NCBI GenBank assembly: GCA_947471505.1 | Contig: CANIWM010000012.1 | Coordinates: 15,867 to 79,866 of the forward strand | Length of the DNA stretch: 64,000 bases | Direction: 5' to 3' | Origin: Chthoniobacteraceae bacterium | Lineage (GTDB): Bacteria; Verrucomicrobiota; Verrucomicrobiia; Chthoniobacterales; Chthoniobacteraceae | Shown: in pieces, positions 1 through 64,000 of the stretch | Layout of the letters: every line of letters starts with the position of its first letter | How positions within the stretch are numbered: the first letter of the stretch is position 1 | Notes under the pieces: generated by a model | The model's database searches: none | What the model was told of the DNA's origin: nothing | Seen by the model: only the letters and a program-made list of their open reading frames with translations | Program-made: the position numbers and the translations under genes

Positions 1-111
1 GCTCGTGTCGTCGAGGTAGATGAAGTCGCAATGTACCACGCCAGAATACGCAGCGAGGATCGCGACGAATAACGACGCGACGATGAGCGAGACGCTCCGG
101 CGCTCCGGCAT
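1..111 (-). CDS. partial CDS: N-terminal 37 codons of a membrane protein that continues beyond the window start
   Basis: ATG at 111-109 (minus strand) stays open to the window edge and translates as MPERRSVSLIVASLFVAILAAYSGVVHCDFIYLDDTS with a hydrophobic helix. It is too short for the ORF track and only weakly supported. Confidence 0.3.
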   Translation of the reverse strand, partial: MPERRSVSLIVASLFVAILAAYSGVVHCDFIYLDDTS

Positions 112-224
112 TGCGTGATTGGGCTGCATTTCGGGGGAGGGCAAAAGCAGCTTCGGAGCCACGAGACATGGCGGGGACATTCCGGCATTTGCTTTTCTAA
201 AGCGGACTGTAGGCTCTGCGCACC

Positions 225-1106
225 ATGAAGACATCTCGCCGAACATTTCTCACTACGTCCATGACTGCTGCCGCTGCGCTGACTGCCCGGCTTTCCGCTG
301 CTGATGAGGCTGCGGGGTTGAAAGGGCGCATCCATCACTCCGTCTGCAAGTGGTGCTACCCGAAAGTGCCGCTCGAAGACCTGTGTGTGGCGGGCAAGGC
401 GATGGGGATGACGAGTATTGACCTCGTGGAGCCGTCCGATTTCCCCACTTTGAAAAAGCACGGGCTGACTTCTGCGATGACTTCCTTCCCCACCATCGCG
501 GGGCCGAAGGGCGAGAAAATTGGGAGCATCCCATACGGGTTTAATCGTCCCGAGCACCACGACTTGCTGATCAAAGCCTACGAGCCATTCATCGCGGCGG
601 TGGCGGATGCAGGGTTCACGAACCTCATTTGCTTTTCCGGCAATCGGAACGGGATGGACGACGAAACCGGGCTGAAAAACTGCGCCGAAGGGCTGAAAAA
701 GCTGCTCCCCATCGCTGAGAAACGCGGCGTGACGCTGGTGATGGAGCTGCTGAATAGCCGCGTGAACCACCCGGACTATATGTGCGACCGCAGCGATTGG
801 GGCATCGCACTTTGCAAAGCAATCGGGTCGGCGAACTTCAAGCTGCTCTTCGACATTTACCACATGCAGATCATGGACGGAGACGTGATCGCGCGCATCC
901 GCGCGGGGAAAGATTACTTTGCCCACTACCACACCGGCGGCGTGCCGGGGCGCAACGAAATTGATGACACACAAGAGCTGAACTACCCAGCAATCATGCG
1001 GGCCATCGTGGAGACGGGCTACAAAGGCCACGTCGCCCAAGAGTTCATCCCCAAGCGCGAACCGCTCGTGTCGCTCAAGCAGGCGGTGGGGATTTGTGAC
1101 GTGTGA
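225..1106 (+). CDS. sugar phosphate isomerase/epimerase (xylose isomerase-like TIM barrel, hydroxypyruvate isomerase-like) with Tat signal peptide
   Basis: 293-aa ORF whose N-terminus SRRTFLTTSMTAAAALTA is a twin-arginine signal. Its body has the xylose-isomerase-like TIM barrel signature with conserved His/Glu/Asp positions (ELLNSRVNHPDY..., HMQIMDGD, FAHYHTGG). Confidence 0.8.
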   Translation: MKTSRRTFLTTSMTAAAALTARLSAADEAAGLKGRIHHSVCKWCYPKVPLEDLCVAGKAMGMTSIDLVEPSDFPTLKKHGLTSAMTSFPTIAGPKGEKIGSIPYGFNRPEHHDLLIKAYEPFIAAVADAGFTNLICFSGNRNGMDDETGLKNCAEGLKKLLPIAEKRGVTLVMELLNSRVNHPDYMCDRSDWGIALCKAIGSANFKLLFDIYHMQIMDGDVIARIRAGKDYFAHYHTGGVPGRNEIDDTQELNYPAIMRAIVETGYKGHVAQEFIPKREPLVSLKQAVGICDV

Positions 1107-1155
1107 CGGGCTACCGGGCTTGCTCAAAAATCGAATGCCACTAAAGTAGCACTCG

Positions 1156-1413
1156 ATGCGAACGGAACTCGTCACCACACTGAAGCGCAAGACTAGCGAA
1201 ATCATTGCCGAGCTTGCATCGGACCAAGACCCGGTGCTCATTACGCAGCACGGGAAGCCTGCGGCGTATCTCATGGCAGTCGAGGCATTCGATACTCTCA
1301 ATCGTCGCCTCGGGATTTTGGAGGGAATCGCTCGCGGCGAACGAGCTGTGGACGAAGGCCGCGTCGTCACTCACGACGAGGCCAAAAAGCGGATGAAGCG
1401 ATGGTTGAGCTGA
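1156..1413 (+). CDS. type II antitoxin, Phd/YefM family
   Basis: 85-aa protein with Phd/YefM-like N-terminus (ELVTTLKRKTSEIIAEL...PVLITQHGKPAAYLMAVEAFD). It overlaps the downstream toxin gene by 13 nt. Confidence 0.75.
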   Translation: MRTELVTTLKRKTSEIIAELASDQDPVLITQHGKPAAYLMAVEAFDTLNRRLGILEGIARGERAVDEGRVVTHDEAKKRMKRWLS

Positions 1414-1718
1414 TCTGGACGGAGCCAGCCCTCCAAGACCTTGATGCGATTGCGGACTACATCGCACTGGATGACCTGCAAGCAGCACGGCGTCTTGTCC
1501 AGCGAGTGTTTGAGTATGTGGAGCAACTCATTGAGTATCCAGAAAGTGGCTCGCGCCCGCCAGAGCTGCGAAAATCTCGCTACCGCCAGATAGTCGAGCC
1601 GCCGTGTCGTGTATTCTACCGCTACGACGGTCAGCGAGTTCTCGTTCCTTACGTCATGCGTGGCGAGAGGCGGCTTCGCAAAGGTCGGCTTGCTAAACGT
1701 AACCGGGACGCTGCCTGA
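1401..1718 (+). CDS. type II toxin, ParE/RelE family
   Basis: 105-aa basic protein (IWTEPALQDLDAIADYIA...RVFYRYDGQRVLVPYVMRGERRL). The fold pattern and the overlapping upstream antitoxin are typical of ParE/RelE. Confidence 0.75.
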   Translation: MVELIWTEPALQDLDAIADYIALDDLQAARRLVQRVFEYVEQLIEYPESGSRPPELRKSRYRQIVEPPCRVFYRYDGQRVLVPYVMRGERRLRKGRLAKRNRDAA

Positions 1719-2731
1719 ACTCGCTCAACTTAAGATCCGCACTGATCGCCCAGGCGCACGCGCTTGGGTTCGGCGAATGCCGCATCGCTCCGGCGGGGGT
1801 GCCGCCGCACGCGGAGGCGTTTCGGGCGTGGCTGGCGGCGGGGGAGCATGGCGACATGGCTTGGCTGGAGCGGAATGCGGACCGGCGGACAAACCCGGAC
1901 CTTGTGCTGCCGGGCGCGAAGTCCGTGATCGTGCTCGCTTTGAACTACTGGCAGCGCGGCGAGCCGTCGGGGATCGCGCGGTATGCGTGGGGTGACGATT
2001 ACCACGATATTATAGACCTGAAGCTCGATGCGCTGGATGCGTGGCTGCAAACGCACGGCGGGCGGCAGCGGCAGTATGTGGATACGGGGCCGGTGCTGGA
2101 GCGGGATTTCGCGGCGCTCTCGGGGCTCGGCTGGCATGGCAAGAGCACGATGCTCATTCACCCGAAACTCGGGACGTGGTTCTTCCTCGCGGCGATTTTT
2201 ACCACGCTGGAGCTGCCCGCCGACGAGCCTGCGCGCGACCATTGCGGGAAGTGTACGGCTTGCATAACGGCGTGCCCGACGGGAGCGATCACTGCGCCGC
2301 AGCATGTGGATGCGCGGCTGTGCATCAGCTATCTCACCATCGAGAACAAGGGGCCGATCCCGGTGGAGTTGCGCCCGCTGGTGGGGCACCGGATTTACGG
2401 CTGTGATGCGTGCCTGGATGCGTGCCCGTGGAACCGCTTTGCGCAGGAGTCGCGGGAGGTGCGGTTTGCGGCGCGGGAGTTTGTGGGGATGCCGCTGAGG
2501 GACTTCCTCGCGCTGGACGATGAGGCGTTTCGCACGCTGTTCCGAGGGTCGCCGATTAAACGGATCAAGCGCGCTCGTTTCCTGCGCAATGTGTGTGTAG
2601 CGCTGGGTAACGTGGGCACGGTGGAGGATTTGCCTGCTTTAGAGAAAGCCGCGCGCGACCCGGACCCACTAATCGCAGAGCACGGGGCGTGGGGGGCGGA
2701 GAGGATTCGCGAGCGAGCAGCCACATTATAG
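1715..2731 (+). CDS. queG: epoxyqueuosine reductase QueG (start codon uncertain, non-ATG)
   Basis: Two 4Fe-4S ferredoxin motifs (CGKCTACITACP and CDACLDACPW) plus the conserved N-terminal block. Homology extends in frame upstream of the first GTG (1799) back to the TAA at 1700-1702 (LNSLNLRSALIAQAHALGFGECRIAPAGV aligns with QueG N-termini). The only candidate starts in the 1703-1798 stretch are CTG 1715, CTG 1742 and ATC 1745. Confidence 0.85.
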   Translation: MNSLNLRSALIAQAHALGFGECRIAPAGVPPHAEAFRAWLAAGEHGDMAWLERNADRRTNPDLVLPGAKSVIVLALNYWQRGEPSGIARYAWGDDYHDIIDLKLDALDAWLQTHGGRQRQYVDTGPVLERDFAALSGLGWHGKSTMLIHPKLGTWFFLAAIFTTLELPADEPARDHCGKCTACITACPTGAITAPQHVDARLCISYLTIENKGPIPVELRPLVGHRIYGCDACLDACPWNRFAQESREVRFAAREFVGMPLRDFLALDDEAFRTLFRGSPIKRIKRARFLRNVCVALGNVGTVEDLPALEKAARDPDPLIAEHGAWGAERIRERAATL

Positions 2732-2783
2732 AAGTCAGAACGAGCGGCATCGGTTGGCACCGTGCGTGCTTTTCTCAGATTGT

Positions 2784-4001
2784 ATGCTCTCATTTGCTTA
2801 CCAAGCCCGCGACCAAGCCGGGAAAACGATCTCCGGTGTCCAAGAAGGTCTTAACGAAGAAAACGCCGTCAATGCGCTGATGACGCGCGGCTTGATGGTG
2901 CTTTCCATCCAGCAGAAATCATCGGGGAAGATTGCTCGTGGCCCGATCAAAGTGAGCGAGACGGACTTAGTGTTGTTCACCCGACAGCTCGCTACGATGG
3001 TCGATGCGGGTCTCCCGCTCGTGAGCGGGCTCACGGCGCTCTTCGAGCAGGCGGACCCGCGCAAGCAAGCGGGCCTCCGCCGTGTCATCGGTGAAGTGAG
3101 TGCGCAGGTGCAGGATGGCGCGACTTTTTACGAGGCGATCATGAAGCATCCGACCGTGTTCAAGCGGCTCTATACCTCGATGGTAAAGGCGGGCGAATCC
3201 GGCGGAATGCTCGCCGAAGTGCTCGACCGGTTGGCTGGGTTCCTAGAGGCATCTGCTCGGCTGACGAAGAAGGTGAAGTCGGCACTCACTTATCCGGTTA
3301 TCGTGATTTGTATCGCGTTTGCGATTACGGCGTTTCTCGTGATCAAAGTGGTGCCGGTGTTCGGTGGTATCTTTGCAGACTTTGGTGGAGAGCTCCCTGC
3401 GCCGACGCAGTTTCTCATCGATGTGTCGGATTTCATCCGGGCGTATTGGTATTACATCGTCGGTGTGCTTATAGGGACCTTTTACGGTATCCGGGCATGG
3501 GTGAGTAGCCCGGCTGGTGCGGATACTTGGGACCGCTGGAAGCTGAAGCTGCCCATCTTTGGCCCGCTCATTCACAAGATTTGTATGACGCGCTTTGCCC
3601 GCACGTTTGCGCAGCTCATCCGCTCTGGTGTCCCGATTTTGGAAGTCATGCAGATCGTCGGCGATACCTCCGGCAACAGCGTGGTGACGAAGGCGCTGAT
3701 CGGTGTCTCTGTGGATGTGGAAAAAGGCGAACCGTTGACGGCAGCACTGAGCCGTCAGGCCATTTTCCCGCCGATGATGCTCCGCATGGTCTCCGCTGGC
3801 GAGAGCACGGGTAAAATCGACGCGATGCTGGAGAAAATGGCGGACTTTTGGGATGAGGAAATCGAGGCGACACTCTCCGCGCTCACTTCTCTCATGGAGC
3901 CGTTCTTGATCGTATTCCTTGGCGTGATTGTCGGCGGCATCGTCATCGCGATGTTCCTGCCGATCTTCAAGCTGAACGACGTCGTCTCATCGGCAAAGTA
4001 A
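2784..4001 (+). CDS. type II secretion / type IV pilus platform protein (GspF/PilC family)
   Basis: Two GspF repeats separated by TM helices, with typical N-terminus MLSFAYQARDQAGKTISG and conserved blocks VFTRQLATMVDAGLPL and LIRSGVPILEVMQIVGD. The internal ATG at 2784 was chosen over the ORF-track start at 2754. Confidence 0.85.
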   Translation: MLSFAYQARDQAGKTISGVQEGLNEENAVNALMTRGLMVLSIQQKSSGKIARGPIKVSETDLVLFTRQLATMVDAGLPLVSGLTALFEQADPRKQAGLRRVIGEVSAQVQDGATFYEAIMKHPTVFKRLYTSMVKAGESGGMLAEVLDRLAGFLEASARLTKKVKSALTYPVIVICIAFAITAFLVIKVVPVFGGIFADFGGELPAPTQFLIDVSDFIRAYWYYIVGVLIGTFYGIRAWVSSPAGADTWDRWKLKLPIFGPLIHKICMTRFARTFAQLIRSGVPILEVMQIVGDTSGNSVVTKALIGVSVDVEKGEPLTAALSRQAIFPPMMLRMVSAGESTGKIDAMLEKMADFWDEEIEATLSALTSLMEPFLIVFLGVIVGGIVIAMFLPIFKLNDVVSSAK

Positions 4002-4538
4002 GCCGCCCACACAAAGAAGCACCCCATAGGCGAGCCCTGCGAAAGCTGTGGCTCGCCACCGCTTATCCGAGGAAGTCACCCACGAAATCTGGTCCCGCAG
4101 TGTGTAAGGCATCCCGACCCAAAACATCCCCGCGATGAGCCACACATACGTCAGTGCCACGAGCAGAAGCCGTAGTTGCTCATCACGCATGAAGGCCGAC
4201 TCTAGCAGTGGTTCCGCAGCCATGAGGACCAGCCCGCCGAGCGCGCGCACGGCGAGAAATTCCTGCATGAATAGAATCGCCAATATTGCGGAAACGGGCG
4301 TCAAATACAGCACCAGACTGCGCCATTTATCGAACTCTCCGAGGTCGCTCACTTCCACGAGCCAGAAAAACCACGCAGCCAAAACTAAAGTGAGAATTAC
4401 GCCGGAAGGCTTATGTCGCGGAAAGCTACTAAGCCAACCCTTCACCGCCCCACCCTGGAGCATCGCGAAAAGATGCGAGGTGATGAGCAGCAGGCCGACC
4501 AGCAGCATCACGGATTTGAGCGTAAAGGAATAGATCAT
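3987..4538 (-). CDS. hypothetical integral membrane protein (about 4-5 TM helices)
   Basis: Minus-strand ORF. The internal Met start MIYSFTLKSVMLLVGLLLI is followed by several hydrophobic helices, and the longer N-terminal extension looks non-coding. No recognised family. Confidence 0.45.
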   Translation of the reverse strand: MIYSFTLKSVMLLVGLLLITSHLFAMLQGGAVKGWLSSFPRHKPSGVILTLVLAAWFFWLVEVSDLGEFDKWRSLVLYLTPVSAILAILFMQEFLAVRALGGLVLMAAEPLLESAFMRDEQLRLLLVALTYVWLIAGMFWVGMPYTLRDQISWVTSSDKRWRATAFAGLAYGVLLCVGGLLCR

Positions 4539-4622
4539 GGAAAAGGGGCGACATGCAACTTCCCCGGCCCCACTTGCGCAAGCACAACATTGCGCGAGCT
4601 TGCCAGCCGGGAGAGCCCGCAT

Positions 4623-5141
4623 ATGGTCCGCGCCCGCACGATGTATAAAACGAACGAAATTTTCGCCAAGATGCCGGCAACCGTTGCCGCACAACTATTC
4701 GCCCACCTCGCAGAAAAGGAGCCCAATCTCCTCAAAGCCACGGTGACAACCCTTTGCGAGCAACACAAAATCCGCCCGGTCTTCTTTGAACGAAAGCCCC
4801 GGACCGAGCGCTACGCTTGGATTCGCGAAGGGCTGGGCCGTAGTCGCAACGCCAACGTCGCAGCTCACATCCTGCAAATCTGGCTCGTCGGAGCGCACAG
4901 CAAGTTGCTCTGCGATTTCCTCGACGGCCTTGGCATCTCCCACGACGAACACGGCACCATCGAGGAGCTTCCTGCCGCGCCGGAAAAGGCGAAGATCGCC
5001 GAAGTCGTTACCGACCTCGTTTCCAAACACGACCCCGGCGTTGTGGCCGTGTATCTCCACGCATTTCAAGCAACCGATGAAAATGGATGGAGCACTCTGG
5101 AAGAGCTTCTCGGCGAAGATGAGAGACTGAAGCTTGGTTAG
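4623..5141 (+). CDS. hypothetical protein
   Basis: Likely start at MVRARTMYKTNEIFAKMPATV (the upstream extension is low-complexity and basic). Codon usage is consistent with neighbouring genes, and it lies convergent with the membrane-protein gene. No recognised domain. Confidence 0.4.
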   Translation: MVRARTMYKTNEIFAKMPATVAAQLFAHLAEKEPNLLKATVTTLCEQHKIRPVFFERKPRTERYAWIREGLGRSRNANVAAHILQIWLVGAHSKLLCDFLDGLGISHDEHGTIEELPAAPEKAKIAEVVTDLVSKHDPGVVAVYLHAFQATDENGWSTLEELLGEDERLKLG

Positions 5142-5154
5142 AACACCGAAGGGT

Positions 5155-8100
5155 TCAAAAGCCCGTTGCCTTCACCACCGCTGAGTCGCCGAGGCCGAAG
5201 TGGGCGGGCTCATACATTTCCTCCACCTTCGTCGGAGGGGCGGTGGCGGTGCCGGCGGCGCGGACTCTTGCGACGTAGCGCATCTGGTATTTGCCGCTGC
5301 TCCAGGTGTCGGTGAAATAGAGCACGCGATCGGCGCGGATTTCGCGGTGGCTCCACCATGCGTTCGCGAGGTGGTCGCCTTGCGCGGCGGCGGTGCGGAA
5401 CTCGGGGTTCACGGCCTCGAACGTCGCGGGCAGTGGGTCATCAATGACGACGTAGCGGCTGGCTTTGGGCACGGTGATGTCAATGGTCACGAGCACGCGG
5501 TCGCCGACGCGCGGATCGCCGAGTGGGGCGAGCGTGGCGTCGTCGTTGATGCGCTGATAGGTGCGCTCGATGGCGTAGCCGCGATCTTGCCTCTGCGTGA
5601 CGAGCGTCTTCGGGCGGGAGGAAATCGCGACTTGCGTGAAGATGAGCCCTTTCCCCGAAAGCTGGAGCGGCGTCTTGCCGGCGAGCGGCATTTCCTTTTC
5701 AAAAAAGCCGCCCTTTGCTGGCAGCGTGAACGGCGTGGGCGCAGCGCCATACGCGAATGTGGCGGAGGTTTCTTTGCGGCCTGCCTCGGTCTTGCGCACG
5801 TATTCGGCAAAGCCCATGAGCGCCCACACATTGCTCTGCGTGCTGCCCCAGTGGCCCCGCTGGCGCAGCGAAAGGAGGGTGTCGGCGAGTTCGTCGGCAG
5901 CGGGGGATTTTCCGCTGAGCTTCGTCCAAGCGAGCAGCCGGATGCCCTGTGCGCGGGCGGTGCTGCCGAACCAAAAGTCGGCCTCCACAGCCTTATCCTG
6001 CATCCGCATGAGCGAGTCGGCGGTCTTCGCGGAGCCTTTGCTTTCGAGGATTGCGAGGGCGAGTAAAGCGCGGCTTTCTTGCGTGAGCAGGTCGCGCTTT
6101 TTGCTGAGGACTTCGTGGTAAGCGGGCTCCGCGCGGCCCATGAGCGCGAGGGTGTAAGCGGCGAAGACGCGCTCGGAGAGGTGCCATTTATCGTCGGAGT
6201 CCGCCGCGCCACGCAGTGCTTTGCTGAGGTAGTCGCCGAGCCGTTTCACATCGGGAGCAGGCACGGAAAATCCCGCGCGCTCCGCCATGATGAGGCCCAT
6301 GCCACCATACGCGCTGGCCCATTGTTCGCTCCGGTTGCCGGGCCAGTAGCCGAGCCCGCCGTCGCCATTCTGCATGGAAAGAATGCGCGCAACCGCCTTG
6401 TCCACGAGGTCGGTGATTTGCTCTTCGCTGCGGCCCATGCCGGGGAGCATCGGGCGAAATTCGCGCAGCGAAATCCAGGGCAACATGCCGGAGGTCGTCT
6501 GCTCGATGCAGCCGTAAGGATAGTGCAGCAGCTCATGGACGCCTTCGCATAACTCAAAAATGCGCGAGTTCGAAAACCGCACCCGCACTGTGCCCACGCC
6601 TTCGAGCAAGGCTGGGTCAGCGTTGGCGAGGAGGTTTCCTTCGGTGCGGCCTACGAGCACTTCGCCGAGCACGGGCGTCGGCCACGTCACGTTCAGCTTC
6701 GATTCCGTGGCGTCGCGGAAAGCGCCTGCTGGGCTGGTGAAGTTCACCGTCCAAATCCACTTCGCCTCGCCGGGCTCCACGAACTCCACGGGGAAATCCA
6801 CGGCCAACGATCCGCCTGCCGGGAGCTTCACGGTGCGCTCATTCTCGGCGGCTTTCGCGTGTTCGTCGAAGAGCACGGCGACCTTCGCCTCGCCGTCCTC
6901 GGCGGTCGTATTGTGCAGCACGGCGCGGACGGTCATCGCGTCGCCGACGTTGGCGAAGCGCGGCGTGGACGGCTCGATCATCACGGGCTTGTTGATCTCA
7001 AACGCGCTCTCACCGCTGCCAAACTGATCGCGCAATGTCTGCGCCACGGCCATGAGCCGGTAGCGCGTGAGGCCGTCGGGTGCTTTGAAGGTCGTCGCGA
7101 TATTTCCATCGGCGTCCGTTTTCAGCGCGCCGTTCCAATACGCGGTGCCGAGGAAGTTCCGCCGCACGTCGGCCTCGCCGCCTTTCAGCCCGCCTTTTGC
7201 CGCGCCGACGAGGTAGCCTTTGTTTTCAAAGAGCGCGCCTTCCGGGTCGTCGGTGAGCATGTGCGAGAGCGAGATGCCGGTCGTCACGTCGAGCCGCAGC
7301 ATTTGCAGAAAATACGCCAGCACGTCCGGCGTCTGAAAGCCCATGAGGCTCAGCACGCCTTCATCCGAGGCCCAGAGCGTTACCTCCGCGTTGCGCACGG
7401 GCTTTCCGTCGTTGTCGCGCACTTCGCACACGACAGAGACTTCATCGCCGGGACGATACGCGGGTTTGCCGGGGCGCAAGTTCACGTAAAGTTTCGCGTC
7501 GGGCCGCGCGATGGCGAGCTGCGTGTAGCCTGCGCGAAACTCGGGCGATTTGTATTTGCGCGGGCTATCCTGCGCGCCGCGCACGATGATAACGGAGACG
7601 AAGACATTTGGCGCGTCGCCTTCCTCCACGGGGATGCGGATGCTCGGCGCATTGCCCTCCAGCGTGGTGACGAAATGCCGCTTCACATTCTCGCGCTCGA
7701 CCGTGACGAGCGCGCTGCCGCTGATGGGTGTCTTGATCAAAATCACAGCTTCCTCGCCGGGCCGGTATTCCTTTTTGTCCGGCACCAGCTCGACCTGCGA
7801 CTTGTTGCGGTAGTTCCAAGTGAGCGCGTCTTTTCCCCACACATGCACCGCCGTCGTGGTGATGACGTTGCGGCCCGTCGCATCCGTCGCGACGGCGGAG
7901 AGCAAGTAAAGACCGGGCTTCGCGACGGTAAATGTCGTGTCCTTCTTCGCGTCGGCGGCGAGCACCCAATCGCCCGCTTTCTCCACGAGCGGCTGTGTGC
8001 GCAACGTGGCTTGGCCGACGAATTGCAGCACTGGCTCGCTGCGGAAGTTCTCCGCTTCATCGGCATCCTACACACGGTTCGTCTGCCACTCGACGCGGGT

Positions 8101-10806
8101 GAGTTTCACCGTCGTCTCGATGCTGTCCTTCATCGGCTTGCCGTCGTTGAGCACGGCGATGACTTGGAGCGGCAGCGCATCGCCCTCGCGCAAAACCTCC
8201 GGCATCGTGCTGATGCCGAGGTAGAAGTCCGAGCTGTGCATCGTGAACGTCTGGCGCTCGGCGATGGTCTGCTGATTGAGGTCCGTGACCTCCGCCGTGA
8301 GGCGCACAAAACGCGGCTGCGGCATCGCGGTATTCAGCGGAATCTGCGCCGTGATGGTCGCCGTCCCGCCTTCTGCCAGCGCGAGTTTGCCTTGATCGGA
8401 GTAGTCGCTCTTGCCCGCGAATTTCTCGCGCAGCCGGTAATCATTCAGCGCCTCGGTGAAGAGGAAATCCTCGAACCCAGCGGGCGCAAATCGCTCGTCC
8501 TCCGAGCGCAGCGACCACGCGACTTGCGCCTTCGCCAGCGCCTTGCCCATATAATACTTCGCAGCCAGCGGGACGTTCAACGGTGCGCCGAGCATCGGGG
8601 ATTTCGGCGTCGCGAGCTTCACTTCAAAAGCGTTCGGCTCGTATTCCTCCACGCGGAAATGGTGAAGCACGCCCGCCCACTCGTCGTCGCCGTCGCCTTC
8701 CTCGCCTTCAAACAAAAGCTGCGCGCGGAAACCGCCGACGCCGTTCTTCGGCAGCACGACATCCGCCGCCACCGAGCCCATCGCTGAGAGCGCCACCTTT
8801 TGCGAAAAGACCTCCCGGTTGTCCGGCGAAAAGACACGCAGCGTGCCCTTCTTCCCCGCCGGGATGTGCGGATGGTCGGGAGTGTAATCGCGGGCGACGA
8901 CTTTGAGGTGAACGGTCTCGCCGGGCTTGTACACAGGCCGGTCGCTGAACATTGTGCCGCGCATCTTGCCGCTCTCCTCGCCGCCGAAATCGTAGATGTC
9001 TTCCTCGTCGCCCCACATATTGATGCGGAAGCGCCCGAACTCCATCTCATGCCGATCGCCGCCAAACGGCACGAGCTGCTGGTCGTCGCCGGAAGTCACC
9101 GCCAGCCACTCCGCGTTCTCCACTTTTGGCAGACGCGCCGTGCCATCCGCCGCCGAGGTCGCAGCGGCGAGCGATGCACCTTTTTCATCGAGCAGCGCGA
9201 ACTTCGCACCCGCGAGGGGCTTGCCGGTATTCAGCGAAAACGCCTGCGCGAATCCGCCCACGCTGCCCTTCCACACCACGCCGAGGTCCGTGACTTGCAC
9301 GAGCGCCTGCGAGCCCACGCGCTTCACGTTCGGCGCGAGTTTGGTGGGCTGTTCGGCGGTGAGGAAAACGGTGCCGCTTTTGCCCGGGCCGAGGATGTCG
9401 TCCCACTTCACGGGGATGATAAACTGCTCGTCGGTCTTCTGCTCGGGCGTGAAGTCTTTCGTCCAGACGATCTCGCCCGGCATCGCCGTGTCATCGACGC
9501 GCTGGAGCAGCTCGTCTTCATCCACGACCTCTTCGCGGTGATACTTACGATACGCTGCCAGTGCCGCCGCCGTCTGCTCGCGGGGCACGAGGCGCGCGGT
9601 GATGCGGAAATGCGCCGTATTAATCCCCAGCACGCGAAACTCCCGCGTGCCCGTCCGCTGCTGATGCGTGGAATACTCCTGAAAGTAGAGCCGCGACTTC
9701 ACCGGGGCAAAACTGAACGCCTTGCTCCACGCCTCCATTTTCTGCCCGCCGACGGATTCGATCCCCGCTGCCACGGACACGGTGTAGTCCTTTCCTAGCT
9801 CGAAATTGCCACTTACCGTTAGCGACGCATCGCTCCATAGCGACGCATCTAGCGTGAGCTTCATCCCCGGCGGCTCGGGCGAAACTTTTACCCACTGCGC
9901 GATGTTTTCCTGCTTCACCGTCTTGGCGAATGGTTTGGAGAAATCGAGCGTGAGGAGCTTGCCGGAGTTGATGAGATTTTCCGTTTTCACGCGCTCCACG
10001 GTGAATGCTTTCACTTTTCCGATCTTCACCTCGTAAGGCCCGGCAAGCTTGTAGCCGCCAGCCGAGGCGGGCAGTCCCGTCGCAGCAATGAGCGTCCAGC
10101 CTTCGCCCGGCGGGAGCTCCGTGACGGGCTGTACGAACACGTGATTTTTCTGTGCCGAGAGTAGAGCGTCCGCAAGTTCCTTCCCGTCCGTCGCGGTCTC
10201 GTGGGCGACGCGGAACGCATCTTCCCAAGCGAGCGTGCTTCGGTCGTCCGAGCGGTATTCTGGAAAGACGTGTTCGCCGCCTTTTTTTGGCGCCGCCTGC
10301 GTCACCCTTGCGGCGACTTTCAGCAGATTGGGGCCGAGAAACCAGATGTGCTCTTCGATAGCCTTCGCGTCCACCGGCGCGCTAAAAAGAAGACTTACTG
10401 TGGGCGACGCCGGAGCGTTTTCCGTATTGAGGTTCGCCGCCCAGCCCTTCGCTCGGAACGCCGGAGTCTTGAGCGTTTCTTGGAATGGCCCCTTCACTGC
10501 CTTGCCCGCCGCATCTTTCACATCGCCTCGCAGTCCGAGCTGGAACGTCGCTCCTTGCGCCGGAGCCTCCGTCGGCGTGAAGAGCCCGCTCTGAGTGGAG
10601 AGCCACTGCCATTTCCCGGCCACTTTGGGCTGGATGGTCAGCGGCGAGGCACCTTGCTTGCCGACGGCCTCCGCAGCGATCATCGGCTCGGGGAAGCGGA
10701 CCTCGAAAGCCGAGTCCGCTCGCCAGATTCGGCCTTCGTGAATGAGCGTGACCGGCGCGGCGACGACGGTGGTGGTGAGTAAAGAGAGAGCGGCGAGTAT
10801 TTTCAT
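5155..10806 (-). CDS. bacterial alpha-2-macroglobulin family protein (thioester-containing, YfhM-like), interrupted by one in-frame TAG at 8068-8070
   Basis: Two adjacent ORFs (8068..11031 and 5155..8031) lie in the same frame, separated by a single TAG plus 12 sense codons. There is an N-terminal signal peptide (MKILAALSLLTTTVVAAP) and the thioester motif YGCIEQTTSG in the C-terminal half. The total of about 1880 codons is typical of bacterial A2M. Confidence 0.85.
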
Positions 10807-11046
10807 GGCACTTTTACATACGAGGGTGACGCGCGGATCTTTCAGAAAATCTTTGCAGATAGCGAGACTCGTTTCCACCGATTCGGCTGATGCGCGGAGT
10901 TGCGGGCTTAATCTAGCGAGTCCCACCACGTTCGACCGAAAGAAGCCCAGGTCGATAGAAATCCGCATTTCGCTCCGCATCGGGGTAGAAATTGTTCGCG
11001 CAGACTCGCGCAGTCGCATACGCCCGCTCAAAGCTCCTGCATCTTC

Positions 11047-12153
11047 ATGAACTACATCTCCATCGCCGCATCACTTTTTGCCCTCTCCATTTTTGCCCGA
11101 GCGGAGGATAGACCGAAACTTCAAATCATCAACGGGACCAAAGAGCCGGTCGAAGTCTTCTGGCTCAAATCGGACACCGAACGTGTGCCATCGGGCACCG
11201 TCCGAGCCGGTCGCGACTTGGAAATCACCACAACGCTCGGGCACCGCTTCGCCATCGTCCAAGGCAAGACAAGCGTTACGGGGACGAGCCTCACCAAAGT
11301 CCAAGCCGTCCGCTTCGACCTCCCCAATATGGACGGAGTGCCCGCATTTTACACTCAGGCAGTGCGCGCCAGCGGCTTTCCCATCGTCGCCTCGGCAAAG
11401 GTAAATCCGTATGCGCTCAAGGAGGCTGCCTACATCGTGGACATGCTACTCGCCAAGCGCCCAGACGTGCGCAAAGCGATGATCCAAAGCGGGGCGCGGC
11501 TCTGCATCATGGCGCACGACGAATACACCACAGACTTGCCCGAATTCGAGCGCATGGGGCGCACGGGCGAGTCGGAGTTTCCCGGCGTCTCTGCGAAAGA
11601 TTTCTGGGACGCGCGGGCTCGCGGGACGGGCGGCAGCCAGCACGACCCGTTTTGCACATGCGCGGAGGAAAACGTGCTCGGCTACAAAGGCGACCCATAT
11701 TCGACAGAGTGCATCCTGATCCATGAATTCGCCCACAGCATCCACTTGCGCGGCCTCTCGAATGTGGACCCGACCTTTGATCCCCGGCTCAAAGAAACCT
11801 ATGACGCAGCGATGAAAGCGGGCCTCTGGCGCGGCAAATACGCCAGCGTTAATCATCACGAATACTTCGCCGAAGGGGTGCAATCGTGGTTCGACAACAA
11901 CCGTGAAAACGACCACGACCACAACCACGTCAACACCCGCGCCGAACTGCTCGAATACGACCCCGGACTCGCCGCGATGTGCCGCGAAGTTTTTGGCGAC
12001 ACCGAGGTGAAATATACCAAGCCCGCGACGCGCCTAACCGCCCACATGGCAGGCTACGACCCTTCCAGCACGCCCACGTTTGTTTGGCCGGAGCGGCTGA
12101 AAAAAGCGCAGGACGCCATTCACAAGCAGGCGCTGGAGCGGAATCGTCCTTGA
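11047..12153 (+). CDS. secreted putative zinc metallopeptidase (HExxH motif)
   Basis: Signal peptide MNYISIAASLFALSIFARA, HEFAH motif (ILIHEFAHSIH) and a downstream candidate third zinc ligand (HHEYFAEGVQSW). Family not identified. Confidence 0.55.
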   Translation: MNYISIAASLFALSIFARAEDRPKLQIINGTKEPVEVFWLKSDTERVPSGTVRAGRDLEITTTLGHRFAIVQGKTSVTGTSLTKVQAVRFDLPNMDGVPAFYTQAVRASGFPIVASAKVNPYALKEAAYIVDMLLAKRPDVRKAMIQSGARLCIMAHDEYTTDLPEFERMGRTGESEFPGVSAKDFWDARARGTGGSQHDPFCTCAEENVLGYKGDPYSTECILIHEFAHSIHLRGLSNVDPTFDPRLKETYDAAMKAGLWRGKYASVNHHEYFAEGVQSWFDNNRENDHDHNHVNTRAELLEYDPGLAAMCREVFGDTEVKYTKPATRLTAHMAGYDPSSTPTFVWPERLKKAQDAIHKQALERNRP

Positions 12154-12219
12154 TGAATTGCCTGTGGGCGGATGGCTGGTGGGTTGCAAATCGTTTTTGG
12201 CGCGTCATCCTCGGCGGTA

Positions 12220-12834
12220 ATGAAACTCACTGCTCGTCTCGCGCTCTGTGCGCTCGCTGCCCTCTCGCTCGGAATGTCGAGCAAACCGAAGGTGACTGTC
12301 CGTTTTCACGCCGAGACGAATCGGAATGATACGAGCAGCTTCGCCGTCCCCGTGAAGCTCAAGTATGGGCAGCGCGATGCGTCTATTGCCCGCATCCCGG
12401 AGTTCTCCGAGCGCAACATCAAGGCCATCTTCCCGTGGAAAACCGCAGATGGCACTTGGGGCTGCGCTTTTAAGCTGAACGACAGTGGGCGCATCCGGCT
12501 GGAGACGATGAGCAGCACGAACCACGGCTCGGCGATGGTGCTCTTTATCGGCACGAAAGCGGGGATGCACCAAGTCATTGATATGGTAATTGATCGCACG
12601 GTGAGCGACGGCATCATCTCCATCCCGAACGGGCTCACGGACATCGAGGTGCTGGTTTTGAAGAACCAATTCCCCGTTCTCGGCGAGTCGAAGGAGAAGA
12701 AAAAAGAAGCGTCCAAGCCGCAAGACCCCGTGGACTGGAAGATTGACCGCAACAGCCCTCCGCCGGCTGCGGAGGCTCCGCGCAAACCCAAGCGCCCCGA
12801 GCCAAAGCCGGAGCTGCCGCGTGTGGCGGATTGA
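12220..12834 (+). CDS. hypothetical secreted protein with Lys/Pro-rich C-terminal tail
   Basis: Start at MKLTARLALCALAALSLG (signal peptide). Stop is 4 nt before recF. No recognised domain. Confidence 0.5.
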   Translation: MKLTARLALCALAALSLGMSSKPKVTVRFHAETNRNDTSSFAVPVKLKYGQRDASIARIPEFSERNIKAIFPWKTADGTWGCAFKLNDSGRIRLETMSSTNHGSAMVLFIGTKAGMHQVIDMVIDRTVSDGIISIPNGLTDIEVLVLKNQFPVLGESKEKKKEASKPQDPVDWKIDRNSPPPAAEAPRKPKRPEPKPELPRVAD

Positions 12835-12837
12835 GCG

Positions 12838-13863
12838 ATGCTCACGACGCTGAAGGTCCGACATTTCCGCTGTTTCGAGCAGTTCGAGTGGGAGCTAGAG
12901 AGCGGGTCGAATTTCATCATCGGCCCCAACGCCCACGGGAAGACTTCGCTGCTGGAGGCCGCGTGTATTTTACTCCGGCTGCAATCGCCGCGCGTCGCCT
13001 CGCTGGCTCGCGTGGTGCAGCACGAGCGGCGGGGCTTTGTGGTGGATGGATATTTTGCGCAGCGGCACCTCCAGTTTTACTACGGCACGCAGCGCAAGAA
13101 GCTGGCGCTCGATAGCGTGGAGCAGACGAACAGCAAGGAGTGGCTCCAGCTCGGGCGCGTCGTGTGGTTTGGCAATGAGGACATCGAGCTGGCTCGCGGC
13201 GGGGCGGAGAAGCGGCGGAAGTTCCTCGATTTCATCGGCACACAGCGGGATGCGGGCTACCGCACCTCGCTCCGCGCATTCGAGCACGCGCTGCGTTCGC
13301 GCAACCATTTGCTCAAGCAGCCGTCGCAGCGGTGGCGGGAAATTGCGGCGTTCGATGGCCCGCTGCTCCAGCACGGCGACTATGTGCGCACGGTTCGGCA
13401 TAGCCTCCTCGCTGAGTTGCAGGCCGACGCCGATGCCGCGCATTTTGCCATCAGCGGGCAGCGCGAGAGTCTGCGCCTCGAATACGTTCCCGGCGACCAA
13501 GGGGACTTCGCCACCGCTCTCGCCGCTGCGAAAGTGGAAGACACCCGGCTCCGACAGACGACCGTCGGCCCGCATCGCGATGACGTGCGCTTTTTCCTCA
13601 ACAAACTCCCCGCCGACGATGCCAGCGAGGGCCAGCAGCGCACGCTCGTCCTCGCGCTGAAGCTCGGTGCCACGCGGCTGCTAGAGCGGCATTTCGGCAC
13701 GCCGCCGCTGCTGCTGCTCGACGATATTTTCGGCGAACTCGACCCCGCACGCCGCAACGCCCTGCTCGCCGCGCTGCCACCCGCTGCGCAGAAAGTGATC
13801 ACGACCACGCATCTCGACTGGATGCCGGAGGCAGGCGACGGGCGCGTGCTGAAGCTCGGATGA
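12838..13863 (+). CDS. recF: DNA replication and repair protein RecF
   Basis: Walker A GPNAHGKTSLLEA, RecF-typical length (341 aa), SMC-like signature region and Walker B LLLLDDIFGELD. Confidence 0.9.
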   Translation: MLTTLKVRHFRCFEQFEWELESGSNFIIGPNAHGKTSLLEAACILLRLQSPRVASLARVVQHERRGFVVDGYFAQRHLQFYYGTQRKKLALDSVEQTNSKEWLQLGRVVWFGNEDIELARGGAEKRRKFLDFIGTQRDAGYRTSLRAFEHALRSRNHLLKQPSQRWREIAAFDGPLLQHGDYVRTVRHSLLAELQADADAAHFAISGQRESLRLEYVPGDQGDFATALAAAKVEDTRLRQTTVGPHRDDVRFFLNKLPADDASEGQQRTLVLALKLGATRLLERHFGTPPLLLLDDIFGELDPARRNALLAALPPAAQKVITTTHLDWMPEAGDGRVLKLG

Positions 13864-13913
13864 TTTGCCGTTGCCGAATGATGCGGCTTAGATAGCATTA
13901 GTGGCGTCTCAAT

Positions 13914-14891
13914 ATGAATCCCACATCACTCGCCACAGCGCCCCGTGTGTTCACCCGGCGCGCATTCATCTCCACGGCAGCACTGCTCGCTGGCGGATGC
14001 TCGCCGGACCCCGTTCCTCGGCTTCGGATTGGGACGTTCACTTTCCCAGGCTACGAGCCTCTTTTCCTCGCGAGGTCGCTGGGGAAGCTGGATGAGAAGC
14101 GGGTGCAACTGCTGGAGTTCCCCACGGTGGCAGAGGCGCTTTTGGCGTTCAAAAATCGGGCGATAGACGGGCTGACGGTTACGCTCGATGACGTGCTGCG
14201 CCTCGCGCAAGCCGGGCACGAGCCGAGGATCGTGCTCATGCTCGACTACTCGGACGGCGCAGACGTGATCGTCACAAAGCAGACCACCGCCGACATTGAA
14301 GCACTACGCGGGCAGCGCGTCGGCGTGGAGACGAACTCGGTCGGTACATTTGTGCTCGCGCGGGCGCTGGAGACGAAAGGGATGAAGATCGACGATGTGC
14401 GTTCCATCTCTTTGCGGGCAGACCGAATCGAGGGCGCATTTCTTCGAGGGGAACTGGAAGCGGTGGTGACGTATGAGCCGTATCGAAGCAGGCTGATCGC
14501 TCGCGGAGGGCGAGAGATTTTCGACAGCCGCGCGCTCAACGGTGAAATCGCCGATGTGCTTGTGTTCCGGCGCGAGGGGATCGAAGCGCAGCGCGCAAAC
14601 ATCGCGCTGGCGGTGAAGGGCTGGCGTAGCGCGCTCGAATATATCCGCACCCAACCGAACGACGCTCTGGCGCGCATGGCTCCGCGCGAGGGGCTCTCGG
14701 CAGAGCAATTTGGCAAGGCGATCCAGTTGATCCATCTCTACACGAGCGACGAGAATCGGGCGTTGCTCTCGCCGGGAGATTCCGCATTGGCGGAGAAGCT
14801 GCGGAAGATTGCGGCCTTTCTCGAAGAGCAGAAATTTCTGCCGCCCGGTGTGGATGTATCGGTCCTGCGCGACGGGAGTTTTTCGCTATGA
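13914..14891 (+). CDS. periplasmic substrate-binding protein, NMT1/SsuA/TauA-like (ABC-type nitrate/sulfonate/bicarbonate family), probably a lipoprotein
   Basis: Signal with LAGGCS lipobox-like motif and a type 2 periplasmic-binding fold. The ORF overlaps the downstream sensor kinase gene by 4 nt (ATGA). Confidence 0.7.
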   Translation: MNPTSLATAPRVFTRRAFISTAALLAGGCSPDPVPRLRIGTFTFPGYEPLFLARSLGKLDEKRVQLLEFPTVAEALLAFKNRAIDGLTVTLDDVLRLAQAGHEPRIVLMLDYSDGADVIVTKQTTADIEALRGQRVGVETNSVGTFVLARALETKGMKIDDVRSISLRADRIEGAFLRGELEAVVTYEPYRSRLIARGGREIFDSRALNGEIADVLVFRREGIEAQRANIALAVKGWRSALEYIRTQPNDALARMAPREGLSAEQFGKAIQLIHLYTSDENRALLSPGDSALAEKLRKIAAFLEEQKFLPPGVDVSVLRDGSFSL

Positions 14892-17197
14892 AGTTTCCAC
14901 CACCACTTCGGATTTGGATTCCGCTCGCCGTCTTTTGCTTTGTCGCATTCGTAGGTTTTTTCGCTGCGATTTATGAGCGGAGGACGGAGGATCGCGCGAT
15001 TGAGGCGAGCACAAGAACGCGGGTACATGCGCTCGGCACGAAGGTGGCGTCCATGGCGTCGTTCCTCGTGGAGATGGATTCGCTCACGGGCGTGCGCCGC
15101 GAGGTGAGCCTTTCCGCGGCGCTGCCGGATGTGGAGCAAGTGACGGTGCTAGGGCCGGGCGATGTGGTGATGTTTGCGAACCGGCAGGAGCAGATGGGGC
15201 TCCCGCTGGCAAAGAGCATCGCAGCGCTGTACGCTGAACTGATCGCCCAAGCTCGCACATCGGGCGGCGGGCGCGTGGGGCTATCTCCAGACCGCGAGCA
15301 CATCATCGGCGCGTTCCCCTTTCCATACGTGAGTGCGGTAGCAGGGGTGAAGCAGGGCGGCGTCGGCGTAGTACTGCTGACCATCGATGTATCCACAGCG
15401 AAAGCGGTCGCGGCGGGTGCGACTCAGCGCCGGATGCTTTACAGCGGCCTGATCTTTCTCGGCCTTGGCGCGCTGATGGCGCTGATCTTTCACCGGATGC
15501 TGACGTCGCGCGTCCAGCATCTGGTGAAGACCTCCCAGCAACTCGCGACGGGCGACCTCTCGGCTCGCGCGGCGCTGGAAGGGGGCGATGAGATCGCCGA
15601 CCTTGGCCGCGCGTTCGACGACATGGCGGCGCAGCTAGAGCACCGCGATGCGATGCTTGTGGCGACGGAGCAGCGCTTCCGGCAGATCGCCGAGAACATC
15701 GAGGAGATATTTTGGTCATACGATCTACAGACGCATCGGATGCTCTTCGTCACGCCTGCGTTTGAGCGGATTCTCGGCGTCAAAATCGACCCCACAGTGG
15801 GTGCGAATATGCAGTGGATCGCCGCGCTGCATCCCGAAGACAAAGAGCGAGTCGCGGCGGCGTTTTCCGACGAGCAAAACGGGCGCGAGGAGATCGAATA
15901 CCGCATCGTCCGCCCCGATGGCACTGTGCGCTGGATGCGCGACCGATGCTTTATCATCCGTGGAAAAGGCGGCGCGGCAGAGCGTGTCGCGGGCATCGCC
16001 TCGGACATCACCGAGCACCGCTTGGCCGTGGAGGAAAAGGCGGCGTTCGACCGGAAAATCCAGGAGACCCAGCGGCTCGAAAGTCTCGGCGTGCTCGCTG
16101 GCGGAATTGCGCACGATTTCAACAACCTGCTAACCGGCGTGCTTGGCTACGCCAGCCTCTCGAAGATGAGCCTCTCTGCCACGGACAAAGTGCAGACCTT
16201 CCTCACCGAGATCGAAAATACCGCCGTGCGCGCCGCCGATTTGTGCAAGCAGATGCTCGCCTACTCGGGCAAGGGCCGCTTCGTCGTGCAGTTGCTGGAC
16301 GTGAGCGCCCTCGTCCACGAGACGACGCAACTACTTCACCTCTCCATCGCCAAGAATGTCGTCCTTCGGTTAAACCTCAGCAAAGACCTGCCGCCCATCA
16401 AAGCCGACCCCACGCAACTCCGCCAAGTAGTGATGAACCTCGTCATCAACGCCAGCGAAGCCCTCGGCGACAAGAGCGGCACCATCTCCCTCACCACCGG
16501 AATCGTCCGCGTAGATGCTGAGTATCTCGACAGCACCGTGCTCTCCGAGCGACTCCCCGAGGCCGACTACATCTTCATCGAAGTCGCCGACAACGGCTGC
16601 GGCATGAGCGCAGAAACCAAAGCGCGGATTTTCGAGCCCTTCTTCACCACCAAATTCACCGGGCGCGGCCTCGGCCTCAGCGCCGTCCTCGGTATCGTGC
16701 GCGGGCACCACGGCGCGATGAAGGTTTATTCCGAGCAGGGAAAAGGCACGATGTTCAAGCTCCTCTTCCCCATCGCAGAAGGCCACGCCGTGCCGCTCTC
16801 CGCGGTCGCCGACGGCGAATCTGCATTTCGCGGCTCGGGGTTTATCCTCGTCGTGGATGATGAGGAGACCGTCCGCACCGTCAGCGCCCGTTTGCTGGAG
16901 GCGCTCGGCTTCTCCGTCATCCTTGCCCAAGACGGCGGCGATGCCGTGGAGAAGTTCAAAGCCCGCCGCAGTGAAATCCGCGCCGTCCTCATGGACCTCA
17001 CCATGCCGCACATGAACGGCGAAGAAGCGTTCCGCCACCTCCGCGCCATAGACCCCGACGTGCGCGTGCTGCTCATGAGCGGATTTAGCGAACAGGAAGC
17101 CGTCAACCGCTTCACCGGCAAAGGACTCTCCGGCTTCATCGAAAAACCATTCCGCTCGGAATCCCTCCGAGCAAAACTGATGGCCATCGGGTTGTAA
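14888..17197 (+). CDS. hybrid sensor histidine kinase (TM-HAMP-PAS-HisKA-HATPase-receiver)
   Basis: N-terminal TM helices, PAS-like region, phosphorylatable H-box (IAHDFNNLLTGVLGY), HATPase G-boxes (DNGCGM, GRGLGLS) and a C-terminal receiver domain (LVVDDEETV...LMDLTMP). Confidence 0.85.
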   Translation: MKFPPPLRIWIPLAVFCFVAFVGFFAAIYERRTEDRAIEASTRTRVHALGTKVASMASFLVEMDSLTGVRREVSLSAALPDVEQVTVLGPGDVVMFANRQEQMGLPLAKSIAALYAELIAQARTSGGGRVGLSPDREHIIGAFPFPYVSAVAGVKQGGVGVVLLTIDVSTAKAVAAGATQRRMLYSGLIFLGLGALMALIFHRMLTSRVQHLVKTSQQLATGDLSARAALEGGDEIADLGRAFDDMAAQLEHRDAMLVATEQRFRQIAENIEEIFWSYDLQTHRMLFVTPAFERILGVKIDPTVGANMQWIAALHPEDKERVAAAFSDEQNGREEIEYRIVRPDGTVRWMRDRCFIIRGKGGAAERVAGIASDITEHRLAVEEKAAFDRKIQETQRLESLGVLAGGIAHDFNNLLTGVLGYASLSKMSLSATDKVQTFLTEIENTAVRAADLCKQMLAYSGKGRFVVQLLDVSALVHETTQLLHLSIAKNVVLRLNLSKDLPPIKADPTQLRQVVMNLVINASEALGDKSGTISLTTGIVRVDAEYLDSTVLSERLPEADYIFIEVADNGCGMSAETKARIFEPFFTTKFTGRGLGLSAVLGIVRGHHGAMKVYSEQGKGTMFKLLFPIAEGHAVPLSAVADGESAFRGSGFILVVDDEETVRTVSARLLEALGFSVILAQDGGDAVEKFKARRSEIRAVLMDLTMPHMNGEEAFRHLRAIDPDVRVLLMSGFSEQEAVNRFTGKGLSGFIEKPFRSESLRAKLMAIGL

Positions 17198-17201
17198 CAG
17201 C

Positions 17202-18014
17202 GTGCGCTTTTCCATCGTCACACCAAGTCTCCGGCAGCTCGATTGGCTCCGCCTTTGCGTCCGCTCAATCGAGGATCAGGCTGTGGAAAAGGAGCATTTC
17301 ATCGAAGACGGCGGCACTGGCCCCGAGCTGGAGGAATGGGTGCGCGGCCAGACGAAGGCGCAGCTTTTTGTCGAGCAAGACGGCGGCATCTACGATGCGC
17401 TCAACCGTGGCTTTGCGCGAGCCACCGGCGATGTGCTGGCGTGGCTGAACTGCGATGAACAATACCTCCCCGGCGCGCTCGCCGCCGTCGCCGCCGAGTT
17501 CGCGGCGCGGCCCGAGCTCGATGTCCTCCTTGCGGATAATCTCATCGTGGACAACACCGGCAGCTACCTCGCGCACCGCTTCTCGCTCATCCCCGAAGCC
17601 AGCCAATGCTGGTGGCGATTCCCCGTATCGAGTTGCGCCCTCTTTTTCCGCCGCCGCGTCTGGCAGCCTTTCGACACGCAGTGGAAGTCCTCCGGCGACT
17701 GGTGGTGGTTCATGGCGATGCTCCAGCGCGGGGCGAAAGTGGGCGTCCTCCGCCGCTTCGTCGCCACCTTCGGCGAGACGGGCGAAAACCTCGGACTCTC
17801 CCCCATCACCGCCACCGAGCACGCCGCCATCGCCGCCGCCCGTCCTTTGTGGGCGCGAGTTCTCGCCCCCGCCATCCTCATCCGCCACAAAGCCCGGATG
17901 CTCGCCTCGGGTGCCCATCGCGTAGAGCCTTTCGACTACCAAGTTTTCACCCGGACCAGCCCTAGCCGCCAGACGTTTCACGTAAAAAACCCCACCGCCA
18001 ACTGGCGGGCGTGA
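17202..18014 (+). CDS. glycosyltransferase family 2 protein
   Basis: N-terminal GT2 motif (FSIVTPSLRQLDWL...IEDGGTGP, DALNRG, and the D-x-D-like NCDEQY). Confidence 0.7.
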   Translation: MRFSIVTPSLRQLDWLRLCVRSIEDQAVEKEHFIEDGGTGPELEEWVRGQTKAQLFVEQDGGIYDALNRGFARATGDVLAWLNCDEQYLPGALAAVAAEFAARPELDVLLADNLIVDNTGSYLAHRFSLIPEASQCWWRFPVSSCALFFRRRVWQPFDTQWKSSGDWWWFMAMLQRGAKVGVLRRFVATFGETGENLGLSPITATEHAAIAAARPLWARVLAPAILIRHKARMLASGAHRVEPFDYQVFTRTSPSRQTFHVKNPTANWRA

Positions 18015-18190
18015 TTAAAACACGGTCCAAATGCCGCGAAGCGGAAAGTAGCTCGCGAGTCCCATCGCGGCCCTATGACTCCCGCGAAGCGGCACTTCTT
18101 CATTCGTGAGGCTTCGCCGTCGCAAAACGCCGCGAAGGGACTCGCGAGCTACTCTCTTGGATCACGTTTTGATCACGCCGCCAACTGGCG
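17995..18190. mobile_element. MITE/REP-like palindromic element (~170 bp) flanked by exact 13-bp direct repeats CCGCCAACTGGCG
   Basis: Direct repeats sit at 17995-18007 (the last codons of the GT2 gene) and 18178-18190. The interior has imperfect terminal inverted repeats (GCGTGATTAAAACACG / CGTGTTTTGATCACG), a 16-bp internal inverted repeat (GTAGCTCGCGAGTCCC at 18048-18063 and GGGACTCGCGAGCTAC at 18138-18153) and two exact CCGCGAAGCGG mini-hairpins plus a related CCGCGAAGGG motif. Confidence 0.5.
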
Positions 18191-18212
18191 ACGGTGAGCC
18201 TCCATCGTGGGC

Positions 18213-18248
18213 AAAAAAAGAGCCGGAGCCCTTGCGGACACCGGCTCT
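18213..18248 (-). terminator. intrinsic terminator of the 18270..18788 gene
   Basis: On the minus strand, an 8-bp perfect stem (AGAGCCGG/CCGGCTCT) with a 14-nt loop is followed by T7 (plus-strand AAAAAAA at 18213-18219). Confidence 0.6.
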
Positions 18249-18269
18249 GAGATATGGATCGGAGAAAAA

Positions 18270-18788
18270 CTAATCCGCCTTTTTAGCAGGCTTCGCGTCT
18301 TCTTTCTTCGCGGGTTTAGCATCGTCCTTCTTTTCTGCTTTTGGGCCGAACTTCGTGATCTTCACCACTTCATATTCGGTGCCGTCTGCATTCTTCTTGG
18401 TGCGGAGGCCAGCGACGGTGTCGCCAGCCTTGATGTCCTCGAACTTCGCAGCAGCGTCACCGTTTTTGATCTCGGTGGTCGCCGTCACGATATGTTTCAC
18501 GAGTTTGCCTTCCTTAGTTTTCTGTGTGAACGACTTCCCAGCAGCATCGATCTCGTCGGCGCGGGCGTTCATGGGTTGAGGCTTGGCGGCCTTCGCGTCG
18601 TCTTTCTTCGCGTCAGCGGCAGGAGCAGCGGCAGGAGCGTCGTCCTTCTTTGCATCAGCGGCTGGAGCAGCAGGAGCGGCTGGCGCTGCGGCTGGTTTAG
18701 CGGCTTCTTTTTTCTTCGCTTGCGCGAATGCGGAAGGCCCGACTGAGAGAGCGAGGCCGAGTGTGAGACTGAACAGGATTTGTTTCAT
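18270..18788 (-). CDS. secreted low-complexity Ala/Pro/Lys-rich protein
   Basis: Clear signal peptide MKQILFSLTLGLALSVGPSAFAQA, followed by repeats (KKDDAPAAAPAADAKKDDAKAAKP), then a small globular region. Own terminator downstream. Confidence 0.65.
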   Translation of the reverse strand: MKQILFSLTLGLALSVGPSAFAQAKKKEAAKPAAAPAAPAAPAADAKKDDAPAAAPAADAKKDDAKAAKPQPMNARADEIDAAGKSFTQKTKEGKLVKHIVTATTEIKNGDAAAKFEDIKAGDTVAGLRTKKNADGTEYEVVKITKFGPKAEKKDDAKPAKKEDAKPAKKAD

Positions 18789-19222
18789 GGGTTTGTTTGT
18801 TTGTTGTTTTGTGAGGCGCGCCAGCAGGCCCGGAGAGGGCGCTAATCTCGCGCCCGTCCGCTCTAGTCCCCGGTTTTTGGTGGGTCAAGCGAGAATCATC
18901 ACCGCGCACCGCATTTTTCCGCGGGCGATTCTCAGGGTTGCCGCCGCAGCGCCCCGATCCGATCCACCATCCTGGCAACAGTTGTTATCACCCCCCATTT
19001 ACGCCGAAGGCGTTGGGGTTCGGAAGGCTGAACCCTCCGGGTAAGAATCACGCTCATTGAGCGAGATTGGAAATCTCGCCTCCTCTGCGCTCGATTGCGC
19101 GGGCTATCCACATACGGCGGCCCCTCTACTTCACGGCATTTGTCCACTTTACCCTCCCGCTCTCTGTTAGCCGGCCGTGGAACGTCCTTGTTCCACGGAG
19201 AAATGGGCTTTTTCTCTGATGG

Positions 19223-19255
19223 CATATACTCATTCCGTCACAGAATGAGTATATG
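19223..19255. promoter_or_regulatory. perfect 13-7-13 palindrome CATATACTCATTC-N7-GAATGAGTATATG (candidate operator)
   Basis: Read directly from the sequence. The half-site GAATGAGT(A/T)T is the core of the downstream direct-repeat array. Confidence 0.5.
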
Positions 19256-19537
19256 CGGGGGCGGAATCTGTTTAATCTGCGAGTGGATGGGTTTAGGGCA
19301 GGATGGAATCTGCTTTGGCTGCGGCAGGATGAGTTTAACCTGCGAGGGGATGAGTTTAGGGCGGGATGAAATCTGTTTTGGCTGCGACAGGATGAGTTTA
19401 GAATCCGACGGAATCCATTTAGCCGCCAATCGAATGAGTTTAGGAAACGAGGGAATGAATTACGGAGGGAAACTCATGGGTATATTTTGCAACGGAATGA
19501 ACTGCATTTCCGGCGGAATGGGTTGTAAAGTAGTGCG
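19256..19537. repeat. array of about 13 degenerate direct repeats with ~21-bp period (core GGATGAGTTTAGG / GAATGNNTTTA)
   Basis: Includes two 63-bp higher-order copies at about 90% identity (19277-19339 and 19340-19402), each made of three 21-bp subunits. Located in an ~890-bp intergenic region between divergent genes. Confidence 0.7.
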
Positions 19538-19608
19538 AATAGTAGCGGGGCCGTCTCGGCCCCGAGCGACACTGTGTGTCGCAGGGGGCGGGACGCACCC
19601 TCTACTTC
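19538..19608. repeat. GC-rich multi-hairpin module (AATAGTAGCGGGGCCGTCTCGGCCCC...), copy 1 of 2 in this window
   Basis: Contains the hairpin GGGGCCG-TCT-CGGCCCC and the palindrome GCGAC...GTCGC. Copy 2 at 43958-44043 shares 26 of 27 nt (one extra C in copy 2) over 43958-43984. Confidence 0.6.
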
Positions 19609-19678
19609 CGCGCATTATTTTACCGCTCACCGCGCGCCGAGCGTGCAACGCGCAACTTCTTCCGGTAGGAGGCGGGGC

Positions 19679-20641
19679 ATGAAACTCATCGCGTCCGTCT
19701 TTTTCGCCACGACTTGCCTCGCTACTGCGCTGGATGCGCCCAAGTTTGACCGTAATGGGGCAGGGGAGATCACGGTGGCGGCACCGGAGGGTGCGCACGT
19801 TCGCTATACGATTGATGGGTCTGCGCCGGGGGCGAAATCAGGACCGTATCTCGCGCCTATTCGGCTCGCGACGGGCCGGAAGGTGCAGGCGGTTTCTGTG
19901 AGCGCGGACCGGAAGACGGTGAGCGAGCCCGCTGTGCTGGAGGTCGCGCCTGCGCCGGATGCGAAGCCGCTCCCTTCGACGCTGGTGCCTTGCACGCAGG
20001 ACCGGGATTTCCCCACTTACGATTGGGCGATCCGCCATGCGCAGGTGACGGAACTTACGGCGAAGAAGAAGGCGTCGCTGGTGTTCATCGGCGATAGCAT
20101 CACGCAGATGTTCGGCGGCGAACCGCATGATCGCGGGCAGCCGGGGAAGGCGGTGTGGGAGAAATTCTACGGGGCGCGCAATGCGACGAACTTGGGCTTT
20201 GGCTACGACTACGTGGAGAACACGCTGTGGCGTCTCCAGCACGGCGAGCTGGACGGCGCAGCGGCGAAGGCGGTGGTGGTGAACATCGGGACGAACAACA
20301 TGGGCAAGAATTCGCCGGAGGAAATCTTCGAGGGCGTGAAGGCGGTGCTCGGCGAAGTGCGGCGCAGTCAGCCAGCGGCGAAGGTGCTGCTCCTCGGCAT
20401 CTACCCACGCGGCGCGAAACCCGACGCGACCCGCGAGAAGGTGGCGAAGACCAACGTGCTACTTGCGACGCTCGACGGGAAAGACGGCGTCATTTTCCAA
20501 GATGTGACGGCGAAGCTCTTGGAGCCGGATGGGAGTATCTCGAAGGAGATGATGGGCGACTTTCTGCACCCCACGGCGAAGGGCTATGAGGTCATTGCAG
20601 ACGCGATCGAGCCTACGCTGAAGAAGCTGCTGGGGGAGTAG
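19679..20641 (+). CDS. SGNH/GDSL hydrolase family protein with N-terminal chitobiase/hexosaminidase C-terminal-like (CHB_HEX_C) domain
   Basis: Signal peptide MKLIASVFFATTCLATA, CHB_HEX_C-like stretch (HVRYTIDGSAP), GDSxT block (VFIGDSITQ) and a C-terminal DFLHPT block. Confidence 0.8.
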   Translation: MKLIASVFFATTCLATALDAPKFDRNGAGEITVAAPEGAHVRYTIDGSAPGAKSGPYLAPIRLATGRKVQAVSVSADRKTVSEPAVLEVAPAPDAKPLPSTLVPCTQDRDFPTYDWAIRHAQVTELTAKKKASLVFIGDSITQMFGGEPHDRGQPGKAVWEKFYGARNATNLGFGYDYVENTLWRLQHGELDGAAAKAVVVNIGTNNMGKNSPEEIFEGVKAVLGEVRRSQPAAKVLLLGIYPRGAKPDATREKVAKTNVLLATLDGKDGVIFQDVTAKLLEPDGSISKEMMGDFLHPTAKGYEVIADAIEPTLKKLLGE

Positions 20642-20644
20642 GGC

Positions 20645-20764
20645 GGGGCATTTGTGATTGGTGATTGGTGAATGGTGATTTGTCGCAAGCGCGCTTTTCG
20701 AGGGGCGTGAGAACCCGCTTGCGACTAATCACAAATCACAAATCACCAATCACGCGCACGCCCC
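20645..20764. repeat. 120-bp imperfect palindrome containing tandem GTGATTG-type heptamers; fills the intergenic space between convergent genes
   Basis: Left arm GGGGCATTTGTGATTGGTGATTGGTGAATGGTGATTTGTCGCAAGCG, 24-nt spacer, right arm CGCTTGCGACTAATCACAAATCACAAATCACCAATCACGCGCACGCCCC. Each arm carries four heptamer repeats. The element spans from stop codon to stop codon. Confidence 0.55.
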
Positions 20765-21048
20765 TACTTCGCCTGATCGGTCGAGGCGGTCGCGCCGGGC
20801 TCGGGCTTGGCGAGGAGCTGGCCGAGGACTTGGTAGAGGCGGCGCAGACCGCCGCCGGTCATGGCGATGCGGGTGTGGATGGGGAGTGTGGCGAAGCCTT
20901 GGCCTTGGTCGGGGATGAGGCCGCTGGAGAAGTCGAGATAGACTTCTTCTTGGCCGGTGGTGAGGACGACTTGGTTCGCGTAGCGCGCGGTCATGTCTTC
21001 GTATTTGACTTGGATTTTCGTCTGCTTTTTGTCGGATGGAGTTGCCAT
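20764..21048 (-). CDS. DUF3467-like small protein
   Basis: Motif KIQVKYEDMTARYANQVVLTTGQEEVYLDF is typical of DUF3467. Start chosen at MATPSDKKQTK. Confidence 0.55.
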   Translation of the reverse strand: MATPSDKKQTKIQVKYEDMTARYANQVVLTTGQEEVYLDFSSGLIPDQGQGFATLPIHTRIAMTGGGLRRLYQVLGQLLAKPEPGATASTDQAK

Positions 21049-21147
21049 GGGCGGAGGGATAAGCGGGGCGGCGGGAGTTTGCAAATGATCCGTGTTGAGC
21101 ATTTGCGATTGAAGAAAGTGCGGTTCTCGTGCGTCGTGTGTGGACCA

Positions 21148-21804
21148 ATGACGCCCGGTCGAAATATCCTGCTTTTTTTAATGTGCCTGCTCGCTCCGGT
21201 CGCGGCACAGCAGCCGAGGCCCGGCGAGGCGCGGACTTCGGCTTCGACGAACGATAGGGAGATCAATCCTCCGTTTGGCCTCGAATGGGCGGAGGACTCG
21301 AAGCGTGTGGAGCTGAAGATCGCTGCGGCGAAGCTGACGATTAAAGAGCGGCGGAAGGTGGATGGCCGCTGGGCGCTTACGGTCGTCGGCTTTAAGAAGA
21401 GCGACGCGGTGACGAAGCCGCCCGCGTTTCAGCAAGTGCTCTTTTATTTTAACGGGGGGAAGCTCACCAAAGACCGGGACGCGGATGGGAAGGCGTCCGA
21501 GCGAATCATCGGCGGAGTGCTCGTGGAGGTGGAGCTCCAGTATCAAGAGGAAGGCTGGCGCGAGCCGGACTACAACATCTGTCTCGGCGAGAAGCGCCAG
21601 ATGCTTGAGCGGAATTACGGCCCCGGTCAGCAGATGATCCGCGAGACGACGAACCTCCCCGACGGGAAGGGCACGCAGACGATGGTGGGCTACAAGTGGA
21701 ACAAGAATAACACTGCCGTGGACCTCGTGTATTTCACCGCCGAGGCGAAGGAGGAGAAGCACGTCTTCCACACGCTGAGCCTGCATTACAAGAAGTCCGG
21801 CTAA
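21148..21804 (+). CDS. hypothetical secreted protein
   Basis: Start MTPGRNILLFLMCLLAPVAAQQ (signal peptide). The upstream part of the ORF-track entry (20665-21147) overlaps the convergent gene and the palindrome and is not coding. Confidence 0.5.
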   Translation: MTPGRNILLFLMCLLAPVAAQQPRPGEARTSASTNDREINPPFGLEWAEDSKRVELKIAAAKLTIKERRKVDGRWALTVVGFKKSDAVTKPPAFQQVLFYFNGGKLTKDRDADGKASERIIGGVLVEVELQYQEEGWREPDYNICLGEKRQMLERNYGPGQQMIRETTNLPDGKGTQTMVGYKWNKNNTAVDLVYFTAEAKEEKHVFHTLSLHYKKSG

Positions 21805-21840
21805 GACGAGCGCTCCTTCGGGCTTAGTCCTACGTCACGT

Positions 21841-24192
21841 ATGAAAAACTCCATCCTTTGCACGTCGTTTGCCCTTTCCACTTTGGCCTTCGCGGGTTCG
21901 CCGAATAATTCACTCATCACGCCCGGCGCGGGTCAGCGCGGGACGGAGGTGGAGGTCGTCTTGAGCGGCGCTCGCCTGATGGATGCGCGGTCGCTCCTCT
22001 TTAATGAGCCCGGCATCGAAGTCGTGAGCGTGGCGGAGGCGGAGGCGGGGAAGTTTAAGGCGAAGCTGAAAATCGCCGCCGACGCACGGCTCGGCGAATA
22101 CGTCTTCCGCGCGGTGACAAGCTCCGGCATCGCGGATACGCGGCTCTTTTATGTAACGCCATACCCCGTGCAGAAGGAGGCGGATGAGGATAAGGCGGAC
22201 CCGTATAAAGTGCAGGCGGTGCCGCTTGGCGTGACGATCTACGGCTCGACGCCGGGGGAGGACCAGGACCATTTCGAGGTCGAGGTGAAGAAGGGCCAGC
22301 GGCTCTCGGCGGAGGTGATCGGCATCCGGCTTTCCACCCAGCAGCAGTATGATGCCTACATGACCATCACGAAGGCCGACGGCACGACGTTGGCGGAGAT
22401 GGACGATTGCGCGTTCACCCGGCAAGACCCGGCACTGAGCATCATCGCGCCGGAGGATGGGAAGTATCGCGTGATGATCAAAGAGACGACAAACAGCGGG
22501 AGCGGGCCGTGCAATTACCTCCTGCACATCGGCACGCATCCGCGCCCGTATGTCATCTTTCCCGGCGGCGGACAGGCGGGCACGGAGGTGAAAGTGCAGA
22601 TGCTTGGCGACGCAAGCGGGCCCTTTGAGCAGACGGTAAAGCTCCCTGCCGCGCCCGACACGCGCCTCGAAGTGATCGCGCAAAAAGACGGCCTCGCAGC
22701 GCCGCAGTCGAACTTCATGCGCGTATCCGCTTTTGGTAATGTGCTGGAAGCCGAGCCGAACAACGAAATCGCCAAGGCCACCGCCGCTCCGGGGCCGCTG
22801 CCGCTGGCGTTTAACGGAATCATTCAGGAAAAAGGCGACGTTGATTTCTTCAAGTTCACCGCCACGAAGGGCGCAGTGTTCGATTTCAAAGTTCACGCTC
22901 GTTCACTGCGCTCGCCGCTCGATTCCGTGCTCTCCATTCACGATGCGAAAGGCGGACAGCTCGCGGCGAACGACGACCAAGGAGGCCCCGATAGCGTTCA
23001 ACGCTGGACGGTGCCAGCCGATGGCGACTACTTCGTCGCCGTGAAGGATCAGCTTGGCCGTGGCGGCCCGCTCTTTACCTATCGCGTGGAGGTTTCGCCG
23101 CCGCAGGCGGGGCTCTTCGGCTACCTGCCCGACATGGTTATTAACAGCTCGCAAGAGCGCCGCGCCGTGCCAGTGCCCAAGGGCAACCGCTACTCCACGC
23201 TCGTCCGTGTGCGCCGAGCGGACGTGGGCGGCGACGTCATCGTAGAGCCTAAAGACCTCCCCGCAGGTGTGACTGTCGCGACGACGAATATGGACAAAAC
23301 CGTGGACACAATCCCGATGGTCTTCGAGGCCAAAGCGGACGCACCCACGGTGCAAAAGACCTTCACCCTTTTGCCCAAACTCGCCGAGCCGCCAGCCGGC
23401 TCGAACATCGTCTCCAAAGTGGACCATCGTGTGGAAGTCACCGAGAACGGCAACCAACGCTCTTATTACGGAGTAGATGAAGACACGCTCGCCATCGCGG
23501 TGACGGACGAAGTCCCCGTCACCCTAGAGCTTCACCAGCCCAAAGTGCCGCTACTCCAATCCGGCTCCATGAATCTGAACGTCGCCGTGAACCGCAAAGC
23601 AGGAGCCGACGGCAAACCGCTCTTCAACGGCCCCGTGCAAGTCCAGCTCCTTTACACCCCGCCGGGCGTCGGACAGCCGGGCGTCGTCACCATCCCCGAA
23701 GGACAAAACCAAGGTGCGATCACCATCAGCGGTCAAGGCAACGCACCGATTTCGAAATGGCAACTCGCGGTGAACGGCTCCGTGGACCTCGGCAAAGGCG
23801 CGACGTGGATCAGCACCGGCCTCGTGCTCATGGAAATCGCACCGCCCTTCGTAAACGGCACGCTCGTCCGCACCTACATTGACCAAGGCAGCGAGGGCGG
23901 CATGACGATGAAGCTCGACCAAAAGACCCCCTTTGAAGGCAAAGCGAAAGTCGCCCTGCTCGGCCTGCCCCAAGGCGTCACCGCCGAGGAGAAGGAAATC
24001 ACCAAAGACGACAAAGAAGTGCGCTTCGTCCTCAAAGCGGGGCCCGACGCCCAAGTCGGCCAGCACAAGACCGTCATCGCCTCGTTCACCTTGATAAAAG
24101 ACGGCGAGCCCATGACGAACACCATCGCAGGCGGCGGCATCCTCCGCGTGGACAAAGCAAGCGCCGCCCCGAAAGTCGCCGAAGCGAAGTAG
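21841..24192 (+). CDS. large secreted protein with pre-peptidase C-terminal (PPC)-like beta-sandwich domains
   Basis: Signal peptide MKNSILCTSFALSTLAFAG and repeated PPC-like blocks (EPNNEIAKATA...GDVDFFKF...; DQDHFEVEVKKGQRL). 783 aa. Confidence 0.65.
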   Translation: MKNSILCTSFALSTLAFAGSPNNSLITPGAGQRGTEVEVVLSGARLMDARSLLFNEPGIEVVSVAEAEAGKFKAKLKIAADARLGEYVFRAVTSSGIADTRLFYVTPYPVQKEADEDKADPYKVQAVPLGVTIYGSTPGEDQDHFEVEVKKGQRLSAEVIGIRLSTQQQYDAYMTITKADGTTLAEMDDCAFTRQDPALSIIAPEDGKYRVMIKETTNSGSGPCNYLLHIGTHPRPYVIFPGGGQAGTEVKVQMLGDASGPFEQTVKLPAAPDTRLEVIAQKDGLAAPQSNFMRVSAFGNVLEAEPNNEIAKATAAPGPLPLAFNGIIQEKGDVDFFKFTATKGAVFDFKVHARSLRSPLDSVLSIHDAKGGQLAANDDQGGPDSVQRWTVPADGDYFVAVKDQLGRGGPLFTYRVEVSPPQAGLFGYLPDMVINSSQERRAVPVPKGNRYSTLVRVRRADVGGDVIVEPKDLPAGVTVATTNMDKTVDTIPMVFEAKADAPTVQKTFTLLPKLAEPPAGSNIVSKVDHRVEVTENGNQRSYYGVDEDTLAIAVTDEVPVTLELHQPKVPLLQSGSMNLNVAVNRKAGADGKPLFNGPVQVQLLYTPPGVGQPGVVTIPEGQNQGAITISGQGNAPISKWQLAVNGSVDLGKGATWISTGLVLMEIAPPFVNGTLVRTYIDQGSEGGMTMKLDQKTPFEGKAKVALLGLPQGVTAEEKEITKDDKEVRFVLKAGPDAQVGQHKTVIASFTLIKDGEPMTNTIAGGGILRVDKASAAPKVAEAK

Positions 24193-24198
24193 GGCACT

Positions 24199-24891
24199 TC
24201 ATTTCCCCGTGACACGCCGGTAAAACCGAATCCCCTCAATCCTGCTCCCGTACTCCTTCAGCGGGTAAATGCCGCGTCCTTCCGCAGTGCCGGGGTCGCA
24301 CGTCAGATAGTCGTAGCCGTCCTTCCCACAGATGACCACGAAGTGAGTGCCGTCGGGCGATTTCAGCTTCGCGATGACGGGATTGCCTGATCGCAGATTC
24401 AGGTCAATCAGCATGTAGCTCGGCAAATCCTCGTAAGCCTTTTCGATCTTCCCCTCGCTGAGTTCCGCCGCCTTTTCCCACACGATCCAGCCATTTCCCA
24501 CGTAGCCATCATGTTCCGTGAGATACTGGTTCAGCCGCGCCGGGTCGGTGTCGAATCCGTAAGCCGCGAACACCATCGCCGCACTAGCCACCGCGCAGCC
24601 TTCCGCGCCGAGTGTGGCTTCGGTTTTGCCGAGTTTATCCGTGCGCCATCGCGCATCACTCTGGCGAAAGATGGGCACTTTCAGCTCCAGTCGAGGCTGC
24701 TGATAAAGCCCGCCGCTCGCTTCGCACGGAGCGACTGCGCGCCACTCTGCATCCCAGCGTTTCCAGCGAAACCACCCAAACACGATGCTCCCCGCTATGG
24801 TGATGAAAATCACGGCGAGCGTGATGCGCAGGCTCTTCTGCGCGGGTCGGCGATTCGGTGTAGGCTCTAGCATTTCTCTCACTCTGAACAC
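24199..24891 (-). CDS. membrane-anchored C39-like cysteine peptidase domain protein (Peptidase_C39_2/BtrH-like)
   Basis: N-terminal TM helix (ITLAVIFITIAGSIVFGWF), then QSDARW...GAEGCAVASAAMVFAAYG (catalytic Cys context) and THFVVICG (His). Last gene of the five-gene operon; overlaps the upstream gene by 13 nt. Confidence 0.6.
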   Translation of the reverse strand: MFRVREMLEPTPNRRPAQKSLRITLAVIFITIAGSIVFGWFRWKRWDAEWRAVAPCEASGGLYQQPRLELKVPIFRQSDARWRTDKLGKTEATLGAEGCAVASAAMVFAAYGFDTDPARLNQYLTEHDGYVGNGWIVWEKAAELSEGKIEKAYEDLPSYMLIDLNLRSGNPVIAKLKSPDGTHFVVICGKDGYDYLTCDPGTAEGRGIYPLKEYGSRIEGIRFYRRVTGK

Positions 24892-25829
24892 CGGAGCAGA
24901 ACCTTGCCAGCCCGCTTCGACTGCTGCGCGTGCGCGAGAGCCTGCGCGATTTCCGTGAGCGGATAGGTCGCCTCTATCGGTGTCGAGATGATGCCCTTCC
25001 GCAGAAGCTCGAATAGCTCATCGAAAAGCGCCGCGCGCTGCTCCGCCGAAGCCCGCGCATACCACCGCGTCACCCAAAAACCTCGCCACACGATGTCGTT
25101 GAAAATGAGCAGCCCATTGGGAACCTTGAGCGGCTGCCGAGCCATCGCGCCGTAAGTCACGATGGTCCCACCATCCGAGAGCCGCCCCGCCAGTCGCACC
25201 GCGCTATCGCCACCGACCGCATTTAGCGCCAGCCGCACCGGGAGCTCGCCCGGCTCATCCAAAAACACCGCATCCGCGCCCTCCGCCAACAGCTCGTCCA
25301 CCAACTCCGCGCGCCGCACCACATTCGCAGATCGCCAGCCGTAATGCCGACACATCTGGATGACACACCGCCCCACCGCCGAGTTCGCCGCATTTTGCAA
25401 AACCCATTCGTTCGGCTCCAGCCGCACAAACTCCCGCAACATGCACAGCGCAGTCGCCGGGTTGATCCGCAGCATCGCCGCCTGCGCGAGCGGAACATCG
25501 TCTGGCACGCGCACCAGCTCCGCCGCACAAACATTCCCCGCCTCGCGCCACGTGCCGAAACGATGCGGCAAGAGTACGCGCGTCCCCGCGTCGAATCCCT
25601 CGCCTGATTCTTCGACGACGCCTACACCCTCCACGCCCGGGACGCCGCGCAACTCAGGCCGCACGGGATATTTCCCCTCCAGCACATTGATGTCCGCAGG
25701 ATTGATCGGCGCAAAGAGCACGCGCACGCGCACGTCGCCCGGCGCAGGTGGTGCAAGCTCGACCTCGCAGCAGCGTGCGACTGCCGCTGGTTCACCGTGT
25801 TCGGAAAGGAGAATCGCTTTAGTTTTCAT
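24879..25829 (-). CDS. MDR-family zinc-type/quinone oxidoreductase (enoyl reductase-like)
   Basis: GroES-like N-terminal domain plus Rossmann NAD(P)-binding fold (LQNAANSAVGRCVIQ). Its start overlaps the stop of the giant upstream gene (TGATG). Confidence 0.75.
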   Translation of the reverse strand: MKTKAILLSEHGEPAAVARCCEVELAPPAPGDVRVRVLFAPINPADINVLEGKYPVRPELRGVPGVEGVGVVEESGEGFDAGTRVLLPHRFGTWREAGNVCAAELVRVPDDVPLAQAAMLRINPATALCMLREFVRLEPNEWVLQNAANSAVGRCVIQMCRHYGWRSANVVRRAELVDELLAEGADAVFLDEPGELPVRLALNAVGGDSAVRLAGRLSDGGTIVTYGAMARQPLKVPNGLLIFNDIVWRGFWVTRWYARASAEQRAALFDELFELLRKGIISTPIEATYPLTEIAQALAHAQQSKRAGKVLLRCSE

Positions 25830-28800
25830 CAGTCTTTCGAGGTCTGTTTTGCTTTGTCGGCTTCAATGAGCTCCCAAATCTGCCGGAGCGTCTCGGTAGA
25901 AATCGACACCTCCCGCAGTGCAGCACCCATATCCTCATTGGACGCTTTGGGCGGAGGCGGTGAGGATGGTGGCGTCATGAAAAGGGTGATCGGCTGCGCG
26001 AGGATGGGTGCGGGTTTGCTGAGAGCTTTTGCAAAGACACCGCCGAGTTCGCCGAGCGAGTCTTGCAGCGCGGTGAGTCGCTCGACAACCTGCACCATTG
26101 GGTCTTTGCCGTCGGCCCCCCGGAAGAGCTGGTTCTTGCGGAACGTCTTTTTGATTTCCTCCCAGCGTGCGGATTCCTCGGGCGTGATGGTGCCGGTGAG
26201 TTCCTTGAACTTCAGCAAGTTTGCTTCGGTGCCGGTGGTGAGCGTCTGCGCTTCGTTGCGGTAGTAAGTTTGCAGCAGCGATTCGAGTTCTGCATCGTTC
26301 ATCACGGGCGAGATTTTCTCCGCGAGTCGGCCCATGTTGCGGTAGCTGCCTTGCAGCTTGAATGCGGGCTCCGTGCGGAATGCGTCGGACTGCGCCGCGC
26401 TGCGGATGTATTCCTCGTTCACTCGCAGCACGACATCACGGGCGCGGATGAGCTTCTTCATCACGCCGAGAAATTCCGCCTGCTCGACAGGCGACCAATT
26501 GCTCTCAAAGTCCGCGCCTTCCGTGCTGCCAGTCTCGGCGATCTTGAGCACGGCGAGGATGTCTTGTTGCGAACGCGCAGCGAGCCGGGCGAGTGTAGGG
26601 TTCGATCCCGCTGCGTTTTCGAGGTAGCTGGATTTAAAAGCATCCGCGTGCGCTCCGACGACATCGCCGAGATTGTACGTGTCAGCACGATTCGCGAGCA
26701 TGTCGGGGATTTTGAACTTCTCGCCGCTCTCGGTGTACGGGTTTCCGGCCATCACCACGATGACCTTTTTGCCCCGCAAATCCCACGTCTTCGACTTGCC
26801 GCGCCACACGCCCTCGATGCGCCGCGAGCCGTCGCACAGCGAGATGAACTTCTGCAAAAACTCCGCGCTGAGATGCTGGATGTCGTCGAGACAGACCATC
26901 ACGTTGTCGCCCATCTCGAACGCGAGCCCGAGCTTCTCCATCTCATCGCGAGCCGCAGCATTCGGAGCCTCTGTCGGGTCGAGCGAAGTGACGCTGTGCC
27001 CAATCGCAGGACCGTTGATCTTCATAAACACGATGCCGAGCCTGCTAGCGACATACTCGACGAGCGTAGTCTTCCCATAACCCGGTGGCGAAATGAGCAG
27101 CAGCATGCCCATGCGGTCCGTGCGTTTCGCGTCGCCCGCCGCGCCGATTTGCTTCGCGAGATTGTCGCCCACGAGCGGCAGATACGCGGAGTCAATGAGC
27201 CGGTTGCGGATGAAACTCGTGAGCACCTTCGGTTTAAACCCATCGAGCTTCAGCCGCTCCCGCGCCGCCTCCAGCAGCGTGCGCTTTAGCGAAACGAAGC
27301 GTGTGTAAAGCGGGACGACGTTCGTTTCGTGGCAGCGCATCCGTGCGGAGAAATCGAGGTAGTCGAGCCGAAGCACGCCATTCGAGATGCGTGAGTGCGA
27401 GCCATTCATCCCGGCAAGTTCGCGCACCGCCGAGGAATGGATCGTCGCTGCAACCGTCGAGTTGCGCAGGGTAAGCGCCGCCGCCTCATCCAAAAAAAGA
27501 TGCTCACCCGCATGAGCACGCAGCCAATTCCGAATGAGAGAAAACTCAGCGTGCATGTCGGCGGATACAGCCTTGCGAGCGTCTTTGAAAGCACCCGCGC
27601 CAGCCCGCTCAACGAGGTGCGCGTGGAAGCTATCAACCAGCGTCACGGCCTCCGGTGCAGCCGGGAAAACTCCATCGCCGGAGAGGACGTGGAAAAGAAA
27701 CTCAGCCGCCGGTCCATCAAGTCCATTCTGTCCATCTCGTCCATAAACTGGATGGACGGCATGGACGTTATGGACGATCTCCCCCAACAGCTCCGCCGCC
27801 GGAGCCTGCTGCTCAAAGAACCGCCCCATCGCTCCAAAGCCTTTGAGCTTCGCCGAGAGCAGTGCCTTCGCCTCGCCGTCTGGCAGAGCCGCCCAAGCAA
27901 GCACCGCCTGCGTGCGAGCCTGCGTATCGTAGCGAAGCAGTCCGAGCGTGCGCCGCATTTCCACGACCGCTTCCACGATCTTTGCAGCGTCCAGATCGTG
28001 GACGCCCTTAATGTAGCCCTCGCCAAGCCGAGTCGCGGCGAACTCGGTTGTGGTGCAGGCGACCTCGCCTGCATCTGTCCTGACCGGCGACTCGCCGGAA
28101 CTTCGGGTGGGTCGCCCGTGCGACTGCTGCAGGCGAGTCGCCTGCGCCACTACCAGCCACGCCAGCCACTCGGCGCGATAAACCTCCGCAGTCTCTGAAA
28201 CGCTCTCCAAGCTCCACACAGCCTTCGTTTCCGCAAAGGCTGCATCCTCGATAGGCTCGAAGAAATTCGTCCCGGTGATGTGCAGGCACATCGCATCGCC
28301 GCGCTGAACGATGGTGAGGTCCAGCTCCTGCGTGTTGACCAAAAACTGATGCCGCCCGAGCTGAATCGCGCCGCTGCCTCCGGCAAATAGATCGCGCCGG
28401 TCCTTGAATTGCCGCACCGCATCTTCACGGATGGTTTTCAGTCGGCTGCCGAGGTCGTCGGCCTTCGTGGAATCGCCGAGCGCGACCAACTGCGCGGTAA
28501 GGTCGCGCACTTTCTCCACCATCATATCGCTGGCGAAGTAGGCGTTGATTTCATCCAGCCCCGGCAGGCTATCCGCACGGTGCTTGATGCCCTTCAGGAT
28601 GCGCTCCGCCGCTGACATCAAGCCATTCGCACGACGATTGCGGGCTTCGATGAGTTCGAGTTTACGAGACTCAAAAGCCCCGGCAAAAGCGGTGCGCTTG
28701 TCCGCTAGTTCGCCGACAAATTCCTCGAAGTCCGCAAACCGCGCTTCGAGTTCTTCGACCTGAACCATCAGCTTGTTTAGGAACTCATCGCACTTCTCCG

Positions 28801-30910
28801 GCGTCGCGCTGAGGTCGAGATAGTTTGCGAGCGCCTGATCCAGCAGCCGCTGCTGGGACGCAAATTCCGCCACCGCTTCCGTGCCGCGCAAATCGCGGAT
28901 GCGCTGCCGCAGCCCCGACCTCGCCTGATTCAGCGTGGCGTAAATGCCGGAGACGTCTTCGATTATCAGCGTCGTCTCCGTGGCGTCGGAGATTTTGAGG
29001 TTGCCGACCGTCTCCACTAGCAAATCGAGGTCTTTGGCTGCGGCGGCGATTTCCTCGTCGAGCTTCTGCGCATCCGCGACCTTCGGCATCTTCGGAACCG
29101 TTTCGCGCAGGATGGAAACCTTGGCCCGCAGTGGGTCGAGCGACTGCGGCGCGAGGAGAAATTGCACCGTGCGCTCAGCCAGCGCGGTGCTCGTGGCGGC
29201 GACCTCCTGCTCTGTTTTATCCACGAGTGCAGCGTCCACGTAGCGCAGTTCCCTGAGCGAAATCAGCTCGCCTCGCGCTGACCGTAGCGCCGCCAGCTTC
29301 TCTACAAAGTGCCCGATTTGATCAAAAGCCTGCGTCTGCAGCGCCCGCAAAATCGCTGTCGCTTTTTCCACCACGCGCTGCGTCTCGGTCGCGGTGTTGA
29401 GCTTGATCGCCGTGACCTTGTCAAACTCCGCCAGCGCCGCTGCCGCCGTCTCTTTAATCGCAGCCAGCGGTTCGCGCAGCGCAAACGCTTCGGCACGGTC
29501 CAGCCAGAAATACGTGTCGAGGATGTCCGTAGTTCGCTTCACCAAATCGAGGTAGAGCCCAGCGTAGCTGTCGTCCTTGCCGAGCAGCGTCAATATTTCA
29601 CCGCACTCGGCCATTGCTCGCACGACGGTCGGATTTCCGAGTTTAAAAAGGTAGCTGTCGTTCTTCGTCGGCGGTTGCCAATCCGCGCCGACGAAAGGCG
29701 TCTGCCAAATCTGCACGACGTGGTGTCTCTGCGGCTCCGGTCCAGCGCGGAAGACCGCCAACTCGCCGCCCTCGAACAGCGAAAAACCGTGACAGATGAG
29801 CGGCGTATCGCACTGCCGGGCGATGACGTTGTAGCCGAACAGCACGTAAGTCCCGCTGTCGCGCTCGTAGAACACGAACAGCGTGTCTTCGCCGTTGGGC
29901 GAGGCGATGCGCTTGTGGAAAACGAGCCCTTCCAGCGCCGTCTCGAACTCCTTGTGCTCGCCGCTTTGCAAGTAGTAGCCGCGTGGGTGGATGATGCCGT
30001 GACCGTCCGGCAGCAACACGCACGCCTCCTCAAGCGAATCAATGCGCAGCACCTCGCGGAGCTTTTCGTTGAAGACCAAATAGCGCGTCTTTTTTTCCTG
30101 ATACGGGCGGATGCGCAGCAGGATCAAATTGCCCAGCGAGGCGTGGAAAATCTCCGCGTCATCAAGCGTTTGGTCGCGCTGCTCGACGGGCTCGGAGTAA
30201 ATGCCAGCGCCGCTCGCCGTGTTATCCTCCACTTTCACCGTGAGGTCGCCGCCGACGCACTCGACGAACACCCGGTCCTCGATGCTGATGTGCGGATGCT
30301 GCCCCGCGCGGTGCTGCTCGCGCGTCGCGCGCTTCCACTCAAATTCGTGCTGCGGCGGGTAGAGATATTCGTGGTCGAACCGATTGCCGAGATACCGCAC
30401 CGGCGAGCCATCGCAAAGCCACTTACACGTCTTCACGTCCGTCACCGTCTTGCCCACGCGAAATTCCATGAACATGTGCGGCCCACGCACCGAGAGCTTC
30501 GAGAGCGCCGTGCCTTTGTAATAGCGGTAGAGCGACTTGAAATCCGCCTCAAATTGAGCATCCGCCAGCTCATCCAGCGGAAGTGCGGAAAAGGCGCGGT
30601 CCTTGTACTGGTAAAGTGCGAAGACATCCGCAAGCTGCGTCTCACTGCGCAGCCCAAGTTGCACATTGTAGCCAAAAACAAACCGTCCACCGCCGATGTG
30701 GCGCATGTCGCGAGGCGTGCAACTATTCTCCGTCGTGAGCCGCTCCGTAGCCACTAACGCTGTCGGTATCGCGCCAAACACATCCTGTCGCGAGGCGTTC
30801 AATTTCCCGAGTCGTTCGCGCAGCTCGGAGCCGTGCGAGTTCAGCCGGGCCCGAAGGATTTCGTAGGTGCCTTGCTCGAGTTTCTGCGGCGGAGCGTCGT
30901 TATCAGCCAT
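25829..30910 (-). CDS. giant (1693 aa) protein with a single C-terminal AAA+ ATPase module (AAA_5 / MoxR-McrB-dynein-like); N-terminal ~1300 aa uncharacterised
   Basis: Walker A LLLISPPGYGKTTLVEYVA, Walker B VMVCLDDIQH, sensor-1-like VVMAGNPYTESGEKFKIPDMLANRADTYNL. Long coiled-coil-prone segments. One uninterrupted ORF with consistent codon usage. Confidence 0.8.
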   Translation of the reverse strand: MADNDAPPQKLEQGTYEILRARLNSHGSELRERLGKLNASRQDVFGAIPTALVATERLTTENSCTPRDMRHIGGGRFVFGYNVQLGLRSETQLADVFALYQYKDRAFSALPLDELADAQFEADFKSLYRYYKGTALSKLSVRGPHMFMEFRVGKTVTDVKTCKWLCDGSPVRYLGNRFDHEYLYPPQHEFEWKRATREQHRAGQHPHISIEDRVFVECVGGDLTVKVEDNTASGAGIYSEPVEQRDQTLDDAEIFHASLGNLILLRIRPYQEKKTRYLVFNEKLREVLRIDSLEEACVLLPDGHGIIHPRGYYLQSGEHKEFETALEGLVFHKRIASPNGEDTLFVFYERDSGTYVLFGYNVIARQCDTPLICHGFSLFEGGELAVFRAGPEPQRHHVVQIWQTPFVGADWQPPTKNDSYLFKLGNPTVVRAMAECGEILTLLGKDDSYAGLYLDLVKRTTDILDTYFWLDRAEAFALREPLAAIKETAAAALAEFDKVTAIKLNTATETQRVVEKATAILRALQTQAFDQIGHFVEKLAALRSARGELISLRELRYVDAALVDKTEQEVAATSTALAERTVQFLLAPQSLDPLRAKVSILRETVPKMPKVADAQKLDEEIAAAAKDLDLLVETVGNLKISDATETTLIIEDVSGIYATLNQARSGLRQRIRDLRGTEAVAEFASQQRLLDQALANYLDLSATPEKCDEFLNKLMVQVEELEARFADFEEFVGELADKRTAFAGAFESRKLELIEARNRRANGLMSAAERILKGIKHRADSLPGLDEINAYFASDMMVEKVRDLTAQLVALGDSTKADDLGSRLKTIREDAVRQFKDRRDLFAGGSGAIQLGRHQFLVNTQELDLTIVQRGDAMCLHITGTNFFEPIEDAAFAETKAVWSLESVSETAEVYRAEWLAWLVVAQATRLQQSHGRPTRSSGESPVRTDAGEVACTTTEFAATRLGEGYIKGVHDLDAAKIVEAVVEMRRTLGLLRYDTQARTQAVLAWAALPDGEAKALLSAKLKGFGAMGRFFEQQAPAAELLGEIVHNVHAVHPVYGRDGQNGLDGPAAEFLFHVLSGDGVFPAAPEAVTLVDSFHAHLVERAGAGAFKDARKAVSADMHAEFSLIRNWLRAHAGEHLFLDEAAALTLRNSTVAATIHSSAVRELAGMNGSHSRISNGVLRLDYLDFSARMRCHETNVVPLYTRFVSLKRTLLEAARERLKLDGFKPKVLTSFIRNRLIDSAYLPLVGDNLAKQIGAAGDAKRTDRMGMLLLISPPGYGKTTLVEYVASRLGIVFMKINGPAIGHSVTSLDPTEAPNAAARDEMEKLGLAFEMGDNVMVCLDDIQHLSAEFLQKFISLCDGSRRIEGVWRGKSKTWDLRGKKVIVVMAGNPYTESGEKFKIPDMLANRADTYNLGDVVGAHADAFKSSYLENAAGSNPTLARLAARSQQDILAVLKIAETGSTEGADFESNWSPVEQAEFLGVMKKLIRARDVVLRVNEEYIRSAAQSDAFRTEPAFKLQGSYRNMGRLAEKISPVMNDAELESLLQTYYRNEAQTLTTGTEANLLKFKELTGTITPEESARWEEIKKTFRKNQLFRGADGKDPMVQVVERLTALQDSLGELGGVFAKALSKPAPILAQPITLFMTPPSSPPPPKASNEDMGAALREVSISTETLRQIWELIEADKAKQTSKD

Positions 30911-30964
30911 TAGAGAAAATTCGAGAACCAGCGAGTGAGTAGCGGGAGGCTTGGGCGTACATCG

Positions 30965-33037
30965 TTAGGCCTTTTTCCCCGCCGCCGTAAGGGGTTTCTC
31001 CGCGAGGCCGAGGCGGTGGGCTTGGCCGAGCAGCATGGTGAGCAAGCCTTTGGTTTTACCATCTTCGGCGATGTCGGCCATTTTGCTGAGGGCGGCCGCT
31101 ACGCTGAGGTTCTTCACATCTTCGCTCGTGAGGCCAAATTGACTTACGAACCCTTTGAGCTGCGTGTGGAAATACTCGGGGTCGCTGTTGAAGAATGTCT
31201 CTTTTATGTCGGTGAGAGTGGCGCTGCTGCTTACGAGTTTGTCGAACGATTTGCCGGCGGTGACTGCGCCAGTGATTCGGTCGAGGAAGGCCAGGTCGCC
31301 GCCGACGATGTCGATCTTCGCGTGCTTGAGGGCTTCGCTGACGACGGTGGCTTGGCTGCTCGCGATGTCGCCTTGGGTCTTGATTCCGGCAAGCTCAATG
31401 TCGCGCTCCTTGTTGAGGCGGAGTTTGAATTCCTCGTGCTCTTTGCCGACGGAATCGAACAGCTTCATCGCGGCGGCTTTTTTGGTAATTCCCTCAGCTT
31501 CGGCACTTGCTTTGAGCTGCATGACTTCCGCTTCGGCGGTGCCTTGATCGCGGACGGCGCCAGCTTTGGCTTGCTGGACTTGCGCTTCGGCAAGTCCGGC
31601 AGCAGCAGCGGTCGCGGTTTCGCCAGCGGCAAGGGAGATTTTCGCTGCGGACATCTTACAGGCTGATTGCTCTTCGGCGTCCGCGAGGATCAGCATTTCT
31701 TTGGATTTGCGGTCGGCGGCTTCGCGGGAAGCATCGGCGCGGGTGACGGTGGTCACGCGGTCTTGCTCGGCTCGCAGTTCAGCGGCCTTCTTCGCGGCCT
31801 CCGCTCCTTTGATGTCCTTGATGAGCACCTGCTCGGCTTCTTGCTCGGCGGCGGTGATGGCGACCTTCTTTGCACGGTCGGCAGTGGCGAAAGCCTCGGT
31901 GTCCTTAATACGCTGTTGCTCGACGACGACGGTTTTCTCCACTTCGAGACGTTGGCGGATCACGTCTTGGATCGCTTTCTTCTCTGTCTCGACGGCCTTC
32001 TCTTTATCGATTTGTGCTAGGGTCACGATGCGCTCGCGTTCGGTGACTTCGATTTGCCGGTCCCTCTCCACGCGCTCTTTCTCCACGGCGTCGGTGCGCT
32101 CTCGGTTTCGGGACGCGACGATTATTTGGCGGTTCTTGTTTTCCTCGGCGATTTGCAGTTCTTCCTCCACGGCGATGCGGGCCTGTTCGCCTTTGAGTCG
32201 GCCTTCTTCTTGTACTTTTTTCGACTCTGCATCTTCCCGGGCGGTGATGCTTGCGATCTCGCGCTTCTGCTTTTGCTCGGCTTCGGCGAGTTGCTTCTGC
32301 ATTTCCAAAATAGCCTCGCGGCCCTCCACGTTTTGCTTGGTGATTGTCTTCTCGCGCTCGTTGTCGATCTTGTTGGAGAGCACCTTTTGTGTGGCCGTTA
32401 GCTCGGTGATTTTCTTGATGCCTTCGGAGTCCAGAATGTTGTCGGGGTTAAGCAAAGACAGCGGCGTCTGTTCCAGATAATCAATCGCCACATCGTCGAG
32501 CACGAAGCCGTTCAAGTCCGTGCCGACGGTTTTCAAAATGCCCTCCTTCAGTTTGTCGCGGCTGTTGTACAGCTCGACGAAGTGGAACTGCCGCCCGACC
32601 GTTTTCAGCCCTTCGGAAAACTTTGCGTCGAACAATTCGATGATCGCCACCTGCGATGAAGCACGCTCACAGCCGACGGACTGTGCGACCTTTAGCACGT
32701 CTTCGGGCGTTTTATTTACTCGGACAAAGAACGCCACTTTGATGTCGGCGCGCATGTTATCCATACAGATGAGGCCGTTTTTTCCCTGCCGGTCGATCTC
32801 CACGCGTTTGACGGAAATATCTATCGTCTGGCAGCGGTGGATGACGGGAAAGACGACCATTCCTGAAAAGGAAACCTTCGTTCCGCCGACGCCGTTGCGG
32901 ACGAGCGCCTGACCTTGGTCCACCTTGCGGAAGCAGGTGAGAACGGTGAATAAGCCGCCCGCGACGATGAGGACGAGGGCGATGACTGAGACGTAAGCGA
33001 CGCTCTCTCCGAGCGACGCTGCAAGTAGTGTAATCAT
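30965..33037 (-). CDS. flotillin family protein (SPFH/band 7 domain, YqiK-like) with long coiled-coil C-terminus
   Basis: N-terminal TM helix, SPFH domain (QGQALVRNGVGGTKV...), then a ~300-aa Glu/Ala/Lys-rich coiled coil and a flotillin C-terminal region. 690 aa. Confidence 0.85.
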   Translation of the reverse strand: MITLLAASLGESVAYVSVIALVLIVAGGLFTVLTCFRKVDQGQALVRNGVGGTKVSFSGMVVFPVIHRCQTIDISVKRVEIDRQGKNGLICMDNMRADIKVAFFVRVNKTPEDVLKVAQSVGCERASSQVAIIELFDAKFSEGLKTVGRQFHFVELYNSRDKLKEGILKTVGTDLNGFVLDDVAIDYLEQTPLSLLNPDNILDSEGIKKITELTATQKVLSNKIDNEREKTITKQNVEGREAILEMQKQLAEAEQKQKREIASITAREDAESKKVQEEGRLKGEQARIAVEEELQIAEENKNRQIIVASRNRERTDAVEKERVERDRQIEVTERERIVTLAQIDKEKAVETEKKAIQDVIRQRLEVEKTVVVEQQRIKDTEAFATADRAKKVAITAAEQEAEQVLIKDIKGAEAAKKAAELRAEQDRVTTVTRADASREAADRKSKEMLILADAEEQSACKMSAAKISLAAGETATAAAAGLAEAQVQQAKAGAVRDQGTAEAEVMQLKASAEAEGITKKAAAMKLFDSVGKEHEEFKLRLNKERDIELAGIKTQGDIASSQATVVSEALKHAKIDIVGGDLAFLDRITGAVTAGKSFDKLVSSSATLTDIKETFFNSDPEYFHTQLKGFVSQFGLTSEDVKNLSVAAALSKMADIAEDGKTKGLLTMLLGQAHRLGLAEKPLTAAGKKA

Positions 33038-33729
33038 GATTGTGGTAGTGGATTGGCTGTGATGAAGAAGATGCGTTTGTCCCCGTCCTCGCGTACGATT
33101 ACGGCGAGGTCGCCTTTTGTGAGCACGGCATCGTTGAGCGTGCGGACGTTGATCAAAAGCGAAGCGCCGTTTGTGGAAATCTCCGCCTGACCAAACTCCG
33201 GCGTGGCCTCCATCGAGACGATGCGGCAGTGCTGGCCGGTGACTTCTACTTTCTCATCATACTGCTTGTTGAGTAGTCGGAAGAGCGGCTTCAGCGGCAT
33301 CGTCGCGTAGCGGGTAATTACGGCGGAGATGCACACATTTATTGCCAGAAAGAAGGCGGTCAAAATCACGGAGCCTCCTGTCCAATAAGCATTGGCGAAG
33401 ATGCCAAAAGCCCACATCGCCAAGATGAGGACGCTCAAGACGACCATCACGGGCACGTCGCCGAGGTTGACGAATTTCAGCACATTACCGTACCACGATC
33501 CGCTGTCCGAGTGGTGCCCGTGGTGATGGCCTTCGACGTTGTGGTGCATTGTGTCCACATCGACTTCGTGGTCAATGTGCGCGTCGTGGCTGACATCGAG
33601 GTCTGCATCCGGGTGCGGGCCACCGAGAGCACCCAACGCGACGAGTAACCAATAAAGCATCACGAGTACGAGCATCACGGTGAAGGGCAGGTTCACTAGA
33701 CGAAAAGATTCGTGCAGCAGCTCGTTCAT
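33034..33729 (-). CDS. NfeD/YqiJ-like membrane protein (TM helices plus C-terminal OB-fold) with His-rich loop
   Basis: Start MNELLHESF. Two or more TM helices and a C-terminal beta-barrel segment (GQAEISTNGASLLINVRTLNDAVLTKGDLAVIV). Stop overlaps the flotillin start (ATGA), the canonical NfeD-flotillin pairing. Confidence 0.65.
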   Translation of the reverse strand: MNELLHESFRLVNLPFTVMLVLVMLYWLLVALGALGGPHPDADLDVSHDAHIDHEVDVDTMHHNVEGHHHGHHSDSGSWYGNVLKFVNLGDVPVMVVLSVLILAMWAFGIFANAYWTGGSVILTAFFLAINVCISAVITRYATMPLKPLFRLLNKQYDEKVEVTGQHCRIVSMEATPEFGQAEISTNGASLLINVRTLNDAVLTKGDLAVIVREDGDKRIFFITANPLPQS

Positions 33730-33875
33730 AGCTGGAACGCGGATGTTTGGAGGTCGAAGTTCATGTTTTACCGATGCAAGCTTCCTGCCTTTAGCGCGGC
33801 AACCACAAATGGAAACTAGTCGGCGGTAGATTCTTCGATTTTCAAAGCGCCCCGTCTCCGAGTAGCGTGCGGGCA

Positions 33876-35159
33876 ATGACCGCAACTCTTCTCAAAAATG
33901 GCCGCATTCTGGACCCTGCAAACAAGCGCGACGAGGTGGGCGACTTGCTCATCGTCGGCGATAAAATCGCGCCGCTCTCGGCACTGGCGGGGCTGGCTGA
34001 AAAGCCCACGGTCGTTGATTGCACGGGGCTGCTCGTCACGCCGGGGTTGATTGATTTGCACGTCCATCTGCGCGAGCCGGGGCAGTCTGCCAAGGAGACG
34101 CTTGCGACAGGGACGGCTTGCGCGGCGGCGGGTGGTTTTACGTCGGTCGTGTGTATGCCGAACACGTCGCCCTCGGTGGATAGCGCGAGCGTTGTGACGT
34201 GGATTATCGAAAAAGCGAAGACGGATGCGGTGGTGAATGTATTCCCGACCGGCGCGCTGACGAAGGGCATCGCGGGTGAGGAACTCGCGCCGATTGGGGC
34301 GATGAAAAAGGCGGGCATCGTGGCGCTTACGGATGACGGCCACTGCATCCAGAACCACGAAATCATGCGCCGCGCTTGCGAGTACGCGCGGATGTTTGGG
34401 CTGACGGTGATGGACCATTGTCAGGACTATAATCTTGTCGGCAAGGGCGTGATGAATGAAGGCCGCGTCTCGGCGGAACTCGGCTTGCCGGGCTGGCCCG
34501 CGATCGGGGAGGAAATCATCGTCGCTCGGAATGCGCTGCTTGCGGAGCTGACGGGTACGCCGATCCACTGCCAGCATCTCTCCGCTGCCGGGAGCGTGCG
34601 CATTCTGCGCGAAGCGCGGGCGCGCGGCGTGGCGCTGAGTGGGGAGATTTGCCCGCACCATATCGCGCTGACAGATGAGACGATTCGGGGGTTCAACACG
34701 AACTTCAAAATGAACCCGCCGCTGCGCTCGCAGGAGCATGTGGAGGCGCTCATCGAGGGGGTTGCGGATGGCACTATCACAGTGTTGGCGTCGGACCACG
34801 CGCCGCATTGTGGGTTTGAGAAAGAGGTGGAGTTTGACCTCGCGCCTTTTGGAATTCTCGGACTGGAGACGGAGTTGGGGCTCTTCCTCGACATCCTCGT
34901 CCACAAGCGCAAAGCCATAGACCTCGCGCGGCTGGTCGAGCTTTACACCATCAATCCTGCGCGCCTGCTCGGGCTGGATCGCGGGACGTTGAGTGAAGGG
35001 GCGGCGGGGGATGTGACGGTCATCAATGCCGGGCTGGAGTGGACGGTGGATAAAGAGCAGAGCGCCTCGCGCAGCAGGAATAATCCGTTCCACGGATGGG
35101 AGCTGAAAGGGCGAGCGGTGAGGACGATTGTGGGTGGGCGGACGGTGTGGAGCCTGTAG
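33876..35159 (+). CDS. pyrC: dihydroorotase
   Basis: Metal-binding HVHLREPG, DxH motif, amidohydrolase fold and the conserved catalytic Asp block (VLASDHAPH). Confidence 0.9.
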   Translation: MTATLLKNGRILDPANKRDEVGDLLIVGDKIAPLSALAGLAEKPTVVDCTGLLVTPGLIDLHVHLREPGQSAKETLATGTACAAAGGFTSVVCMPNTSPSVDSASVVTWIIEKAKTDAVVNVFPTGALTKGIAGEELAPIGAMKKAGIVALTDDGHCIQNHEIMRRACEYARMFGLTVMDHCQDYNLVGKGVMNEGRVSAELGLPGWPAIGEEIIVARNALLAELTGTPIHCQHLSAAGSVRILREARARGVALSGEICPHHIALTDETIRGFNTNFKMNPPLRSQEHVEALIEGVADGTITVLASDHAPHCGFEKEVEFDLAPFGILGLETELGLFLDILVHKRKAIDLARLVELYTINPARLLGLDRGTLSEGAAGDVTVINAGLEWTVDKEQSASRSRNNPFHGWELKGRAVRTIVGGRTVWSL

Positions 35160-35174
35160 CTCTGGGCAGAGAAA

Positions 35175-35203
35175 AAGCCGCTCGGTGAAGAGCGGCTTTC
35201 TCT
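35175..35203. terminator. bidirectional intrinsic terminator between pyrC and the convergent response regulator gene
   Basis: Perfect 10-bp stem AAAGCCGCTC / GAGCGGCTTT with a 6-nt loop, followed by a T-run on the minus strand (TTTTTCTCT) and a weaker U-tract on the plus strand. Confidence 0.6.
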
Positions 35204-35232
35204 GGGTTTTGGGTATTGTAGGGTGAAGTGCC

Positions 35233-35619
35233 TTACGCGGCTTGCTCGGCTGCTTTGGGGGCTTGGTTCAGCACGCGCATGAGGGCGGAGTAGATTTCTG
35301 ATGGGCCGAGGCCTTTGCTGACGTAGCCGTTGGCTCCGGCCTTGCGGGCGGCTTGCATAGCTTCCTCATCGTAGCCAAGGCCGGTGAACATGACGATTGG
35401 CACGAGAGAGAATTTCTCCCGAATCATCGAGATGAGTGAGAGTCCGTCGATTTTCGGCATCCCGATGTCGAGGATGATGGCGTCGCACGGATTGAGGTCG
35501 AGCCAGCTCAGTGCTTTAGTTGGGTCGGTGAGTGAAGAGCATCCGTGACCTTTACTGCGGAGGTAAGTGGTCAGGAAGCGATTAAGTAAGCGATTGTCGT
35601 CAACAACTAGGAAGTTCAT
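35233..35619 (-). CDS. single-domain response regulator (CheY-like receiver)
   Basis: Receiver-domain residues: acidic pocket MNFLVVDDN, phospho-acceptor DAIILDIGMP and conserved Lys in GYVSKG. 128 aa with no output domain. Confidence 0.8.
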   Translation of the reverse strand: MNFLVVDDNRLLNRFLTTYLRSKGHGCSSLTDPTKALSWLDLNPCDAIILDIGMPKIDGLSLISMIREKFSLVPIVMFTGLGYDEEAMQAARKAGANGYVSKGLGPSEIYSALMRVLNQAPKAAEQAA

Positions 35620-35693
35620 CGGTATGGGCGTTTAGTTTTCGCTTACAATAGCAACGCGTGTGCCACTGACTCCCAAGTTTTCCACGACGGGAT

Positions 35694-36248
35694 TTAGAAA
35701 ATGAAAAAGCCCAGCGCGACCGCAGCGAATGAAGCTCCGGCAAACCGCACCAGCGGTGTGCGAGTTGTGCCGAGTGCCAATCCTGCCGTGTGGAGCGCGG
35801 CGCTGGAAATTACCATCCCGACTCCATAGAGCGCACCCATCGCATTCGCAGGAATCTCAGCCCCGTGTGCTGCTCCGTGAAAGAGTCCACACACTGCCGC
35901 AAAGCTCACCGCGACTGGCAGCGAGAGACGCATCGCAACGGCGAGGACGGTTCCCAGCAGCAGCACGCTCAGTGCGACGCCGTGCTCCACTCCAGGAATC
36001 GCAGGCCCCACAAACCCTACCGCTAATGCAGCCACAAATGCCGCAGGTACCGCCCAGCGAGCGCGCCCTCCGAGTTGTGCGCCGAGCAGCCCGATTGCCA
36101 GCATTGCGAGGAGGTGGTCCGCACCGAGGAACGGATGCACCGCTCCGGCAGAAAGGTCCACGATTCCATGCCCAGGATGCGCTTGCACGGTGGCGGGAAT
36201 TGCGAGTGCGATGATGGGCAGCGCCCGGCGGATGAAGTGTGTTGTCAT
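35694..36248 (-). CDS. HupE/UreJ family metal (Ni/Co) transporter accessory protein
   Basis: Signal peptide followed by HPGHG immediately after the cleavage site, and Gly/Ala-rich TM helices with conserved His (LFHGAAHG). Start chosen at MTTHFIRRAL. Confidence 0.7.
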   Translation of the reverse strand: MTTHFIRRALPIIALAIPATVQAHPGHGIVDLSAGAVHPFLGADHLLAMLAIGLLGAQLGGRARWAVPAAFVAALAVGFVGPAIPGVEHGVALSVLLLGTVLAVAMRLSLPVAVSFAAVCGLFHGAAHGAEIPANAMGALYGVGMVISSAALHTAGLALGTTRTPLVRFAGASFAAVALGFFIF

Positions 36249-36316
36249 AGCTGGAGTAGAGTCTGAAATGCTGGGGTAACGCAACTTCTTGATGTGGACG
36301 TTCGTTCGTCTGGAGT

Positions 36317-37612
36317 TCACCGCATCGCCGCTTCGATCTCGTCGGCTTCGAGGGGGATTTTGCCCATCAGATTGACGGGGCCTTTTTCGGTGACGAGGAC
36401 GGTGTCTTCGAGACGCACGGCCATCTCTTCTTTGGGGATGTAGATGCCGGGCTCCACCGTCATCACCCAGCCTGCCTGCATGGGTTTTGTCGTATCGCCG
36501 ACATCATGCACATCGAGGCCGATGGGGTGGCCGAGGCCGTGCATGAAATACTTCTTCACTGCTGGGTTTTCTGGGTCTTGTTTCTTCACATCCTTGGGCT
36601 TTAAAAGGCCGAGCTTCAGCAGCTCTTCCGTCATCTGGGCTTCGGCAGCTTTTTGCCAATCCTTCGGCAGCACGCCGGGCGCGAGCCGCTGAGTGCTGGC
36701 GCGGAGGACTCGGAGGACGGCGTCGTAGATGGAGCGTTGGCGTTTGGAAAATTTGCCGTTCACCGGGATGGTGCGCGTCATATCGCTGGCGTAGTTCGCG
36801 TAGCCGGAGCCCACATCAAGGAGAAGGAGTTGCCCGTCTTTGAGCGGCGCGACGTTTTCCTGATAATGGAGGCAGCAGGCGTTTTTGCCCGCCGCCACGA
36901 TGGGCTCGTAGGCAAAGCGGGCGCGGTTGCGGATGAATTCGTGGGCAAACTCGGCTTCCACATCGGTCTCGGTTTTTCCGGGTTTCGTGAACTTGAGCAC
37001 GCGTTTGAACGCTTTGCCCGTCAGGCCGCATGCGCGCTGGATGACTGCGATTTCCGCCGCACTTTTGACCACCCGGCACTCGTGTAGGAGCGGCGCGAGG
37101 CGGCGGTAGGTATGCAGCGGATAACGGCGTTGCACTTCGCGGATAAACCGCTCGTCGCGCGTTTCCACTTCGCAGGATGAGCGCTTGTGTTCGTTGCTGT
37201 TGATGAAGACGTGATCGGCCTCGCAAATCATCCGCCGTAACATTCCCCAGAAGTCCTGCGACCATTTGATCTGCGTCATGCCCGTGAGCTTCTGGGCCTC
37301 ATCCTTGCGAAGTTTGTGGCCCTCCCACAGCTCGTTGTGTTCATTCCCCTCGCGTAGGAAAAGAACCTCACGCATCTTCTCGTCATCCGCATCTGGGAAG
37401 AGGACGAGGATGCTCTCCTCCTGTTCCACGCCGGTGAGGTAAAAGAGGTCGCTGTTGGGGCGCATGAGGATCGAGCCATCGGCGTTGGTCGGCAAAATGT
37501 CGTTTGCATTCACGATCGCGACGCTGCGAGGCGGCAGCAGTCTCGCGAGGCGGGCGCGGTTTTCGGTAAAAAGAGATGGCGGAAGTGGATCGTGTCGCAT
37601 CACGCGATTCAT
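36317..37612 (-). CDS. pepP: Xaa-Pro aminopeptidase (M24B family)
   Basis: Creatinase-like N-terminal domain plus pita-bread fold with metal ligands (DVGSGYANYASDMTRT, HGLGHPIGLDVHD and a terminal Glu pair). Confidence 0.85.
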   Translation of the reverse strand: MNRVMRHDPLPPSLFTENRARLARLLPPRSVAIVNANDILPTNADGSILMRPNSDLFYLTGVEQEESILVLFPDADDEKMREVLFLREGNEHNELWEGHKLRKDEAQKLTGMTQIKWSQDFWGMLRRMICEADHVFINSNEHKRSSCEVETRDERFIREVQRRYPLHTYRRLAPLLHECRVVKSAAEIAVIQRACGLTGKAFKRVLKFTKPGKTETDVEAEFAHEFIRNRARFAYEPIVAAGKNACCLHYQENVAPLKDGQLLLLDVGSGYANYASDMTRTIPVNGKFSKRQRSIYDAVLRVLRASTQRLAPGVLPKDWQKAAEAQMTEELLKLGLLKPKDVKKQDPENPAVKKYFMHGLGHPIGLDVHDVGDTTKPMQAGWVMTVEPGIYIPKEEMAVRLEDTVLVTEKGPVNLMGKIPLEADEIEAAMR

Positions 37613-38274
37613 GCAGGGCCGCCGCGCCGTTGTCCAGCCATGCGGCGGGAAAACGAACTTCCATGCCAGCGGCGCCCATTATTCGATGGCCCATACGATT
37701 CCGCTTGTAGCTGTGTGCGCGAGGACGATGATTCGCGTTGCCAAAGTCGCGTTTCTTCCACAAGGCGCGACACGGGGGACCCAATTGAGGGTGCGCAGGT
37801 CCAAACTGCCACCAGGGGCGCAGGTAGCCAGCCAAATGGCTGCCCGGTGACTTCCTTCACCGAGCCCGTCAGCTAACTCCGTCGGTATAGGGAAGGTGTC
37901 CTAGGGACGCCGTCCGCGGCACTCGCTGCGTACGGGGTCAACCGATGCCTGCAACATCATATTGCTTACTGGCATCGGCGGAAAAATACGCCGGCGGTGT
38001 CCGTTCGCGCACAGACACATACTACATACAGAAAATGAGACATCATCGTCGTGGCCTGCTTGCCGCAGGCTTCATCATCGCCGCATCCACCGCCGACACC
38101 GTTTGGCTTGCATGGGCACAACCTCAAATCGCTACCGGCCTCGCGCTGGATCAGGTCAACGGCGGAGCGCCTGCGTGGCGCGAGCTTCTCGCGTGGCAGG
38201 CGACTCATCAATGGCCGCACTTTGTTGCGCAGGCCGTTGTCGCTGCCACTATTGCGTGGTGGATTCGTCCTATC

Positions 38275-39329
38275 GTGCTCACGTTTCTTCGGGCGAAAAG
38301 CGCGAAGAAAAAGCTGCTCCCGCTGCTTCTCGCAGCCAGCACGCTCGCGGGCTGTGTGAAATCCTACGACAAGCCCGAATACGTCGAGATTGATACCAGC
38401 GAGACGGGCTTCCTCATCCCGCTCGAAGGCAACACCGCCGACCAAGCGAAGTTTGAGAGCGTGGACTACCTCCAAGCTCGGAAAGTCGCAACGAAGCGTG
38501 TGCAAATCGTCCATCGCTGGAACCAAGAAGGTCGCCTCTCCAGCACAGGCCGCTGGTTCCCTACCGTGCGCCTCGTGAAAGTGAACCGCTCGCCCATCAC
38601 GCGCGAGTGGACTGCTGAGGGCAAACACGTCACTGGCGACAAAGCCATCTGGATCGAAAGCGCGGACAGCGTGGGCTTCAGCATGGGCTTCACCTGCACC
38701 GCGTTCATTGATGAAAAAGATGCCGCCACCTTCCTCTATTGGTATCCGAGCGGCAGCCTCGCCACCGTCATGGACGGCGAAGTGCGTGGTCGCATCCAGC
38801 AAGGTGCCGCCGAAGTCGCCGCCCGCTACCCGCTCGACGGGCTGCGCGCCAAAAAACAGGAGATCGTGGACGCTGTAAGACGGACATCACCGCCTTTTTC
38901 ACCACACGCGGTATCACTATCACCACCGTCGGCATGTTCGGCGGAATGACCTACGAGAACCCGGCCATACAGAAGTCCATCGATGAAACCTTCATCGCCC
39001 AGCAGCTCAAAGTCGTCTCCGCAGCGAAGTTTGAAGCGCAGCAAAAAGAGAACGAAATCATCGAACTCGCCGCCAAAGCGAATGCCGAAAAAGCCCGGCT
39101 CGAAGCCAAAGGCAAAGCCGAAGCCCGTCTCGAAGAAGCCAAAGCGGAAGCCGAAGCCATCACCCTCGTCAATAAAGCCGTCGCCAACAGCGGCCCCATG
39201 CTCATGCAAATCCGCCAGCTCGAAGTCGAAAAAGCGCGCGTAGAAAAATGGGACGGCCAATTCCCGCACACGATGTTGGGCGCGAATCCAAACATCCTCT
39301 TCGCCCCTCCGCAGGCCTCTGCGAAGTAA
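38275..39329 (+). CDS. SPFH/band-7-like lipoprotein, reading frame broken by a 1-nt frameshift near 38873
   Basis: GTG 38275 begins MLTFLRAKSAKKKLLPLLLAASTLAGC (lipobox). Homology continues from frame 1 (...KKQEIVDAV) into frame 0 (KTDITAFFTTRGITITTVGMFGG...coiled coil AKAEAEA...). One extra A in GTAAGACG would restore the frame. Confidence 0.55.
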
Positions 39330-39443
39330 TGAACCCGCAAGTCCGGTTCGGGAGGAGGGGCGGCGCAAACCAATGCGCCGTCCCTCCTTAATCTTGCTCG
39401 TTCATCGCTTTGGGCCGCTTATCTATCGCGCACGAAGTTACCG

Positions 39444-40721
39444 CTACTGCGTGACGGAGATTGTGTGCTTTACGGGCACGAGCGCCTTGCGGGAATCGCT
39501 TTCGAGCTGTGCCTGCTTCTTGCCGAGATACGTCTTCACCGTGGTGAGCGCGGCGCCAAACTCCGGCGCTTCCTTCGCCTCGGCGTCGTAGTTGCGGAAC
39601 TTGGTGACGAAGTCTTTGATCATTCCCGTCTCGTAGCCCTGCTTTTTGCCGACGGCGTTCATGTAGGTCTTGAACGGGGCATCGAACGGCGTCGCGGCGA
39701 ATTCTGCCGCGAGGTTCACGCCCGCTGTGAGTTGCTCGCGGGTGAACTCCTTTGTCTCCGCGCCCCAGGTCACCTTCGCTTTTTCTCCCGTGAGGTTTTT
39801 CACCTTCAGCGTGAAGCGGTTCAGCTCGTCGTTAAATGGGAGGAAGGCTGTGATGCTGCGCGTGCCGCCGGAGGACTTCGCATCGCCGTCGAAGCAGAAC
39901 GGGTAACGCTCGCTCTCCAGCTCCACGGTTCCCGCTGCGCTCGTGAGGACTTTGTGCCCTTCGCTCGCGGTCGCCGCGCCTTTCATATCCACGGAAATCT
40001 CGCCGATTTTTCCATCGCAGCCGAGGCCCTTGAGAAATGCGTAGGCCATGATGAGCTGGCCGTTCGCGCCCGGATGCACGCCGTCGCCGCCGCACACATC
40101 GTAGTTTTCGCCGAGGGCCGCTTTGCCCTTCGCCATGGCATCAATCATCGGCTGATGCACGTCGGCGAATGCTTTGCCAAACTCGGTCGCCAGCTTTTTC
40201 CCGATGCCGCCCAGCTGTGCCAGATTGTCGTTGTAGCCGTCTGCGGCGTTCAGCTTCGAGCCCTCGCCGCCGAAGTTCGGGCGGACGAAAAACTTCGTGT
40301 CCACTGCGCCCGGTGTGCCGACGACGACGTTCTTCGCGCCGACGGTGTTGAGCTTCGTGACGATGCTGCGCATGGCGTCCTCGTAGCGTTTGCCGATGGT
40401 GGCCTCAAAGGGCCGATAGCTGCCGTCGTTCATGCCGTAGCAGAGCGTCGCGGTCGTCGGGTTGAAAACGGACAAATCATTCTCCAGCCGCGATGCAAAG
40501 CCTCCCGCCGTCTCCCCGCTCCAGCCAAACTGAAACACCCGAATGTCCCGCCGCCCCGCGCACGCCACGAGATACGTCTCCATGAATTTGGAATACATCT
40601 TCTGCTCCGTGATCGAGTCGCCGACGATGGCGAGCCGACCATTGGGCGGGAGTTGCGCTTCACCAGCGGCGAAGGCGAAGGGGCTGAGGACGAGTGTGGC
40701 GAGAATAGCGATTTTTTGCAT
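39444..40721 (-). CDS. secreted SGNH/GDSL hydrolase family protein
   Basis: Signal peptide MQKIAILATLVLSPFAFAAG, GDSIT block (LAIVGDSITEQ), a GGDGVHP block and a C-terminal beta-sandwich extension. Confidence 0.75.
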   Translation of the reverse strand: MQKIAILATLVLSPFAFAAGEAQLPPNGRLAIVGDSITEQKMYSKFMETYLVACAGRRDIRVFQFGWSGETAGGFASRLENDLSVFNPTTATLCYGMNDGSYRPFEATIGKRYEDAMRSIVTKLNTVGAKNVVVGTPGAVDTKFFVRPNFGGEGSKLNAADGYNDNLAQLGGIGKKLATEFGKAFADVHQPMIDAMAKGKAALGENYDVCGGDGVHPGANGQLIMAYAFLKGLGCDGKIGEISVDMKGAATASEGHKVLTSAAGTVELESERYPFCFDGDAKSSGGTRSITAFLPFNDELNRFTLKVKNLTGEKAKVTWGAETKEFTREQLTAGVNLAAEFAATPFDAPFKTYMNAVGKKQGYETGMIKDFVTKFRNYDAEAKEAPEFGAALTTVKTYLGKKQAQLESDSRKALVPVKHTISVTQ

Positions 40722-40855
40722 AGCGGCGGAATGACCGCGCCGACTGCGGGACGTTAGTGGGGGAATCACGAATGACGAATCCGCCGCGAATTTCGTCATC
40801 CGCAATATGTCCGATTGACCGCACAGCCGTCCACCGCTACGGCACGCGACGCACT

Positions 40856-42130
40856 ATGAAACTCACTGCATTCCTCGCCACACTCATCATCTCCGCCAGC
40901 GCCTTCGCACAGGGCGATGCGCCTGCCGGATTCACCGCACTTTATAATGGCAAAGACCTCACCGGCTGGCGGGGCGGCGACACTGCCGACCACCGCGCCT
41001 ACGCCGCGATGCCTGATGCCAAGAAGGCCGAATGGACCGCCGACATGAATAAGCACTGGAAAGCCGATGGCGGCGAATTGCTCAACGACGGTCACGGCAA
41101 ATACGCCACGACGGAGAAAGAATACGGCAACTTCGAGCTGCTCGTAGAATACAACATGGCCCCCAAGGGCGACTCCGGCATCTACCTGCGCAACGTCCCG
41201 CAAGTGCAAATCTGGGACCACACCGACGACGACAAAGGCGCGCTCGGTCGCACGAAAGGCAGCGGCGGGCTCTGGAACAACAGCCCCGGTGCTCCCGGCA
41301 AAGACCCGCTCGTCCTCGCAGACAAGCCCGCTGGCGAGTGGAACAAATTCCGCATCATCATGGTTGGCTCGCGCGTCAGCGTTTGGCTGAACGACAAACA
41401 GACCGTCGATCACGCCATCCTCGAAAACTACTACGACCGCAAAAAGCCCGTTCCTGCCAAAGGCCCCATCTGCCTGCAAACTCACGGCGCACCGATTATG
41501 TGGCGCAACATTTTCATCCGTGAAATTGGGAGCGAAGAAGCCAACAAGATCGTCGCCAGCAAAGGCGGCGAAGGCTTCGCTTCGATCTGGAACGGCAAAG
41601 ATTTCGACGGCTGGGGCGGCCCCGTGGACCAATATGAAGTCGTGGACGGCGCAATCCGCTGCATCGCTGGAAAAGGCGGCACTATTTACAAAAAGGAAGA
41701 ATACGCCGACTTCGTAGCACGCCTCGAATTCAAGCTCCCGCCCAACGGCAACAACGGTCTCGCCATCCGCTACCCCGGCGAAGGCAACACCGCCTATGTC
41801 GGCATGACGGAATCGCAAATCCTCGCCGACGACTACAAAGGCATCGACCCGCGCCAAGCCCACGGCTCCGTCTATGGAATGATCGCCGCCGAGCGCGGCT
41901 ACCAGCACCCCATCGGCGAGTGGAACTTCGAGGAAGTCACCGTCAAAGGCTCGACGATCAAAGTAGAACTCAACGGCACCGTGATCCTCAACGGCGATGT
42001 GTCGAAAGTGACCGAGTTCATGGCCAACTCCGCGCACCCCGGCAAAGACCGCAAGAGCGGCTTCTTCGGCTTCGCAGGCCACAGCGACCCGGTGATGTTC
42101 CGCAATATCAGCATCAAGAAGTTGCAGTAG
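40856..42130 (+). CDS. secreted protein with two tandem DUF1080 (3-keto-disaccharide hydrolase-like, LamG-fold) domains
   Basis: Signal peptide MKLTAFLATLIISASAFAQ. The DUF1080 signature occurs twice (ALYNGKDLTGW...EWNKFRIIMVG...LQTHGAPIMWRNIFIRE and SIWNGKDFDGW...EWNFEEVTV...FAGHSDPVMFRNISIKK). Confidence 0.8.
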   Translation: MKLTAFLATLIISASAFAQGDAPAGFTALYNGKDLTGWRGGDTADHRAYAAMPDAKKAEWTADMNKHWKADGGELLNDGHGKYATTEKEYGNFELLVEYNMAPKGDSGIYLRNVPQVQIWDHTDDDKGALGRTKGSGGLWNNSPGAPGKDPLVLADKPAGEWNKFRIIMVGSRVSVWLNDKQTVDHAILENYYDRKKPVPAKGPICLQTHGAPIMWRNIFIREIGSEEANKIVASKGGEGFASIWNGKDFDGWGGPVDQYEVVDGAIRCIAGKGGTIYKKEEYADFVARLEFKLPPNGNNGLAIRYPGEGNTAYVGMTESQILADDYKGIDPRQAHGSVYGMIAAERGYQHPIGEWNFEEVTVKGSTIKVELNGTVILNGDVSKVTEFMANSAHPGKDRKSGFFGFAGHSDPVMFRNISIKKLQ

Positions 42131-42169
42131 TCCGCGCCGCGAAAGAACCGTTCAGTTCCTTTTCAAAGC

Positions 42170-45100
42170 ATGGCGCATCGCGTGGATTGTCCCGCCATGC
42201 TCCGTCAAACACTCCTCGCCGTCACACTCGTCACAACGTCCGCCCTTGCGCAAAAGGCGGACCCTTTTGCCGAGGGCGTGCGGACTACAGAGCCGCTGGC
42301 ACCTGCTGAGCAGCGGGCGAAATTCAAGCTGCCGCCGGGCTTTGAGATTCAGCTCGTCGCTGCGGAGCCGGATTTGCGCAAGCCGATGAATATGGCCTTC
42401 GACGCCACGGGGCGGCTGTGGGTGTCGGAGTCGCGCGAGTATCCTTTCCCCGCGAAGGAAGGTGCGGAGTTGCGCGATAGCATCCGCATTTTCTCGGACT
42501 TCGGGCCGGATGGCAAAGCGCGGAAGATGGAGGTCTTTGCCGACAAACTGAACATCCCCATCGGGCTCTATCCATTTCGCACGGCGGATGGTCATTGGAA
42601 GTGTGTCGCGTGGGCGATTCCGAATATCTGGCTCCTGGAAGACACCGACGGCGACGGCAAAGCCGACAAACGCGAAGTGCTCTTCGGCCCGCTCGGCTGG
42701 GAGCGCGATACGCACGGCAACCAGGCGAGTTTCCGGCGCGGGGATGACGGGTGGATTTACGCCACGCACGGCTTTAACAACAACTCGATCATCAAAGCGC
42801 GCGACGGCTCCACCATCACGCTCAACAGCGGCAATGTGTATCGCTTCCGCCTCGATGGCTCGCGCGTGGAGCAATGGACCTCGGGGCAGGTCAATCCCTT
42901 CGGACTCTGCTGGGATGATCGCGGCAATTTGTTCTCCGCCGACTGCCACAGCTCGCCGATTTACCAGCTCTTGCGCGGCGGCGTGTATCCCAGCTTTGGC
43001 AAGCCGCACGACGGCCTCGGCTTCGCCCCGCAGACCATCCAGCACTCGCACGGAAGCACCGCGATTTGCGGGCCGATGATGATTCGCGACACGTCGTGGC
43101 CCGCCGATTTGCAGGGCCACATGCTCATTGGAAATGTGATGACCTCCCGGCTCAATCACGACCTCATCGAGTGGCACGGCTCGTCGTCGAAAGGCAAAGA
43201 GATGCCTGATTTCCTCACGAGCGAAGACCCGTGGTTCCGCCCCGTGGACCTGCAATGGGGCCCCGACGGCGCGCTCTACATCGCCGATTTCTATAACCGC
43301 ATCATCGGCCACTACGAAGTCCCGCTCACGCACCCCGGACGCGACCGGGAGCGGGGGAGGATTTGGCGGGTGGTGTATAAAGGGAAAGAGGGGAAAGGCA
43401 CGGCGCAATCCGGCAGCGGCAATATGATATCCGAGGGTATTATTTCTGAATCCGGCGATGCGAATCCTCAATCCGGGGACGTGAATGTTAAACCCGGCAA
43501 CGTGAATGTTAAGTCCGGCAATGCGAATGTTATAAACGGCGCGAATGTCGGTAAACAATGGTATGCGAATGTTAAATCCGGCAATGCGAATATCCAATCC
43601 GGGAACGCCAATATTAAACAGTTGGACGCGAATCCTGAACCCGGCGTGTATAATTTTAAACAGTTGAGCGTGAATATTCAATCCGGCGACTCCACTTCTG
43701 AACCTGAAAACGCTCAATTTGAACCTGAAACCTCTGTCGGTCAGAGAATCATATCGCTCTCGGAAGGCGATATAGGAGCGGGGCTTTCCCAAGCCCCGTA
43801 TGCGCCGAAGGTGCATCCAAAAGCGTCGCCTACTCTGTTGCGGTTCGTTTTAGGGAACCCCTCCGGGGCTCACGGGGCTTTGGAAAGCCCCGCTCCTATA
43901 CGCCCGTCCGGCGAATTGGCGCTGCACCTCATCGCCACGACGCCGGAGCCTGCGCCCAATAGTAGCGGGGCCGTCTCGGCCCCCGACTGCGACCCTGCGG
44001 GTCGCAGTGCTACGAGCCTTGGGGCCGGGACGGCCCCACTACTTTCGCCCTCGATGAGTGTCGCGCTGGCCACTTCGCTGCCGAAGGAGGAACAGATCGC
44101 CGCTTTGATAAAAGAACTCGGCTCGCCGAACCCGACGCGGCGGTCGCTGGCGTTGAATGAATTGTGTGATCGGTGGCCAGACGAAGCGCGAAAAGTGATC
44201 CCAGCGTCGGTTGATGCAGATCCGTTTCAGCGTGCGAATCTACTGTGGGTCATCAACCGCGGGGGACGCAATATGCCTGGTAATACGGGAATTATCGCCA
44301 GACGTGCCGAGCACCCTATGGTCCGCAGCCAGATGTTGCGGGTGGACGCGGAGGCGCTTGCCTCGTGGAAACCGGAACTCAAAAATGCACTCGCAAAAGG
44401 TGCTCCGAAAGAAGAGTGGCAGAAGCTTTCGGGCCTTATCTTTGGAAGACTCTCGGAGCTTCAGCGCGCCTTGGAAGACAGTGACGCAGTCGTTCGCCGG
44501 ATTGCCACGGAAGCACTCGCGATTTACCCGTCAGAAGGAAACTTCCTTCCCCTCCTACGTCTCCTCCGCACAACCGACAAAGCCGACGACCACCTCATCT
44601 ACTCCACCCGCGCCTCGCTGCGCGAGCATCTCCGCGATGCGGAAGTCGTGAAGCAGCTTAAGCTCGACGCTTTTTCCCGCGAAGACCTGCAAGCGATCAT
44701 GGACATCCTCCCCGCCGTCCCCGGCGAACATGCGGCGCTGCTGCGGCTCGACCTTTTTACGAAGCTCGACGCGCCCGCTGCCGAAGTCGCCAAGCACTTT
44801 CCCAGCATCATCAAAAACGCCCCCGCCGACCGGCTCAACGACATCGCCGCGCTGGCGCAAAAGAAGATGCCCGACGATGCCGCCGCGCTCTCCGCGATCC
44901 TCACCGCGCTCGACCAGCGCGGTGTGCCGCCGGGCGATGCGCTCCGCGAATGGGCGGCGGCGCTCGTCCCACGGCTGCTCGCCGCAAAGGCGGGCGGGTG
45001 GTCCATCCGGTCCATAGCGTCCATCCCGTCCACCGAAAACCCCTGGACCCTGCAAGACCGCAAGAGCGCCGATGGCGAAACCGCCCGCCTGATGAGCAGC

Positions 45101-46384
45101 TTCCCCAAAGGCGAAAAGCTCACCGGCATCCTCGCCTCTGCGCCGTTCCTCGCGCCGGAGCGCCTCCGCTTTTACCTCTGCGGCCACGATGGCACTCCGC
45201 CGGGACCGGTGGGCAAAAAGAACAGCGTCCGCCTTGTGGATGCAGCCAGCGGTGCCGTGCTCCGCGAAGCCGCGCCGCCGCGCAACGATGTGGCCCAGCG
45301 CATCGAGTGGGATTTGGCCGACATCAAAGGGCGGTGCGTCCTTTTCGAGGCGACGGATGGCGACCCCGGCAGTGCGTATGCGTGGCTGGCGTTTGGCCGC
45401 TTCAAGCCCGAGTTGCCGGAACTCGCGCTGGGGGAAGCCGCCTCGCAAAAAGCCACCGCCGCCGACATCGCAGGACGCTTCAAACTCACAGCGCGTCACG
45501 ATGCGATCCTAGCGCTGTTCAATGAGCGGACGGCGGACGTGGAATCGCGCGCGGCTGCGGCGCGGGCGCTGATTTCGTTTCAAGATGATGCTGCCGTGAA
45601 AGGGCAAATCGCCACAGCCCTCGCCAGCGCCGACGAGCCCGACGCTCTGCGCGAAAAACTCGCCGTCGCACTCAGCGGCGTCGCCAGCCAAGCCGTCGCC
45701 AATGCGATGCCCTCTGCCTCCACGAAGCTCCAGCAATCTTTCTCTGCCGCGCTTTCTGCAAATCGCGAAGGCACTGTTGCGCTTATCGTTGCAGTCGAGA
45801 GCGGCAAAGCCTCCCCGCTCGTCCTGCGCGACAAAGCGACGGTGGATCGCCTCAAAGCCAACGCGAAAGACGACGAGCTAAAACGCCTCGAAGCCCTGCT
45901 CGCCAAACTCCCGCCCGCGAACATCGAAGCCGACAAACTCATCGCCGCACGCCGCACCGCTTTCACAAAAGGCGACGCCGCGAAAGGCGCGGTCGTTTTC
46001 ACAACGAACTGCGCCGTCTGCCACCAGATCGGGCAGAAGGGCAACCTCGTCGGCCCGCAACTCGACGGCATCGGCGGGCGAGGGCTCGACCGCATTTTGG
46101 AAGACCTCCTCGACCCGAATCGCAACGTGGACCGCGCATTCCGCCTCAGCATCGTCACGCTCAAAGACGGCGGCGTAGCCAGCGGACTCCTGCGCCGCGA
46201 GGAAGGCGGGCAGATGGTCCTCGCCGACATCACCGGAAAGGAAAGCAGCATCCCGCAAGCGAACGTCGCCAAGCGCGAAGAGAGCGACACCTCGCTGATG
46301 CCGCCCGCATTCGGCCAGACGATCCCGCCCGCAGACTTCAACGATCTGCTCGCATACCTGCTCTCACAGCGCCCGACAAAGTAG
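42170..46384 (+). CDS. PVC-type membrane-bound dehydrogenase domain / HEAT-repeat / CxxCH cytochrome c protein (1404 aa) carrying an in-frame repeat-element insertion
   Basis: N-terminal signal, a beta-propeller-like dehydrogenase domain (DATGRLWVSE, GRIWRVVYKG), a central low-complexity insert (43405-44043), HEAT-like repeats, and a C-terminal heme motif CAVCH with conserved downstream Met. Confidence 0.8.
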   Translation: MAHRVDCPAMLRQTLLAVTLVTTSALAQKADPFAEGVRTTEPLAPAEQRAKFKLPPGFEIQLVAAEPDLRKPMNMAFDATGRLWVSESREYPFPAKEGAELRDSIRIFSDFGPDGKARKMEVFADKLNIPIGLYPFRTADGHWKCVAWAIPNIWLLEDTDGDGKADKREVLFGPLGWERDTHGNQASFRRGDDGWIYATHGFNNNSIIKARDGSTITLNSGNVYRFRLDGSRVEQWTSGQVNPFGLCWDDRGNLFSADCHSSPIYQLLRGGVYPSFGKPHDGLGFAPQTIQHSHGSTAICGPMMIRDTSWPADLQGHMLIGNVMTSRLNHDLIEWHGSSSKGKEMPDFLTSEDPWFRPVDLQWGPDGALYIADFYNRIIGHYEVPLTHPGRDRERGRIWRVVYKGKEGKGTAQSGSGNMISEGIISESGDANPQSGDVNVKPGNVNVKSGNANVINGANVGKQWYANVKSGNANIQSGNANIKQLDANPEPGVYNFKQLSVNIQSGDSTSEPENAQFEPETSVGQRIISLSEGDIGAGLSQAPYAPKVHPKASPTLLRFVLGNPSGAHGALESPAPIRPSGELALHLIATTPEPAPNSSGAVSAPDCDPAGRSATSLGAGTAPLLSPSMSVALATSLPKEEQIAALIKELGSPNPTRRSLALNELCDRWPDEARKVIPASVDADPFQRANLLWVINRGGRNMPGNTGIIARRAEHPMVRSQMLRVDAEALASWKPELKNALAKGAPKEEWQKLSGLIFGRLSELQRALEDSDAVVRRIATEALAIYPSEGNFLPLLRLLRTTDKADDHLIYSTRASLREHLRDAEVVKQLKLDAFSREDLQAIMDILPAVPGEHAALLRLDLFTKLDAPAAEVAKHFPSIIKNAPADRLNDIAALAQKKMPDDAAALSAILTALDQRGVPPGDALREWAAALVPRLLAAKAGGWSIRSIASIPSTENPWTLQDRKSADGETARLMSSFPKGEKLTGILASAPFLAPERLRFYLCGHDGTPPGPVGKKNSVRLVDAASGAVLREAAPPRNDVAQRIEWDLADIKGRCVLFEATDGDPGSAYAWLAFGRFKPELPELALGEAASQKATAADIAGRFKLTARHDAILALFNERTADVESRAAAARALISFQDDAAVKGQIATALASADEPDALREKLAVALSGVASQAVANAMPSASTKLQQSFSAALSANREGTVALIVAVESGKASPLVLRDKATVDRLKANAKDDELKRLEALLAKLPPANIEADKLIAARRTAFTKGDAAKGAVVFTTNCAVCHQIGQKGNLVGPQLDGIGGRGLDRILEDLLDPNRNVDRAFRLSIVTLKDGGVASGLLRREEGGQMVLADITGKESSIPQANVAKREESDTSLMPPAFGQTIPPADFNDLLAYLLSQRPTK
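43405..43735. repeat. tandem 21-nt repeats (GAATGTTAAATCCGGCAATGC family) encoding SG(N/D)ANV(K/Q) heptads inside the 42170..46384 CDS
   Basis: About 12 degenerate 21-nt units. Locally AT-rich compared with the flanking sequence. The period is a multiple of 3, so the host reading frame is preserved. Confidence 0.6.
43958..44043. repeat. GC-rich multi-hairpin module, copy 2 of 2 (inside the CDS)
   Basis: AATAGTAGCGGGGCCGTCTCGGCCCC shared with 19538-19563 (26 of 27 nt). Contains hairpins GGGGCCG-TCT-CGGCCCC and GCGACCC-TGC-GGGTCGC. The outer stem is AGTAGCGGGGCCGTC / GACGGCCCCACTACT. Confidence 0.6.
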
Positions 46385-46402
46385 GCGCACAGACCCACTG
46401 CC

Positions 46403-47461
46403 ATGCCTGAACCAACACCACGCCTCCACTCACTCGACGCCCTGCGCGGATTCGACATGGCGCTCATCATCGGTCTCGGCGAGCTGCTTCGCGCCGTGGC
46501 GAAGGCTGCGGGTGCGACGGCGGTCGCCGGGCAGTTTGAGCACGCAGAATGGGAAGGCTTTCGGATCGAAGACCTCATCTTCCCGCTCTTCGTATTCATC
46601 GCCGGAGCCTCGCAGACTTTCTCGCTGCCACGCGCTGCGAGCCAGCTCGGGCGCGGTGGCGCTGCGCTGCGGCTGGGGAAAAGGTGCGCGCTGCTTTTCC
46701 TCATCGGCGTTCTTTATAGCGGCGGGCTCAGCAAAGGCTGGGACAGCGTCCGGTGGCTCGGCGTGCTCCAGCGCATCGCGCTCGCCAGCCTCGGTGCCGG
46801 GCTGCTCTCGCTGTGGCTGAAGCCGCGCGGCCTCGTGGCTGCGGCGGTCGCTCTGCTGGCAGGATACTGGGCGATGCTGACTTTCACGAACGGCGGCACT
46901 TTCGCCGAAGGCGCAAACCTCACGAACCAGTTCGATGCGCGCTGGCTTCCAGGGCGTAAGTATAATGGCGACCACGACCCCGAGGGAATCCTTAGCACAC
47001 TCCCCGCAGTCGCCACCGCGCTGCTCGGCGTGCTGGCCGGGCGTTGGCTGCAAAGCCCCGCAGCGCCCGCACGAAAGGCCGCGATGCTCGCAGTCGCAGG
47101 AGTGGCCATGCTGGCGCTCGGCTGGGCGTGGAGCTGGCAATTCCCGGTGATCAAGAAACTGTGGACTTCCAGCTTTGTCCTCGTCGCGGGTGGATGGAGC
47201 GTGCTCGTGCTCGCGCTCTTTTACTGGCTGGTAGAACTCCGCAACTGGCGCGCGTGGACGACGCCGTTTGTGTGGATCGGAATGAACCCCATCACGCTTT
47301 ATCTCATCGTGAATCTCGTCCCGCTCCGCCCCATCGGCATGCGATTCACCGGCCCTGTTCCAAACAGTTCGTGGGAATGGCTACCGCCCGCCGTGGGCTT
47401 CGCGCTGCTGCTGGCGGTCGCGCGCTTCCTCTACAAGCGCGGCATCTTTCTGCGGGTCTGA
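46403..47461 (+). CDS. acyltransferase-like polytopic membrane protein (DUF5009 / DUF1624, HGSNAT-like)
   Basis: N-terminal LDALRGFDMALIIG motif typical of the family, about 9 TM helices, 352 aa. Confidence 0.6.
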   Translation: MPEPTPRLHSLDALRGFDMALIIGLGELLRAVAKAAGATAVAGQFEHAEWEGFRIEDLIFPLFVFIAGASQTFSLPRAASQLGRGGAALRLGKRCALLFLIGVLYSGGLSKGWDSVRWLGVLQRIALASLGAGLLSLWLKPRGLVAAAVALLAGYWAMLTFTNGGTFAEGANLTNQFDARWLPGRKYNGDHDPEGILSTLPAVATALLGVLAGRWLQSPAAPARKAAMLAVAGVAMLALGWAWSWQFPVIKKLWTSSFVLVAGGWSVLVLALFYWLVELRNWRAWTTPFVWIGMNPITLYLIVNLVPLRPIGMRFTGPVPNSSWEWLPPAVGFALLLAVARFLYKRGIFLRV

Positions 47462-50418
47462 ACTGCGAGAGCCACGGCACCGAGCCCCCCGAGAACGCTG
47501 AGCCAGAGAGCCTTGGTGAGCACGCGCGACCAGTAGGAAAACTCGACGACGTAGCTCCCGGCGGACGGGATGCGCACGCCTCGGAAGGCGTGGTTGACGC
47601 GGAAGGCTTCGGCGGGTTGGCCGTTGAGGGTGACGCGGATGTCGCCGTCGAACCACGCCTCTGTGAGTGCAACGACGCCGGACGCTGGGGCATCGAGTTC
47701 AAAGCGCGTGCTGTTGGTGCGGAGCGCGTAGTTCTTCGCAGCGACGACGGTGCCGCTGCCGTCGCTGGGCGTAGCGTCTTGTATGGCGACGAATGGGCCT
47801 GTGGACTCGTTCACAAGTTGCGCGAAGTCGGCGACGGTGTGGTAGGCGAGTAATCGGTCGGTGAAGAATGCGCGCGGCCATGCGGTGGGGCTTTCCCATG
47901 CTTCGAGGTCGGCGGAAAAAAGGTGGCGGTAGCTGGCGGGCGGCGTCTCTCCGCGCGGGGCGAGGAAGTAGCGGTTATTGAGCAGGTCCGTCCACTTTTG
48001 CGTCGCCTGCATCGTCTCGGTAACGATGAGGGTGCGCCATTCCCATTGGCGCTTGATGCCTGCTGCATCCACGAGTTCGTGGAGCCGCCCGGAGGTCAGC
48101 GCGTCGGCGCTGGAGAAGTGCTCGATGCGGAGCGCCGCCGAGTATCCGGGGATGAAAGCGCCGCCAATTCCATGCACACGCGAGGGCTCGGCGAGCAGCG
48201 GGCGCAGACGCTCGACTGCGGGCGAGGGCACGGTGAAATCGGGCCGTGGCTGAGGGTTCGTCACGTAGTAGTCGAACTTTGTCTCAGTCCACTGCGCGTG
48301 GCGAAAGAGCGCGACGCTCCCGATGACGGCGAGGGTGCAGCTTGGGATAAAAGCGTTCGATTTCACCGCCCACGGCAGCGCCGCGACTGCCGCGAGCAGC
48401 AGCACGGAGCACACGGCGAAGAAGGGGCTCGGCTTGCCGAAGCCGACTGTCGCTGCGAGTTCCGGCGGCATGTTTGCCTCGGGCAACGGCCACATCCAAT
48501 AGACCGCGACGAGTCCCGCGAGCAGCGCGACGTAGAGCACCCACTCGCGGCGGGCGGGCTTTGCGCTCCAGCCGAGCCCGGCAAAGACGAGCGCGTGGAG
48601 CAACAGGATGCAGGAGAACGTGTTCCCGACATGTGAGATGTTCGCGACAAATGGGATGCGCCGAATGACCTCCGCTGGCACGAGCCCGAAGGCCAAAGCG
48701 AACGGCACCACGGACGAAAGCGCCAGCGCCCGGACGAGCGGCGCGCGCCACAGCTCTCGCCAGCGCGCCACGCCGATGAGCACGCCGCCGAGCACGAGCA
48801 CGTTGGCGGAGGGGTCGGTGAACCATTCGCCGAACTTGATGCGCTGGTAGAAGAGATCGTCGAACAAGCCGATGAAGTGCCCGAGCCCGATCTGGAAAAT
48901 CGGCGGCTTTTCATACGTGGTGAACGACTTGCCGAGCGCGTCCAGAAACGTGAGCCAGAACGGGGCATTCACCAGCGCAAACACGAGCCCGCCCGCGCTT
49001 CCGCCCGCAAACCGCCAGCCCCAGCCCGCGCCCCGCTGGAGCAGGATGAGGAGAGCGCCGGTGGTGTTCAGGAAGACGATCAGCATCGCCGATTCTTTCG
49101 CCGTGCCGGAGTGAAACACCGCCGTGCAAGCCAACGCCAACGTCAGCGCCCAGCCTGCGATGCCTCGGCTTCCGCGAGCGGCGGCGATTTGTTGCCAGCA
49201 CAGCAAAATCCACGGCGAGTAGCAAACGGTGATGTTTGCCGGATGGTTAAAGCGATACGCGAAGAACCCGAGGAACGCGGCCCCGAATGCCGCACCCGCA
49301 GCTACCGAGAAACGGCGCGTCGCCGTCCACGCACACAGCCCGATGCCGAGCGCGAAGAGCCAGCGCGCGAGGAGGAACTTCACATCCCAAGCCCACGCCG
49401 CGCCATTCGCCGCAATCGGCAGCCAATTGAGCGGATCGCCCATCATGCTCAGTCCCTGCCCGACGAACGTCGCGCCGCAGGAGTTGTAGCGGTCCCACAG
49501 CGGGAAGTCGCCGCGCTCAAAGACGGCCTCGTGCGCCAGCATCGAGTAGGGCCGATGGCCGACTTGCATCACCACGACATCGGAGCCCTTGAACTCCTCG
49601 GTCTTCGCGGTGGGGATGCCGGGAATCGGCGGCGACTTGCCATAAATCCCGTGCCCGCCCGTGCTCGGGGAGAGGAAACTCTTGCCGAGAAACACAACGG
49701 GGAAACAGGCAAGCATCACCGCCAGCGCCGCGACGATAGCGAGCGATTGAACGGGGCGCGCTTCGGCCCGTCCGCAGAGCGCGAGAATCCGCTGCCACGC
49801 AGCGCCCAGCGCCTGTTCCCAGACATTGCCGATGGCAACCAACAGGAGCGTCAAGACTCCCGCTATCGCCAGCAATCCGCCGACGGAAATTGCTCGGCCA
49901 GACTCAAACGTCATCCCTTTTCCCAAAGTGAGAATGCACCGTGGGGCGGTCGCTTCCGAGCCAGCGTCGGTCCATCCCGATGCGAGCGCCTTCGGCTCGA
50001 AGCCTCGCTCGAATTGCCACGCTTCGGGCGGCGCTTCCCACAGCACATCGCCGTCTTGCGAAATCACCCGCGCCCGCCCGAGCGAGACTTGCGCCGGGCA
50101 GTCCACGACGATGAACCAGAGCTGCGAAAAGGTGCCAGCAGGCAAGCGGTGCCGGAGGGTTTGCGAACCAGCGATCACCTTGCAATCGGAGGTCGCGCGA
50201 TTGCGCATCTCCGGGCCGTTGGCGCTACTCAGAAGGCTAAAGCCCTCGTGCGAAGACCGCACGGGGACTTCCACCCAGACCCAATCTTCGCTCGGCGAAA
50301 ACGGAGGCCATCCGAAGAGCACCGTGAGCAGTACAGCAATGAGCACGCTCGCAGGGAGGAAGCGTTTTAGTTTGGTCGGGCTGAGCATCGGACGGGAGGA
50401 TAGAAGCTCCTGTGCCAT
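47431..50418 (-). CDS. large polytopic membrane protein, YfhO/GT-C-like (putative membrane glycosyltransferase)
   Basis: 995 aa, 12 or more TM helices in the first ~650 aa followed by a C-terminal soluble beta-rich domain, an architecture typical of YfhO-family proteins. Its 3' end overlaps the upstream convergent gene by ~30 nt. Confidence 0.55.
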   Translation of the reverse strand: MAQELLSSRPMLSPTKLKRFLPASVLIAVLLTVLFGWPPFSPSEDWVWVEVPVRSSHEGFSLLSSANGPEMRNRATSDCKVIAGSQTLRHRLPAGTFSQLWFIVVDCPAQVSLGRARVISQDGDVLWEAPPEAWQFERGFEPKALASGWTDAGSEATAPRCILTLGKGMTFESGRAISVGGLLAIAGVLTLLLVAIGNVWEQALGAAWQRILALCGRAEARPVQSLAIVAALAVMLACFPVVFLGKSFLSPSTGGHGIYGKSPPIPGIPTAKTEEFKGSDVVVMQVGHRPYSMLAHEAVFERGDFPLWDRYNSCGATFVGQGLSMMGDPLNWLPIAANGAAWAWDVKFLLARWLFALGIGLCAWTATRRFSVAAGAAFGAAFLGFFAYRFNHPANITVCYSPWILLCWQQIAAARGSRGIAGWALTLALACTAVFHSGTAKESAMLIVFLNTTGALLILLQRGAGWGWRFAGGSAGGLVFALVNAPFWLTFLDALGKSFTTYEKPPIFQIGLGHFIGLFDDLFYQRIKFGEWFTDPSANVLVLGGVLIGVARWRELWRAPLVRALALSSVVPFALAFGLVPAEVIRRIPFVANISHVGNTFSCILLLHALVFAGLGWSAKPARREWVLYVALLAGLVAVYWMWPLPEANMPPELAATVGFGKPSPFFAVCSVLLLAAVAALPWAVKSNAFIPSCTLAVIGSVALFRHAQWTETKFDYYVTNPQPRPDFTVPSPAVERLRPLLAEPSRVHGIGGAFIPGYSAALRIEHFSSADALTSGRLHELVDAAGIKRQWEWRTLIVTETMQATQKWTDLLNNRYFLAPRGETPPASYRHLFSADLEAWESPTAWPRAFFTDRLLAYHTVADFAQLVNESTGPFVAIQDATPSDGSGTVVAAKNYALRTNSTRFELDAPASGVVALTEAWFDGDIRVTLNGQPAEAFRVNHAFRGVRIPSAGSYVVEFSYWSRVLTKALWLSVLGGLGAVALAVQTRRKMPRL

Positions 50419-50445
50419 TTGGGAGTACGGAATCAGTCCACAGTA

Positions 50446-52562
<2,117 letters not shown>

Positions 52563-52587
<25 letters not shown>

Positions 52588-55500
52588 TCCTTGGCCTTTC
52601 ACTCGCTTCGTTTTCCACGCAGGCGGCGATCACTTTTACCGGCGTCGCTGACAAGACGAAGTATATCGACACGCTCACGTTCACCGTCGTTGCCGACAAC
52701 ACGGCGAACACGACCACGACTGCGACGCTCGATGGAGTCTCTCTTCCTGTGGGCGTGGCGAGGACGCTGAACCAGCGGTTCGAGCGGTCCTTCCACCAAA
52801 TCGTCGCCACGAGTCGCGACAACACGACAAATGCGGTCGTCGATACAAAGACCGTCCGCTTTGTCATTCGCGATACGGAGCGTATGGCGGGCAGCGATCC
52901 CGGCTCGGAAGACGGCATCCCGCCGCACACGCCCTACAAGACGGTGAATGACGCGCCGTCGGCCTTTGCCGGGCAGACTTTCAAAGTGATCGCGCCGGCT
53001 GCGTGGCCTGTGAATCTCCCGGTGCCCATGGCCGTGAAACTTGTGAATGGCTCGAACGAAACCGTGCGGCTGAATGGGCTCGTCACGTTCAGCGGATTCT
53101 CCGGCACCACCGCGCAATTGCGTCGCGGATGGGGCTCTGTCGTGGCTCCGGCAAAGACGACCGCAGGCGCGGTTTCCGCAGGTGGTGCAATCGCGGGGCT
53201 CACATCCAGCCCGACGATCAATATCGAAGCGGCACCGGTCTTCACCGATGTCACCGGCACGATTTCGGCAAATACGACGTGGCCTGCAAATTCCCGCATC
53301 AACATCCCGTCAGGCGGGCTCACGGTCGCTGTGGGCGCGACGCTTACCATCGGTGAAGGCACCATCGTGAAAGTCTATACCGGCAACGGAACCGCGGGTA
53401 CTGCGGCGGAAATTACCGTCAACGGCTCGATGCTTATCAACGGCACGGAGACGAATCCCTGCGCGTTTGTCCCCGCCACGCCCGGCGGACTTTGGGGCGG
53501 CATCGAGCTGCAAAACTCCGCCGCGCTCGTTGATGCAAAATGGACGCTCTTTCACAGCTCCGGCGAAGAGCAAAACTGGTTTGGCACCCACAGCGGCTAC
53601 ACCACGCACAAAAACCAGCAGGCACTCTTCATCAACGCCGGCACCCTCGCATCCGGCGCGCTCACAGGCTCCCACGTGAAACTCACCGACTGCTTTTGCT
53701 TCAGCCTTGGCGGTCAATTGATGAACTCGAAAGCCCGCACCTGGGTGGACTTCACCCGCGTACTCGTTCAGCGCGCCGTCACCTGCGGCGAGCAGAACGA
53801 TTGCAAAGTGACCATCGACCGCTCGGCGCTCATGGAATTCCCCGGTGAGACAGAGACATTTGCCGACGCTGATAATGACGCCATCTATCTCACCAGCGGC
53901 GACCTCTCTATCACGAACACCATCATTGGCTTTACCAAGGACGACGGCGTCGATAGCGGCGGTAACGGCGGTGCCAGCCCGTTTGGCACCATCGACCCGG
54001 CGAGCGGCACCACCACCACCCGCTACGTCTCGACGAACAACTGGTACGAAGGCACCTACCACGAAGGCAATTCCCTCTCCGGAACGCGCAATGTGTATTT
54101 CACTGGCTGCGTCTTCCTGAACTGCGGCCAGGGCGTCGAGGACGGCTACAGCTCCTCGGGTACCACCGACGGACCCAATGCCATCGTGGACAACTGCCTT
54201 TTTTCAAACAACATGGTCGGCGTCCGCTGGGGCGATAACTACGGCAACAACTACTCTTACAACGGCTCGATGGAGGTGAAAAACTCCCTGCTCCTCAACT
54301 CCCTCTACAAAGACGCATTCAGCGGCGAATGGAACACCGGCACCGCCCGGGCCTACGATTGGGTTTACGAGACCACGGCGACCAACACGTTCGGAAAACA
54401 ATACTTCAACGTCCACGACAACCACATCTCCCAGCCCGACGCCCTCCATCATCCGACGAACACTACGTGGAACCCTGCAAACCCGGTGCACAACGCGCTC
54501 ATTGAGCCCTTCATGCCCGTGCCCGGCTCGAATGTCGGCGTCGCTATCTCTACCTTCCAGGCAACGCAAAGCGACACCTCGGCCTACGCGGGAACATTCA
54601 CCGTTCGGCTCAGTTCATTCAGTTCAAAGCAAGTCGCAGTCGGCTGGGCCGTCTTCGGAAAAACTGATCCGCTCGCGGAAGCGGAAACTTCGCTCGCCAG
54701 CGGCACGCTCACATTCCTGCCCGGCGACACGCTGGAGACCTTCACGGCGACCGTTGCAACACCGGGCAACTACGGCCTCATTCGCGTGGCGCTGGGAAAT
54801 CCGGTCAATGCGGAAGTCACCGGCGAGCAAGTTTATATAAAGCTTCCGGCGGGTGCTGTCGCGACAAACTACTTTGTCTATGGATCCGGCGGGAAGCCAT
54901 CTACCAGCACTGTTGGGACTCTTGGTTCCGCATGGAAAGCGAAGACGGATTTTACCTCCACCACACTCGCTGCTTTCGTCACAGCTAGCGGCACGACATG
55001 GAAGAATGAAGGCTTCGATGACTCTTCATGGGCCACCATACGAACCCAAACAGGCTTCGGCGACGACGACGAAAACGAGCCCTACACCGTCGTCGATTAC
55101 GACACTGCCACTGTCGGCACTCAAATCGGACCAGCCGTACTATTCCGGCAAACATTTACCGTTCCGTCCGTCGCCGCGCTTGCGAGCGTCACCGGGGAAG
55201 TGAAATCCGATGACGGCGCGGTAGTGTATATCAATGGCACCGAGATATTCCGAAGCCCGAACGTCGCCGCGTCGCTCACCGCCTACGCCACAGTAGGCAT
55301 CGCAAGCGCCCCCGCGGACAATCTTACTGCGGCGCTTACAGTCCCTCTCAACCTGCTGCACAACGGCGTCAACACGATCGCCGTTTCGGTTCACCAATAT
55401 AACAACACCACCAGCGACTCCACTTTTGACCTAAAGCTCACTGGCAGCCCTGCCGTTAGCACGCCTCCGCTCGTGCTCAATTTCGGCAAATCCGGCAGCC

Positions 55501-55643
55501 AGCCGGTGATGTGGTGGTTTGGCCCGAACGACGTCCTCGAACACTCCACCGACCTCACCAACTGGTTCCCTATGCCCGTCACAGGCAGCCCCGTCAGTAT
55601 CGTCCCCAGCGGAACGAAGGAGTTCTTCCGTTTGAAACGGTAG
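52563..55643 (+). CDS. giant secreted protein: right-handed parallel beta-helix region plus C-terminal jelly-roll domain of the type shared with the downstream CotH gene
   Basis: Signal peptide MRSTTLLSILGLSLASFSTQA. Gly/Asn/Thr-rich beta-helix repeats (NNMVGVRWGDNYGNNYSYNGS...). The C-terminal domain contains W..T..GFGDDDE and HQYNNTTSD motifs. Confidence 0.65.
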
Positions 55644-55768
55644 ATCCCGCGAACAGATTGAGGCTTCCGGGGTGCTGTAGAATAAACGAACAGTGACGAA
55701 CAGGTGACGGAATAGAGGTTGCTGGCCGGGGTTCTGTCGGTATGGTTCCACGCCAAACTTCACCCGTC

Positions 55769-58700
55769 ATGATCCAGAAATACCTTAAGATTATCGCGCT
55801 CTTTGCGCTCACGACTCTCGCCTCTGCCAATCCTCTCATCACCGAGTTTATGGCGGATAATAAGGGCTCCATTACTGATGAAGATGGGGCTTATTCGGAC
55901 TGGATCGAGGTCCACAACCCCACGGCCACGCCGATCAATCTGAACAACTATACGCTCACGGATACGCTGAACGATCCAGCCCCGTGGCGCTTTCCGGTTC
56001 AGACGCTTGCGCCGGGAGACTTCATCGTGATCTGGGCGTCTGGTAAGAACCGCTCGACGGCTGGCGCACCGCTCCACACAAATTTTTCACTAGCGAAAGG
56101 CGGGGAGTATTTGGAGCTGGCGCTGAACCCGCTGCCGAGCGGACCGAAGACGGTTTTGCAATCTTGGAACCCGTATCCGTCGCAGGCGGAGAATGAGTCT
56201 TACGGCATTCAATTTACGATCGCGACGCTCGTGGCGCAGGGCGCGTCGTCGAAGTATTTTGTGCCGACGAGTAACAGCGTGGATGCGACTTGGCGGGATA
56301 CAGGCTTTGTGGACACGTCTTGGACGACGGGCACTACGGGCATCGGCTTCGGGCTGCAGGTGCCTGGGATGACGGTGCGGCAGGTTTTTAAAAACGGAAC
56401 GATTGGTGGGCTCACGGATACGGATGCGCTGCTCGCCGCGCCGACGGGATCGCCGTTGATTTTATCGGATACCACGGTCATCGCGCAGACGGTGAACTAT
56501 CTCGGCAACGGCGGCGACGGGCACTATGGCTTGAATGCAGTGCCGCCACTCGGGACGGGAGAGCACTACGTGATGCGGGTGACGGGGACTTTCAGCACAA
56601 CGGCGAGCGGCTACCACACTTTCGGGATTAACTCGGATGACGGGGGACGCATCCGCGTGGATGGCGGCACGGTGATGACGGACGACACTGGGCACGGAGC
56701 AGCGGACCACATGGGGAACGTTTTCCTCACGGCGGGCTCGCACACGTTTGATGTGGTGTTTTTCGAGATGACCGGCGGTGATGAGCTTGAGTTCTACTAT
56801 GCGCCTGGGCTGCTTTCGACGTGGAGCACGACGATGAAGCTCGTGGGCGATACGGCCAACGGCGGCCTAGCCGTCTTTACCACGCCGCCGAGCAACGGGG
56901 GCGGGACGGTGGTGGCGACGAATGTGCAGGGTCCGATGCTAAACTCGCGGACTTCGTGCTACGTCCGCACTCCGTTTACGGCGGCAGGTCCGGGCGCTTA
57001 CACGGCGGCCTCGCTGAAGATGCGCTACAACGACGGGTATGTGGCATATTTGAACGGGACGAAAATCGGGGAGAAAAATGCGCCCGCGTCGCCCGCCTTC
57101 AACTCCGTAGCGACAGCGACGCGGACGGATGCGCAGTCGCTCACGCCGGAGGCGATCAACGTCTCGGCGTATCTGCCGGGTCTCATCAATGGAACAAACG
57201 TGCTGGCGCTTCACGGGATGAATGTCACGGCGGCCAGCGCGTCGTTCCTTATCCTGCCAGAGCTGGTCGTCGGCACAGCCAATCCCGGTGCGCAGAACGT
57301 GTATTATGACCTCGCGAAGACGACGCCGGGCGCGATCAACGGCGCGTATTCTCTGCTCGGGAAAGTCGCGGATACGCAGTTCAGCCATGTGCGTGGCTTT
57401 TATACCTCGCCGTTTAATCTCACGATCTCCTCGCTCACTTCCGGCGCGGAGATTCGCTACACCACGGACGGCTCCACGCCGACGGCCAGCAATGGCACCG
57501 TCTATACTACGCCTATCGCCATCAGCGCCACGACCGTCATCCGTGCGGCTGCGTTCAAGACTGGCTACGAGGCGACGGATGTGGATACGCAGAGCTACCT
57601 CTTCCTCAACGACGTGATCACCCAGTCATCCACCGGCTTGCCGCCCACGAACTGGCCCGCCACCAGCGGCACCGGGCAGGTGCTCGACTACGGGATGGAC
57701 CCGGACATCGTGAACCACACGGACCCGAATCTCGGCGGCGCGACCTCCGTGAAGAACGCACTCACCGCCGTCTCCACGATCTGCGTCACTACCGATTTGC
57801 CGAACCTCTTTAATATGAACGGCGGCACGACCGGCATCTACTCCAACCCCGGCAGCCGTGGCTTCGCGTGGGAGCGGCCTGCATCCATCGAGATGATGAA
57901 TCCGCCCGACGCGCTGCATCCGAACGGGACGAGCGAATTTCAAATCACGGCGGGCATCCGCATTCGGGGCGGCTACTCCCGCTCGACGGACAACCCGAAG
58001 CACGGTTTCCACCTCTTTTTCCGCAACGACTACGGCGATGGGAAATTGAAGTATCCCATGTTTGGGCGGCACGGCACAGAGGAGTTCGACCAGATTGATT
58101 TTCGCACTTCGCAGAACTACTCGTGGAGTTTTGGCGGCGATGGAAATAACACTTTTCTCCGCGAGGAAAGCACGCGCCTCGCACAGCGCGACATGGGCCA
58201 CCAATACGGGCGGCTCCGCTACTTCCAGCTCTACATCAACGGTATCTACTGGGGCCTCTACAACACCGAGGAGCGCACGGAGGCGAGCTTCGGCGAGACG
58301 TATTTCGGTGGCGCGAAAGACGATTACGATGTGGTGAAAGGCGAGCAGGATTCCGGCTACGTCACCGGCGTCACCGATGGGAATCTCACCGCTTGGACGG
58401 ACCTCTGGAACAAGTGCAAAGCCCACCTCGCCAGCCCGACGAACGCGAACTACTTCAAGCTCATGGGCCTCGCCAGCGATGGCGTGACGCCGACTGCGGA
58501 CCCGACACTGCTCGATGTGGACGACATGATCGACTACCTCATGCTCACTTTCTGGACGGGAAATCTGGACGGCACGACGAGCGCATTTCTTGGCAACAAC
58601 AACGCGAACAATTGGTTCGGGATGCGCAATCGGCTCGGCACGAAAGGCGGCTTTCACTTCATGGCGCACGACTTCGAGCACACGTTCTTCAACGTGAACG

Positions 58701-60814
58701 AAGACCGCACCGGCCCCTTCACCACAGCGGGCTACTACGACAGCATCACCTACTCGAACCCGCTCTACATGCACCAAGACCTCAGCGCGAATGCCGAGTA
58801 TCGCATCCGCTGGGCCGACCGCATCCAGAAGCACATGTTCAACGGCGGCGCGCTGACGCAGACGGCGTGGAACAATCGCATCAACGGCATCGCCGCCATT
58901 GTGGACCAGACAATCATCGCCGAATCCGCACGCTGGGGAGACGCGAAAGTCGCCACGCCACTCACGAAAGCAAACTGGCTCACCGCACAGGCATATCTCA
59001 CCGGCACCTACGTCCCGCAACGTGGCGCAGTCGTCCTTGCACAGCTCCGCGCCGACAATCTCTACCCCGCGCTTGATGCACCGACGATTTCCCCATTTGG
59101 CAGCTACCAAAACAGCGGTGTGGAAGCCGTGATGAGCGCGCCCGGCGGCGGCACGATCTATTACATGGCAGACGGCTCGGACCCACGCGAAGTCGGCGGC
59201 GCAGTGAAGGCTGGCGCGCAGATTTACACCGCCAGCACGACGACAGATGTGCTGCTCCCATTTTCTGCGACCGGCTGGAAGTATCTCGCCAACGGAACCA
59301 ACCAAGGCACCGCATGGCGAGCGGTCGGATTCAACGATACTTCATGGACCACTGGCACCGCCGAACTCGGCTATGGTGACGGCGATGAGGCGCCACCCCA
59401 AGTTCCTTTCGTGGATGTGGACCCAGGCACCGCTGGAGTGCAGAAAAACGCCACGACGTATTTCCGCAAGACATTCACCGCAACGAACATCCCCAAAATC
59501 ACCAACCTCGTGCTACGCGTGGAATACGACGACGCCATCGTGGTGTATATCAACGGCGTATTCGCGGGGCTCGCTGGAACCATCAGCAACAATCCGACGT
59601 TCGATTATTACACGGGCAACGCGATTGAGGACACGACCCTCGACATCCAAATCCCATCGTCCCTGCTCGTCGAAGGCACAAACACCATCGCCGCCGAAGT
59701 CCACCAAGCCAACAACGGCAGCTCCGACATCAGCATGAACCTCAGCCTCACTGCCACGCGCTCCGCAGCCGCGACTCCGCTCTTCCTCACCGGCGGCGGC
59801 GTACGCTCGCTGAAGACCCGCGCCAACAACGCCGGCACATGGAGCGCGCTCACGGATGCCACGTTCCTTTTGAACACCGAGCCCGCCAGCACCGCGAACC
59901 TCGCCGTCACGGAAATCATGTATCACCCCGCCAATCCGAGCGTCGCCGAAATCAACGCGGGCTTCGTAGATTCCGACGATTTCGAGTATCTCGAACTCAC
60001 CAACATCGGCACCAAATACGTGGACCTCGAAGGCGTGTATCTCTACGGCCCGATTGACTTCAACTTCACCGGCGCACTCACAGGCCGCACCCTCGCCCCC
60101 GGCGCTCGCGTGCTCATCGTCGCGAAAAAAGCCGCATTTGAAGCCCGCTACGGCACCTCCCTCCCTGTCGCAGGCAGCTACAGCGGCAACCTCAACAACG
60201 CTGGCGAAACCATCGGCATCTATACGCCCACCGACGGTACCATCCGTAGCTTCGCCTACACCGACCTCGCCCCGTGGCCTACCGGCGCAGACGGCGCGGG
60301 CTACAGCCTCATCCGCAAACTCCCCAGCGCCACCCTCGCTGCCGATGCAGACGCCACGAACTGGCGCACCAGCCTGACCACCGGCGGCAATCCCGGCACG
60401 AGCGACGCCTCACTTTTCACCACATGGAAAACAGCGAACGGCGTCACCGTGAACACCGCCGACACCGACGGCGACGGCCTCAGCAACGCCCTCGAATACG
60501 CCCTCGGCGGCAGCAACACGACGATGGACGCCGCCAAAGCGCCCACCGTCGCCGTCACCCCGCTCACCGTCGGCGCGACGACCAGCAACTACCTCGTCGT
60601 CATCTACACCCGCCGCGCCGGAGCCGATGATGTGACTTACACCGTCGAAGGCAGCGACCTCGCCGGGACGTGGGATGCAGCCGCGACCACCATCCACAGT
60701 ATCATCCCCGGACCCGGCGGAACCGAGACCGTCATCGTCCGCAGCACGAACCCATATCCCGAAGCGGGCGTGACGAAGAAATTCTACCGAATGAAAGCAG
60801 TCATCGCCCCATAG
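55769..60814 (+). CDS. giant secreted lamin-tail-domain / CotH-family (atypical kinase) protein
   Basis: Signal peptide MIQKYLKIIALFALTTLASA, N-terminal LTD (NPLITEFMADN...WIEVHNP), repeated jelly-roll domains, a CHB_HEX_C-like domain (AEIRYTTDGSTPT), a CotH core (LRYFQLYINGIYWGLYNTEER...FHFMAHDFEHTF) and a second LTD near the C-terminus. Confidence 0.8.
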   Translation: MIQKYLKIIALFALTTLASANPLITEFMADNKGSITDEDGAYSDWIEVHNPTATPINLNNYTLTDTLNDPAPWRFPVQTLAPGDFIVIWASGKNRSTAGAPLHTNFSLAKGGEYLELALNPLPSGPKTVLQSWNPYPSQAENESYGIQFTIATLVAQGASSKYFVPTSNSVDATWRDTGFVDTSWTTGTTGIGFGLQVPGMTVRQVFKNGTIGGLTDTDALLAAPTGSPLILSDTTVIAQTVNYLGNGGDGHYGLNAVPPLGTGEHYVMRVTGTFSTTASGYHTFGINSDDGGRIRVDGGTVMTDDTGHGAADHMGNVFLTAGSHTFDVVFFEMTGGDELEFYYAPGLLSTWSTTMKLVGDTANGGLAVFTTPPSNGGGTVVATNVQGPMLNSRTSCYVRTPFTAAGPGAYTAASLKMRYNDGYVAYLNGTKIGEKNAPASPAFNSVATATRTDAQSLTPEAINVSAYLPGLINGTNVLALHGMNVTAASASFLILPELVVGTANPGAQNVYYDLAKTTPGAINGAYSLLGKVADTQFSHVRGFYTSPFNLTISSLTSGAEIRYTTDGSTPTASNGTVYTTPIAISATTVIRAAAFKTGYEATDVDTQSYLFLNDVITQSSTGLPPTNWPATSGTGQVLDYGMDPDIVNHTDPNLGGATSVKNALTAVSTICVTTDLPNLFNMNGGTTGIYSNPGSRGFAWERPASIEMMNPPDALHPNGTSEFQITAGIRIRGGYSRSTDNPKHGFHLFFRNDYGDGKLKYPMFGRHGTEEFDQIDFRTSQNYSWSFGGDGNNTFLREESTRLAQRDMGHQYGRLRYFQLYINGIYWGLYNTEERTEASFGETYFGGAKDDYDVVKGEQDSGYVTGVTDGNLTAWTDLWNKCKAHLASPTNANYFKLMGLASDGVTPTADPTLLDVDDMIDYLMLTFWTGNLDGTTSAFLGNNNANNWFGMRNRLGTKGGFHFMAHDFEHTFFNVNEDRTGPFTTAGYYDSITYSNPLYMHQDLSANAEYRIRWADRIQKHMFNGGALTQTAWNNRINGIAAIVDQTIIAESARWGDAKVATPLTKANWLTAQAYLTGTYVPQRGAVVLAQLRADNLYPALDAPTISPFGSYQNSGVEAVMSAPGGGTIYYMADGSDPREVGGAVKAGAQIYTASTTTDVLLPFSATGWKYLANGTNQGTAWRAVGFNDTSWTTGTAELGYGDGDEAPPQVPFVDVDPGTAGVQKNATTYFRKTFTATNIPKITNLVLRVEYDDAIVVYINGVFAGLAGTISNNPTFDYYTGNAIEDTTLDIQIPSSLLVEGTNTIAAEVHQANNGSSDISMNLSLTATRSAAATPLFLTGGGVRSLKTRANNAGTWSALTDATFLLNTEPASTANLAVTEIMYHPANPSVAEINAGFVDSDDFEYLELTNIGTKYVDLEGVYLYGPIDFNFTGALTGRTLAPGARVLIVAKKAAFEARYGTSLPVAGSYSGNLNNAGETIGIYTPTDGTIRSFAYTDLAPWPTGADGAGYSLIRKLPSATLAADADATNWRTSLTTGGNPGTSDASLFTTWKTANGVTVNTADTDGDGLSNALEYALGGSNTTMDAAKAPTVAVTPLTVGATTSNYLVVIYTRRAGADDVTYTVEGSDLAGTWDAAATTIHSIIPGPGGTETVIVRSTNPYPEAGVTKKFYRMKAVIAP

Positions 60815-60828
60815 CGAATGCCAGCGGG

Positions 60829-60859
60829 TCGTAGCTGCGACGAGGGCGTCGCAGCTACG
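60829..60859. terminator. bidirectional terminator hairpin between the CotH gene and convergent purN
   Basis: Perfect 13-bp stem CGTAGCTGCGACG / CGTCGCAGCTACG with loop AGGG. It overlaps the last codons of purN. Confidence 0.5.
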
Positions 60860-61445
60860 TCACTTCACCCGCAGCGATGCGGCGCAGCACTTCGGGATAA
60901 AGGCGATGCTCTTCCACTTGGATGCGTGCGTGCAACGTAGCGGCAGTATCGTCGGGTAAAACGGGCACTTCAGCTTGGGCGATGATCTTGCCGGTATCCA
61001 TGCCAGCGTCCACGAAATGCACCGTGCAGCCGGAGCGCGTGGCTTTGGCTTCGACGGCTTGCCTCCACGATTCCAAGCCGGGGAATGCAGGAAGCAGTGA
61101 AGGGTGAATATTGATGATGCGGCTCGGAAATGCGTCGAGCAGCGGCGGCTTGATCATCCGCATGTAGCCCGCAAGCACGACAAGCTCCACTCCGGCATCG
61201 CGCAGCATCGCGGCGAGGCGCGCTTCGTCTTCCGGCTCCAGCTTGGTTTTAAACCGCCCCGGCGCGATATACTCTGCGCGGTAGCCGCGTTCGCGAGCGA
61301 GTGTGAGGATGCCGGCATCCTCGATGTCGGAGGCGACGACGCGCACCTCCGCGTCGAGCGTGCCCGCCGCGATAGCGTCCGCGATGGCGCGAAAGTTAGA
61401 GCCTTTGCCGGAGCCGAGAATACCGAGTTTGAGCGTGGATGACAT
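60855..61445 (-). CDS. purN: phosphoribosylglycinamide formyltransferase
   Basis: N-terminal LGILGSGKGSNF, formyl-transferase catalytic block IINIHPSLLPAFPG and conserved Asp (HFVDAGMDTG). Confidence 0.9.
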   Translation of the reverse strand: MSSTLKLGILGSGKGSNFRAIADAIAAGTLDAEVRVVASDIEDAGILTLARERGYRAEYIAPGRFKTKLEPEDEARLAAMLRDAGVELVVLAGYMRMIKPPLLDAFPSRIINIHPSLLPAFPGLESWRQAVEAKATRSGCTVHFVDAGMDTGKIIAQAEVPVLPDDTAATLHARIQVEEHRLYPEVLRRIAAGEVT

Positions 61446-61513
61446 GCGACTTCGTTCCCTATTCAGACAAGGCTCGTCTGAACACAAGATTGTGCATACG
61501 AAGTCGTGGCATC

Positions 61514-62683
61514 ATGTCCGACGGCTTCGACGAAGAACTCCGCGATCTCCGCGCACGCTCGCTTTTGCGGCGACTGCGCACTTTCGACTCGCCCCAGCAG
61601 CCCGCAGTCTCGCAAGGCGGGCGGCAGCTCGTGAACTTCTCCTCGAACGACTACCTCGGCCTCGCCGCGGAGCCCGCACTGCGCGAGGCGGCGAAGGCGG
61701 CGATTGATCAATTTGGCGTCGGCAGCGGCTCCGCGCGGCTCGTCTGCGGCACCCTTTCGCCGCACACGCGGCTCGAAGACACGCTGGCAAAGTTCAACGG
61801 GACGGAAGCCGCGCTGGCCTTCTCCTCCGGCTACGCGACCGCCGTCGGCACACTCACCGCGCTGGCCCGCGAGGGCGACGTCATCGTGCTGGATAAACTC
61901 TGCCACGCCTCGCTCATTGACGGTGCGAAACTCAGCGGCGCAGCCCTCCGCGTCTTCCCACACAACCATCTCGGCAAGCTAGAGAGCCACCTCGCCTGGG
62001 CACGCGAGCACGCACCGGAAGGTCGCGTCATCGTCGTCACCGAAGCCGTCTTCAGCATGGACGGCGACCGCGCCCCGCTGGCAGAAATCGTCGCCATCAA
62101 AAAACGCACCAACGCCCTCCTCATGCTCGACGAAGCGCACTCCATCGGCGTCCTCGGGCACCACGGGCGCGGCCTCGCGGATGTCCTGCGGCTGCACGGA
62201 GACGTGGACATCCACATGGGCACGCTCAGCAAGGCGCTCGGCGTCTCCGGCGGTTACATCGCTGGTTCCCGCAAACTCATCGAGCTATTGGTGAACCGCG
62301 CTCGCAGCTTCATCTACTCCACCGCGCCACCGCCCGCCATCGCCGCTGCAGCGACCGCCGCCATCGAGTGGCTCATGGGCGACGCAGGCGAGCAACGGCG
62401 CGAGCTACTCTGGCGAAATCTCGCCCGCCTCGGCGACAAACTCCCCCGCGCTCTCCTCGGCGAACGGCGCATCCAGAGCGCCATCGTCCCCATCATCTTG
62501 GGGGAAAGTGAACGCGCGCTCGACGCCGCCGAGCGTCTCTCCGAGGCCGGGTTCGTAGTCCCCGCGATCCGCTACCCCACCGTAGCAAAAGACGCCGCCC
62601 GCCTCCGCATCACCGTCTCCGCAAAGCACACCGCCGAGCAAATTGATGCCCTGTGCGCGGCGATGGAGCGGCTGGTGATTTGA
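61514..62683 (+). CDS. bioF: 8-amino-7-oxononanoate synthase-like PLP-dependent acyltransferase (BioF / Kbl family)
   Basis: Alpha-oxoamine synthase family: NDYLGL, PLP-lysine context GTLSKALG, SxxYSTA-like block FIYSTAPPP. BioF versus Kbl cannot be resolved from sequence alone. Confidence 0.75.
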   Translation: MSDGFDEELRDLRARSLLRRLRTFDSPQQPAVSQGGRQLVNFSSNDYLGLAAEPALREAAKAAIDQFGVGSGSARLVCGTLSPHTRLEDTLAKFNGTEAALAFSSGYATAVGTLTALAREGDVIVLDKLCHASLIDGAKLSGAALRVFPHNHLGKLESHLAWAREHAPEGRVIVVTEAVFSMDGDRAPLAEIVAIKKRTNALLMLDEAHSIGVLGHHGRGLADVLRLHGDVDIHMGTLSKALGVSGGYIAGSRKLIELLVNRARSFIYSTAPPPAIAAAATAAIEWLMGDAGEQRRELLWRNLARLGDKLPRALLGERRIQSAIVPIILGESERALDAAERLSEAGFVVPAIRYPTVAKDAARLRITVSAKHTAEQIDALCAAMERLVI

Positions 62684-62687
62684 TCGA

Positions 62688-63149
62688 CTACGCGCCGAAG
62701 CAATGCCAAGCGACCACCGCAAGCGTCGCGAGCACTAGCAGCAGCACGATAGGCGAGATGCCGCTCTTTTTCGCAGGCGATTGGGAAGGCTCCGGCGCTT
62801 TCGGCCCTTCGCTCGATTTCCCGATTTCCGTCGGAGGCACCTTGGTTTCAGATTTTGCGGCCTCCGCAGGCTTCGCCACGTCGGTGACCTTTACCGGCTT
62901 TGGCGCATTTTCAGCAGAAGCACCACTGCCGTCGCGCTTGCGCTTCTCAAGCTCGATCTTGCGTTCGAGGTAGGCTTTCTGCCGCTTGGCAAAATCCGCC
63001 ATCTCGTCCTTCGGCACTTTCGCCCCAGCTTCGTTGATTTGCTTGCGGAGCTTCTCGATGGCTGTCGCCTCGGTTCGGAGGTCGGCTTCCGTCTGAGCGA
63101 AGCTCTGGGTCGTTGAATCGGTGGATTTAGGCGCGGCGAGGACATTCAT
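62688..63149 (-). CDS. hypothetical tail-anchored protein (coiled-coil plus C-terminal TM helix)
   Basis: 153 aa. The charged, coiled-coil-prone N-terminus ends in GISPIVLLLVLATLAVVAW. Confidence 0.45.
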   Translation of the reverse strand: MNVLAAPKSTDSTTQSFAQTEADLRTEATAIEKLRKQINEAGAKVPKDEMADFAKRQKAYLERKIELEKRKRDGSGASAENAPKPVKVTDVAKPAEAAKSETKVPPTEIGKSSEGPKAPEPSQSPAKKSGISPIVLLLVLATLAVVAWHCFGA

Positions 63150-63280
63150 TCGATAAATGTGAAAACGGTTCTACAAACTCCAAGCAGCCTACGAGCCGGG
63201 CAAAATCTTTTTTGCTTCCTTGCTGGGTCCCGCAAATTGTGGTGAATACGGCGTCCACACCTCCCGACCAATCAGACAAC

Positions 63281-63949
63281 ATGAAAAATCTCGTCCTTTC
63301 ACTCATTCTCACCGCCGCCATCGCCCAAGCTCAGAACGCTCAACCGCCGACTCCGCCGGTTCCGCCGACCCCTGCACCCGCGCCTGCCGAGCCTGCGCCT
63401 GCCGAGCCTGCCCCACCGGCGATTCCACCGCCGACGCCAGCAACGCCAGCAACCCCAGCGACTCCTACTGCCACAGGAAAAGTCGAGAAGCCAAAACCTC
63501 TGAGCCCCGGCGACCAGAAGTTCGCGAAGAAGGCCTCTGAGGTTCTCCAGTATCAAATCAAACTCTCCGAACGCGCAAAATCTGCCGTCAAAGAGGACAA
63601 GGAACTCGGCGACTGGGGTACCAGTAAAGTGAAAGAATTCACGGAGAAATGGACGCCTTTTGCCACCATTTGCGGCAAGTATGGCTACACCGACGTGGCG
63701 ACCGACATCACCAAAAAGGAAACCGCCGAGATCGCCAAGCTCAGCAAATCGAAGGAAAAAAAGTTCCGCGAAGACTACCTCGAACTCTTCATGAAAGAAT
63801 CGAAGGACGCCTTGCGCGATATGGAGAACGCTCCGAAGATGGTGCAAAACGCTGAGTTGAAAGCATGGGCAGAAGCCTTTGTGGGAATCCTCAAGGCCAA
63901 CGCTCCGGAGATTGAAAACAAGTACAAGGACGAGAAAAAACGGAAGTAA
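63281..63949 (+). CDS. secreted DUF4142-like protein with Pro/Ala/Thr-rich linker
   Basis: Signal peptide MKNLVLSLILTAAIAQAQ and PAPAEPAPAEPAPP repeats. The C-terminal helical domain (DQKFAKKASEVLQYQIKLSERAK...NAELKAWAEAFVGILKANAPEI) resembles DUF4142. Confidence 0.55.
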   Translation: MKNLVLSLILTAAIAQAQNAQPPTPPVPPTPAPAPAEPAPAEPAPPAIPPPTPATPATPATPTATGKVEKPKPLSPGDQKFAKKASEVLQYQIKLSERAKSAVKEDKELGDWGTSKVKEFTEKWTPFATICGKYGYTDVATDITKKETAEIAKLSKSKEKKFREDYLELFMKESKDALRDMENAPKMVQNAELKAWAEAFVGILKANAPEIENKYKDEKKRK

Positions 63950-64000
63950 CTCGCCGCTAACTCGCCCCCGCACTCACCGCCCGCAACAGTTCGCTGTAGC

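Follow-up and report, generated by a model that had tools for sequence, protein, structure and literature searches.

A strain-polymorphic insertion, very probably of an ISKra4/ISMich2-type MITE, within the 3' end of a glycosyltransferase gene of a Verrucomicrobial genome

Introduction

Correia elements of Neisseria, ERIC/IRU, RUP and the RPE of Rickettsia are non-coding, single-hairpin elements of 100-200 bp that lie between genes and sometimes alter gene ends; Correia elements duplicate TA. Prokaryotic Mutator-like elements are bounded by inverted repeats of 18-39 bp, whose terminal C is conserved, and are flanked by direct repeats of 8 or 9 bp, and those of the ISMich2 group carry two ORFs joined by a -1 frameshift (Guerillot et al. 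2014, PMC3942029). GTAG REPs have been reported in the PVC superphylum (Planctomycetes-Verrucomicrobia-Chlamydiales), including the verrucomicrobium Opitutus terrae, and REP dimers sometimes lie within longer palindromes (Di Nocera et al. 2013, PMC3733652).

Here we compare with these systems a palindromic element at the 3' end of a GT2 glycosyltransferase gene, in a window of 64 kb, by which we mean the whole stretch of DNA that was analysed. An initial annotation had proposed a non-autonomous mobile element at this position, a proposal now backed by an empty site, by related copies elsewhere and by the lack of a transposase gene in the window. We find that it is very probably a ~173-bp non-autonomous DDE transposon (MITE) with ISKra4/ISMich2 ends, inserted in the last codons of GT2 with a 9-bp target-site duplication (TSD).

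Results

Filled and empty alleles of the GT2 gene end

The 13-mer CCGCCAACTGGCG has two exact copies in the 64 kb, at 17995-18007 and at 18178-18190, and none of 100 dinucleotide-preserving shuffles contains any match; both the positions of the repeat and its improbability by chance are as the initial annotation had them. The 13-mer is near-palindromic, with 11 of 13 positions self-complementary, the direct-repeat match being better at 13/13. Its left copy codes for the end of the GT2 gene (17202..18014, + strand), a 270-aa ORF that matches Pfam PF00535 with E = 4.9e-11, and the protein ends in ...PTANWRA-stop, in line with the TANWRA-stop first described. The last codon, GCG (Ala), and the stop codon TGA (18012-18014) are derived from the element. 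Most of the ~44 closest GT2 orthologues end in ...W(R/I/V/Q)R-stop (...PTxxW(R/I/V/Q)R-stop), several with a short tail beyond, and not one of them has Ala as its C-terminal residue.

Read in frame, the right repeat together with 18191-18197 (+ strand) gives AAC TGG CGA CGG TGA, or NWRR-stop, the same as in the empty-site allele; because this frame resumes straight after the second 13-mer, the ancestral gene end lies, displaced, downstream of the element. The comparison with related strains suggested in the initial annotation yields that empty site in L003, a metagenome contig from a related strain whose GT2 is 97% identical and which reads ...AAAAAACCCCACCGCCAACTGGCGACGGTGA... at L003:5780-5815. 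Its GT2 3' region has a single 13-mer, the 170-bp element is absent and the protein ends in ...NWRR-stop, with flanks that are colinear with those of the window on both sides at 93-97% identity. Eight contigs with the exact window GT2 protein were examined, and the filled allele is present in the window, in L001 (MAG GCA_947477685.1) and in another assembly, L002. Set against the empty allele of L003, the window has thus gained 183 bp, consisting of the element and the duplicated target. The insertion has moved the former stop codon and 3' region 183 bp downstream, replaced the C-terminal Arg of GT2 by Ala and supplied a new stop codon from the terminal inverted repeat (TIR), and it is a recent, strain-polymorphic MITE event.

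Just outside the element, as first annotated, lies an intrinsic-terminator-like hairpin followed by a T-run (18211..18248, hairpin 18219-18248, - strand), which belongs to the convergent 172-aa gene (18270-18788, - strand) and is found in the filled allele as well as in the empty one. Beyond this gene, the window and L003 differ in a strain-variable segment, which occupies 18938-19642 (705 bp) in the window and 1.8 kb in L003 (L003:6534-8354), where it includes small ORFs, a DUF2335 gene and a duplication of a promoter/5' region. Exactly at the left breakpoint of this segment, at L003:6534-6556, is a solitary TIR, GGGGGTGTGATTAAAAGTGGAAC, of the class found on the window element; no partner end was found for it, and its position suggests an element-mediated rearrangement beside the GT2 locus in the empty-site strain. 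The window's version of the variable segment contains a 63-bp tandem repeat at 19270-19422 (2.1 copies, 80-89% identity) with GGATGAGTTTAG-like sub-motifs. Elsewhere in the window, a full-length c-di-AMP riboswitch at 37729-37902 (+ strand; RF00379, 48.5 bits) is the only Rfam match above the gathering score.

Anatomy of the element

The 170 bp between the two 13-mers form one long imperfect palindrome of nested inverted repeats; the element is about 170-174 bp long (~173 bp) and has no ORF of its own. Its outer arms (18008-18030 and 18157-18179, 23 nt) are 83% complementary, and its inner arms (18044-18071 and 18129-18156, 28 nt) are 93% complementary and share a perfect 16-mer, GTAGCTCGCGAGTCCC, which is the 16-bp internal inverted repeat noticed in the initial annotation. 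The imperfect terminal arms described there are present as well, with one correction: the string given for the right end, CGTGTTTTGATCACG, is not literal, and the sequence reads CACGTTTTGATCACG. The left TIR (18007..18030, + strand) is GGGCGTGATTAAAACACGGTCCAA, whose first 14 nt match the end found in the family and the IS, GGGTGTGATTAAAA, at 13/14; the right TIR (18157..18180, - strand), reverse complement CGGCGTGATCAAAACGTGATCCAA, matches the family terminus at 12/14 positions. With up to 2 mismatches allowed, the element's two ends are the sole matches to GGGYGTGATTAAAA in the 64 kb. These ends (GGGCGTGATTAAAA...) belong to the TIR class GGGTGTGATTAAAAGTGGA.

Inward of the left TIR, the mini-hairpin CCGCGAAGCGG (18034..18044, + strand) lies within a palindromic extension, GCGAAGCG, which is weakly conserved and found ahead of the core in most copies. 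Exact copies of CCGCGAAGCGG are at 18034 and 18082 and a related third is near 18130, the three being spaced 48 bp apart; these are the two exact copies and one variant reported before. The most conserved part of the element, a core of 111 bp (18045..18155), consists of inverted GTAG-tagged arms at 18045-18071 and 18129-18155 on either side of a 57-nt spacer, which has a central hairpin at 18084-18117.

On both strands the element is predicted to form one long hairpin (z about -10 relative to shuffles), and its predicted stability as RNA is ~ -118 kcal/mol. It sits between two convergent genes, and such a hairpin may influence transcript stability, termination or read-through. Rfam has no family for the element at either gathering or permissive thresholds. 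The 64-kb window holds no second copy of the element, and tblastn with the partner ISKra4-type transposase finds no transposase gene there, which makes the element non-autonomous.

A dispersed family with 9-bp target-site duplications

The search for further copies, another suggestion of the initial annotation, used an internal 17-mer as query against one genome per species. It returns 60 loci, about half of them chance matches in unrelated phyla; six Verrucomicrobiaceae/Verrucomicrobiota MAGs account for ~28 loci with family copies, 14 of these being in MAG GFS_12560, and many of the copies have TIRs and flanking direct repeats. Identity between the window element and the family copies is 72-91%, the copy in L013 aligning to element positions 1-149, and the family has in common an asymmetric layout in which 14-15 nt separate the left TIR from the core and 0 nt separate them on the right. 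At least 14 copies have the TIRs GGGTGTGATTAAAAGTGGAAT at both ends. The inner halves of the window TIRs diverge from the family consensus, and no other copy was found with the exact window TIR variant, AAAACACGGTCC. All 27 family copies examined appear intergenic; the neighbouring ORFs are convergent in 8 cases, tandem in 10 and divergent in 2, and no strand or orientation bias relative to adjacent genes is seen among these 27. A subfamily (L014, L045, L061, L047, L025 and L028) has a 22-nt insertion, TTGCCTTTCAGGCTACCTYCGGT, in the right arm of the core; its elements are ~184-205 bp long and most have perfect 9-bp TSDs.

This distribution bears on the reading that the region is not mobile and that it evolved in place, as a structured 3' UTR or by local duplication. 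Such an origin would suit the single copy in the window, the very stable predicted fold and the position in a gap between convergent genes, a common place for hairpins. Against it, the 97%-identical strain has an empty site, homologous copies with TSDs of their own occupy unrelated loci in several genomes, and neither an Rfam match nor covariation is found, and we regard a local origin as extremely unlikely. The initial annotation had reasoned that the same region in related genomes, with no further copies anywhere, would point to a local structure; since L003 is empty and ~28 loci carry copies, the genomes present the opposite picture, that of a mobile element.

The length of the TSD was surveyed in short TIR-bounded elements from genome and metagenome loci (n = 28), with ends set at GGGY...RCCC. 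Perfect 9-bp direct repeats abut the ends in 11 of the 28, and 3 more match at 8/9; in some copies the repeat seems to be 10-12 bp long because the flank chances to continue the GGG/CCC ends. In the window, the 9-bp family register is CCAACTGGC, at 17998-18006 within the left copy of the direct repeat (17995..18007) and at 18181-18189 within the right (18178..18190), where CCG is common to the left flank and the right end and G to the left end and the right flank. Given the 9-bp TSD of the family and these identities of flank and end, the 13-bp window repeat is best read as the 9 bp of CCAACTGGC plus 4 chance bases matching the GC-rich ends; a longer stagger in the window event alone is conceivable. 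The target-site duplication of the initial annotation thus survives with the support of the empty site, its length becoming the family's 9 bp in place of 13. Family ends read GGG.../...CCC, which the left end of the window element fits, and its right end is ...GCCG in the 9-bp register, with G for the conserved C.

A true 13-bp TSD would follow if the element were instead a MITE of another IS family, for example of IS4-type, where duplications are 11-13 bp, with ends GGCGTGATT.../...AATCACG. The maximal direct repeat is indeed 13 bp, and we estimate from base composition that 4 extra bases would match by chance in only ~1% of insertions. However, the ends agree with those of the ISKra4-type TIR class at 13/14 positions, homologous copies have 9-bp TSDs, with GC-rich flanks accounting for apparent lengths of up to 12 bp, and no IS4-like partner is seen. 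An origin from another IS family is in our view very unlikely, and we retain an ISKra4/ISMich2-type MITE with a 9-bp TSD.

Candidate full-length partners of the ISKra4/ISMich2 type

Used as a query against metagenomes, the TIR identifies 47 loci. Most of these elements are short (106-480 bp), and their interiors are unrelated; the 111-bp core is absent from the short elements found in this way. Because the interiors are unrelated within one TIR class, that class mobilises many different passengers. In L080 and L082 the same TIRs lie 1.43 kb apart around two overlapping ORFs, and L080, L082 and L112-L114 all have GGGTGTGATTAAAAGTGG at both ends with a transposase gene between. Fused by a -1 shift, the products of L080 and L082 are 437 and 439 aa long and match the NCBIfam model for the ISKra4 family, NF033572 (E = 3e-57 and 1e-58), across profile positions 17-422 of 422. 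Their scores, 195-199 bits, are slightly below the curated cut-off of 205; the fused transposase also matches Pfam UPF0236. L080 and L082, only ~65% identical in DNA, each have an A9 run at nt 363, likely the -1 frameshift or slippage site that joins orfA and orfB. Judged by their ORFs, profile matches and ends, L080 and L082 are ISKra4-family, Mutator-like insertion sequences with the ISMich2-group arrangement.

Homologues of the L080/L082-type transposase number in the thousands, mostly on IS-sized contigs, as expected of a multi-copy IS. The full-length ISs come from unbinned metagenome contigs, and we infer their presence in Verrucomicrobiaceae from the MITEs; no multi-copy ORF, as a candidate transposase, is seen among the Verrucomicrobial family loci. 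The full-length IS contigs show no TSDs, probably because their flanks are assembly chimeras: L112 and L113 contain the same IS and share the same left flank while their right flanks differ, so that short metagenome contigs of this multi-copy IS are evidently chimeric. At L083:2682-2740, the right and left ends of ISKra4-like elements are exactly 9 bp apart (GCGTGGCTG), an arrangement that could represent tandem copies sharing a target duplication or a circular-intermediate junction.

The 111-bp core

The arms of the core, AAAGTAGCTCGCGAGTCCCTTCGCGGC and its complement, are 24-27 nt long and essentially invariant over 18 distinct copies, and the 57-60-nt spacer is freely variable except for a central GCGAAGC/GCTTCGC hairpin. 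None of 31 pairs shows a compensatory change in these 18 copies; the stems are merely invariant, so the absence of covariation neither supports nor excludes an RNA role. A single arm, AAAGTAG followed by CTCGCGA-GTCCCT-TCGCGG, is predicted to fold alone at -6.9 to -10 kcal/mol (z -2.6 to -6.5), with the last G of the GTAG tag paired in the predicted fold. A cognate RAYT gene, if there is one, would be expected to be flanked by hairpins of the form GTAGCTCGCGAG or GTAGCTCGCGAGTCCCTTCGCG.

The core also occurs outside elements of the window's TIR class. It is found in elements of a second TIR class, GGGTGTGATTAATTCTACTT (L029, L026 and L045), at no fewer than 8 core-only loci, where no flanking inverted repeat rises above the shuffled control and which are mostly 3' of genes, and as single arms and a 68-nt mini-doublet. 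Core variants are seen at L021:3250-3290, L009:1300-1500 and L032:6830-7010, among them the 68-nt mini-doublet, whose loop is 17 nt long, and copies in which the right arm has an extra TCCCGACGTGTCGGGA hairpin. In a Planctomycetaceae MAG, and so in another PVC-group phylum, L015:4462-4484 is a single hairpin, AGTAGCTCGCGAGTCCCTTCGCGAGC, of 23 nt identical to the core arm, directly 3' of an apparent ORF stop (TAG). At L036:835-945, and at the orthologous locus in L011, a core-only copy lies ~50 nt upstream of the RBS/ATG of a very large ORF; the two copies are nearly identical, and neighbouring proteins of the two MAGs are 70-98% identical.

These features raise the question of whether a RAYT tyrosine transposase moved the entire element as a REPIN, with the outer inverted repeats and the direct repeat incidental. 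Each core arm opens with GTAG, a stem-loop comes next, and the two arms face head to head across a spacer of 57 nt. The spacers drift and the arms stay invariant, and at 8 or more loci, mostly downstream of genes, the core is found without TIRs. All of this agrees with the GTAG-REP dimers of PMC3733652. The window insertion, however, has ISKra4-type TIRs and a target duplication. To our knowledge, Y1/RAYT transposition (IS200/IS605-type mechanisms) makes no target duplication. Moreover, no RAYT/Y1 transposase lies beside five solo core arms, the neighbours of solo arms being a Bax-inhibitor-like protein, a PIN/RHH pair, a transporter and a GMC oxidoreductase, and tblastn with E. coli TnpA-REP (identical to PDB 4ER8), a query that itself has no Pfam match at E<0.001, finds no match in 740 kb of DNA around the loci. 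RAYT-driven movement of the whole element is very unlikely, and a REPIN can fit the core as cargo and not the event at the GT2 locus. That the core is a REP doublet (REPIN) is a hypothesis by analogy, as no RAYT gene was found beside these arms or in these 740 kb.

Discussion

The insertion of an ISKra4/ISMich2-type MITE into the end of GT2 is an event of an ordinary and well-documented kind. A transposase supplied in trans by a full-length IS elsewhere in the genome, itself made from two ORFs via a -1 shift at the A9 run, would bind both TIRs of the MITE, excise or copy the element and integrate it at a 9-bp staggered cut, the repair of which would give rise to the target duplication; the cargo would be the 111-bp doublet of inverted GTAG-tagged hairpins. 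In this uncultured Verrucomicrobiaceae lineage, the locus offers clean filled and empty alleles, a duplicated target, a rewritten gene end and a likely transposase family, all of them obtained from sequence alone. An annotation of this locus should treat the GT2 stop codon as derived from the element and should not take the 170-nt hairpin for a regulatory RNA of the GT2 gene.

The core, with arms identical across species, is together with its relation to the MITE shell the one lead of some novelty. We suggest only tentatively, and with more doubt than belief, that it is an independent, REPIN-like replicator of Verrucomicrobiaceae which ISKra4/ISMich2 MITEs of at least two TIR classes have repeatedly taken up as cargo. 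If so, a RAYT substrate would gain a second, DDE-based route of spread, in a chimeric 'REPIN-in-MITE', and the core arms would be held invariant by element-level selection.

Among the known systems, the 100-200-bp hairpin elements Correia, ERIC, RUP and RPE differ from the window element in their TIRs, TSD and hosts, and there is no sequence similarity. GTAG-REP dimers (Di Nocera et al. 2013, PMC3733652), or REPINs in the concept of Bertels and Rainey, are comparable to the 111-bp core and not to the element as a whole. Like them, the core has outer GTAG tags, a stem-loop in each arm, inverted arms 57-60 nt apart and a structured spacer; this spacer is within the 20-100-bp criterion, the arms are more conserved than the spacer, and the core is likewise extragenic and found as singlets, mini-dimers and dimers. 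It differs in that no RAYT gene was found and that the last G of the tag is predicted to be paired, and at the GT2 locus it has moved as a passenger of a DDE-type MITE with a TSD.

The closest counterpart of the element as a whole is the ISKra4/ISMich2 group (p-MULT 4, PMC3942029), of which we found no MITEs described in the literature searched. The window element differs from members of this group in having no transposase and an unrelated palindromic interior, and the inner halves of its TIRs have diverged. The likeness lies in the 9-bp direct repeat, present in 14 of 28 short elements and in the same register in the window, and the partner IS shares the layout of two ORFs with a -1 frameshift. 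The phyla listed for p-MULT 4 in PMC3942029 exclude that of the present host (Verrucomicrobiaceae), and the elements described here would extend ISKra4/ISMich2-type elements, together with their MITEs, to the Verrucomicrobia.

Follow-up and report, generated by a model that had tools for sequence, protein, structure and literature searches.

A lineage-restricted array of 21-bp direct repeats with one inverted copy, a putative expanded operator upstream of a GDSL-type esterase gene

Directly upstream of a gene for a GDSL-type esterase, the stretch of 64 kb analysed here (the window) carries an array of 13 head-to-tail 21-bp units, preceded by a perfect palindrome whose arms are made of the same sequence. 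Statistically, the array stands on solid ground as a real feature, and it adds a new case to a familiar kind of element: phased direct-repeat sites or a minisatellite, in either case with an inverted copy. Our preferred reading, which is tentative, is that of a putative lineage-specific expanded direct-repeat operator, presenting same-face sites to a trans-encoded regulator of the esterase promoter; its main rival is a neutral minisatellite. Exact copies were recovered from two MAGs, GCA_943329735.2 and GCA_947477685.1, as well as from metagenomes whose sample names belong to the KAVA23 and MEHR18 series and, by their style, suggest fresh water; we read the host as an uncultured freshwater Verrucomicrobium.

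Results

Architecture of the array and its palindrome

The repeat locus proper comprises three elements:

19222..19256, no strand assigned: perfect 14-7-14 palindrome; its right arm (19243-19255) forms unit 0 of the array, and its left arm one inverted unit core
19256..19528, + strand: array of 13 head-to-tail 21-bp units with the consensus nnnCGAnGG(A/G)AT(G/C)nGTTTAGn
19529..19549, + strand: weak 14th unit (AGTAGTGCGAATAGTAGCGGG), in which only GAAT is in register with the 21-mer layout

The period is 21.0 bp, with zero indels across the 13 units, even though many pairs of units differ at 9-15 of the 21 positions. The conserved block of the unit, CGA-n-GG(A/G)AT(G/C)-n-GTTTAG, spans 16 nt, and is therefore longer than the 13-mer half-site of the preliminary description, whereas the spacer columns are free. 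Within 19256-19549, the self-identity is 0.50, 0.54, 0.59 and 0.51 at lags of 21, 42, 63 and 84, respectively, as against ~0.25 elsewhere, and the A-T at columns 11-12 recurs at intervals of exactly 21 bp in 13/13 units, as well as in unit 0, the palindrome arm that lies in register with them. Because the period is exactly 21 bp, every site would lie on one face of B-DNA. The preliminary description of about 13 phased half-site repeats, two helical turns apart, is thereby borne out (13 units and the weak 14th, at 21 bp). Just five units match GGATGAGTTTAGG with two mismatches or fewer, the others being degenerate, and in unit 11 (19466-19486) the core is inverted (AAACTCAT).

The main rival of the operator reading holds that slippage or unequal exchange, in an intergenic hot spot of rapid turnover, amplified a 21-bp unit with no consequential binding, that the palindrome arose by accident when one unit was duplicated in inverted form, and that the array should be expected to be lost again. 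We consider this neutral minisatellite a somewhat unlikely account, and the internal structure of the array speaks on both sides of it. In its favour, there has been a recent higher-order duplication or conversion: units 2-4 and units 5-7 (19277-19402) are copies of 63 bp that differ at 8/63 positions, and Tandem Repeats Finder reports a period of 63 bp at 19270-19400 (2.1 copies, 89% matches, score 213). These are the two 63-bp copies noted previously, although their identity is 87%, rather than about 90%. Against it, conservation is strongly uneven from column to column. Over 26 units, there are 1-4 mismatches to the consensus at each of columns 6, 9, 11, 12 and 15-17, versus 12-18 at columns 1, 2, 3, 14 and 21 (chi-square 65.5, p = 1e-6, a figure inflated by the shared ancestry of the units).

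Across the whole window, the core is matched 13 times with three mismatches or fewer, against 9.2 expected, and the array itself accounts for the whole excess; since the core is found nowhere else in the 64 kb beyond chance, no regulon is demonstrable. The array also coincides with a local minimum in GC content (0.475, in a genome of 60% GC) and with a GC skew of +0.4, i.e. an excess of G over C that makes the + strand G-rich, and that has its source in the repeat itself.

The palindrome had been described as a perfect 13-7-13 sequence at 19223-19255, and it is exactly so (CATATACTCATTC-CGTCACA-GAATGAGTATATG), with its true extent being one pair longer, a perfect 14-7-14 arrangement at 19222-19256 (GCATATACTCATTC-CGTCACA-GAATGAGTATATGC). 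Its arm is the unit core of the array. The 64 kb contain two perfect palindromes, this one included, with arms of 11 bp or more, and none arose in 18/20 shuffles; as single-stranded DNA, it folds with -12.9 kcal/mol (z = -5.9).

Genomic setting

The array lies, as had been stated, in an 890-bp intergenic region (18789-19678) between divergent genes, where it is accompanied by several further elements:

18270..18788, - strand: gene for an Ala/Lys-rich protein of 172 aa, the N-terminus of which resembles a signal peptide; the 150 bp upstream of the gene are kept in locus L024, which lacks the array
19104..19112, + strand: DnaA-box-like 9-mer CTATCCACA with one mismatch, isolated and outside any cluster
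19122..19140, + strand: left copy of the direct repeat CCCTCTACTTCnnnGCATT; the two copies bracket hairpin, palindrome, array and hairpins
19175..19198, no strand assigned: hairpin a little to the left of the palindrome, CCGTGGAACG-TCCT-TGTTCCACGG, with 10 bp in the stem
19542..19605, no strand assigned: compound G+C-rich hairpins directly 3' of the array (-26.2 kcal/mol, z = -6.2)
19598..19616, + strand: right copy of the direct repeat CCCTCTACTTCnnnGCATT
19679..20641, + strand: gene for a GDSL-type esterase with a CHB_HEX_C domain, toward which the array reads

Homologues of the esterase are labelled Chthoniobacter, Pedosphaera, Limisphaerales or Verrucomicrobia. Relatives share just 36 bp upstream of its ATG, which must place the promoter within the variable segment, on the 3' side of the array. 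Prediction over 18700-19800 gave no sigma-70-like promoter, and the + strand has no predicted intrinsic terminator around the array. The direct repeat CCCTCTACTTCnnnGCATT has two matches in the window, against 0.02 expected; a longer version of it was dropped, as the alignment is good over ~19 bp only. Additionally, a 13-nt sequence at 19118-19130 recurs in inverted form at 19541-19553. An apparent fit of the core GATGAGTTT, in antisense, to codons 2-4 of the esterase gene (AAACTCATC at 19682) was put down to chance, its local-alignment score of 18 being equalled or exceeded by 8 other gene starts and by 91/500 shuffles.

Alleles and related loci

The complete intergenic region was recovered on seven contigs from different samples, with the same sequence on six of them and a difference of 1 bp on the seventh. 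A second allele, L014, is 100% identical to the window over the 467 bp that end with, and include, the palindrome, and the identity stops exactly at the right edge of the palindrome. From there on, the two arrays differ at 76/273 positions (~28%), yet both have 13 units in the same register with zero indels between them. Units 1, 5 and 8-13 are positional orthologues with 1-6 differences in 21, whereas units 2-7 have been remodelled between the alleles, with the 63-bp duplicate or conversion of units 2-4 and 5-7 belonging to the window. For the orthologous units of both alleles, conserved columns have changed in 8/72 cases and variable columns in 22/96 (odds ratio 0.42, p = 0.066), so that the between-allele substitutions are no more than suggestive of selection on the core.

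In a third lineage, loci L061 and L064, the esterase of which is 90% identical, retain the last three units and the hairpins only, from TTACGGAGGG at 19459 on, with unrelated DNA upstream. The part of the array that is common to the three lineages is:

19459..19528, + strand: segment shared by the window, L014 and L061/L064, starting at TTACGGAGGGAAA

It contains two GGAATG boxes (19494-19502 and 19515-19523) that are 21 bp apart, and none of TTACGGAGGGAAA, GGAATGA and CGGCGGAATGGGTT varies among the three alleles. The hairpins at 19542..19605 are slightly changed but present in L061; in L014, there is an A/T hairpin instead. An apparent inverted array upstream in L061 was discarded because its alignment is no better than that of shuffles.

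In other close relatives, the array is missing, as delimited by the following segment:

18938..19642, no strand assigned: strain-specific segment of 705 bp holding array, palindrome, hairpins and direct repeats, replaced in L024

L024 is ~96% identical to the window and syntenic with it on both sides; it has 1.8 kb of unrelated DNA in place of this segment, and thus swaps out the entire segment, rather than just missing the repeats; it also carries duplicated junction sequences. The array is likewise absent at five loci with orthologues of the GDSL gene, namely, L019 (96% identical from 19643 on), L020, L022, L066 and L068; at the other orthologous loci, homology to the window starts only at ~19641-19657. 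As judged by these comparisons, the 18938-19642 region, which holds different DNA in every lineage, is a recombination hot spot. The absence of the array from all six loci implies that any function is dispensable and recent. Absence from close relatives with conserved flanks, coupled with a lack of protein binding, had been named beforehand as an outcome that would count against a regulatory role; L024 presents this absence, which weakens the case for any conserved or essential one.

For the neutral minisatellite, this distribution is an argument: head-to-tail repeats that are present or absent between close strains are a mark of such elements, and the array sits in a hot spot of exchange. The alleles also supply the counter-arguments. 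No indel has accumulated despite the heavy divergence within and between them; copy number is equal in both, and does not vary among the seven full-length contigs of the window allele (which are possibly clonal); and the last two boxes are retained in a third, more distant lineage. Taken together, the block-wise conservation, the absence of an indel within the 13 units or between alleles that are 28% apart, and the 3' boxes of the third lineage set the array apart from a plain satellite.

The abrupt end of identity at the right edge of the palindrome also brings to mind a recombination or mobile-element feature, in which the palindrome would be the target of a recombinase or transposase, or a hairpin end, and the array the subterminal sites of a small non-autonomous element at ~19118-19616, bracketed by CCCTCTACTTC direct repeats. 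The 19-bp direct repeats around the module, the 13-nt inverted pair and the strain-specificity of the segment are in keeping with such an element, as is the termination of 7/18 contigs of the array locus at or beside the palindrome, although breaks of this kind also arise from short-read assembly. In contrast, neither the window nor the fetched loci hold a second palindrome, core or flanking repeat outside the array site, and the segment encodes no transposase or integrase. Moreover, the palindrome has no match in JGI metagenomes or viral contigs, and the notion of a multicopy element was dropped on that account; we regard a mobile-element origin as decidedly improbable.

Coding potential and folding of a possible transcript

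One reading frame (19095-19682, with an ATG at 19245) is open through the entire array and overlaps the start of the esterase gene in ATGA, raising the prospect that the repeats encode heptads, i.e. a Cys/Gly-rich repetitive peptide (MSICGGGICLICEWMGLGQDGICFGC...) running from ATG 19245 to TGA 19682. The frame is still open in L014 up to unit 12, but a unit of this sort leaves two of the three frames open by construction. The only match to the product among 5.8 billion proteins is the ORF itself; its codon log-odds are -0.41, compared with 0.15-0.51 for 32 reference genes of the window, and its GC3 is 0.56, compared with 0.58-0.81 in predicted genes. Furthermore, every unit contains TTA (1.1 per 1000 codons) and AGT (2.7 per 1000), which are among the rarest codons here, and the allele differences fall on codon positions 1, 2 and 3 in 29, 20 and 27 cases. 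The missing homologues, the poor codon usage and the lack of third-position bias effectively refute the peptide, which we find scarcely credible.

A second reading supposes a transcript, either a non-coding RNA or a long leader at the 5' end of the GDSL mRNA, whose repeated single-stranded motifs (GGAUGAGUUUAGG) would soak up an RNA-binding protein, as the sponges CsrB and RsmZ do. Most units contain GGA or GGAUG on the G-rich + strand (GC skew +0.4), and, by inspection, the B-type units can loop GGA in a hairpin, with A-U to G-U changes between copies. The array is also bracketed by hairpins, and the fold of the + strand (401 nt) is better than those of its shuffles (z = -3.1). The - strand, however, is likewise better than its shuffles (z = -4.0), and this behaviour of both strands is expected from the palindrome and the flanking hairpins. 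Hairpins are confined to the B-type units, so that most units have none; in L014, GGA has been lost from 3/13 units whereas GTTTAG is retained, and a C-to-G change in unit 11 breaks the pairing with the direct cores and is uncompensated. Strict 21-nt spacing is not what a sponge RNA would lead one to expect, prediction gave neither a promoter nor a terminator, and Rfam gave no match at the gathering threshold or up to E = 10. The looped GGA motifs, discrete transcript and Rfam family by which CsrB/RsmZ-type sponges are recognized are, therefore, not in evidence here, and we judge this reading to be decidedly unlikely.

The question of an origin, and searches for relatives

In iteron origins, such as those of pPS10, pSC101 and F, direct repeats about two helical turns apart are combined with an inverted repeat of the iteron sequence. 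The form of the array matches that of such origins (see also PMC3401445, PMC5397158): iterons are direct repeats of 17-22 bp at a spacing of ~21-22 bp, and the array has 13-14 units at 21 bp. It might, therefore, be the iteron set of a replicon, whether a vestigial integrated plasmid origin, a locus for incompatibility or handcuffing, a centromere-like par site, or a decoy in the chromosome that would titrate the Rep of an invading plasmid. Beyond the form of the array, a local dip in GC to 0.48 and one DnaA box matching at eight of nine positions are consistent with this. That box, already pointed out in the preliminary description, is present, albeit at 19104-19112 instead of 19102-19110, and it is one of 14 one-mismatch boxes (8/9) scattered over the window.

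The remaining evidence runs against a replicon. The window is a piece of chromosome with housekeeping genes (QueG, isocitrate dehydrogenase, aminopeptidase P, a dihydroorotase-like protein and a formyltransferase), along with genes for a T2SS F protein, alpha-2-macroglobulins, a hybrid histidine kinase and an aminotransferase. A Pfam scan of the 38/39 predicted genes of the 64 kb detected no Rep, ParA/ParB or LytTR (PF04397) domain, nor is there a ParR-like gene within the 64 kb. Where an iteron origin would have an adjoining initiator gene, the array has the 172-aa protein and the GDSL esterase as neighbours, and the parA or parM and adaptor operon beside which centromere-like par sites are repeated is absent from the window. 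The DnaA boxes form no cluster, and at 1-kb resolution the strand skew shows no sustained switch at the array, so that an origin of replication is not supported; nor does the region offer the AT-rich unwinding element, since the GC content falls only to 0.48. Finally, blastn in distant mode detected nothing similar among 72,556 plasmids and 50,697 phages, and close relatives do without the array altogether. We consider a replicon highly improbable, and the suggestion of a Rep-bound origin in the preliminary description, including its proposed check of skew and AT content, finds no confirmation.

It had also been proposed to look for the half-site elsewhere. This has been done for the window and for sequence collections. 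Within the window, the core is confined to the array locus, and no convincing relative came from JGI metagenomes (two scans), viral contigs (three scans) or 185,579 species genomes (one scan). A two-unit pattern including CGA retrieved just two unrelated AT-rich contigs from the JGI metagenomes, with two units each. A cross-phylum family of GGAATGnGTTTAG arrays was considered and abandoned: the genome scan returned 30 loci, ~9 of them 21-bp arrays from unrelated phyla, which is no more than chance according to a rough estimate of the number expected in 596 Gb. One of these observations, an array in the Leptospirales (AAGCAAAAAGAGAATGAGTTT, reading KQKENEF), may be coding. Another concerns the Bacteroidetes MAG Umea1_bin-1585, which has three similar arrays with TAGTGCG after the last unit, as in the window; its genome abounds in 21-bp arrays with other sequences, and the neighbouring genes are unrelated. 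We take it as a curiosity and not as a homologue. For the neutral minisatellite, it is pertinent that 21-bp arrays of many sequences are common in genomes, and that no related array was found in the JGI metagenomes, viral contigs, plasmids or phages.

Discussion

The idea that the array is a platform for protein binding was put forward in the preliminary description, and, apart from the version involving Rep and an origin, it is still the best reading of the 16-nt block, the free spacers and the indel-free register. In terms of the operator that we favour, the array would be a young, lineage-restricted and degenerate 21-bp minisatellite, situated in a recombination hot spot directly upstream of the GDSL esterase gene. 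Its building block would be a ~16-nt recognition-like sequence, CGA-n-GGAATG-n-GTTTAG, presented once per two helical turns, with one inverted copy at the 5' end giving rise to the perfect palindrome. Action at the DNA level is envisaged: a sequence-specific protein encoded elsewhere would occupy 14-15 sites on one face of the helix, presumably with a dimer at the palindrome and with head-to-tail or cooperative binding over the direct repeats. In this way, the GDSL promoter, which the variable segment supplies, could have the array as its expanded operator or as a platform upstream of it. As for its history, the original operator may have consisted of the two GGAATG boxes, 21 bp apart, that are kept in three lineages, with units 0-10 representing an amplification of it in the window and L014 lineages; alternatively, units 0-10 may have been lost in L061.

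No candidate regulator, of the AraC type or otherwise, was found in the 64 kb: the hybrid histidine kinase (14888-17197) and a stand-alone receiver protein (35233-35619) were considered, and neither is a DNA-binding response regulator. For a neutral minisatellite, it counts that no binding protein, regulon or promoter is demonstrable. A bolder version of the operator goes further: a greatly expanded one (14-15 same-face sites plus a dimer site, bearing the long nucleoprotein filament of a LytTR-like or BldC-like regulator), or else a chromosomal decoy or sink that titrates either such a protein or the Rep of an invading replicon. In both cases, recent amplification of sites in the hot spot would have rewired the expression of the secreted esterase in a single freshwater lineage of Verrucomicrobia. 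We hold this version to be improbable.

Should the array prove to bind a regulator, the locus would show how an operator has grown in nature, within one lineage, from two sites to about fifteen. It would then lend itself to the study of how the number and helical phasing of sites tune cooperativity or titrate a regulator, and would open a first way into the control of transcription in this uncultured freshwater bacterium. The importance of a neutral minisatellite would be limited to its use as a strain marker and to the breaks that it causes in assemblies. Either outcome has no bearing on a long-standing open question.

Comparison with known systems

Iteron origins (pPS10, pSC101, F, P1 and Vibrio chromosome II) resemble the array in their tandem repeats at about two helical turns and in the adjoining inverted repeat of the same sequence, and in offering both monomer sites and a dimer site to one protein, a feature in which we count the array as alike. 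It departs from them in being chromosomal and strain-specific, and in having no initiator gene, DnaA-box cluster, AT-rich unwinding element or plasmid or phage homology.

With the intergenic minisatellites of bacteria (VNTRs, e.g. of the MIRU type), it shares the head-to-tail arrangement, the higher-order duplication, the intergenic position and the strain-variable presence. The differences lie in its units, which are old and degenerate yet strictly in phase, in the lack of observed copy-number polymorphism and in the column-specific conservation.

The array core TGAGTTTAG fits 8/9 positions of the broad LytTR consensus, [TA][AC][CA]GTTN[AG][TG]. In operators of the LytTR type, a 9-bp box and a 12-bp spacer make up a 21-bp period as the standard geometry (PMC4005675, PMC6193735). 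Direct repeats of ~9 bp with gaps of 12 (11-13) bp are thus characteristic of this class, and the 3' boxes of the array (GGAATGAAC and GGAATGGGT) lie 21 bp apart in three alleles; a cognate LytTR-domain regulator, the gene for which is often close by in such systems, was not seen among the window genes scanned. Like the operators of ComE, AgrA and the HdrR/BrsR promoters, the array has one ~9-bp box per 21 bp, and lies upstream of a gene for a secreted protein. The known examples, however, have two, rarely three, repeats ~10 bp (4-11 bp) upstream of the -35 element, in contrast to 14-15 plus a palindrome, and no LytTR gene in the 64 kb, for the array.

BldC provides the second parallel, as it oligomerises head-to-tail on variable numbers of direct repeats (PMC5859096). 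A variable number of same-orientation, same-face sites for one small filament-forming protein is what the array would likewise present, and RemA on repetitive DNA (PMC8481266) may be grouped with BldC in this respect. BldC sites occur at every helical turn, with the consensus AATTnnnn(C) and in sets of 2-4, whereas the array has a two-turn period, another core and 14 sites. Overall, operators with a 21-bp geometry are known with 2-4 sites, as opposed to the 14 of the array, which speaks against the operator reading.

A hot spot upstream of the GDSL esterase gene

The DNA that separates the gene for the 172-aa protein from the GDSL esterase gene differs from lineage to lineage, which makes this interval a hot spot (18938-19642 in the window, 5534-7354 in L024, the syntenic relative that lacks the array, and 1-1114 in L019, another locus with a GDSL orthologue). 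In L024, the interval is occupied by genes for small membrane proteins, DUF2335 among them, and two short stretches recur. The ribosome-binding site and first codons of the GDSL gene are duplicated (6524-6599, an 89% match to window 19630-19705). A second copy of CCGCATTTTTCCG(C/T)GGGCGATTCTCA, the sequence at the left junction, lies within an ORF. The arrangement looks like cassette exchange via recombination at short repeats.

At L020, a further GDSL locus lacking the array, where the esterase is 87% identical, a tyrosine recombinase gene (1080-1970; Phage_integrase and SAM-like N-terminal domains) precedes the GDSL gene by 1.5 kb, with a trypsin-like protease gene between the two. The recombinase may be a housekeeping Xer enzyme or may be tied to the hot spot.

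Contig ends at the palindrome

Seven of the 18 short-read contigs of the array locus (L003, L004, L006, L008, L016, L017 and L018) begin or stop at window 19202-19234, in or beside the palindrome, and the contigs that break there overlap by approximately k-1 bases. Additionally, in the L061 lineage, which keeps the last three units of the array, every contig breaks off somewhere in the 280 bp that precede the esterase gene. These contig ends could be an assembly artefact produced by the palindrome and the repeats, or could reflect true strain heterogeneity.

Other sites and repeats

DnaA-box 9-mers with at most one mismatch are ~3.6 times commoner in the window than in shuffled sequence (14 sites versus 3.9); the sites are scattered, and include an exact box, TTATCCACA, at 50861-50869. 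Other features are as follows.

Features of the window and of loci from the Bacteroidetes MAG Umea1_bin-1585
1401-1718, ParE-family toxin gene
25829-30910, minus strand, 1693-aa DUF3686/AAA ATPase (Pfam annotation 'ATPase involved in DNA repair')
37729-37902, plus strand, c-di-AMP (ydaO/yuaA) riboswitch (48.5 bits; gathering score 38)
43449-43618, second 21-bp tandem repeat, ~6.7 copies, AATCCGGCAACGTGAATGTTA type
60830-60859, second and last perfect palindrome of the window, CGTAGCTGCGACG-AGGG-CGTCGCAGCTACG (13-4-13)
L046 6245-6560, 21-bp array
L052 5985-6230, minus strand, 21-bp array
L053 2398-2566 and 2699-2921, 21-bp arrays

The riboswitch lies upstream of a 334-aa ORF (37945-38949) that has no Pfam domain. 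Convergent genes flank the second palindrome, which is probably a bidirectional terminator. The second 21-bp repeat sits within a 1404-aa DUF7133/cytochrome c ORF (42170-46384), and is therefore probably a coding heptad repeat.

Umea1_bin-1585 has several intergenic 21-bp arrays whose core, GGAATGCGTTTAGG, is near that of the window, GGAATGAGTTTAGG. Their 3' flank, GTGCGGTTTTTAGTTAAAATTT...GTTTTAGTTAAAGTTT, is common to them, and further 21-bp arrays of unrelated sequence occur in the same loci. The arrays with the core GGAATGCGTTTAGG probably represent a multicopy repeat element of the MAG. TAGTGCG follows them, as it follows the window array; the likeness between the two may be due to chance.

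Follow-up and report, generated by a model that had tools for sequence, protein, structure and literature searches.

The GC-rich module that occurs twice in the stretch of DNA analysed here (64,000 nucleotides, hereafter the window) is very probably an inverted, head-to-head dimer of a GTAG-tagged REP, with the GTAG tags outermost, and a non-autonomous element of the REPIN/BIME kind. The family is dispersed among Verrucomicrobiaceae, and the tandem array of ~21-nt units that accompanies each window copy belongs, in all likelihood, to a separate class of repeats.

Architecture and fold of the two modules

The repeating unit consists of AGTAG, one base, a GC stem of 7-8 bp, a TCY triloop and the complementary stem. 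Two inverted units flank one or two extra small hairpins. In the window, these elements were located as follows.

19541..19563 (+): copy 1, 5' REP unit, AGTAG-C-GGGGCCG-TCT-CGGCCCC; GTAG tag, 7-bp stem and triloop
19566..19582 (+): copy 1, central hairpin, GCGACAC-TGT-GTGTCGC; compensatory relative to copy 2 and other family members
19584..19605 (-): copy 1, inverted 3' REP unit, GTAG-A-GGGTGCG-TCC-CGCCCCC; one stem mismatch
19519..19629 (+): copy 1, full palindromic element comprising the dimer and its outer arms
43958..44050 (+): copy 2, with REP units at 43961-43983 (+) and 44021-44043 (-) and a central GTAG-tagged hairpin at 43987-44013 (-)

A preliminary description of this DNA had reported a module present twice with a shared 26-mer. 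The 26-mer, AATAGTAGCGGGGCCGTCTCGGCCCC, was found exactly at 19538-19563 and 43958-43983, twice in the window, and had no match in 100 shuffles. From the 26-mer to the terminal ...CTACTT, the two modules could be aligned over ~85 nt (68 nt in copy 1 and 86 nt in copy 2). Both begin with the hairpin GGGGCCG-TCT-CGGCCCC. The second palindrome reported, GCGAC...GTCGC, is likewise present in both: the central hairpin is GCGACAC-TGT-GTGTCGC in copy 1 and GCGACCC-TGC-GGGTCGC in copy 2, the two differing by a compensatory A-T to C-G change. The third hairpin, GGGGGCG-GGA-CGCACCC in copy 1 and GGGGCCG-GGA-CGGCCCC in copy 2, is followed by N-CTAC in each case. Together with CTAC, it is the reverse complement of the first unit, and GGGGCCGTCTCGGCCCC matched on the minus strand at 44021-44037. 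The closing segment that had been described as complementary to the opening is this inverted 3' copy of the 5' unit, GGGGCCGGGACGGCCCCACTACT in copy 2 and, with one mismatch, GGGGGCGGGACGCACCCTCTAC in copy 1.

Calculated with RNA parameters and compared with shuffles, the folding energy was -71.5 kcal/mol for copy 1 (z = -8.0) and -69.4 kcal/mol for copy 2 (z = -7.4). In the minimum-energy fold, the 5' and 3' units pair with each other to give one long hairpin, with the central hairpin at its tip. In copy 1, the fold reaches outward, the outer arms at 19519-19540 and 19606-19629 pairing around the dimer, so that this copy is larger than originally delimited. The proposed three-stem structure held in part: each unit's own hairpin is conserved by covariation, as described below, but the best fold is the single long hairpin and not a three-way cloverleaf. 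Rfam searches of both loci, at gathering and permissive thresholds, returned no relevant match, only sub-threshold noise of the miRNA-hairpin type, and an ARAGORN search of both for tRNA and tmRNA genes found nothing. A promoter and terminator scan of the intergenic region around copy 1 detected no site at the array or the module, and no U-tract.

Dispersal and covariation of the family

We scanned one genome per GTDB species for exact matches to a 23-nt pattern of the 5' unit, AGTAGNGGGGCCGTCNCGGCCCC. The scan returned 44 loci, 43 of them in Verrucomicrobiaceae MAGs: 14 in GFS_3520, 10 in OTE_70_metabat_418, nine in GFS_12560, six in GL117_UP_concoct_203, three in a Prosthecobacter debontii MAG and one in OTE_58. 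The MAGs with 14, 10, nine and six loci are incomplete assemblies. The single match in Streptomyces is probably due to chance. Many matches lay at contig ends, as expected of repeats. The window, which covers its own genome to the extent of 64 kb, contributed two full copies and one truncated copy. The suggestion of a dispersed family resembling REPs, BIMEs or MITEs was therefore borne out, the family extending well beyond the two copies in the window. An exact-pattern scan of metagenomes gave no match; a degenerate pattern gave eight, which are other GTAG REPs or chance matches, with no RAYT gene nearby.

Approximately 25 full dimers were recovered, and the architecture was alike at almost all loci. 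The spacers vary from 20 to 85 nt, hold one or two hairpins (GCGACAC..GTGTCGC and GCGCC-TTCG-GGCGC) and are followed by the inverted 3' unit, which terminates in CTAC. Copy 1 belongs to the commonest sub-family, as a member in which the GCGCC hairpin has been lost. Outer terminal inverted repeats are present in two sub-families, as AATTCTACTTTGTT...AACAAAGTAGAATT in one and as CTCATACCATCNTCCACAAATAAAGAGACGG with its reverse complement in the other. Most copies lie outside long ORFs, and they occur in both orientations; of the two window copies, the first is upstream of a gene and the second within one. Elements of the sub-families with outer repeats were found in near-identical form on different contigs of the same MAG, in GFS_3520 and in GFS_12560, and for this reason they look recently mobile.

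The 3' partner units had not been selected by the search pattern, and structure could thus be tested on them without bias. Of the cells in 18 distinct partner units, 93% were paired, compared with 40-59% in slid registers. Double-sided changes occurred at three of the eight pairs (15 cells): C-G/A-U/G-C at the closing pair, G-C/A-U, and C-G/G-C. None of 500 shuffles matched this covariation, and the GTAG tag was invariant in all 18 units. The variants GGGGGCG/CGCCCCC and GGGGACCG/CGGTCCCC are self-complementary, yet mismatched in the inter-unit helix. As such variants keep their own pairing while breaking the helix between units, the individual hairpin is the conserved object.

Three loci from three species (L020 1172-1194, L025 139-161 and L037 1544-1566) carry a single exact REP unit within a well-conserved ORF of ~900 aa, where it encodes ...NTYGAETAPLLA.... 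Either a REP became fixed within this gene long ago, or the coding sequence imitates one.

Copy 1 upstream of a GDSL-lipase gene

Copy 1 lies within an 890-nt region between divergent genes, the relevant features of which are given below.

18270-18788 (-): gene for a secreted Lys/Ala-rich protein, on one side of the intergenic region
19107..19154 (+): truncated third copy of the family, ...CGGCCCC-T-CTAC followed by the conserved right flank TTCACGGCATTTGTCCACTTTACCC
19255..19540 (+): array of ~13 units of 21 nt with the core GRATGAGTTTAG, non-coding; its final unit and the element's left outer arm overlap
19679..20641 (+): GDSL-lipase/CHB_HEX_C gene, its start codon following the copy-1 dimer at a distance of 73 nt

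REPs are usually found 3' of genes; copy 1 is instead in a divergent promoter region. The orthologous GDSL gene at locus L028 has an upstream region of 65 nt that contains neither the element nor the array nor the rest of the block, indicating that the whole copy-1 block is lineage-specific. The truncated copy and the right end of the dimer at L029 share 97% identity. Eight contigs from different samples and sources (NCBI, ENA and Logan) were 99.8-100% identical over the copy-1 region, and the number of array units was constant at this strain level.

Both array and dimer are covered by a 195-codon ORF at 19095-19682 (+). It ends in an ATGA overlap with the GDSL start codon and was predicted by one gene caller (L055, 2-481). 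As a real gene, it was rejected: judged by eye, its GC3 is ~50%, with rare TTA, ATA and GTA codons, while the flanking genes have a GC3 of 78-80%. Codon usage read in this way suggests that the ORF is spurious.

Several smaller features were observed at this locus. A perfect 14-bp hairpin at 19222-19256, GCATATACTCATTC-CGTCACA-GAATGAGTATATGC, has a 3' arm similar to the opening unit of the copy-1 array; in L003, too, an array is succeeded by an inverted one. The motif GGCTATCCACA(T/C)A is fused to truncated REP units at window positions 19102-19120 and at L032 4290, L034 689 and L043 1098. It includes the DnaA-box-like CTATCCACA, which is probably a coincidence. Thirteen nt past the GDSL stop codon, at 20654-20753, a hairpin has 38-nt arms made of heptamer runs, (ATTGGTG)n and (AATCACA)n; it may be described as a terminator-like structure built of 7-nt repeats.

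Copy 2 as an in-frame insertion in a protein linker

Copy 2 lies inside a gene that also contains an array and a second palindromic element.

42197..46384 (+): host gene of copy 2, encoding a 1395-aa PVC-type heme-binding CxxCH protein with a DUF7133 domain, HEAT repeats and a cytochrome c domain
43447..43740 (+): 21-nt array of ~14 units inside the ORF, translated as heptads (SGNANVK-like)
43761..43910 (no strand assigned): I1, a 150-nt long hairpin starting GGAGCGGGGCTTTCC, of a second palindromic family, translated in frame between the array and copy 2

The 1395-aa protein was called as one gene, and an identical protein is encoded on eight contigs of the assembly collection. Copy 2 forms a 93-nt (31-codon) in-frame insert at 43958-44050 that encodes NSSGAVSAPDCDPAGRSATSLGAGTAPLLSP. 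According to the alignment of homologues, it lies in a hypervariable interdomain linker (43358-44099) between RIWRVVYKG and SVALxTSLPKEEQ. Homologues of the host protein are usually 1130-1230 aa long. In the distant homologues P0009 and P0010, the linker comprises ~5 aa; close relatives have 40-75 aa, and the window, L021 and P0005 (locus L048) have ~215-250 aa. Linkers of 741, 720, 780 and 222 nt were all multiples of three and free of stop codons. Peptides encoded by this disordered-looking linker include the SGNANVK repeats and GAVSAPDCDPAGR.

An empty site was found at L048. There, the array is present, the sequence runs from ...ACGCCCGAGTC-TGCGCTCCCG straight into ATGGCC, and exactly 93 nt are absent. 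A dimer occupies this exact point in the window, L030 and L021, and L049 has a degenerate dimer at the same place. Copy 2 is preceded by TGCGCCC and ends with TCGCCC, where the L048 empty site has a single TGCGCTCCCG; the pair is a possible target duplication of 6-7 bp.

The I1 family also occurs in L011, L028, L030, L038 and L041. A further GTAG-tagged family, AAAGTAGTCAGCGACTTCAGTCGG, is present in the same linker of another species at L048 3205 and, elsewhere, at L027 3388 and L035 1022 and 1133. In total, at least three palindromic families and the 21-nt array have entered the linker across lineages (window, L021, L048 and L049). The presence of several element families in frame in one linker indicates that it is a permissive site that absorbs selfish elements.

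The 21-nt tandem arrays

We surveyed tandem repeats in the window and the 44 loci (~340 kb from six Verrucomicrobiaceae genomes) using TRF and lag autocorrelation. Self-matches of at least 65% over 84 nt were found at lags of 21 (11 segments) and 42 (nine segments) and at no other lag from 9 to 45; with looser thresholds, 21 and 42 were still dominant. Apart from leucine-rich-repeat coding sequence with a period of 69, 21 nt (with 42 and 63) is essentially the sole tandem period in the ~340 kb. We identified ~16 independent arrays of 5-17 units, with adjacent-unit identities of 49-67% (96% in L028) and GC contents of 0.40-0.66, most of them below the genome value of 0.60. Judged by eye, GC3 in the copy-1 array is ~50%, against 78-80% in the flanking genes. 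The orientation of genes around the arrays is mixed, and the arrays lie outside credible genes, with the exception of that in the copy-2 linker. The latter has orthologues in L021 and L048 and has persisted in frame in the protein linker across at least three species.

The arrays do not share a sequence. Each has its own conserved core of 8-11 nt. Outside orthologous and within-array pairs, only two pairs of consensus sequences reached 14 matches in 21 (per-pair p = 0.002, 153 comparisons). The two window arrays, which had been described as being of one GAATG type, matched at 11-12 of 21 positions in the best cyclic alignment of their consensus sequences (shuffled-unit p ~0.07-0.2 per pair). 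They are therefore no more alike than shuffled units, and the GAATG class is unsupported. No sub-period of 7 or 10.5 nt was detected within the arrays, and no leader or flank is shared between them apart from the dimers. A literature search for bacterial tandem repeats of 21 bp gave no relevant result.

Three accounts of the arrays were considered and rejected. Derivation of the units from the GTAG tail of the REP was plausible by eye, but cognate tails scored no better than shuffled ones (p = 0.17-0.61). A structured, CsrB-like sponge RNA was suggested by the numerous A(C/G)GGAUG motifs of the copy-1 array. At this GC content, however, GGA is frequent in any case; the array folded no better than shuffles (z = -1.2), and the other arrays are without the motif. 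The smallest k used by MEGAHIT is 21, the same as the array period. An assembly artefact is at odds with the degeneracy of the arrays, with the 99.8-100% identity of the copy-1 region in eight contigs and with the divergence in frame of orthologous arrays.

We consider it highly likely that the arrays are an independent class of minisatellite occupying the same permissive DNA, neither part of the element nor needed by it. A bolder and rather doubtful proposal is that they are an undescribed, lineage-specific repeat class with one fixed period and no shared sequence, located preferentially beside GTAG-REP dimers. If so, the constancy of the period across differing sequences would suggest a mechanism that measures length, such as duplication tied to ssDNA or REP processing, or alternatively to selection for phasing at two helical turns, for example by a DNA-coating protein. 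This exclusive period of 21 nt is the part of the present results that deserves most attention.

Association of arrays and dimers, and mechanism of dispersal

The preliminary description had treated array and module as recurring together. A single functional or mobile composite could be an sRNA gene, a protein-binding array with a structured 3' end, or an array produced by processing of the REP's GTAG end. In keeping with such a composite, a period-21 array lies on the same (5') side of the dimer in both window copies, L028 and L014, and eight of the 16 arrays have a dimer within 500 nt, 7.7 times as many as a uniform distribution would give. Relative to non-ORF DNA, however, this enrichment is only ~2-fold. 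In the sub-family closest to copy 1, arrays accompany two of ~10 members (L028 and L014, ~50-65 nt 5' of the element). Conversely, L048 has the copy-2 array and no dimer, and at L010, L016, L020 and L031 no GC hairpin is present within 450 nt of the array. The order of components also varies, from array-I1-dimer in copy 2 to array-dimer-I1 in L028. Even in the window, the array abuts copy 1 but ends ~218 nt before copy 2, with I1 in between, so that direct adjacency applies to one module only. The units resemble neither one another nor the GTAG tail of the REP, and the arrays have no common flanks besides the dimers. With most dimers lacking an array, arrays lacking dimers and a variable order, the recurring composite unit was not substantiated. 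Nor was the structured sRNA gene with an upstream binding array: Rfam, tRNA, promoter and terminator signals were missing, the copy-1 array RNA folds no better than shuffles by the z score given above, both orientations occur and one copy lies in an ORF. We regard any such composite as very improbable. Most of the association is accounted for by co-accumulation in scarce permissive DNA, to which a mechanistic link of modest weight may add, for example slippage where forks stall close to strong hairpins.

Two further explanations concern the module itself. The dimers might be MITEs moved by a DDE transposase that reads terminal inverted repeats, the GTAG hairpins being a passenger structure and the elements not being RAYT-dependent REPINs. 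The clear outer repeats of two sub-families (AATTCTACTTTGTT...AACAAAGTAGAATT; CTCATACCATCNTCCACAAATAAAGAGACGG) fit this explanation, as does the failure to detect a RAYT gene in the window and ~420 kb of related loci. Transposition by IS200-like Y1 enzymes produces no target duplication; the TGCGCCC/TCGCCC pair at copy 2, as compared with the single TGCGCTCCCG at the L048 empty site, therefore hints at a DDE-type MITE mechanism. Against this, the part that is conserved and covaries across sub-families is the GTAG hairpin, whereas the outer arms differ or are absent; no consistent target duplication was seen by eye at other members, and no transposase of any kind was identified in the sequences searched. 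We consider the MITE explanation unlikely. The modules could also be RNA elements selected by the host as bidirectional terminators, mRNA stabilisers or 5'-UTR regulators, and so kept for regulation rather than as selfish DNA. Their hairpins are very stable (-69 to -72 kcal/mol), copy 1 is 73 nt upstream of a start codon, and REPs elsewhere stabilise mRNAs (PMC3733652). Yet the module has no U-tract, the orthologous GDSL gene of L028 is without the element, presence and absence vary freely among close relatives, copy 2 is inside a coding region, and family copies occur in all gene contexts and orientations. Host selection of this kind thus appears improbable.

The preferred reading remains that of GTAG-REP dimers, the mobility of which is indicated by the L048 empty site for the 93-nt insert and by near-identical elements at separate loci. 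By analogy with other GTAG REPs, the hairpins would form on single-stranded DNA, where a single-copy Y1 (HUH) transposase of the RAYT type may read the hairpin and GTAG tag, excise the element and reinsert it. The element would have spread in this manner within Verrucomicrobiaceae and settled where tolerated: one copy in the long divergent intergenic region 5' of the GDSL gene and the other in the linker of the PVC-type heme-binding protein, where it would be translated as 31 extra residues. Once transcribed, the stable hairpin may affect mRNA stability. The REP units AGTAGCGGGGCCG would be expected to flank the cognate RAYT gene, and AGTAGCGGGGCCGTCTCGGCCCC is a candidate single-stranded RAYT substrate. 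In the window and ~420 kb of related sequence (~60 loci), a scan of six-frame ORFs for HUH...YxxNP detected no RAYT/Y1 gene. A tblastn search of the same sequences with a RAYT consensus as query gave no match, although this is a weak test.

Comparison with known repeat families

Plasmid iterons are 17-22 bp long and parC repeats ~20 bp. The 21-nt arrays resemble such iteron- or centromere-like arrays in having ~10 direct repeats of about two helical turns, a conserved core with a variable remainder and, in some, a terminal unit that is inverted. No more than a resemblance is implied: the 21-nt arrays are many per chromosome, have different cores and no partner gene nearby, and one lies in an ORF.

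A GTAG-tagged REP is a short palindrome with a stem of 5-13 bp and GTAG at one end. The described families include some from the PVC superphylum, in which Opitutus terrae was found to be "highly enriched" (Di Nocera, De Gregorio & Rocco 2013, PMC3733652). The same study reported several families per genome and head-to-head dimers in which 20-100 bp separate the units (PMC3733652). Intragenic, in-frame REPs, the dimers of which encode 20-30 residues, were most numerous in the verrucomicrobium O. terrae (PMC3733652, Additional file 3), and the inserts were argued to occupy flexible linkers (PMC3733652). As dimers of this type, including intragenic ones in Verrucomicrobia, have already been described, the module is a new family of a familiar kind. 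It shares with known GTAG REPs the terminal tag, a GC stem of 6-9 bp and a short loop, and the occurrence of several families per genome; most of the copies inspected here lie outside long ORFs. With GTAG REPs and REPINs, it has in common the inverted dimers with tags outside, the 20-100 bp spacers and the capacity to fold into one long hairpin. By contrast, the unit GGGGCCG-TCY-CGGCCCC and its hosts (uncultured Verrucomicrobiaceae and Prosthecobacter MAGs) are new, and the present family has extra internal hairpins and, in some sub-families, long outer inverted repeats. REPINs and RAYTs were described by Bertels & Rainey 2011 (PMC3116915); the present family differs from the REPIN/REPtron arrangement in that a cognate RAYT was not found in the window and the ~420 kb of loci.

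Like Rickettsia palindromic elements (RPE) and the intragenic REPs of O. terrae, copy 2 is a stop-free insert of a multiple of three nucleotides in a flexible linker that leaves the gene intact. It differs in that here a single linker holds at least three palindromic families and a 21-nt array in different lineages. E. coli BIMEs and neisserial intergenic mosaic elements are, similarly to the present elements, intergenic mosaics of several small palindromic units in variable order. Their unit sequences are different, however; no IHF-type or other intervening motifs were identified here, and BIMEs and neisserial elements have no counterpart of the 21-nt arrays.

The module itself is of minor weight: it adds a defined family resembling GTAG REPs and REPINs for uncultured, mainly glacier-stream Verrucomicrobiaceae. 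Copy 2 provides an example, complete with an empty site, of a selfish palindrome absorbed in frame into a protein linker. Knowledge of the family is of use in annotation, where gene calling would otherwise yield peculiar low-complexity inserts and spurious ORFs, 19095-19682 among them, and in the assembly of MAGs, the contigs of which break at these REP repeats.

Other features of the window

Two further features were observed in the window. An inverted dimer at 18044-18156 is also GTAG-tagged, and belongs to a different family (AGTAGCTCGCGAGTCCC ... GGGACTCGCGAGCTACT); its 28-nt arms are 93% complementary. It lies between the convergent genes at 17202-18014 (+) and 18270-18788 (-), the classic position of a REP. 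In addition, a c-di-AMP riboswitch of the ydaO/yuaA type is present at 37729-37902 (+), scoring 48.5 bits against a gathering score of 38.

Follow-up and report, generated by a model that had tools for sequence, protein, structure and literature searches.

A YqiJ-type gene, a flotillin gene and the gene for a giant ATPase form a triad in this stretch of DNA (the window, 64 kb in full) that is very strongly conserved over at least six phyla, and the MDR-C39 pair that follows it here has no conserved relation to the triad. We favour, with reasonable though not high confidence, the reading that two conserved modules have become adjacent and that the first is a PspA-less, "abbreviated" PSP-linked stress operon with an ATP-driven giant. 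The adjacency probably arose in one narrow Verrucomicrobiaceae lineage, in which the two modules are probably co-transcribed. New in this analysis are the synteny statistics, the structure models and the assignment of the AAA+ clade; it also shows the MDR-C39 pair to be an unrelated neighbour. With the identity of the giant across six phyla and the near-constant YqiJ-flotillin pair upstream of it, the triad is an attractive experimental target, and culturable carriers exist, among them Pontibacter, Hymenobacter and Rufibacter. It bears on the assembly and turnover of flotillin/SPFH platforms and on their connection to PspA-type membrane repair.

The block occupies positions 24199-33729 of the minus strand, where the open reading frame list and the translations place all five genes, preceded by a short intergenic region:

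33730..33866, no strand: divergent intergenic region between the YqiJ gene and an amidohydrolase (dihydroorotase-like) gene (sequence, open reading frames and Pfam matches of the divergent gene)
33034..33729, minus strand: triad gene 1, YqiJ/NfeD-type membrane protein, 231 aa (Pfam YqiJ_N, BLASTP, TM prediction and synteny)
30965..33037, minus strand: triad gene 2, YqiK-type flotillin, 690 aa (hhalign, composition and TM prediction)
25829..30910, minus strand: triad gene 3, giant soluble ATPase, 1693 aa, no TM span (Pfam DUF3686, DUF7902 and AAA)
24879..25829, minus strand: MECR/Etr1-type 2-enoyl thioester (ACP/CoA) reductase of the MDR superfamily, 316 aa (phmmer and Pfam)
24199..24873, minus strand: stand-alone C39-like cysteine peptidase, 224 aa, N-terminal TM anchor (Pfam, motifs and TM prediction)

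Direct reading of the sequence bears out five minus-strand genes with overlapping or very short junctions, as an earlier reading made from the sequence only had proposed. The YqiJ/NfeD stop overlaps the flotillin start in ATGA at 33034-33037, a 54-nt gap (30911-30964) separates the flotillin stop TAA (30965-30967) from the ATG of the giant at 30910, and TGATG joins the giant stop and the MDR start with a common A at 25829. The exception is the 13-nt MDR-C39 overlap of that reading. The MDR gene ends in TGA at 24879-24881, and the C39 gene has candidate starts at GTG 24891 (13-nt overlap), GTG 24882 (4-nt overlap) and ATG 24873 (5-nt gap). C39 homologues are 223-226 aa long and one that is 99% identical (P0121) has 224 aa, which favours ATG 24873; the junction is thus probably a 5-nt gap and not the 13-nt overlap, and is tight either way. 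The YqiJ start is ATG 33729, and a longer TTG open reading frame, up to 33885, enters the divergent gene. This amidohydrolase gene flanks the block on the plus strand (start 33867/33876), and at the other flank a convergent PPC-domain gene ends at 24192. The presumed operon promoter would lie in the divergent intergenic region, where we found no consensus sigma-70 site. Promoter and terminator scans gave no excess over the shuffled expectation, so co-transcription of the five genes, which is probable, is deduced from gene spacing only.

Of the 62 loci whose upstream sequence reaches 3.5 kb or more, 58 carry YqiJ and flotillin genes upstream of the giant gene and on its strand. This confirms the proposed coupling of the giant to NfeD and flotillin; the outcome that had been named as its refutation, giants usually found without these neighbours, is not what the loci contain. 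We also clustered all-against-all the open reading frames of 80 loci, which are the top scorers (48% identity or more) among at least 578 hits. Only the YqiJ, flotillin and giant clusters were widely common, and no conserved gene was found downstream of the giant across the family. The triad is present in Verrucomicrobiota, Planctomycetota, Bacteroidota, Desulfobacterota, Myxococcota and Calditrichia, and it is kept by three of four sampled distant giants (30-33% identity, N-terminal domain), one having PspA directly downstream. A giant without nearby flotillin was seen in about 6% of loci (L052, L064, L070 and L080), plus L087/88. Elsewhere the flotillin-giant gap holds variable inserts, namely DMP19-like and DUF3800 proteins, a Zeta-toxin-like kinase and an Rce1-like protease.

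TM prediction gives three spans to the YqiJ/NfeD protein, which also has a soluble beta-rich C-terminal part, one N-terminal span each to the flotillin and the C39 protein, and none to the giant and the MDR protein. The first protein had been called NfeD/YqiJ-like, and its Pfam YqiJ_N match (9.2e-8, 32.7 bits against a cut-off of 23) and its BLASTP match to E. coli YqiJ (2e-5, collinear along the full length) agree with this. Behind its anchor, the flotillin has a divergent SPFH/band-7 domain (residues 40-200 approximately), an E/A/K-rich coiled coil (approximately 220-540; the E/A/K/R/Q fraction of residues 251-550 is 0.56-0.70) and a conserved C-terminal domain. Pfam gave no match to it, Band_7 included, and 27 of 28 orthologues are likewise without a Pfam match, so that giant-associated flotillins are missed in annotation by Band_7. 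The profile of the 28 orthologues (A1) matches E. coli YqiK with an hhalign probability of 100% (E 8.9e-40; profile columns 10-435 against YqiK 7-421), and together with the ATGA coupling this supports both the flotillin call and the NfeD-flotillin pair. An anchored SPFH and coiled-coil protein with a multi-TM YqiJ gene directly upstream places the pair among the NfeD-flotillin modules of the YqiJ-YqiK type. As in E. coli yqiJK and B. subtilis yuaF-floT, the YqiJ-type gene directly precedes, and is translationally coupled to, the gene of an anchored flotillin. The flotillins linked to giants differ in being about 140 aa longer and in escaping Band_7 in the proportion given above, and in E. coli yqiK is followed by sibD/ibsD, with no giant ATPase.

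The giant matches DUF3686 (PF12458) over profile positions 1-448 of 448 (7.8e-176, 585 bits against a cut-off of 25), DUF7902 (5.4e-23, 81 bits) and, in one domain, Pfam AAA (4.4e-7, 30.8 bits). The single AAA domain had been correctly recognised from the sequence and read as one of the AAA_5 type; the PF00004 match outscores that to AAA_5. The protein belongs to the DUF3686/DUF7902 giant ATPase family, whose members share its architecture and form at least 4511 clusters at 90% identity. Over about 1700 residues, giants of the six phyla keep an identity of about 50%. A literature search found no experiment on any member of the family. Using AF2 models and fold searches, with conservation taken from 74 giants, we distinguish the following parts:

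29507..30826, minus strand: residues 29-468, DUF3686, with a predicted N-terminal helix and then a beta-propeller of about 26 strands (51-403)
30155..30238, minus strand: residues 225-252, near-invariant propeller loop (conservation in 74 giants)
28391..29653, minus strand: residues 420-840, long helical rod including DUF7902 (590-672), likened to spectrin-like three-helix bundles
27461..28369, minus strand: residues 848-1150, linker of the rod to the ATPase (AF2 secondary structure)
26561..27163, minus strand: residues 1250-1450, single AAA+ core (motifs, AF2 model m44e5bd569a4e and Foldseek)

The propeller loop, with invariant K226, E228, N230, T231, G234 and G236 and a later DQTLDDA, is a candidate partner-binding element; column identity among the 74 giants is 0.81 over residues 201-250, and residues 225-247 have a pLDDT below 50. 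The linker is made of a small beta domain (848-886) and then a less conserved helical domain (912-1150), with conservation values of 0.43-0.50.

The AAA+ site is intact and extremely conserved. It contains Walker A GYGKTT (1277), Walker B LDDIQH (1341) with DD instead of DE, a pre-sensor-1 beta-hairpin (1363-1378), the sensor-1 N in MAGNP (1387) and the Arg in ANRAD (1406). These motifs are invariant across the 74 giants, and no other part of the protein is as conserved as the core, whose column identity is 0.88. In the AF2 model the hairpin strands 1364-1369 and 1372-1377 precede strand 1383-1389. All top Foldseek matches of the core (RuvB, LonP1, Ycf2-FtsHi, NorQ/CbbQ, ClpA and HslU) fall within the pre-sensor-1 beta-hairpin superclade (RuvB/Lon/Clp-D2/HslU, MoxR), to which we assign it. 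Because of the DD in Walker B, hydrolysis may be slow and switch-like. The aromatic-hydrophobic-Gly motif of pore loop 1 is absent from the giant, where the conserved sequence at this position is GPAIGHSVTSLDPTEAPNA; the segment following strand beta-2, GPAIGHSVTSLDPTEAPNAAARDE, is conserved and contains no aromatic residue (compared by eye with the known motif). Classical substrate threading is therefore uncertain.

The arrangement had been thought undescribed. However, Ravi et al. 2024 (PMC11237479) reported, from genome comparison, an operon of flotillin, YqiJ and a beta-propeller/coiled-coil/AAA+ protein with or without CesT/Tir-PspA, giving the full operon for Dokdonia donghaensis (main text and Table S3) and calling the abbreviated form "more widely distributed"; the operon was treated there without structure, statistics or experiment. 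The window is thus a verrucomicrobial example of the triad and not its discovery, and what the published operon lacks is the attached MDR-C39 pair. The window shares with that operon the three protein architectures and the order YqiJ, flotillin, giant, and a propeller, a helical region and a C-terminal AAA+ domain are likewise encoded directly after flotillin. The likeness to the Dokdonia ATPase rests on the same operon position and architecture in Bacteroidota. Unlike the published operon, the window contains neither CesT/Tir nor PspA and has the MDR-C39 pair joined at the 3' end. A tblastn search of the 64-kb window with Bacteroidota queries found no PspA, CesT or HTH-S24 (all E > 0.9), so that the window fits only the abbreviated form and a PspA partner is only assumed here. 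In 23 Bacteroidota loci, CesT_Tir_1 (1e-56) and PspA_IM30 (7e-39) genes are found immediately upstream on the same strand (PspA alone being detectable in one of them, L065), and 22 of the 23 also carry a divergent HTH_3 and Peptidase_S24 gene. Two further loci have a nearby PspA gene on the opposite strand. For B. subtilis, Scholz 2021 reports that an SPFH protein is needed to place PspA at the membrane.

The most likely role of the giant is to remodel flotillin/PspA assemblies at the expense of ATP during envelope stress. YqiJ and flotillin would form an SPFH cage or platform at the cytoplasmic face of the inner membrane; SPFH assemblies have been solved for QmcA-YbbJ, HflK/C and flotillin-1/2. 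The giant would form oligomers, most likely hexamers, via its AAA+ domain, and its beta-propeller and spectrin-like rod would dock it on flotillin, and on PspA where this is encoded. ATP hydrolysis would then assemble, remodel or disassemble membrane-bound polymers under envelope stress, an action functionally analogous to that of Vps4/ESCRT-III or of FtsH-HflK/C, minus the protease domain.

Genetic coupling of an SPFH scaffold to a AAA+ ATPase of the ring-forming kind is what the triad has in common with the membrane AAA+ systems HflK/C-FtsH and, in mitochondria, prohibitin-m-AAA and SLP2-YME1L, which we use as a working analogy, homology of the giant being confined to the AAA+ core. Unlike these AAA+ proteins, the giant has no protease domain or TM helix and carries a 1250-aa propeller/rod extension, and the SPFH domain of the window flotillin is predicted to face the cytoplasm. 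In the full operon, a AAA+ protein is encoded with a polymer of the PspA/ESCRT-III family, as in Vps4/CdvC-ESCRT-III (PspA/Vipp1 superfamily), and by analogy an ATP-dependent turnover of membrane-bound polymers by the giant is plausible. In contrast to Vps4/CdvC, the giant has no MIT domain, the window has no PspA, and the AAA+ domain, with its pre-sensor-1 hairpin and RuvB/Lon/Clp/MoxR-like fold, lies outside the classical Vps4 clade.

The giant might instead be a structural tether or scaffold rod on flotillin platforms, with its AAA+ domain as a nucleotide-controlled oligomerisation switch and not a motor. The helical rod, which extends over about 420 residues and has spectrin/plectin-like bundles, would suit this, as would the Walker B DD, the missing canonical pore loop and weak architecture-level Foldseek matches to proteins combining a propeller with helical coat or tether parts (IFT-A, HOPS/CORVET, Nup). 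We nevertheless find it unlikely, as TM-scores against coat proteins reach only about 0.1 and the conservation of the core, with sensor-1 and the Arg finger invariant, argues for real inter-subunit catalysis. It is improbable that the triad works against phages or as a conflict system, with flotillin as its platform and the giant as an infection sensor that sets off a membrane effector. The "phage shock" PspA and the CI/LexA-like HTH-S24 repressor linked in Bacteroidota point in this direction, together with the inserts in the flotillin-giant slot, which are of a kind typical for conflict loci, and with one locus (L091) that adjoins HipA and TelA genes. However, PADLOC-DB v2 gave for the five proteins a sole match, to IetA over 29 P-loop residues (E 0.0022), the flanks in the window consist of housekeeping genes and contain neither an integrase nor other defence genes, and a search of 2.9 million viral contigs yielded no relatives. 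The proteins lack a nuclease, toxin or other obvious effector domain, and identity of the giant as high as that between phyla is unlike fast-evolving defence genes; the conflict or defence module suggested from the sequence thus found no support. NCBI and Pfam name the giant for DNA repair (source annotation "DNA repair ATPase" or "ATPase involved in DNA repair"), and to this we attach hardly any credence. RuvB is among the best structural and sequence matches of the AAA+ core, but this likeness is confined to the generic AAA+ core (residues 1252-1332), Pfam, NCBIfam and the fold search detected no DNA-binding, nuclease or helicase accessory domain, and the conserved partners are membrane proteins. 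The name found no support in a literature search and has no visible basis.

What remains of the block is the MDR-C39 pair. The best solved relative of the MDR protein is human MECR (7ayc; phmmer against PDB, E 8.7e-62, residues 3-304), and the fungal Etr1-type 2-enoyl thioester reductases 1h0k and 1gu7 match at E 3.5e-34. Pfam detects ADH_N and ADH_zinc_N_2, and the protein scores under every NCBIfam curated cut-off. The MDR call of the sequence-only reading is therefore right, whereas its general "redox enzyme" role gives way to that of a predicted MECR-type enoyl-ACP/CoA reductase, a lipid-synthesis enzyme. Unlike the mitochondrial MECR and Etr1p, it is a bacterial protein whose gene is paired with that of a C39-like peptidase, and its activity is a predicted one. 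The peptidase, read earlier as membrane-anchored and C39-like, is matched by Peptidase_C39_2 (7e-7) and Peptidase_C39 (7.5e-7), both above the gathering threshold, and the TM prediction agrees. Cys93 (AEGC), His177 (THFVV) and Asp193 (CDPG) are candidate catalytic residues. Its family counts 1178 homologue clusters of about 225 aa, and no sequence relative was found in PDB. Peptidase C39, a papain-like domain that processes bacteriocins, is classically the N-terminal domain of an ABC bacteriocin exporter. The window protein is matched by the C39 and C39_2 models and carries Cys/His/Asp motifs; unlike the classical form it is stand-alone, with a single TM anchor and no exporter fusion, and no ABC transporter is fused to or neighbours it or the sampled homologues. 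C39-like is the best name for it.

All five products had been proposed to be one membrane-associated processing or remodelling machine of scaffold, ATPase, redox enzyme and peptidase. The four tight or overlapping boundaries and a loose membrane tie for all (lipid synthesis, a TM-anchored peptidase, flotillin) speak for it, but synteny largely refutes it and leaves it very improbable. Of 61 loci, only two have MDR and C39 genes behind the giant, both in relatives 88-89% identical, and at 85% giant identity (L008) the two genes are already missing; the region downstream of the giant, as noted, holds nothing conserved family-wide. Orthologous MDR-C39 pairs (65-73% and 59-78% identity) occur without giant or flotillin in other Verrucomicrobiota (L082-L085 and L092). 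Among five sampled contexts of C39 homologues, four lack the triad and have MDR immediately before C39; three of these four read clpC-MDR-C39-plsY-gpsA, the typical setting of the pair in other Verrucomicrobiota. We also consider doubtful, if less so, that a megadalton AAA+ ring acts as a dedicated ATP-driven motor for the assembly or disassembly of flotillin cages (and of PspA polymers where these occur), and that its translational coupling to MECR and C39 in this lineage connects platform turnover with lipid synthesis and protein processing; to our knowledge, no motor enzyme for flotillin assembly or disassembly is known in any organism, nor any energy-consuming partner of flotillin. The 1-nt TGATG overlap of giant and MDR and the MDR-C39 coupling are both kept in L001 and L007, so that the triad may have functionally recruited the pair to some extent in the lineage of the window.

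All five minus-strand open reading frames that the sequence-only reading had placed between 24199 and 33729 were present as described in our ORF calls and translations, the first starting at ATG 33729 as it had proposed. The overlaps and the spacer listed here were likewise borne out by direct reading of the sequence.

From 33867/33876, plus strand: divergent amidohydrolase/dihydroorotase-like gene, one boundary of the block
33034-33037, minus strand: ATGA overlap of the YqiJ and flotillin genes
30911-30964, minus strand: 54-nt spacer before the ATG (30910) of the gene for the 1693-aa protein, hereafter the giant
25829, minus strand: TGATG overlap of the giant and MDR genes
24879-24881, minus strand: TGA stop of the MDR gene
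24192: end of the convergent PPC-domain gene, the other boundary

Candidate starts of the last gene, C39, are GTG 24891 (13-nt overlap with the MDR gene), GTG 24882, and ATG 24873 (5-nt gap). The 13-nt overlap initially proposed is possible, but ATG 24873 is likelier because the C39 homologues are 223-226 aa long and a 99%-identical cluster measures 224 aa. We infer co-transcription of the five genes from their spacing only, since consensus promoter and terminator scans of the block region gave counts not above shuffled expectation, an Rfam scan of 23000-35500 returned no family, and a repeat search of the region gave only short, chance-level matches. A terminator-like hairpin with a 9-bp stem and T-rich tail lies 12 nt past the C39 stop (24164-24187, minus strand), within the 3' end of the convergent gene, and a second lies within the giant coding sequence (27500-27519, minus strand); sites of this kind are, in total, not above shuffled expectation. 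Across 32001-34000 (YqiJ gene and the 5' portion of the flotillin gene) the GC content drops to 0.556, the rest of the window being at about 0.60; no mobile-element signature goes with the drop.

The YqiJ, flotillin, and giant genes (the triad) are conserved together well beyond this genome. In a scan with one genome per species the giant had at least 578 relatives, of which the best 80 loci, at 48-89% identity, are spread over Verrucomicrobiota, Planctomycetota, Bacteroidota, Desulfobacterota, Myxococcota, and Calditrichia. Among these best 80 of at least 578, 62 loci offer 3.5 kb or more of sequence ahead of the giant, and tblastn with the window proteins placed both the flotillin and YqiJ genes upstream on the same strand in 58 of them; homologues of the giant thus do not usually go without flotillin/NfeD neighbours. 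All-against-all comparison of 1195 ORFs from the same loci gave only three widely shared clusters, which are the giant, flotillin, and YqiJ, so that the coupling of flotillin and giant is real and conserved.

In about 6% of the informative loci plus one distant member (L052, L070, L080, L087/L088, and the frameshifted L064), the giant has neither a flotillin nor a YqiJ neighbour within 8-10 kb. HMM searches for hidden flotillin genes within 10 kb found none in L052, L064, L070, or L080, and a PRiA4_ORF3-domain gene lies upstream of the giant instead in L087/L088. The order small TM protein, band-7 protein, giant is kept in three of four distant members (30-33% identity in the N-terminal domain), one of which carries PspA directly downstream; the remaining member is the orphan L087/L088. 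The slot between the flotillin and giant genes measures only 54 nt in the window; elsewhere it is occupied by inserts that differ among the other phyla (DMP19-like, DUF3800, DUF5687, Rce1-like CAAX protease, and Zeta-toxin-like kinase; inserts at L027:9215-9871, L020:8636-9799, L075:7691-9169, L046:8966-9817, and L012:9060-9704), and it behaves like a variable cargo site within an otherwise rigid operon.

Gene 4, of the MDR superfamily, is a MECR/Etr1-type enoyl thioester reductase and not a generic quinone reductase, since its best solved relative is MECR, the human mitochondrial enoyl-ACP reductase (E 9e-62, residues 3-304). The C39-like peptidase (gene 5, 224 aa) is anchored by a single N-terminal TM segment and shows Cys93/His177/Asp193 motifs; a PDB sequence search with it returned no match. 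An MDR or C39 gene follows the giant in only two (L001 and L007, the closest relatives, with 88-89% giant identity) of the 61 loci that have at least 2 kb downstream of the giant, again among the best 80 of at least 578. Other genes are found there in L008 (85% giant identity), and the 1-nt overlap of the giant and MDR genes is kept only in the lineage of the window, L001, and L007. Homologues of C39 fall into about 1178 clusters with lengths of about 225 aa, and Verrucomicrobiota (Chthoniobacteraceae) is the source where one is named. In four of five C39 contexts, an orthologous MDR gene (65-73% identity) lies directly upstream of C39 with no giant or flotillin, either after a divergent cation-efflux gene (L082/L083) or in the order clpC-like, MDR, C39, plsY, gpsA (L084, L085, and L092); in the fifth, C39 stands alone. 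Because the pair occurs elsewhere without giant or flotillin, the five-gene block consists, as judged from these neighborhoods, of two modules that have recently come to lie side by side. The proposal of a single five-gene machine therefore survives in its flotillin-giant part; MDR and C39 form a module of their own and are unrelated neighbors. In other Verrucomicrobiota the two genes are a conserved pair, most often in the clpC-like order. In the clpC-like loci the pair adjoins phospholipid-synthesis genes and stands, again, right after an AAA+ gene.

Directly upstream of the triad and on the same strand, 23 Bacteroidota loci carry CesT_Tir_1 (E 1e-56) and PspA/IM30 (E 7e-39) genes (PspA alone is detectable in one of them, L065), and in 22 of the 23 a repressor gene (HTH_3 + Peptidase_S24) lies in divergent orientation. 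A PspA gene is nearby on the opposite strand in L041 and L048. The sequence-only reading did not recognise the arrangement as described, but the triad is already present in the comparative genomics of Ravi et al. 2024 (PMC11237479), who report the same operon as in our Bacteroidota loci and list Dokdonia donghaensis with the same gene order, divergent cHTH+protease gene included (their Table S3). According to these authors, abbreviated operons, which have only flotillin and YqiJ/YuaF with or without the ATPase, are commoner, and a PspA encoded at another site may be their partner. Band-7/FloT/NfeD genes beside pspA were noted independently in Bacteroidota and Acidobacteriota (Popp et al. 2022), and B. 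subtilis PspA needs an SPFH protein to reach the membrane (Scholz 2021). No PspA or CesT gene was found within the 64 kb of the window; its triad is therefore the abbreviated form, a verrucomicrobial example of a system already described by comparative genomics. Literature searches by its DUF3686 (PF12458) domain, by the name DNA repair ATPase together with flotillin, and by the YqiJ-YqiK pair gave nothing on the giant, and we found no experimental work on it; the triad is a good experimental target.

Gene 1 encodes a 231-aa protein that is collinear with E. coli YqiJ, scores above cut-off against Pfam YqiJ_N, and is predicted to cross the membrane three times. For gene 2 (690 aa) Pfam gave no match, and among 28 flotillin orthologues only one matched Band_7, the other 27 having no match even at E up to 1. 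The profile of these 28 (A1) aligned with E. coli YqiK over about 410 columns (hhalign probability 100%, E 9e-40); against PDB, gene 2 alone gave no match and the profile only a marginal one (QmcA, E 0.039). With one predicted N-terminal TM helix followed by a long E/A/K-rich region, gene 2 is, by profile comparison, a divergent YqiK-type flotillin. Because the giant-linked flotillins escape Pfam Band_7, domain-based neighborhood surveys would under-count their association with the giant. In NCBIfam, none of the five proteins has a match above the curated cut-offs.

The giant (no TM span) matches DUF3686 end to end (E 8e-176) and DUF7902, with a single AAA domain at residues 1270-1395 (Pfam); a PDB sequence search with it returned generic AAA+ P-loop regions only. 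DUF3686 is present in 722 of 1.84 billion 50%-identity clusters, always N-terminal in full-length proteins (about 1550-2036 aa), and these giants are a single-architecture family. An AF2 model of residues 1-1190 (pLDDT 79) shows the following parts.

Residues 13-45: helix
Residues 51-403: beta domain of about 26 strands
Residues 420-840: long helices
Residues 848-886: small beta domain
Residues 912-1150: helical domain

The model of residues 1130-1693 (pLDDT 78) has an AAA+ fold with a beta-hairpin ahead of the sensor-1 strand, and its top fold matches are RuvB, LonP1, Ycf2-FtsHi, NorQ/CbbQ, ClpA, and HslU. No other part of the giant is as conserved as this AAA+ core (column identity 0.88 in 74 aligned giants), which has an invariant Walker A GYGKTT, Walker B LDDIQH, sensor-1 Asn, and the Arg in ANRAD. 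A propeller loop (residues 225-252, window 30155-30238; invariant K226, E228, N230, T231, G234, G236 ... DQTLDDA) is also among the most conserved stretches, yet has pLDDT < 50; being nearly invariant and modeled with low confidence, it is a candidate element for partner binding or regulation.

The best Foldseek matches of residues 1-1190 (window 27341-30910) are weak (IFT-A 8fgw_A at 2e-6, Elp1, CORVET/HOPS, and nucleoporin). These are eukaryotic coat or tether proteins of a beta-propeller-plus-helical-rod build, and with TM-scores of about 0.1 the modeled resemblance is at the level of architecture only. Coat-like proteins have been reported earlier from PVC bacteria.

The triad genes are conserved as a unit, are physically linked to PspA/CesT and repressor genes in one phylum, and encode two YqiJ/YqiK-type partners anchored in the membrane, together with a soluble giant that carries interaction domains and whose AAA+ site is intact. 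SPFH proteins form cages (HflK/C, QmcA-YbbJ, and flotillin-1/2), and AAA+ enzymes can form rings. In the mechanism that is most likely by this analogy, YqiJ and flotillin would form a cytoplasm-facing cage or platform on which the giant, oligomerised through its AAA+ domain, would dock via propeller and rod. ATP hydrolysis could then assemble, remodel, or dismantle flotillin assemblies under envelope stress and, where PspA is present, PspA assemblies likewise. Working likenesses would be Vps4 on ESCRT-III and the pairing of FtsH with HflK/C, although the giant is a member of neither family.

The catalytic core itself leaves room for another role of the giant. The usual Walker B is Asp-Glu; that of the giant (LDDIQH, residues 1341-1346, window 26873-26890) is Asp-Asp, invariant in 74 giants from six phyla, and the pore-loop-1 position is conserved but without an aromatic residue. 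A switch-like or scaffold role therefore stays a serious rival to remodeling. The name "DNA repair ATPase", given to relatives of the giant at NCBI, has no visible basis. A defence or conflict system, the other option of the sequence-only reading, is weakly suggested by the variable flotillin-giant inserts of other phyla (DMP19-like, DUF3800, Zeta-toxin-like, and Rce1-like), but a PADLOC scan of all five proteins gave a P-loop match only, defence islands offered no support, and a scan of viral contigs for the giant was empty.

The C-terminal tails of the giants vary by phylum (for example window 25832-26050, L010, L038, L014, and P0087), and the idea of a conserved tail motif was dropped for this reason. 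Verrucomicrobia tails have a Pro-rich linker and a terminal helix, Planctomycetota tails are Lys-rich and basic, and the giants of L038 and L014 have repeat-like extensions, ankyrin- or TPR-like as judged by eye; the relative P0087 (1950 aa) has HEAT-repeat Pfam domains in addition. Another relative, the 1711-aa P0101 (53% identity), belongs to a set of eukaryotic proteins (eukprot g33011.t1) and is probably bacterial contamination, possibly gene transfer. A second ORF of nearly equal length in the window (55742-60814, plus strand, 1690 aa) was rejected as a paralogue of the giant, being an unrelated LTD/PA14/CotH protein of the secreted type, in which the domains are Lamin-tail, PA14, CHB_HEX_C, and CotH kinase.
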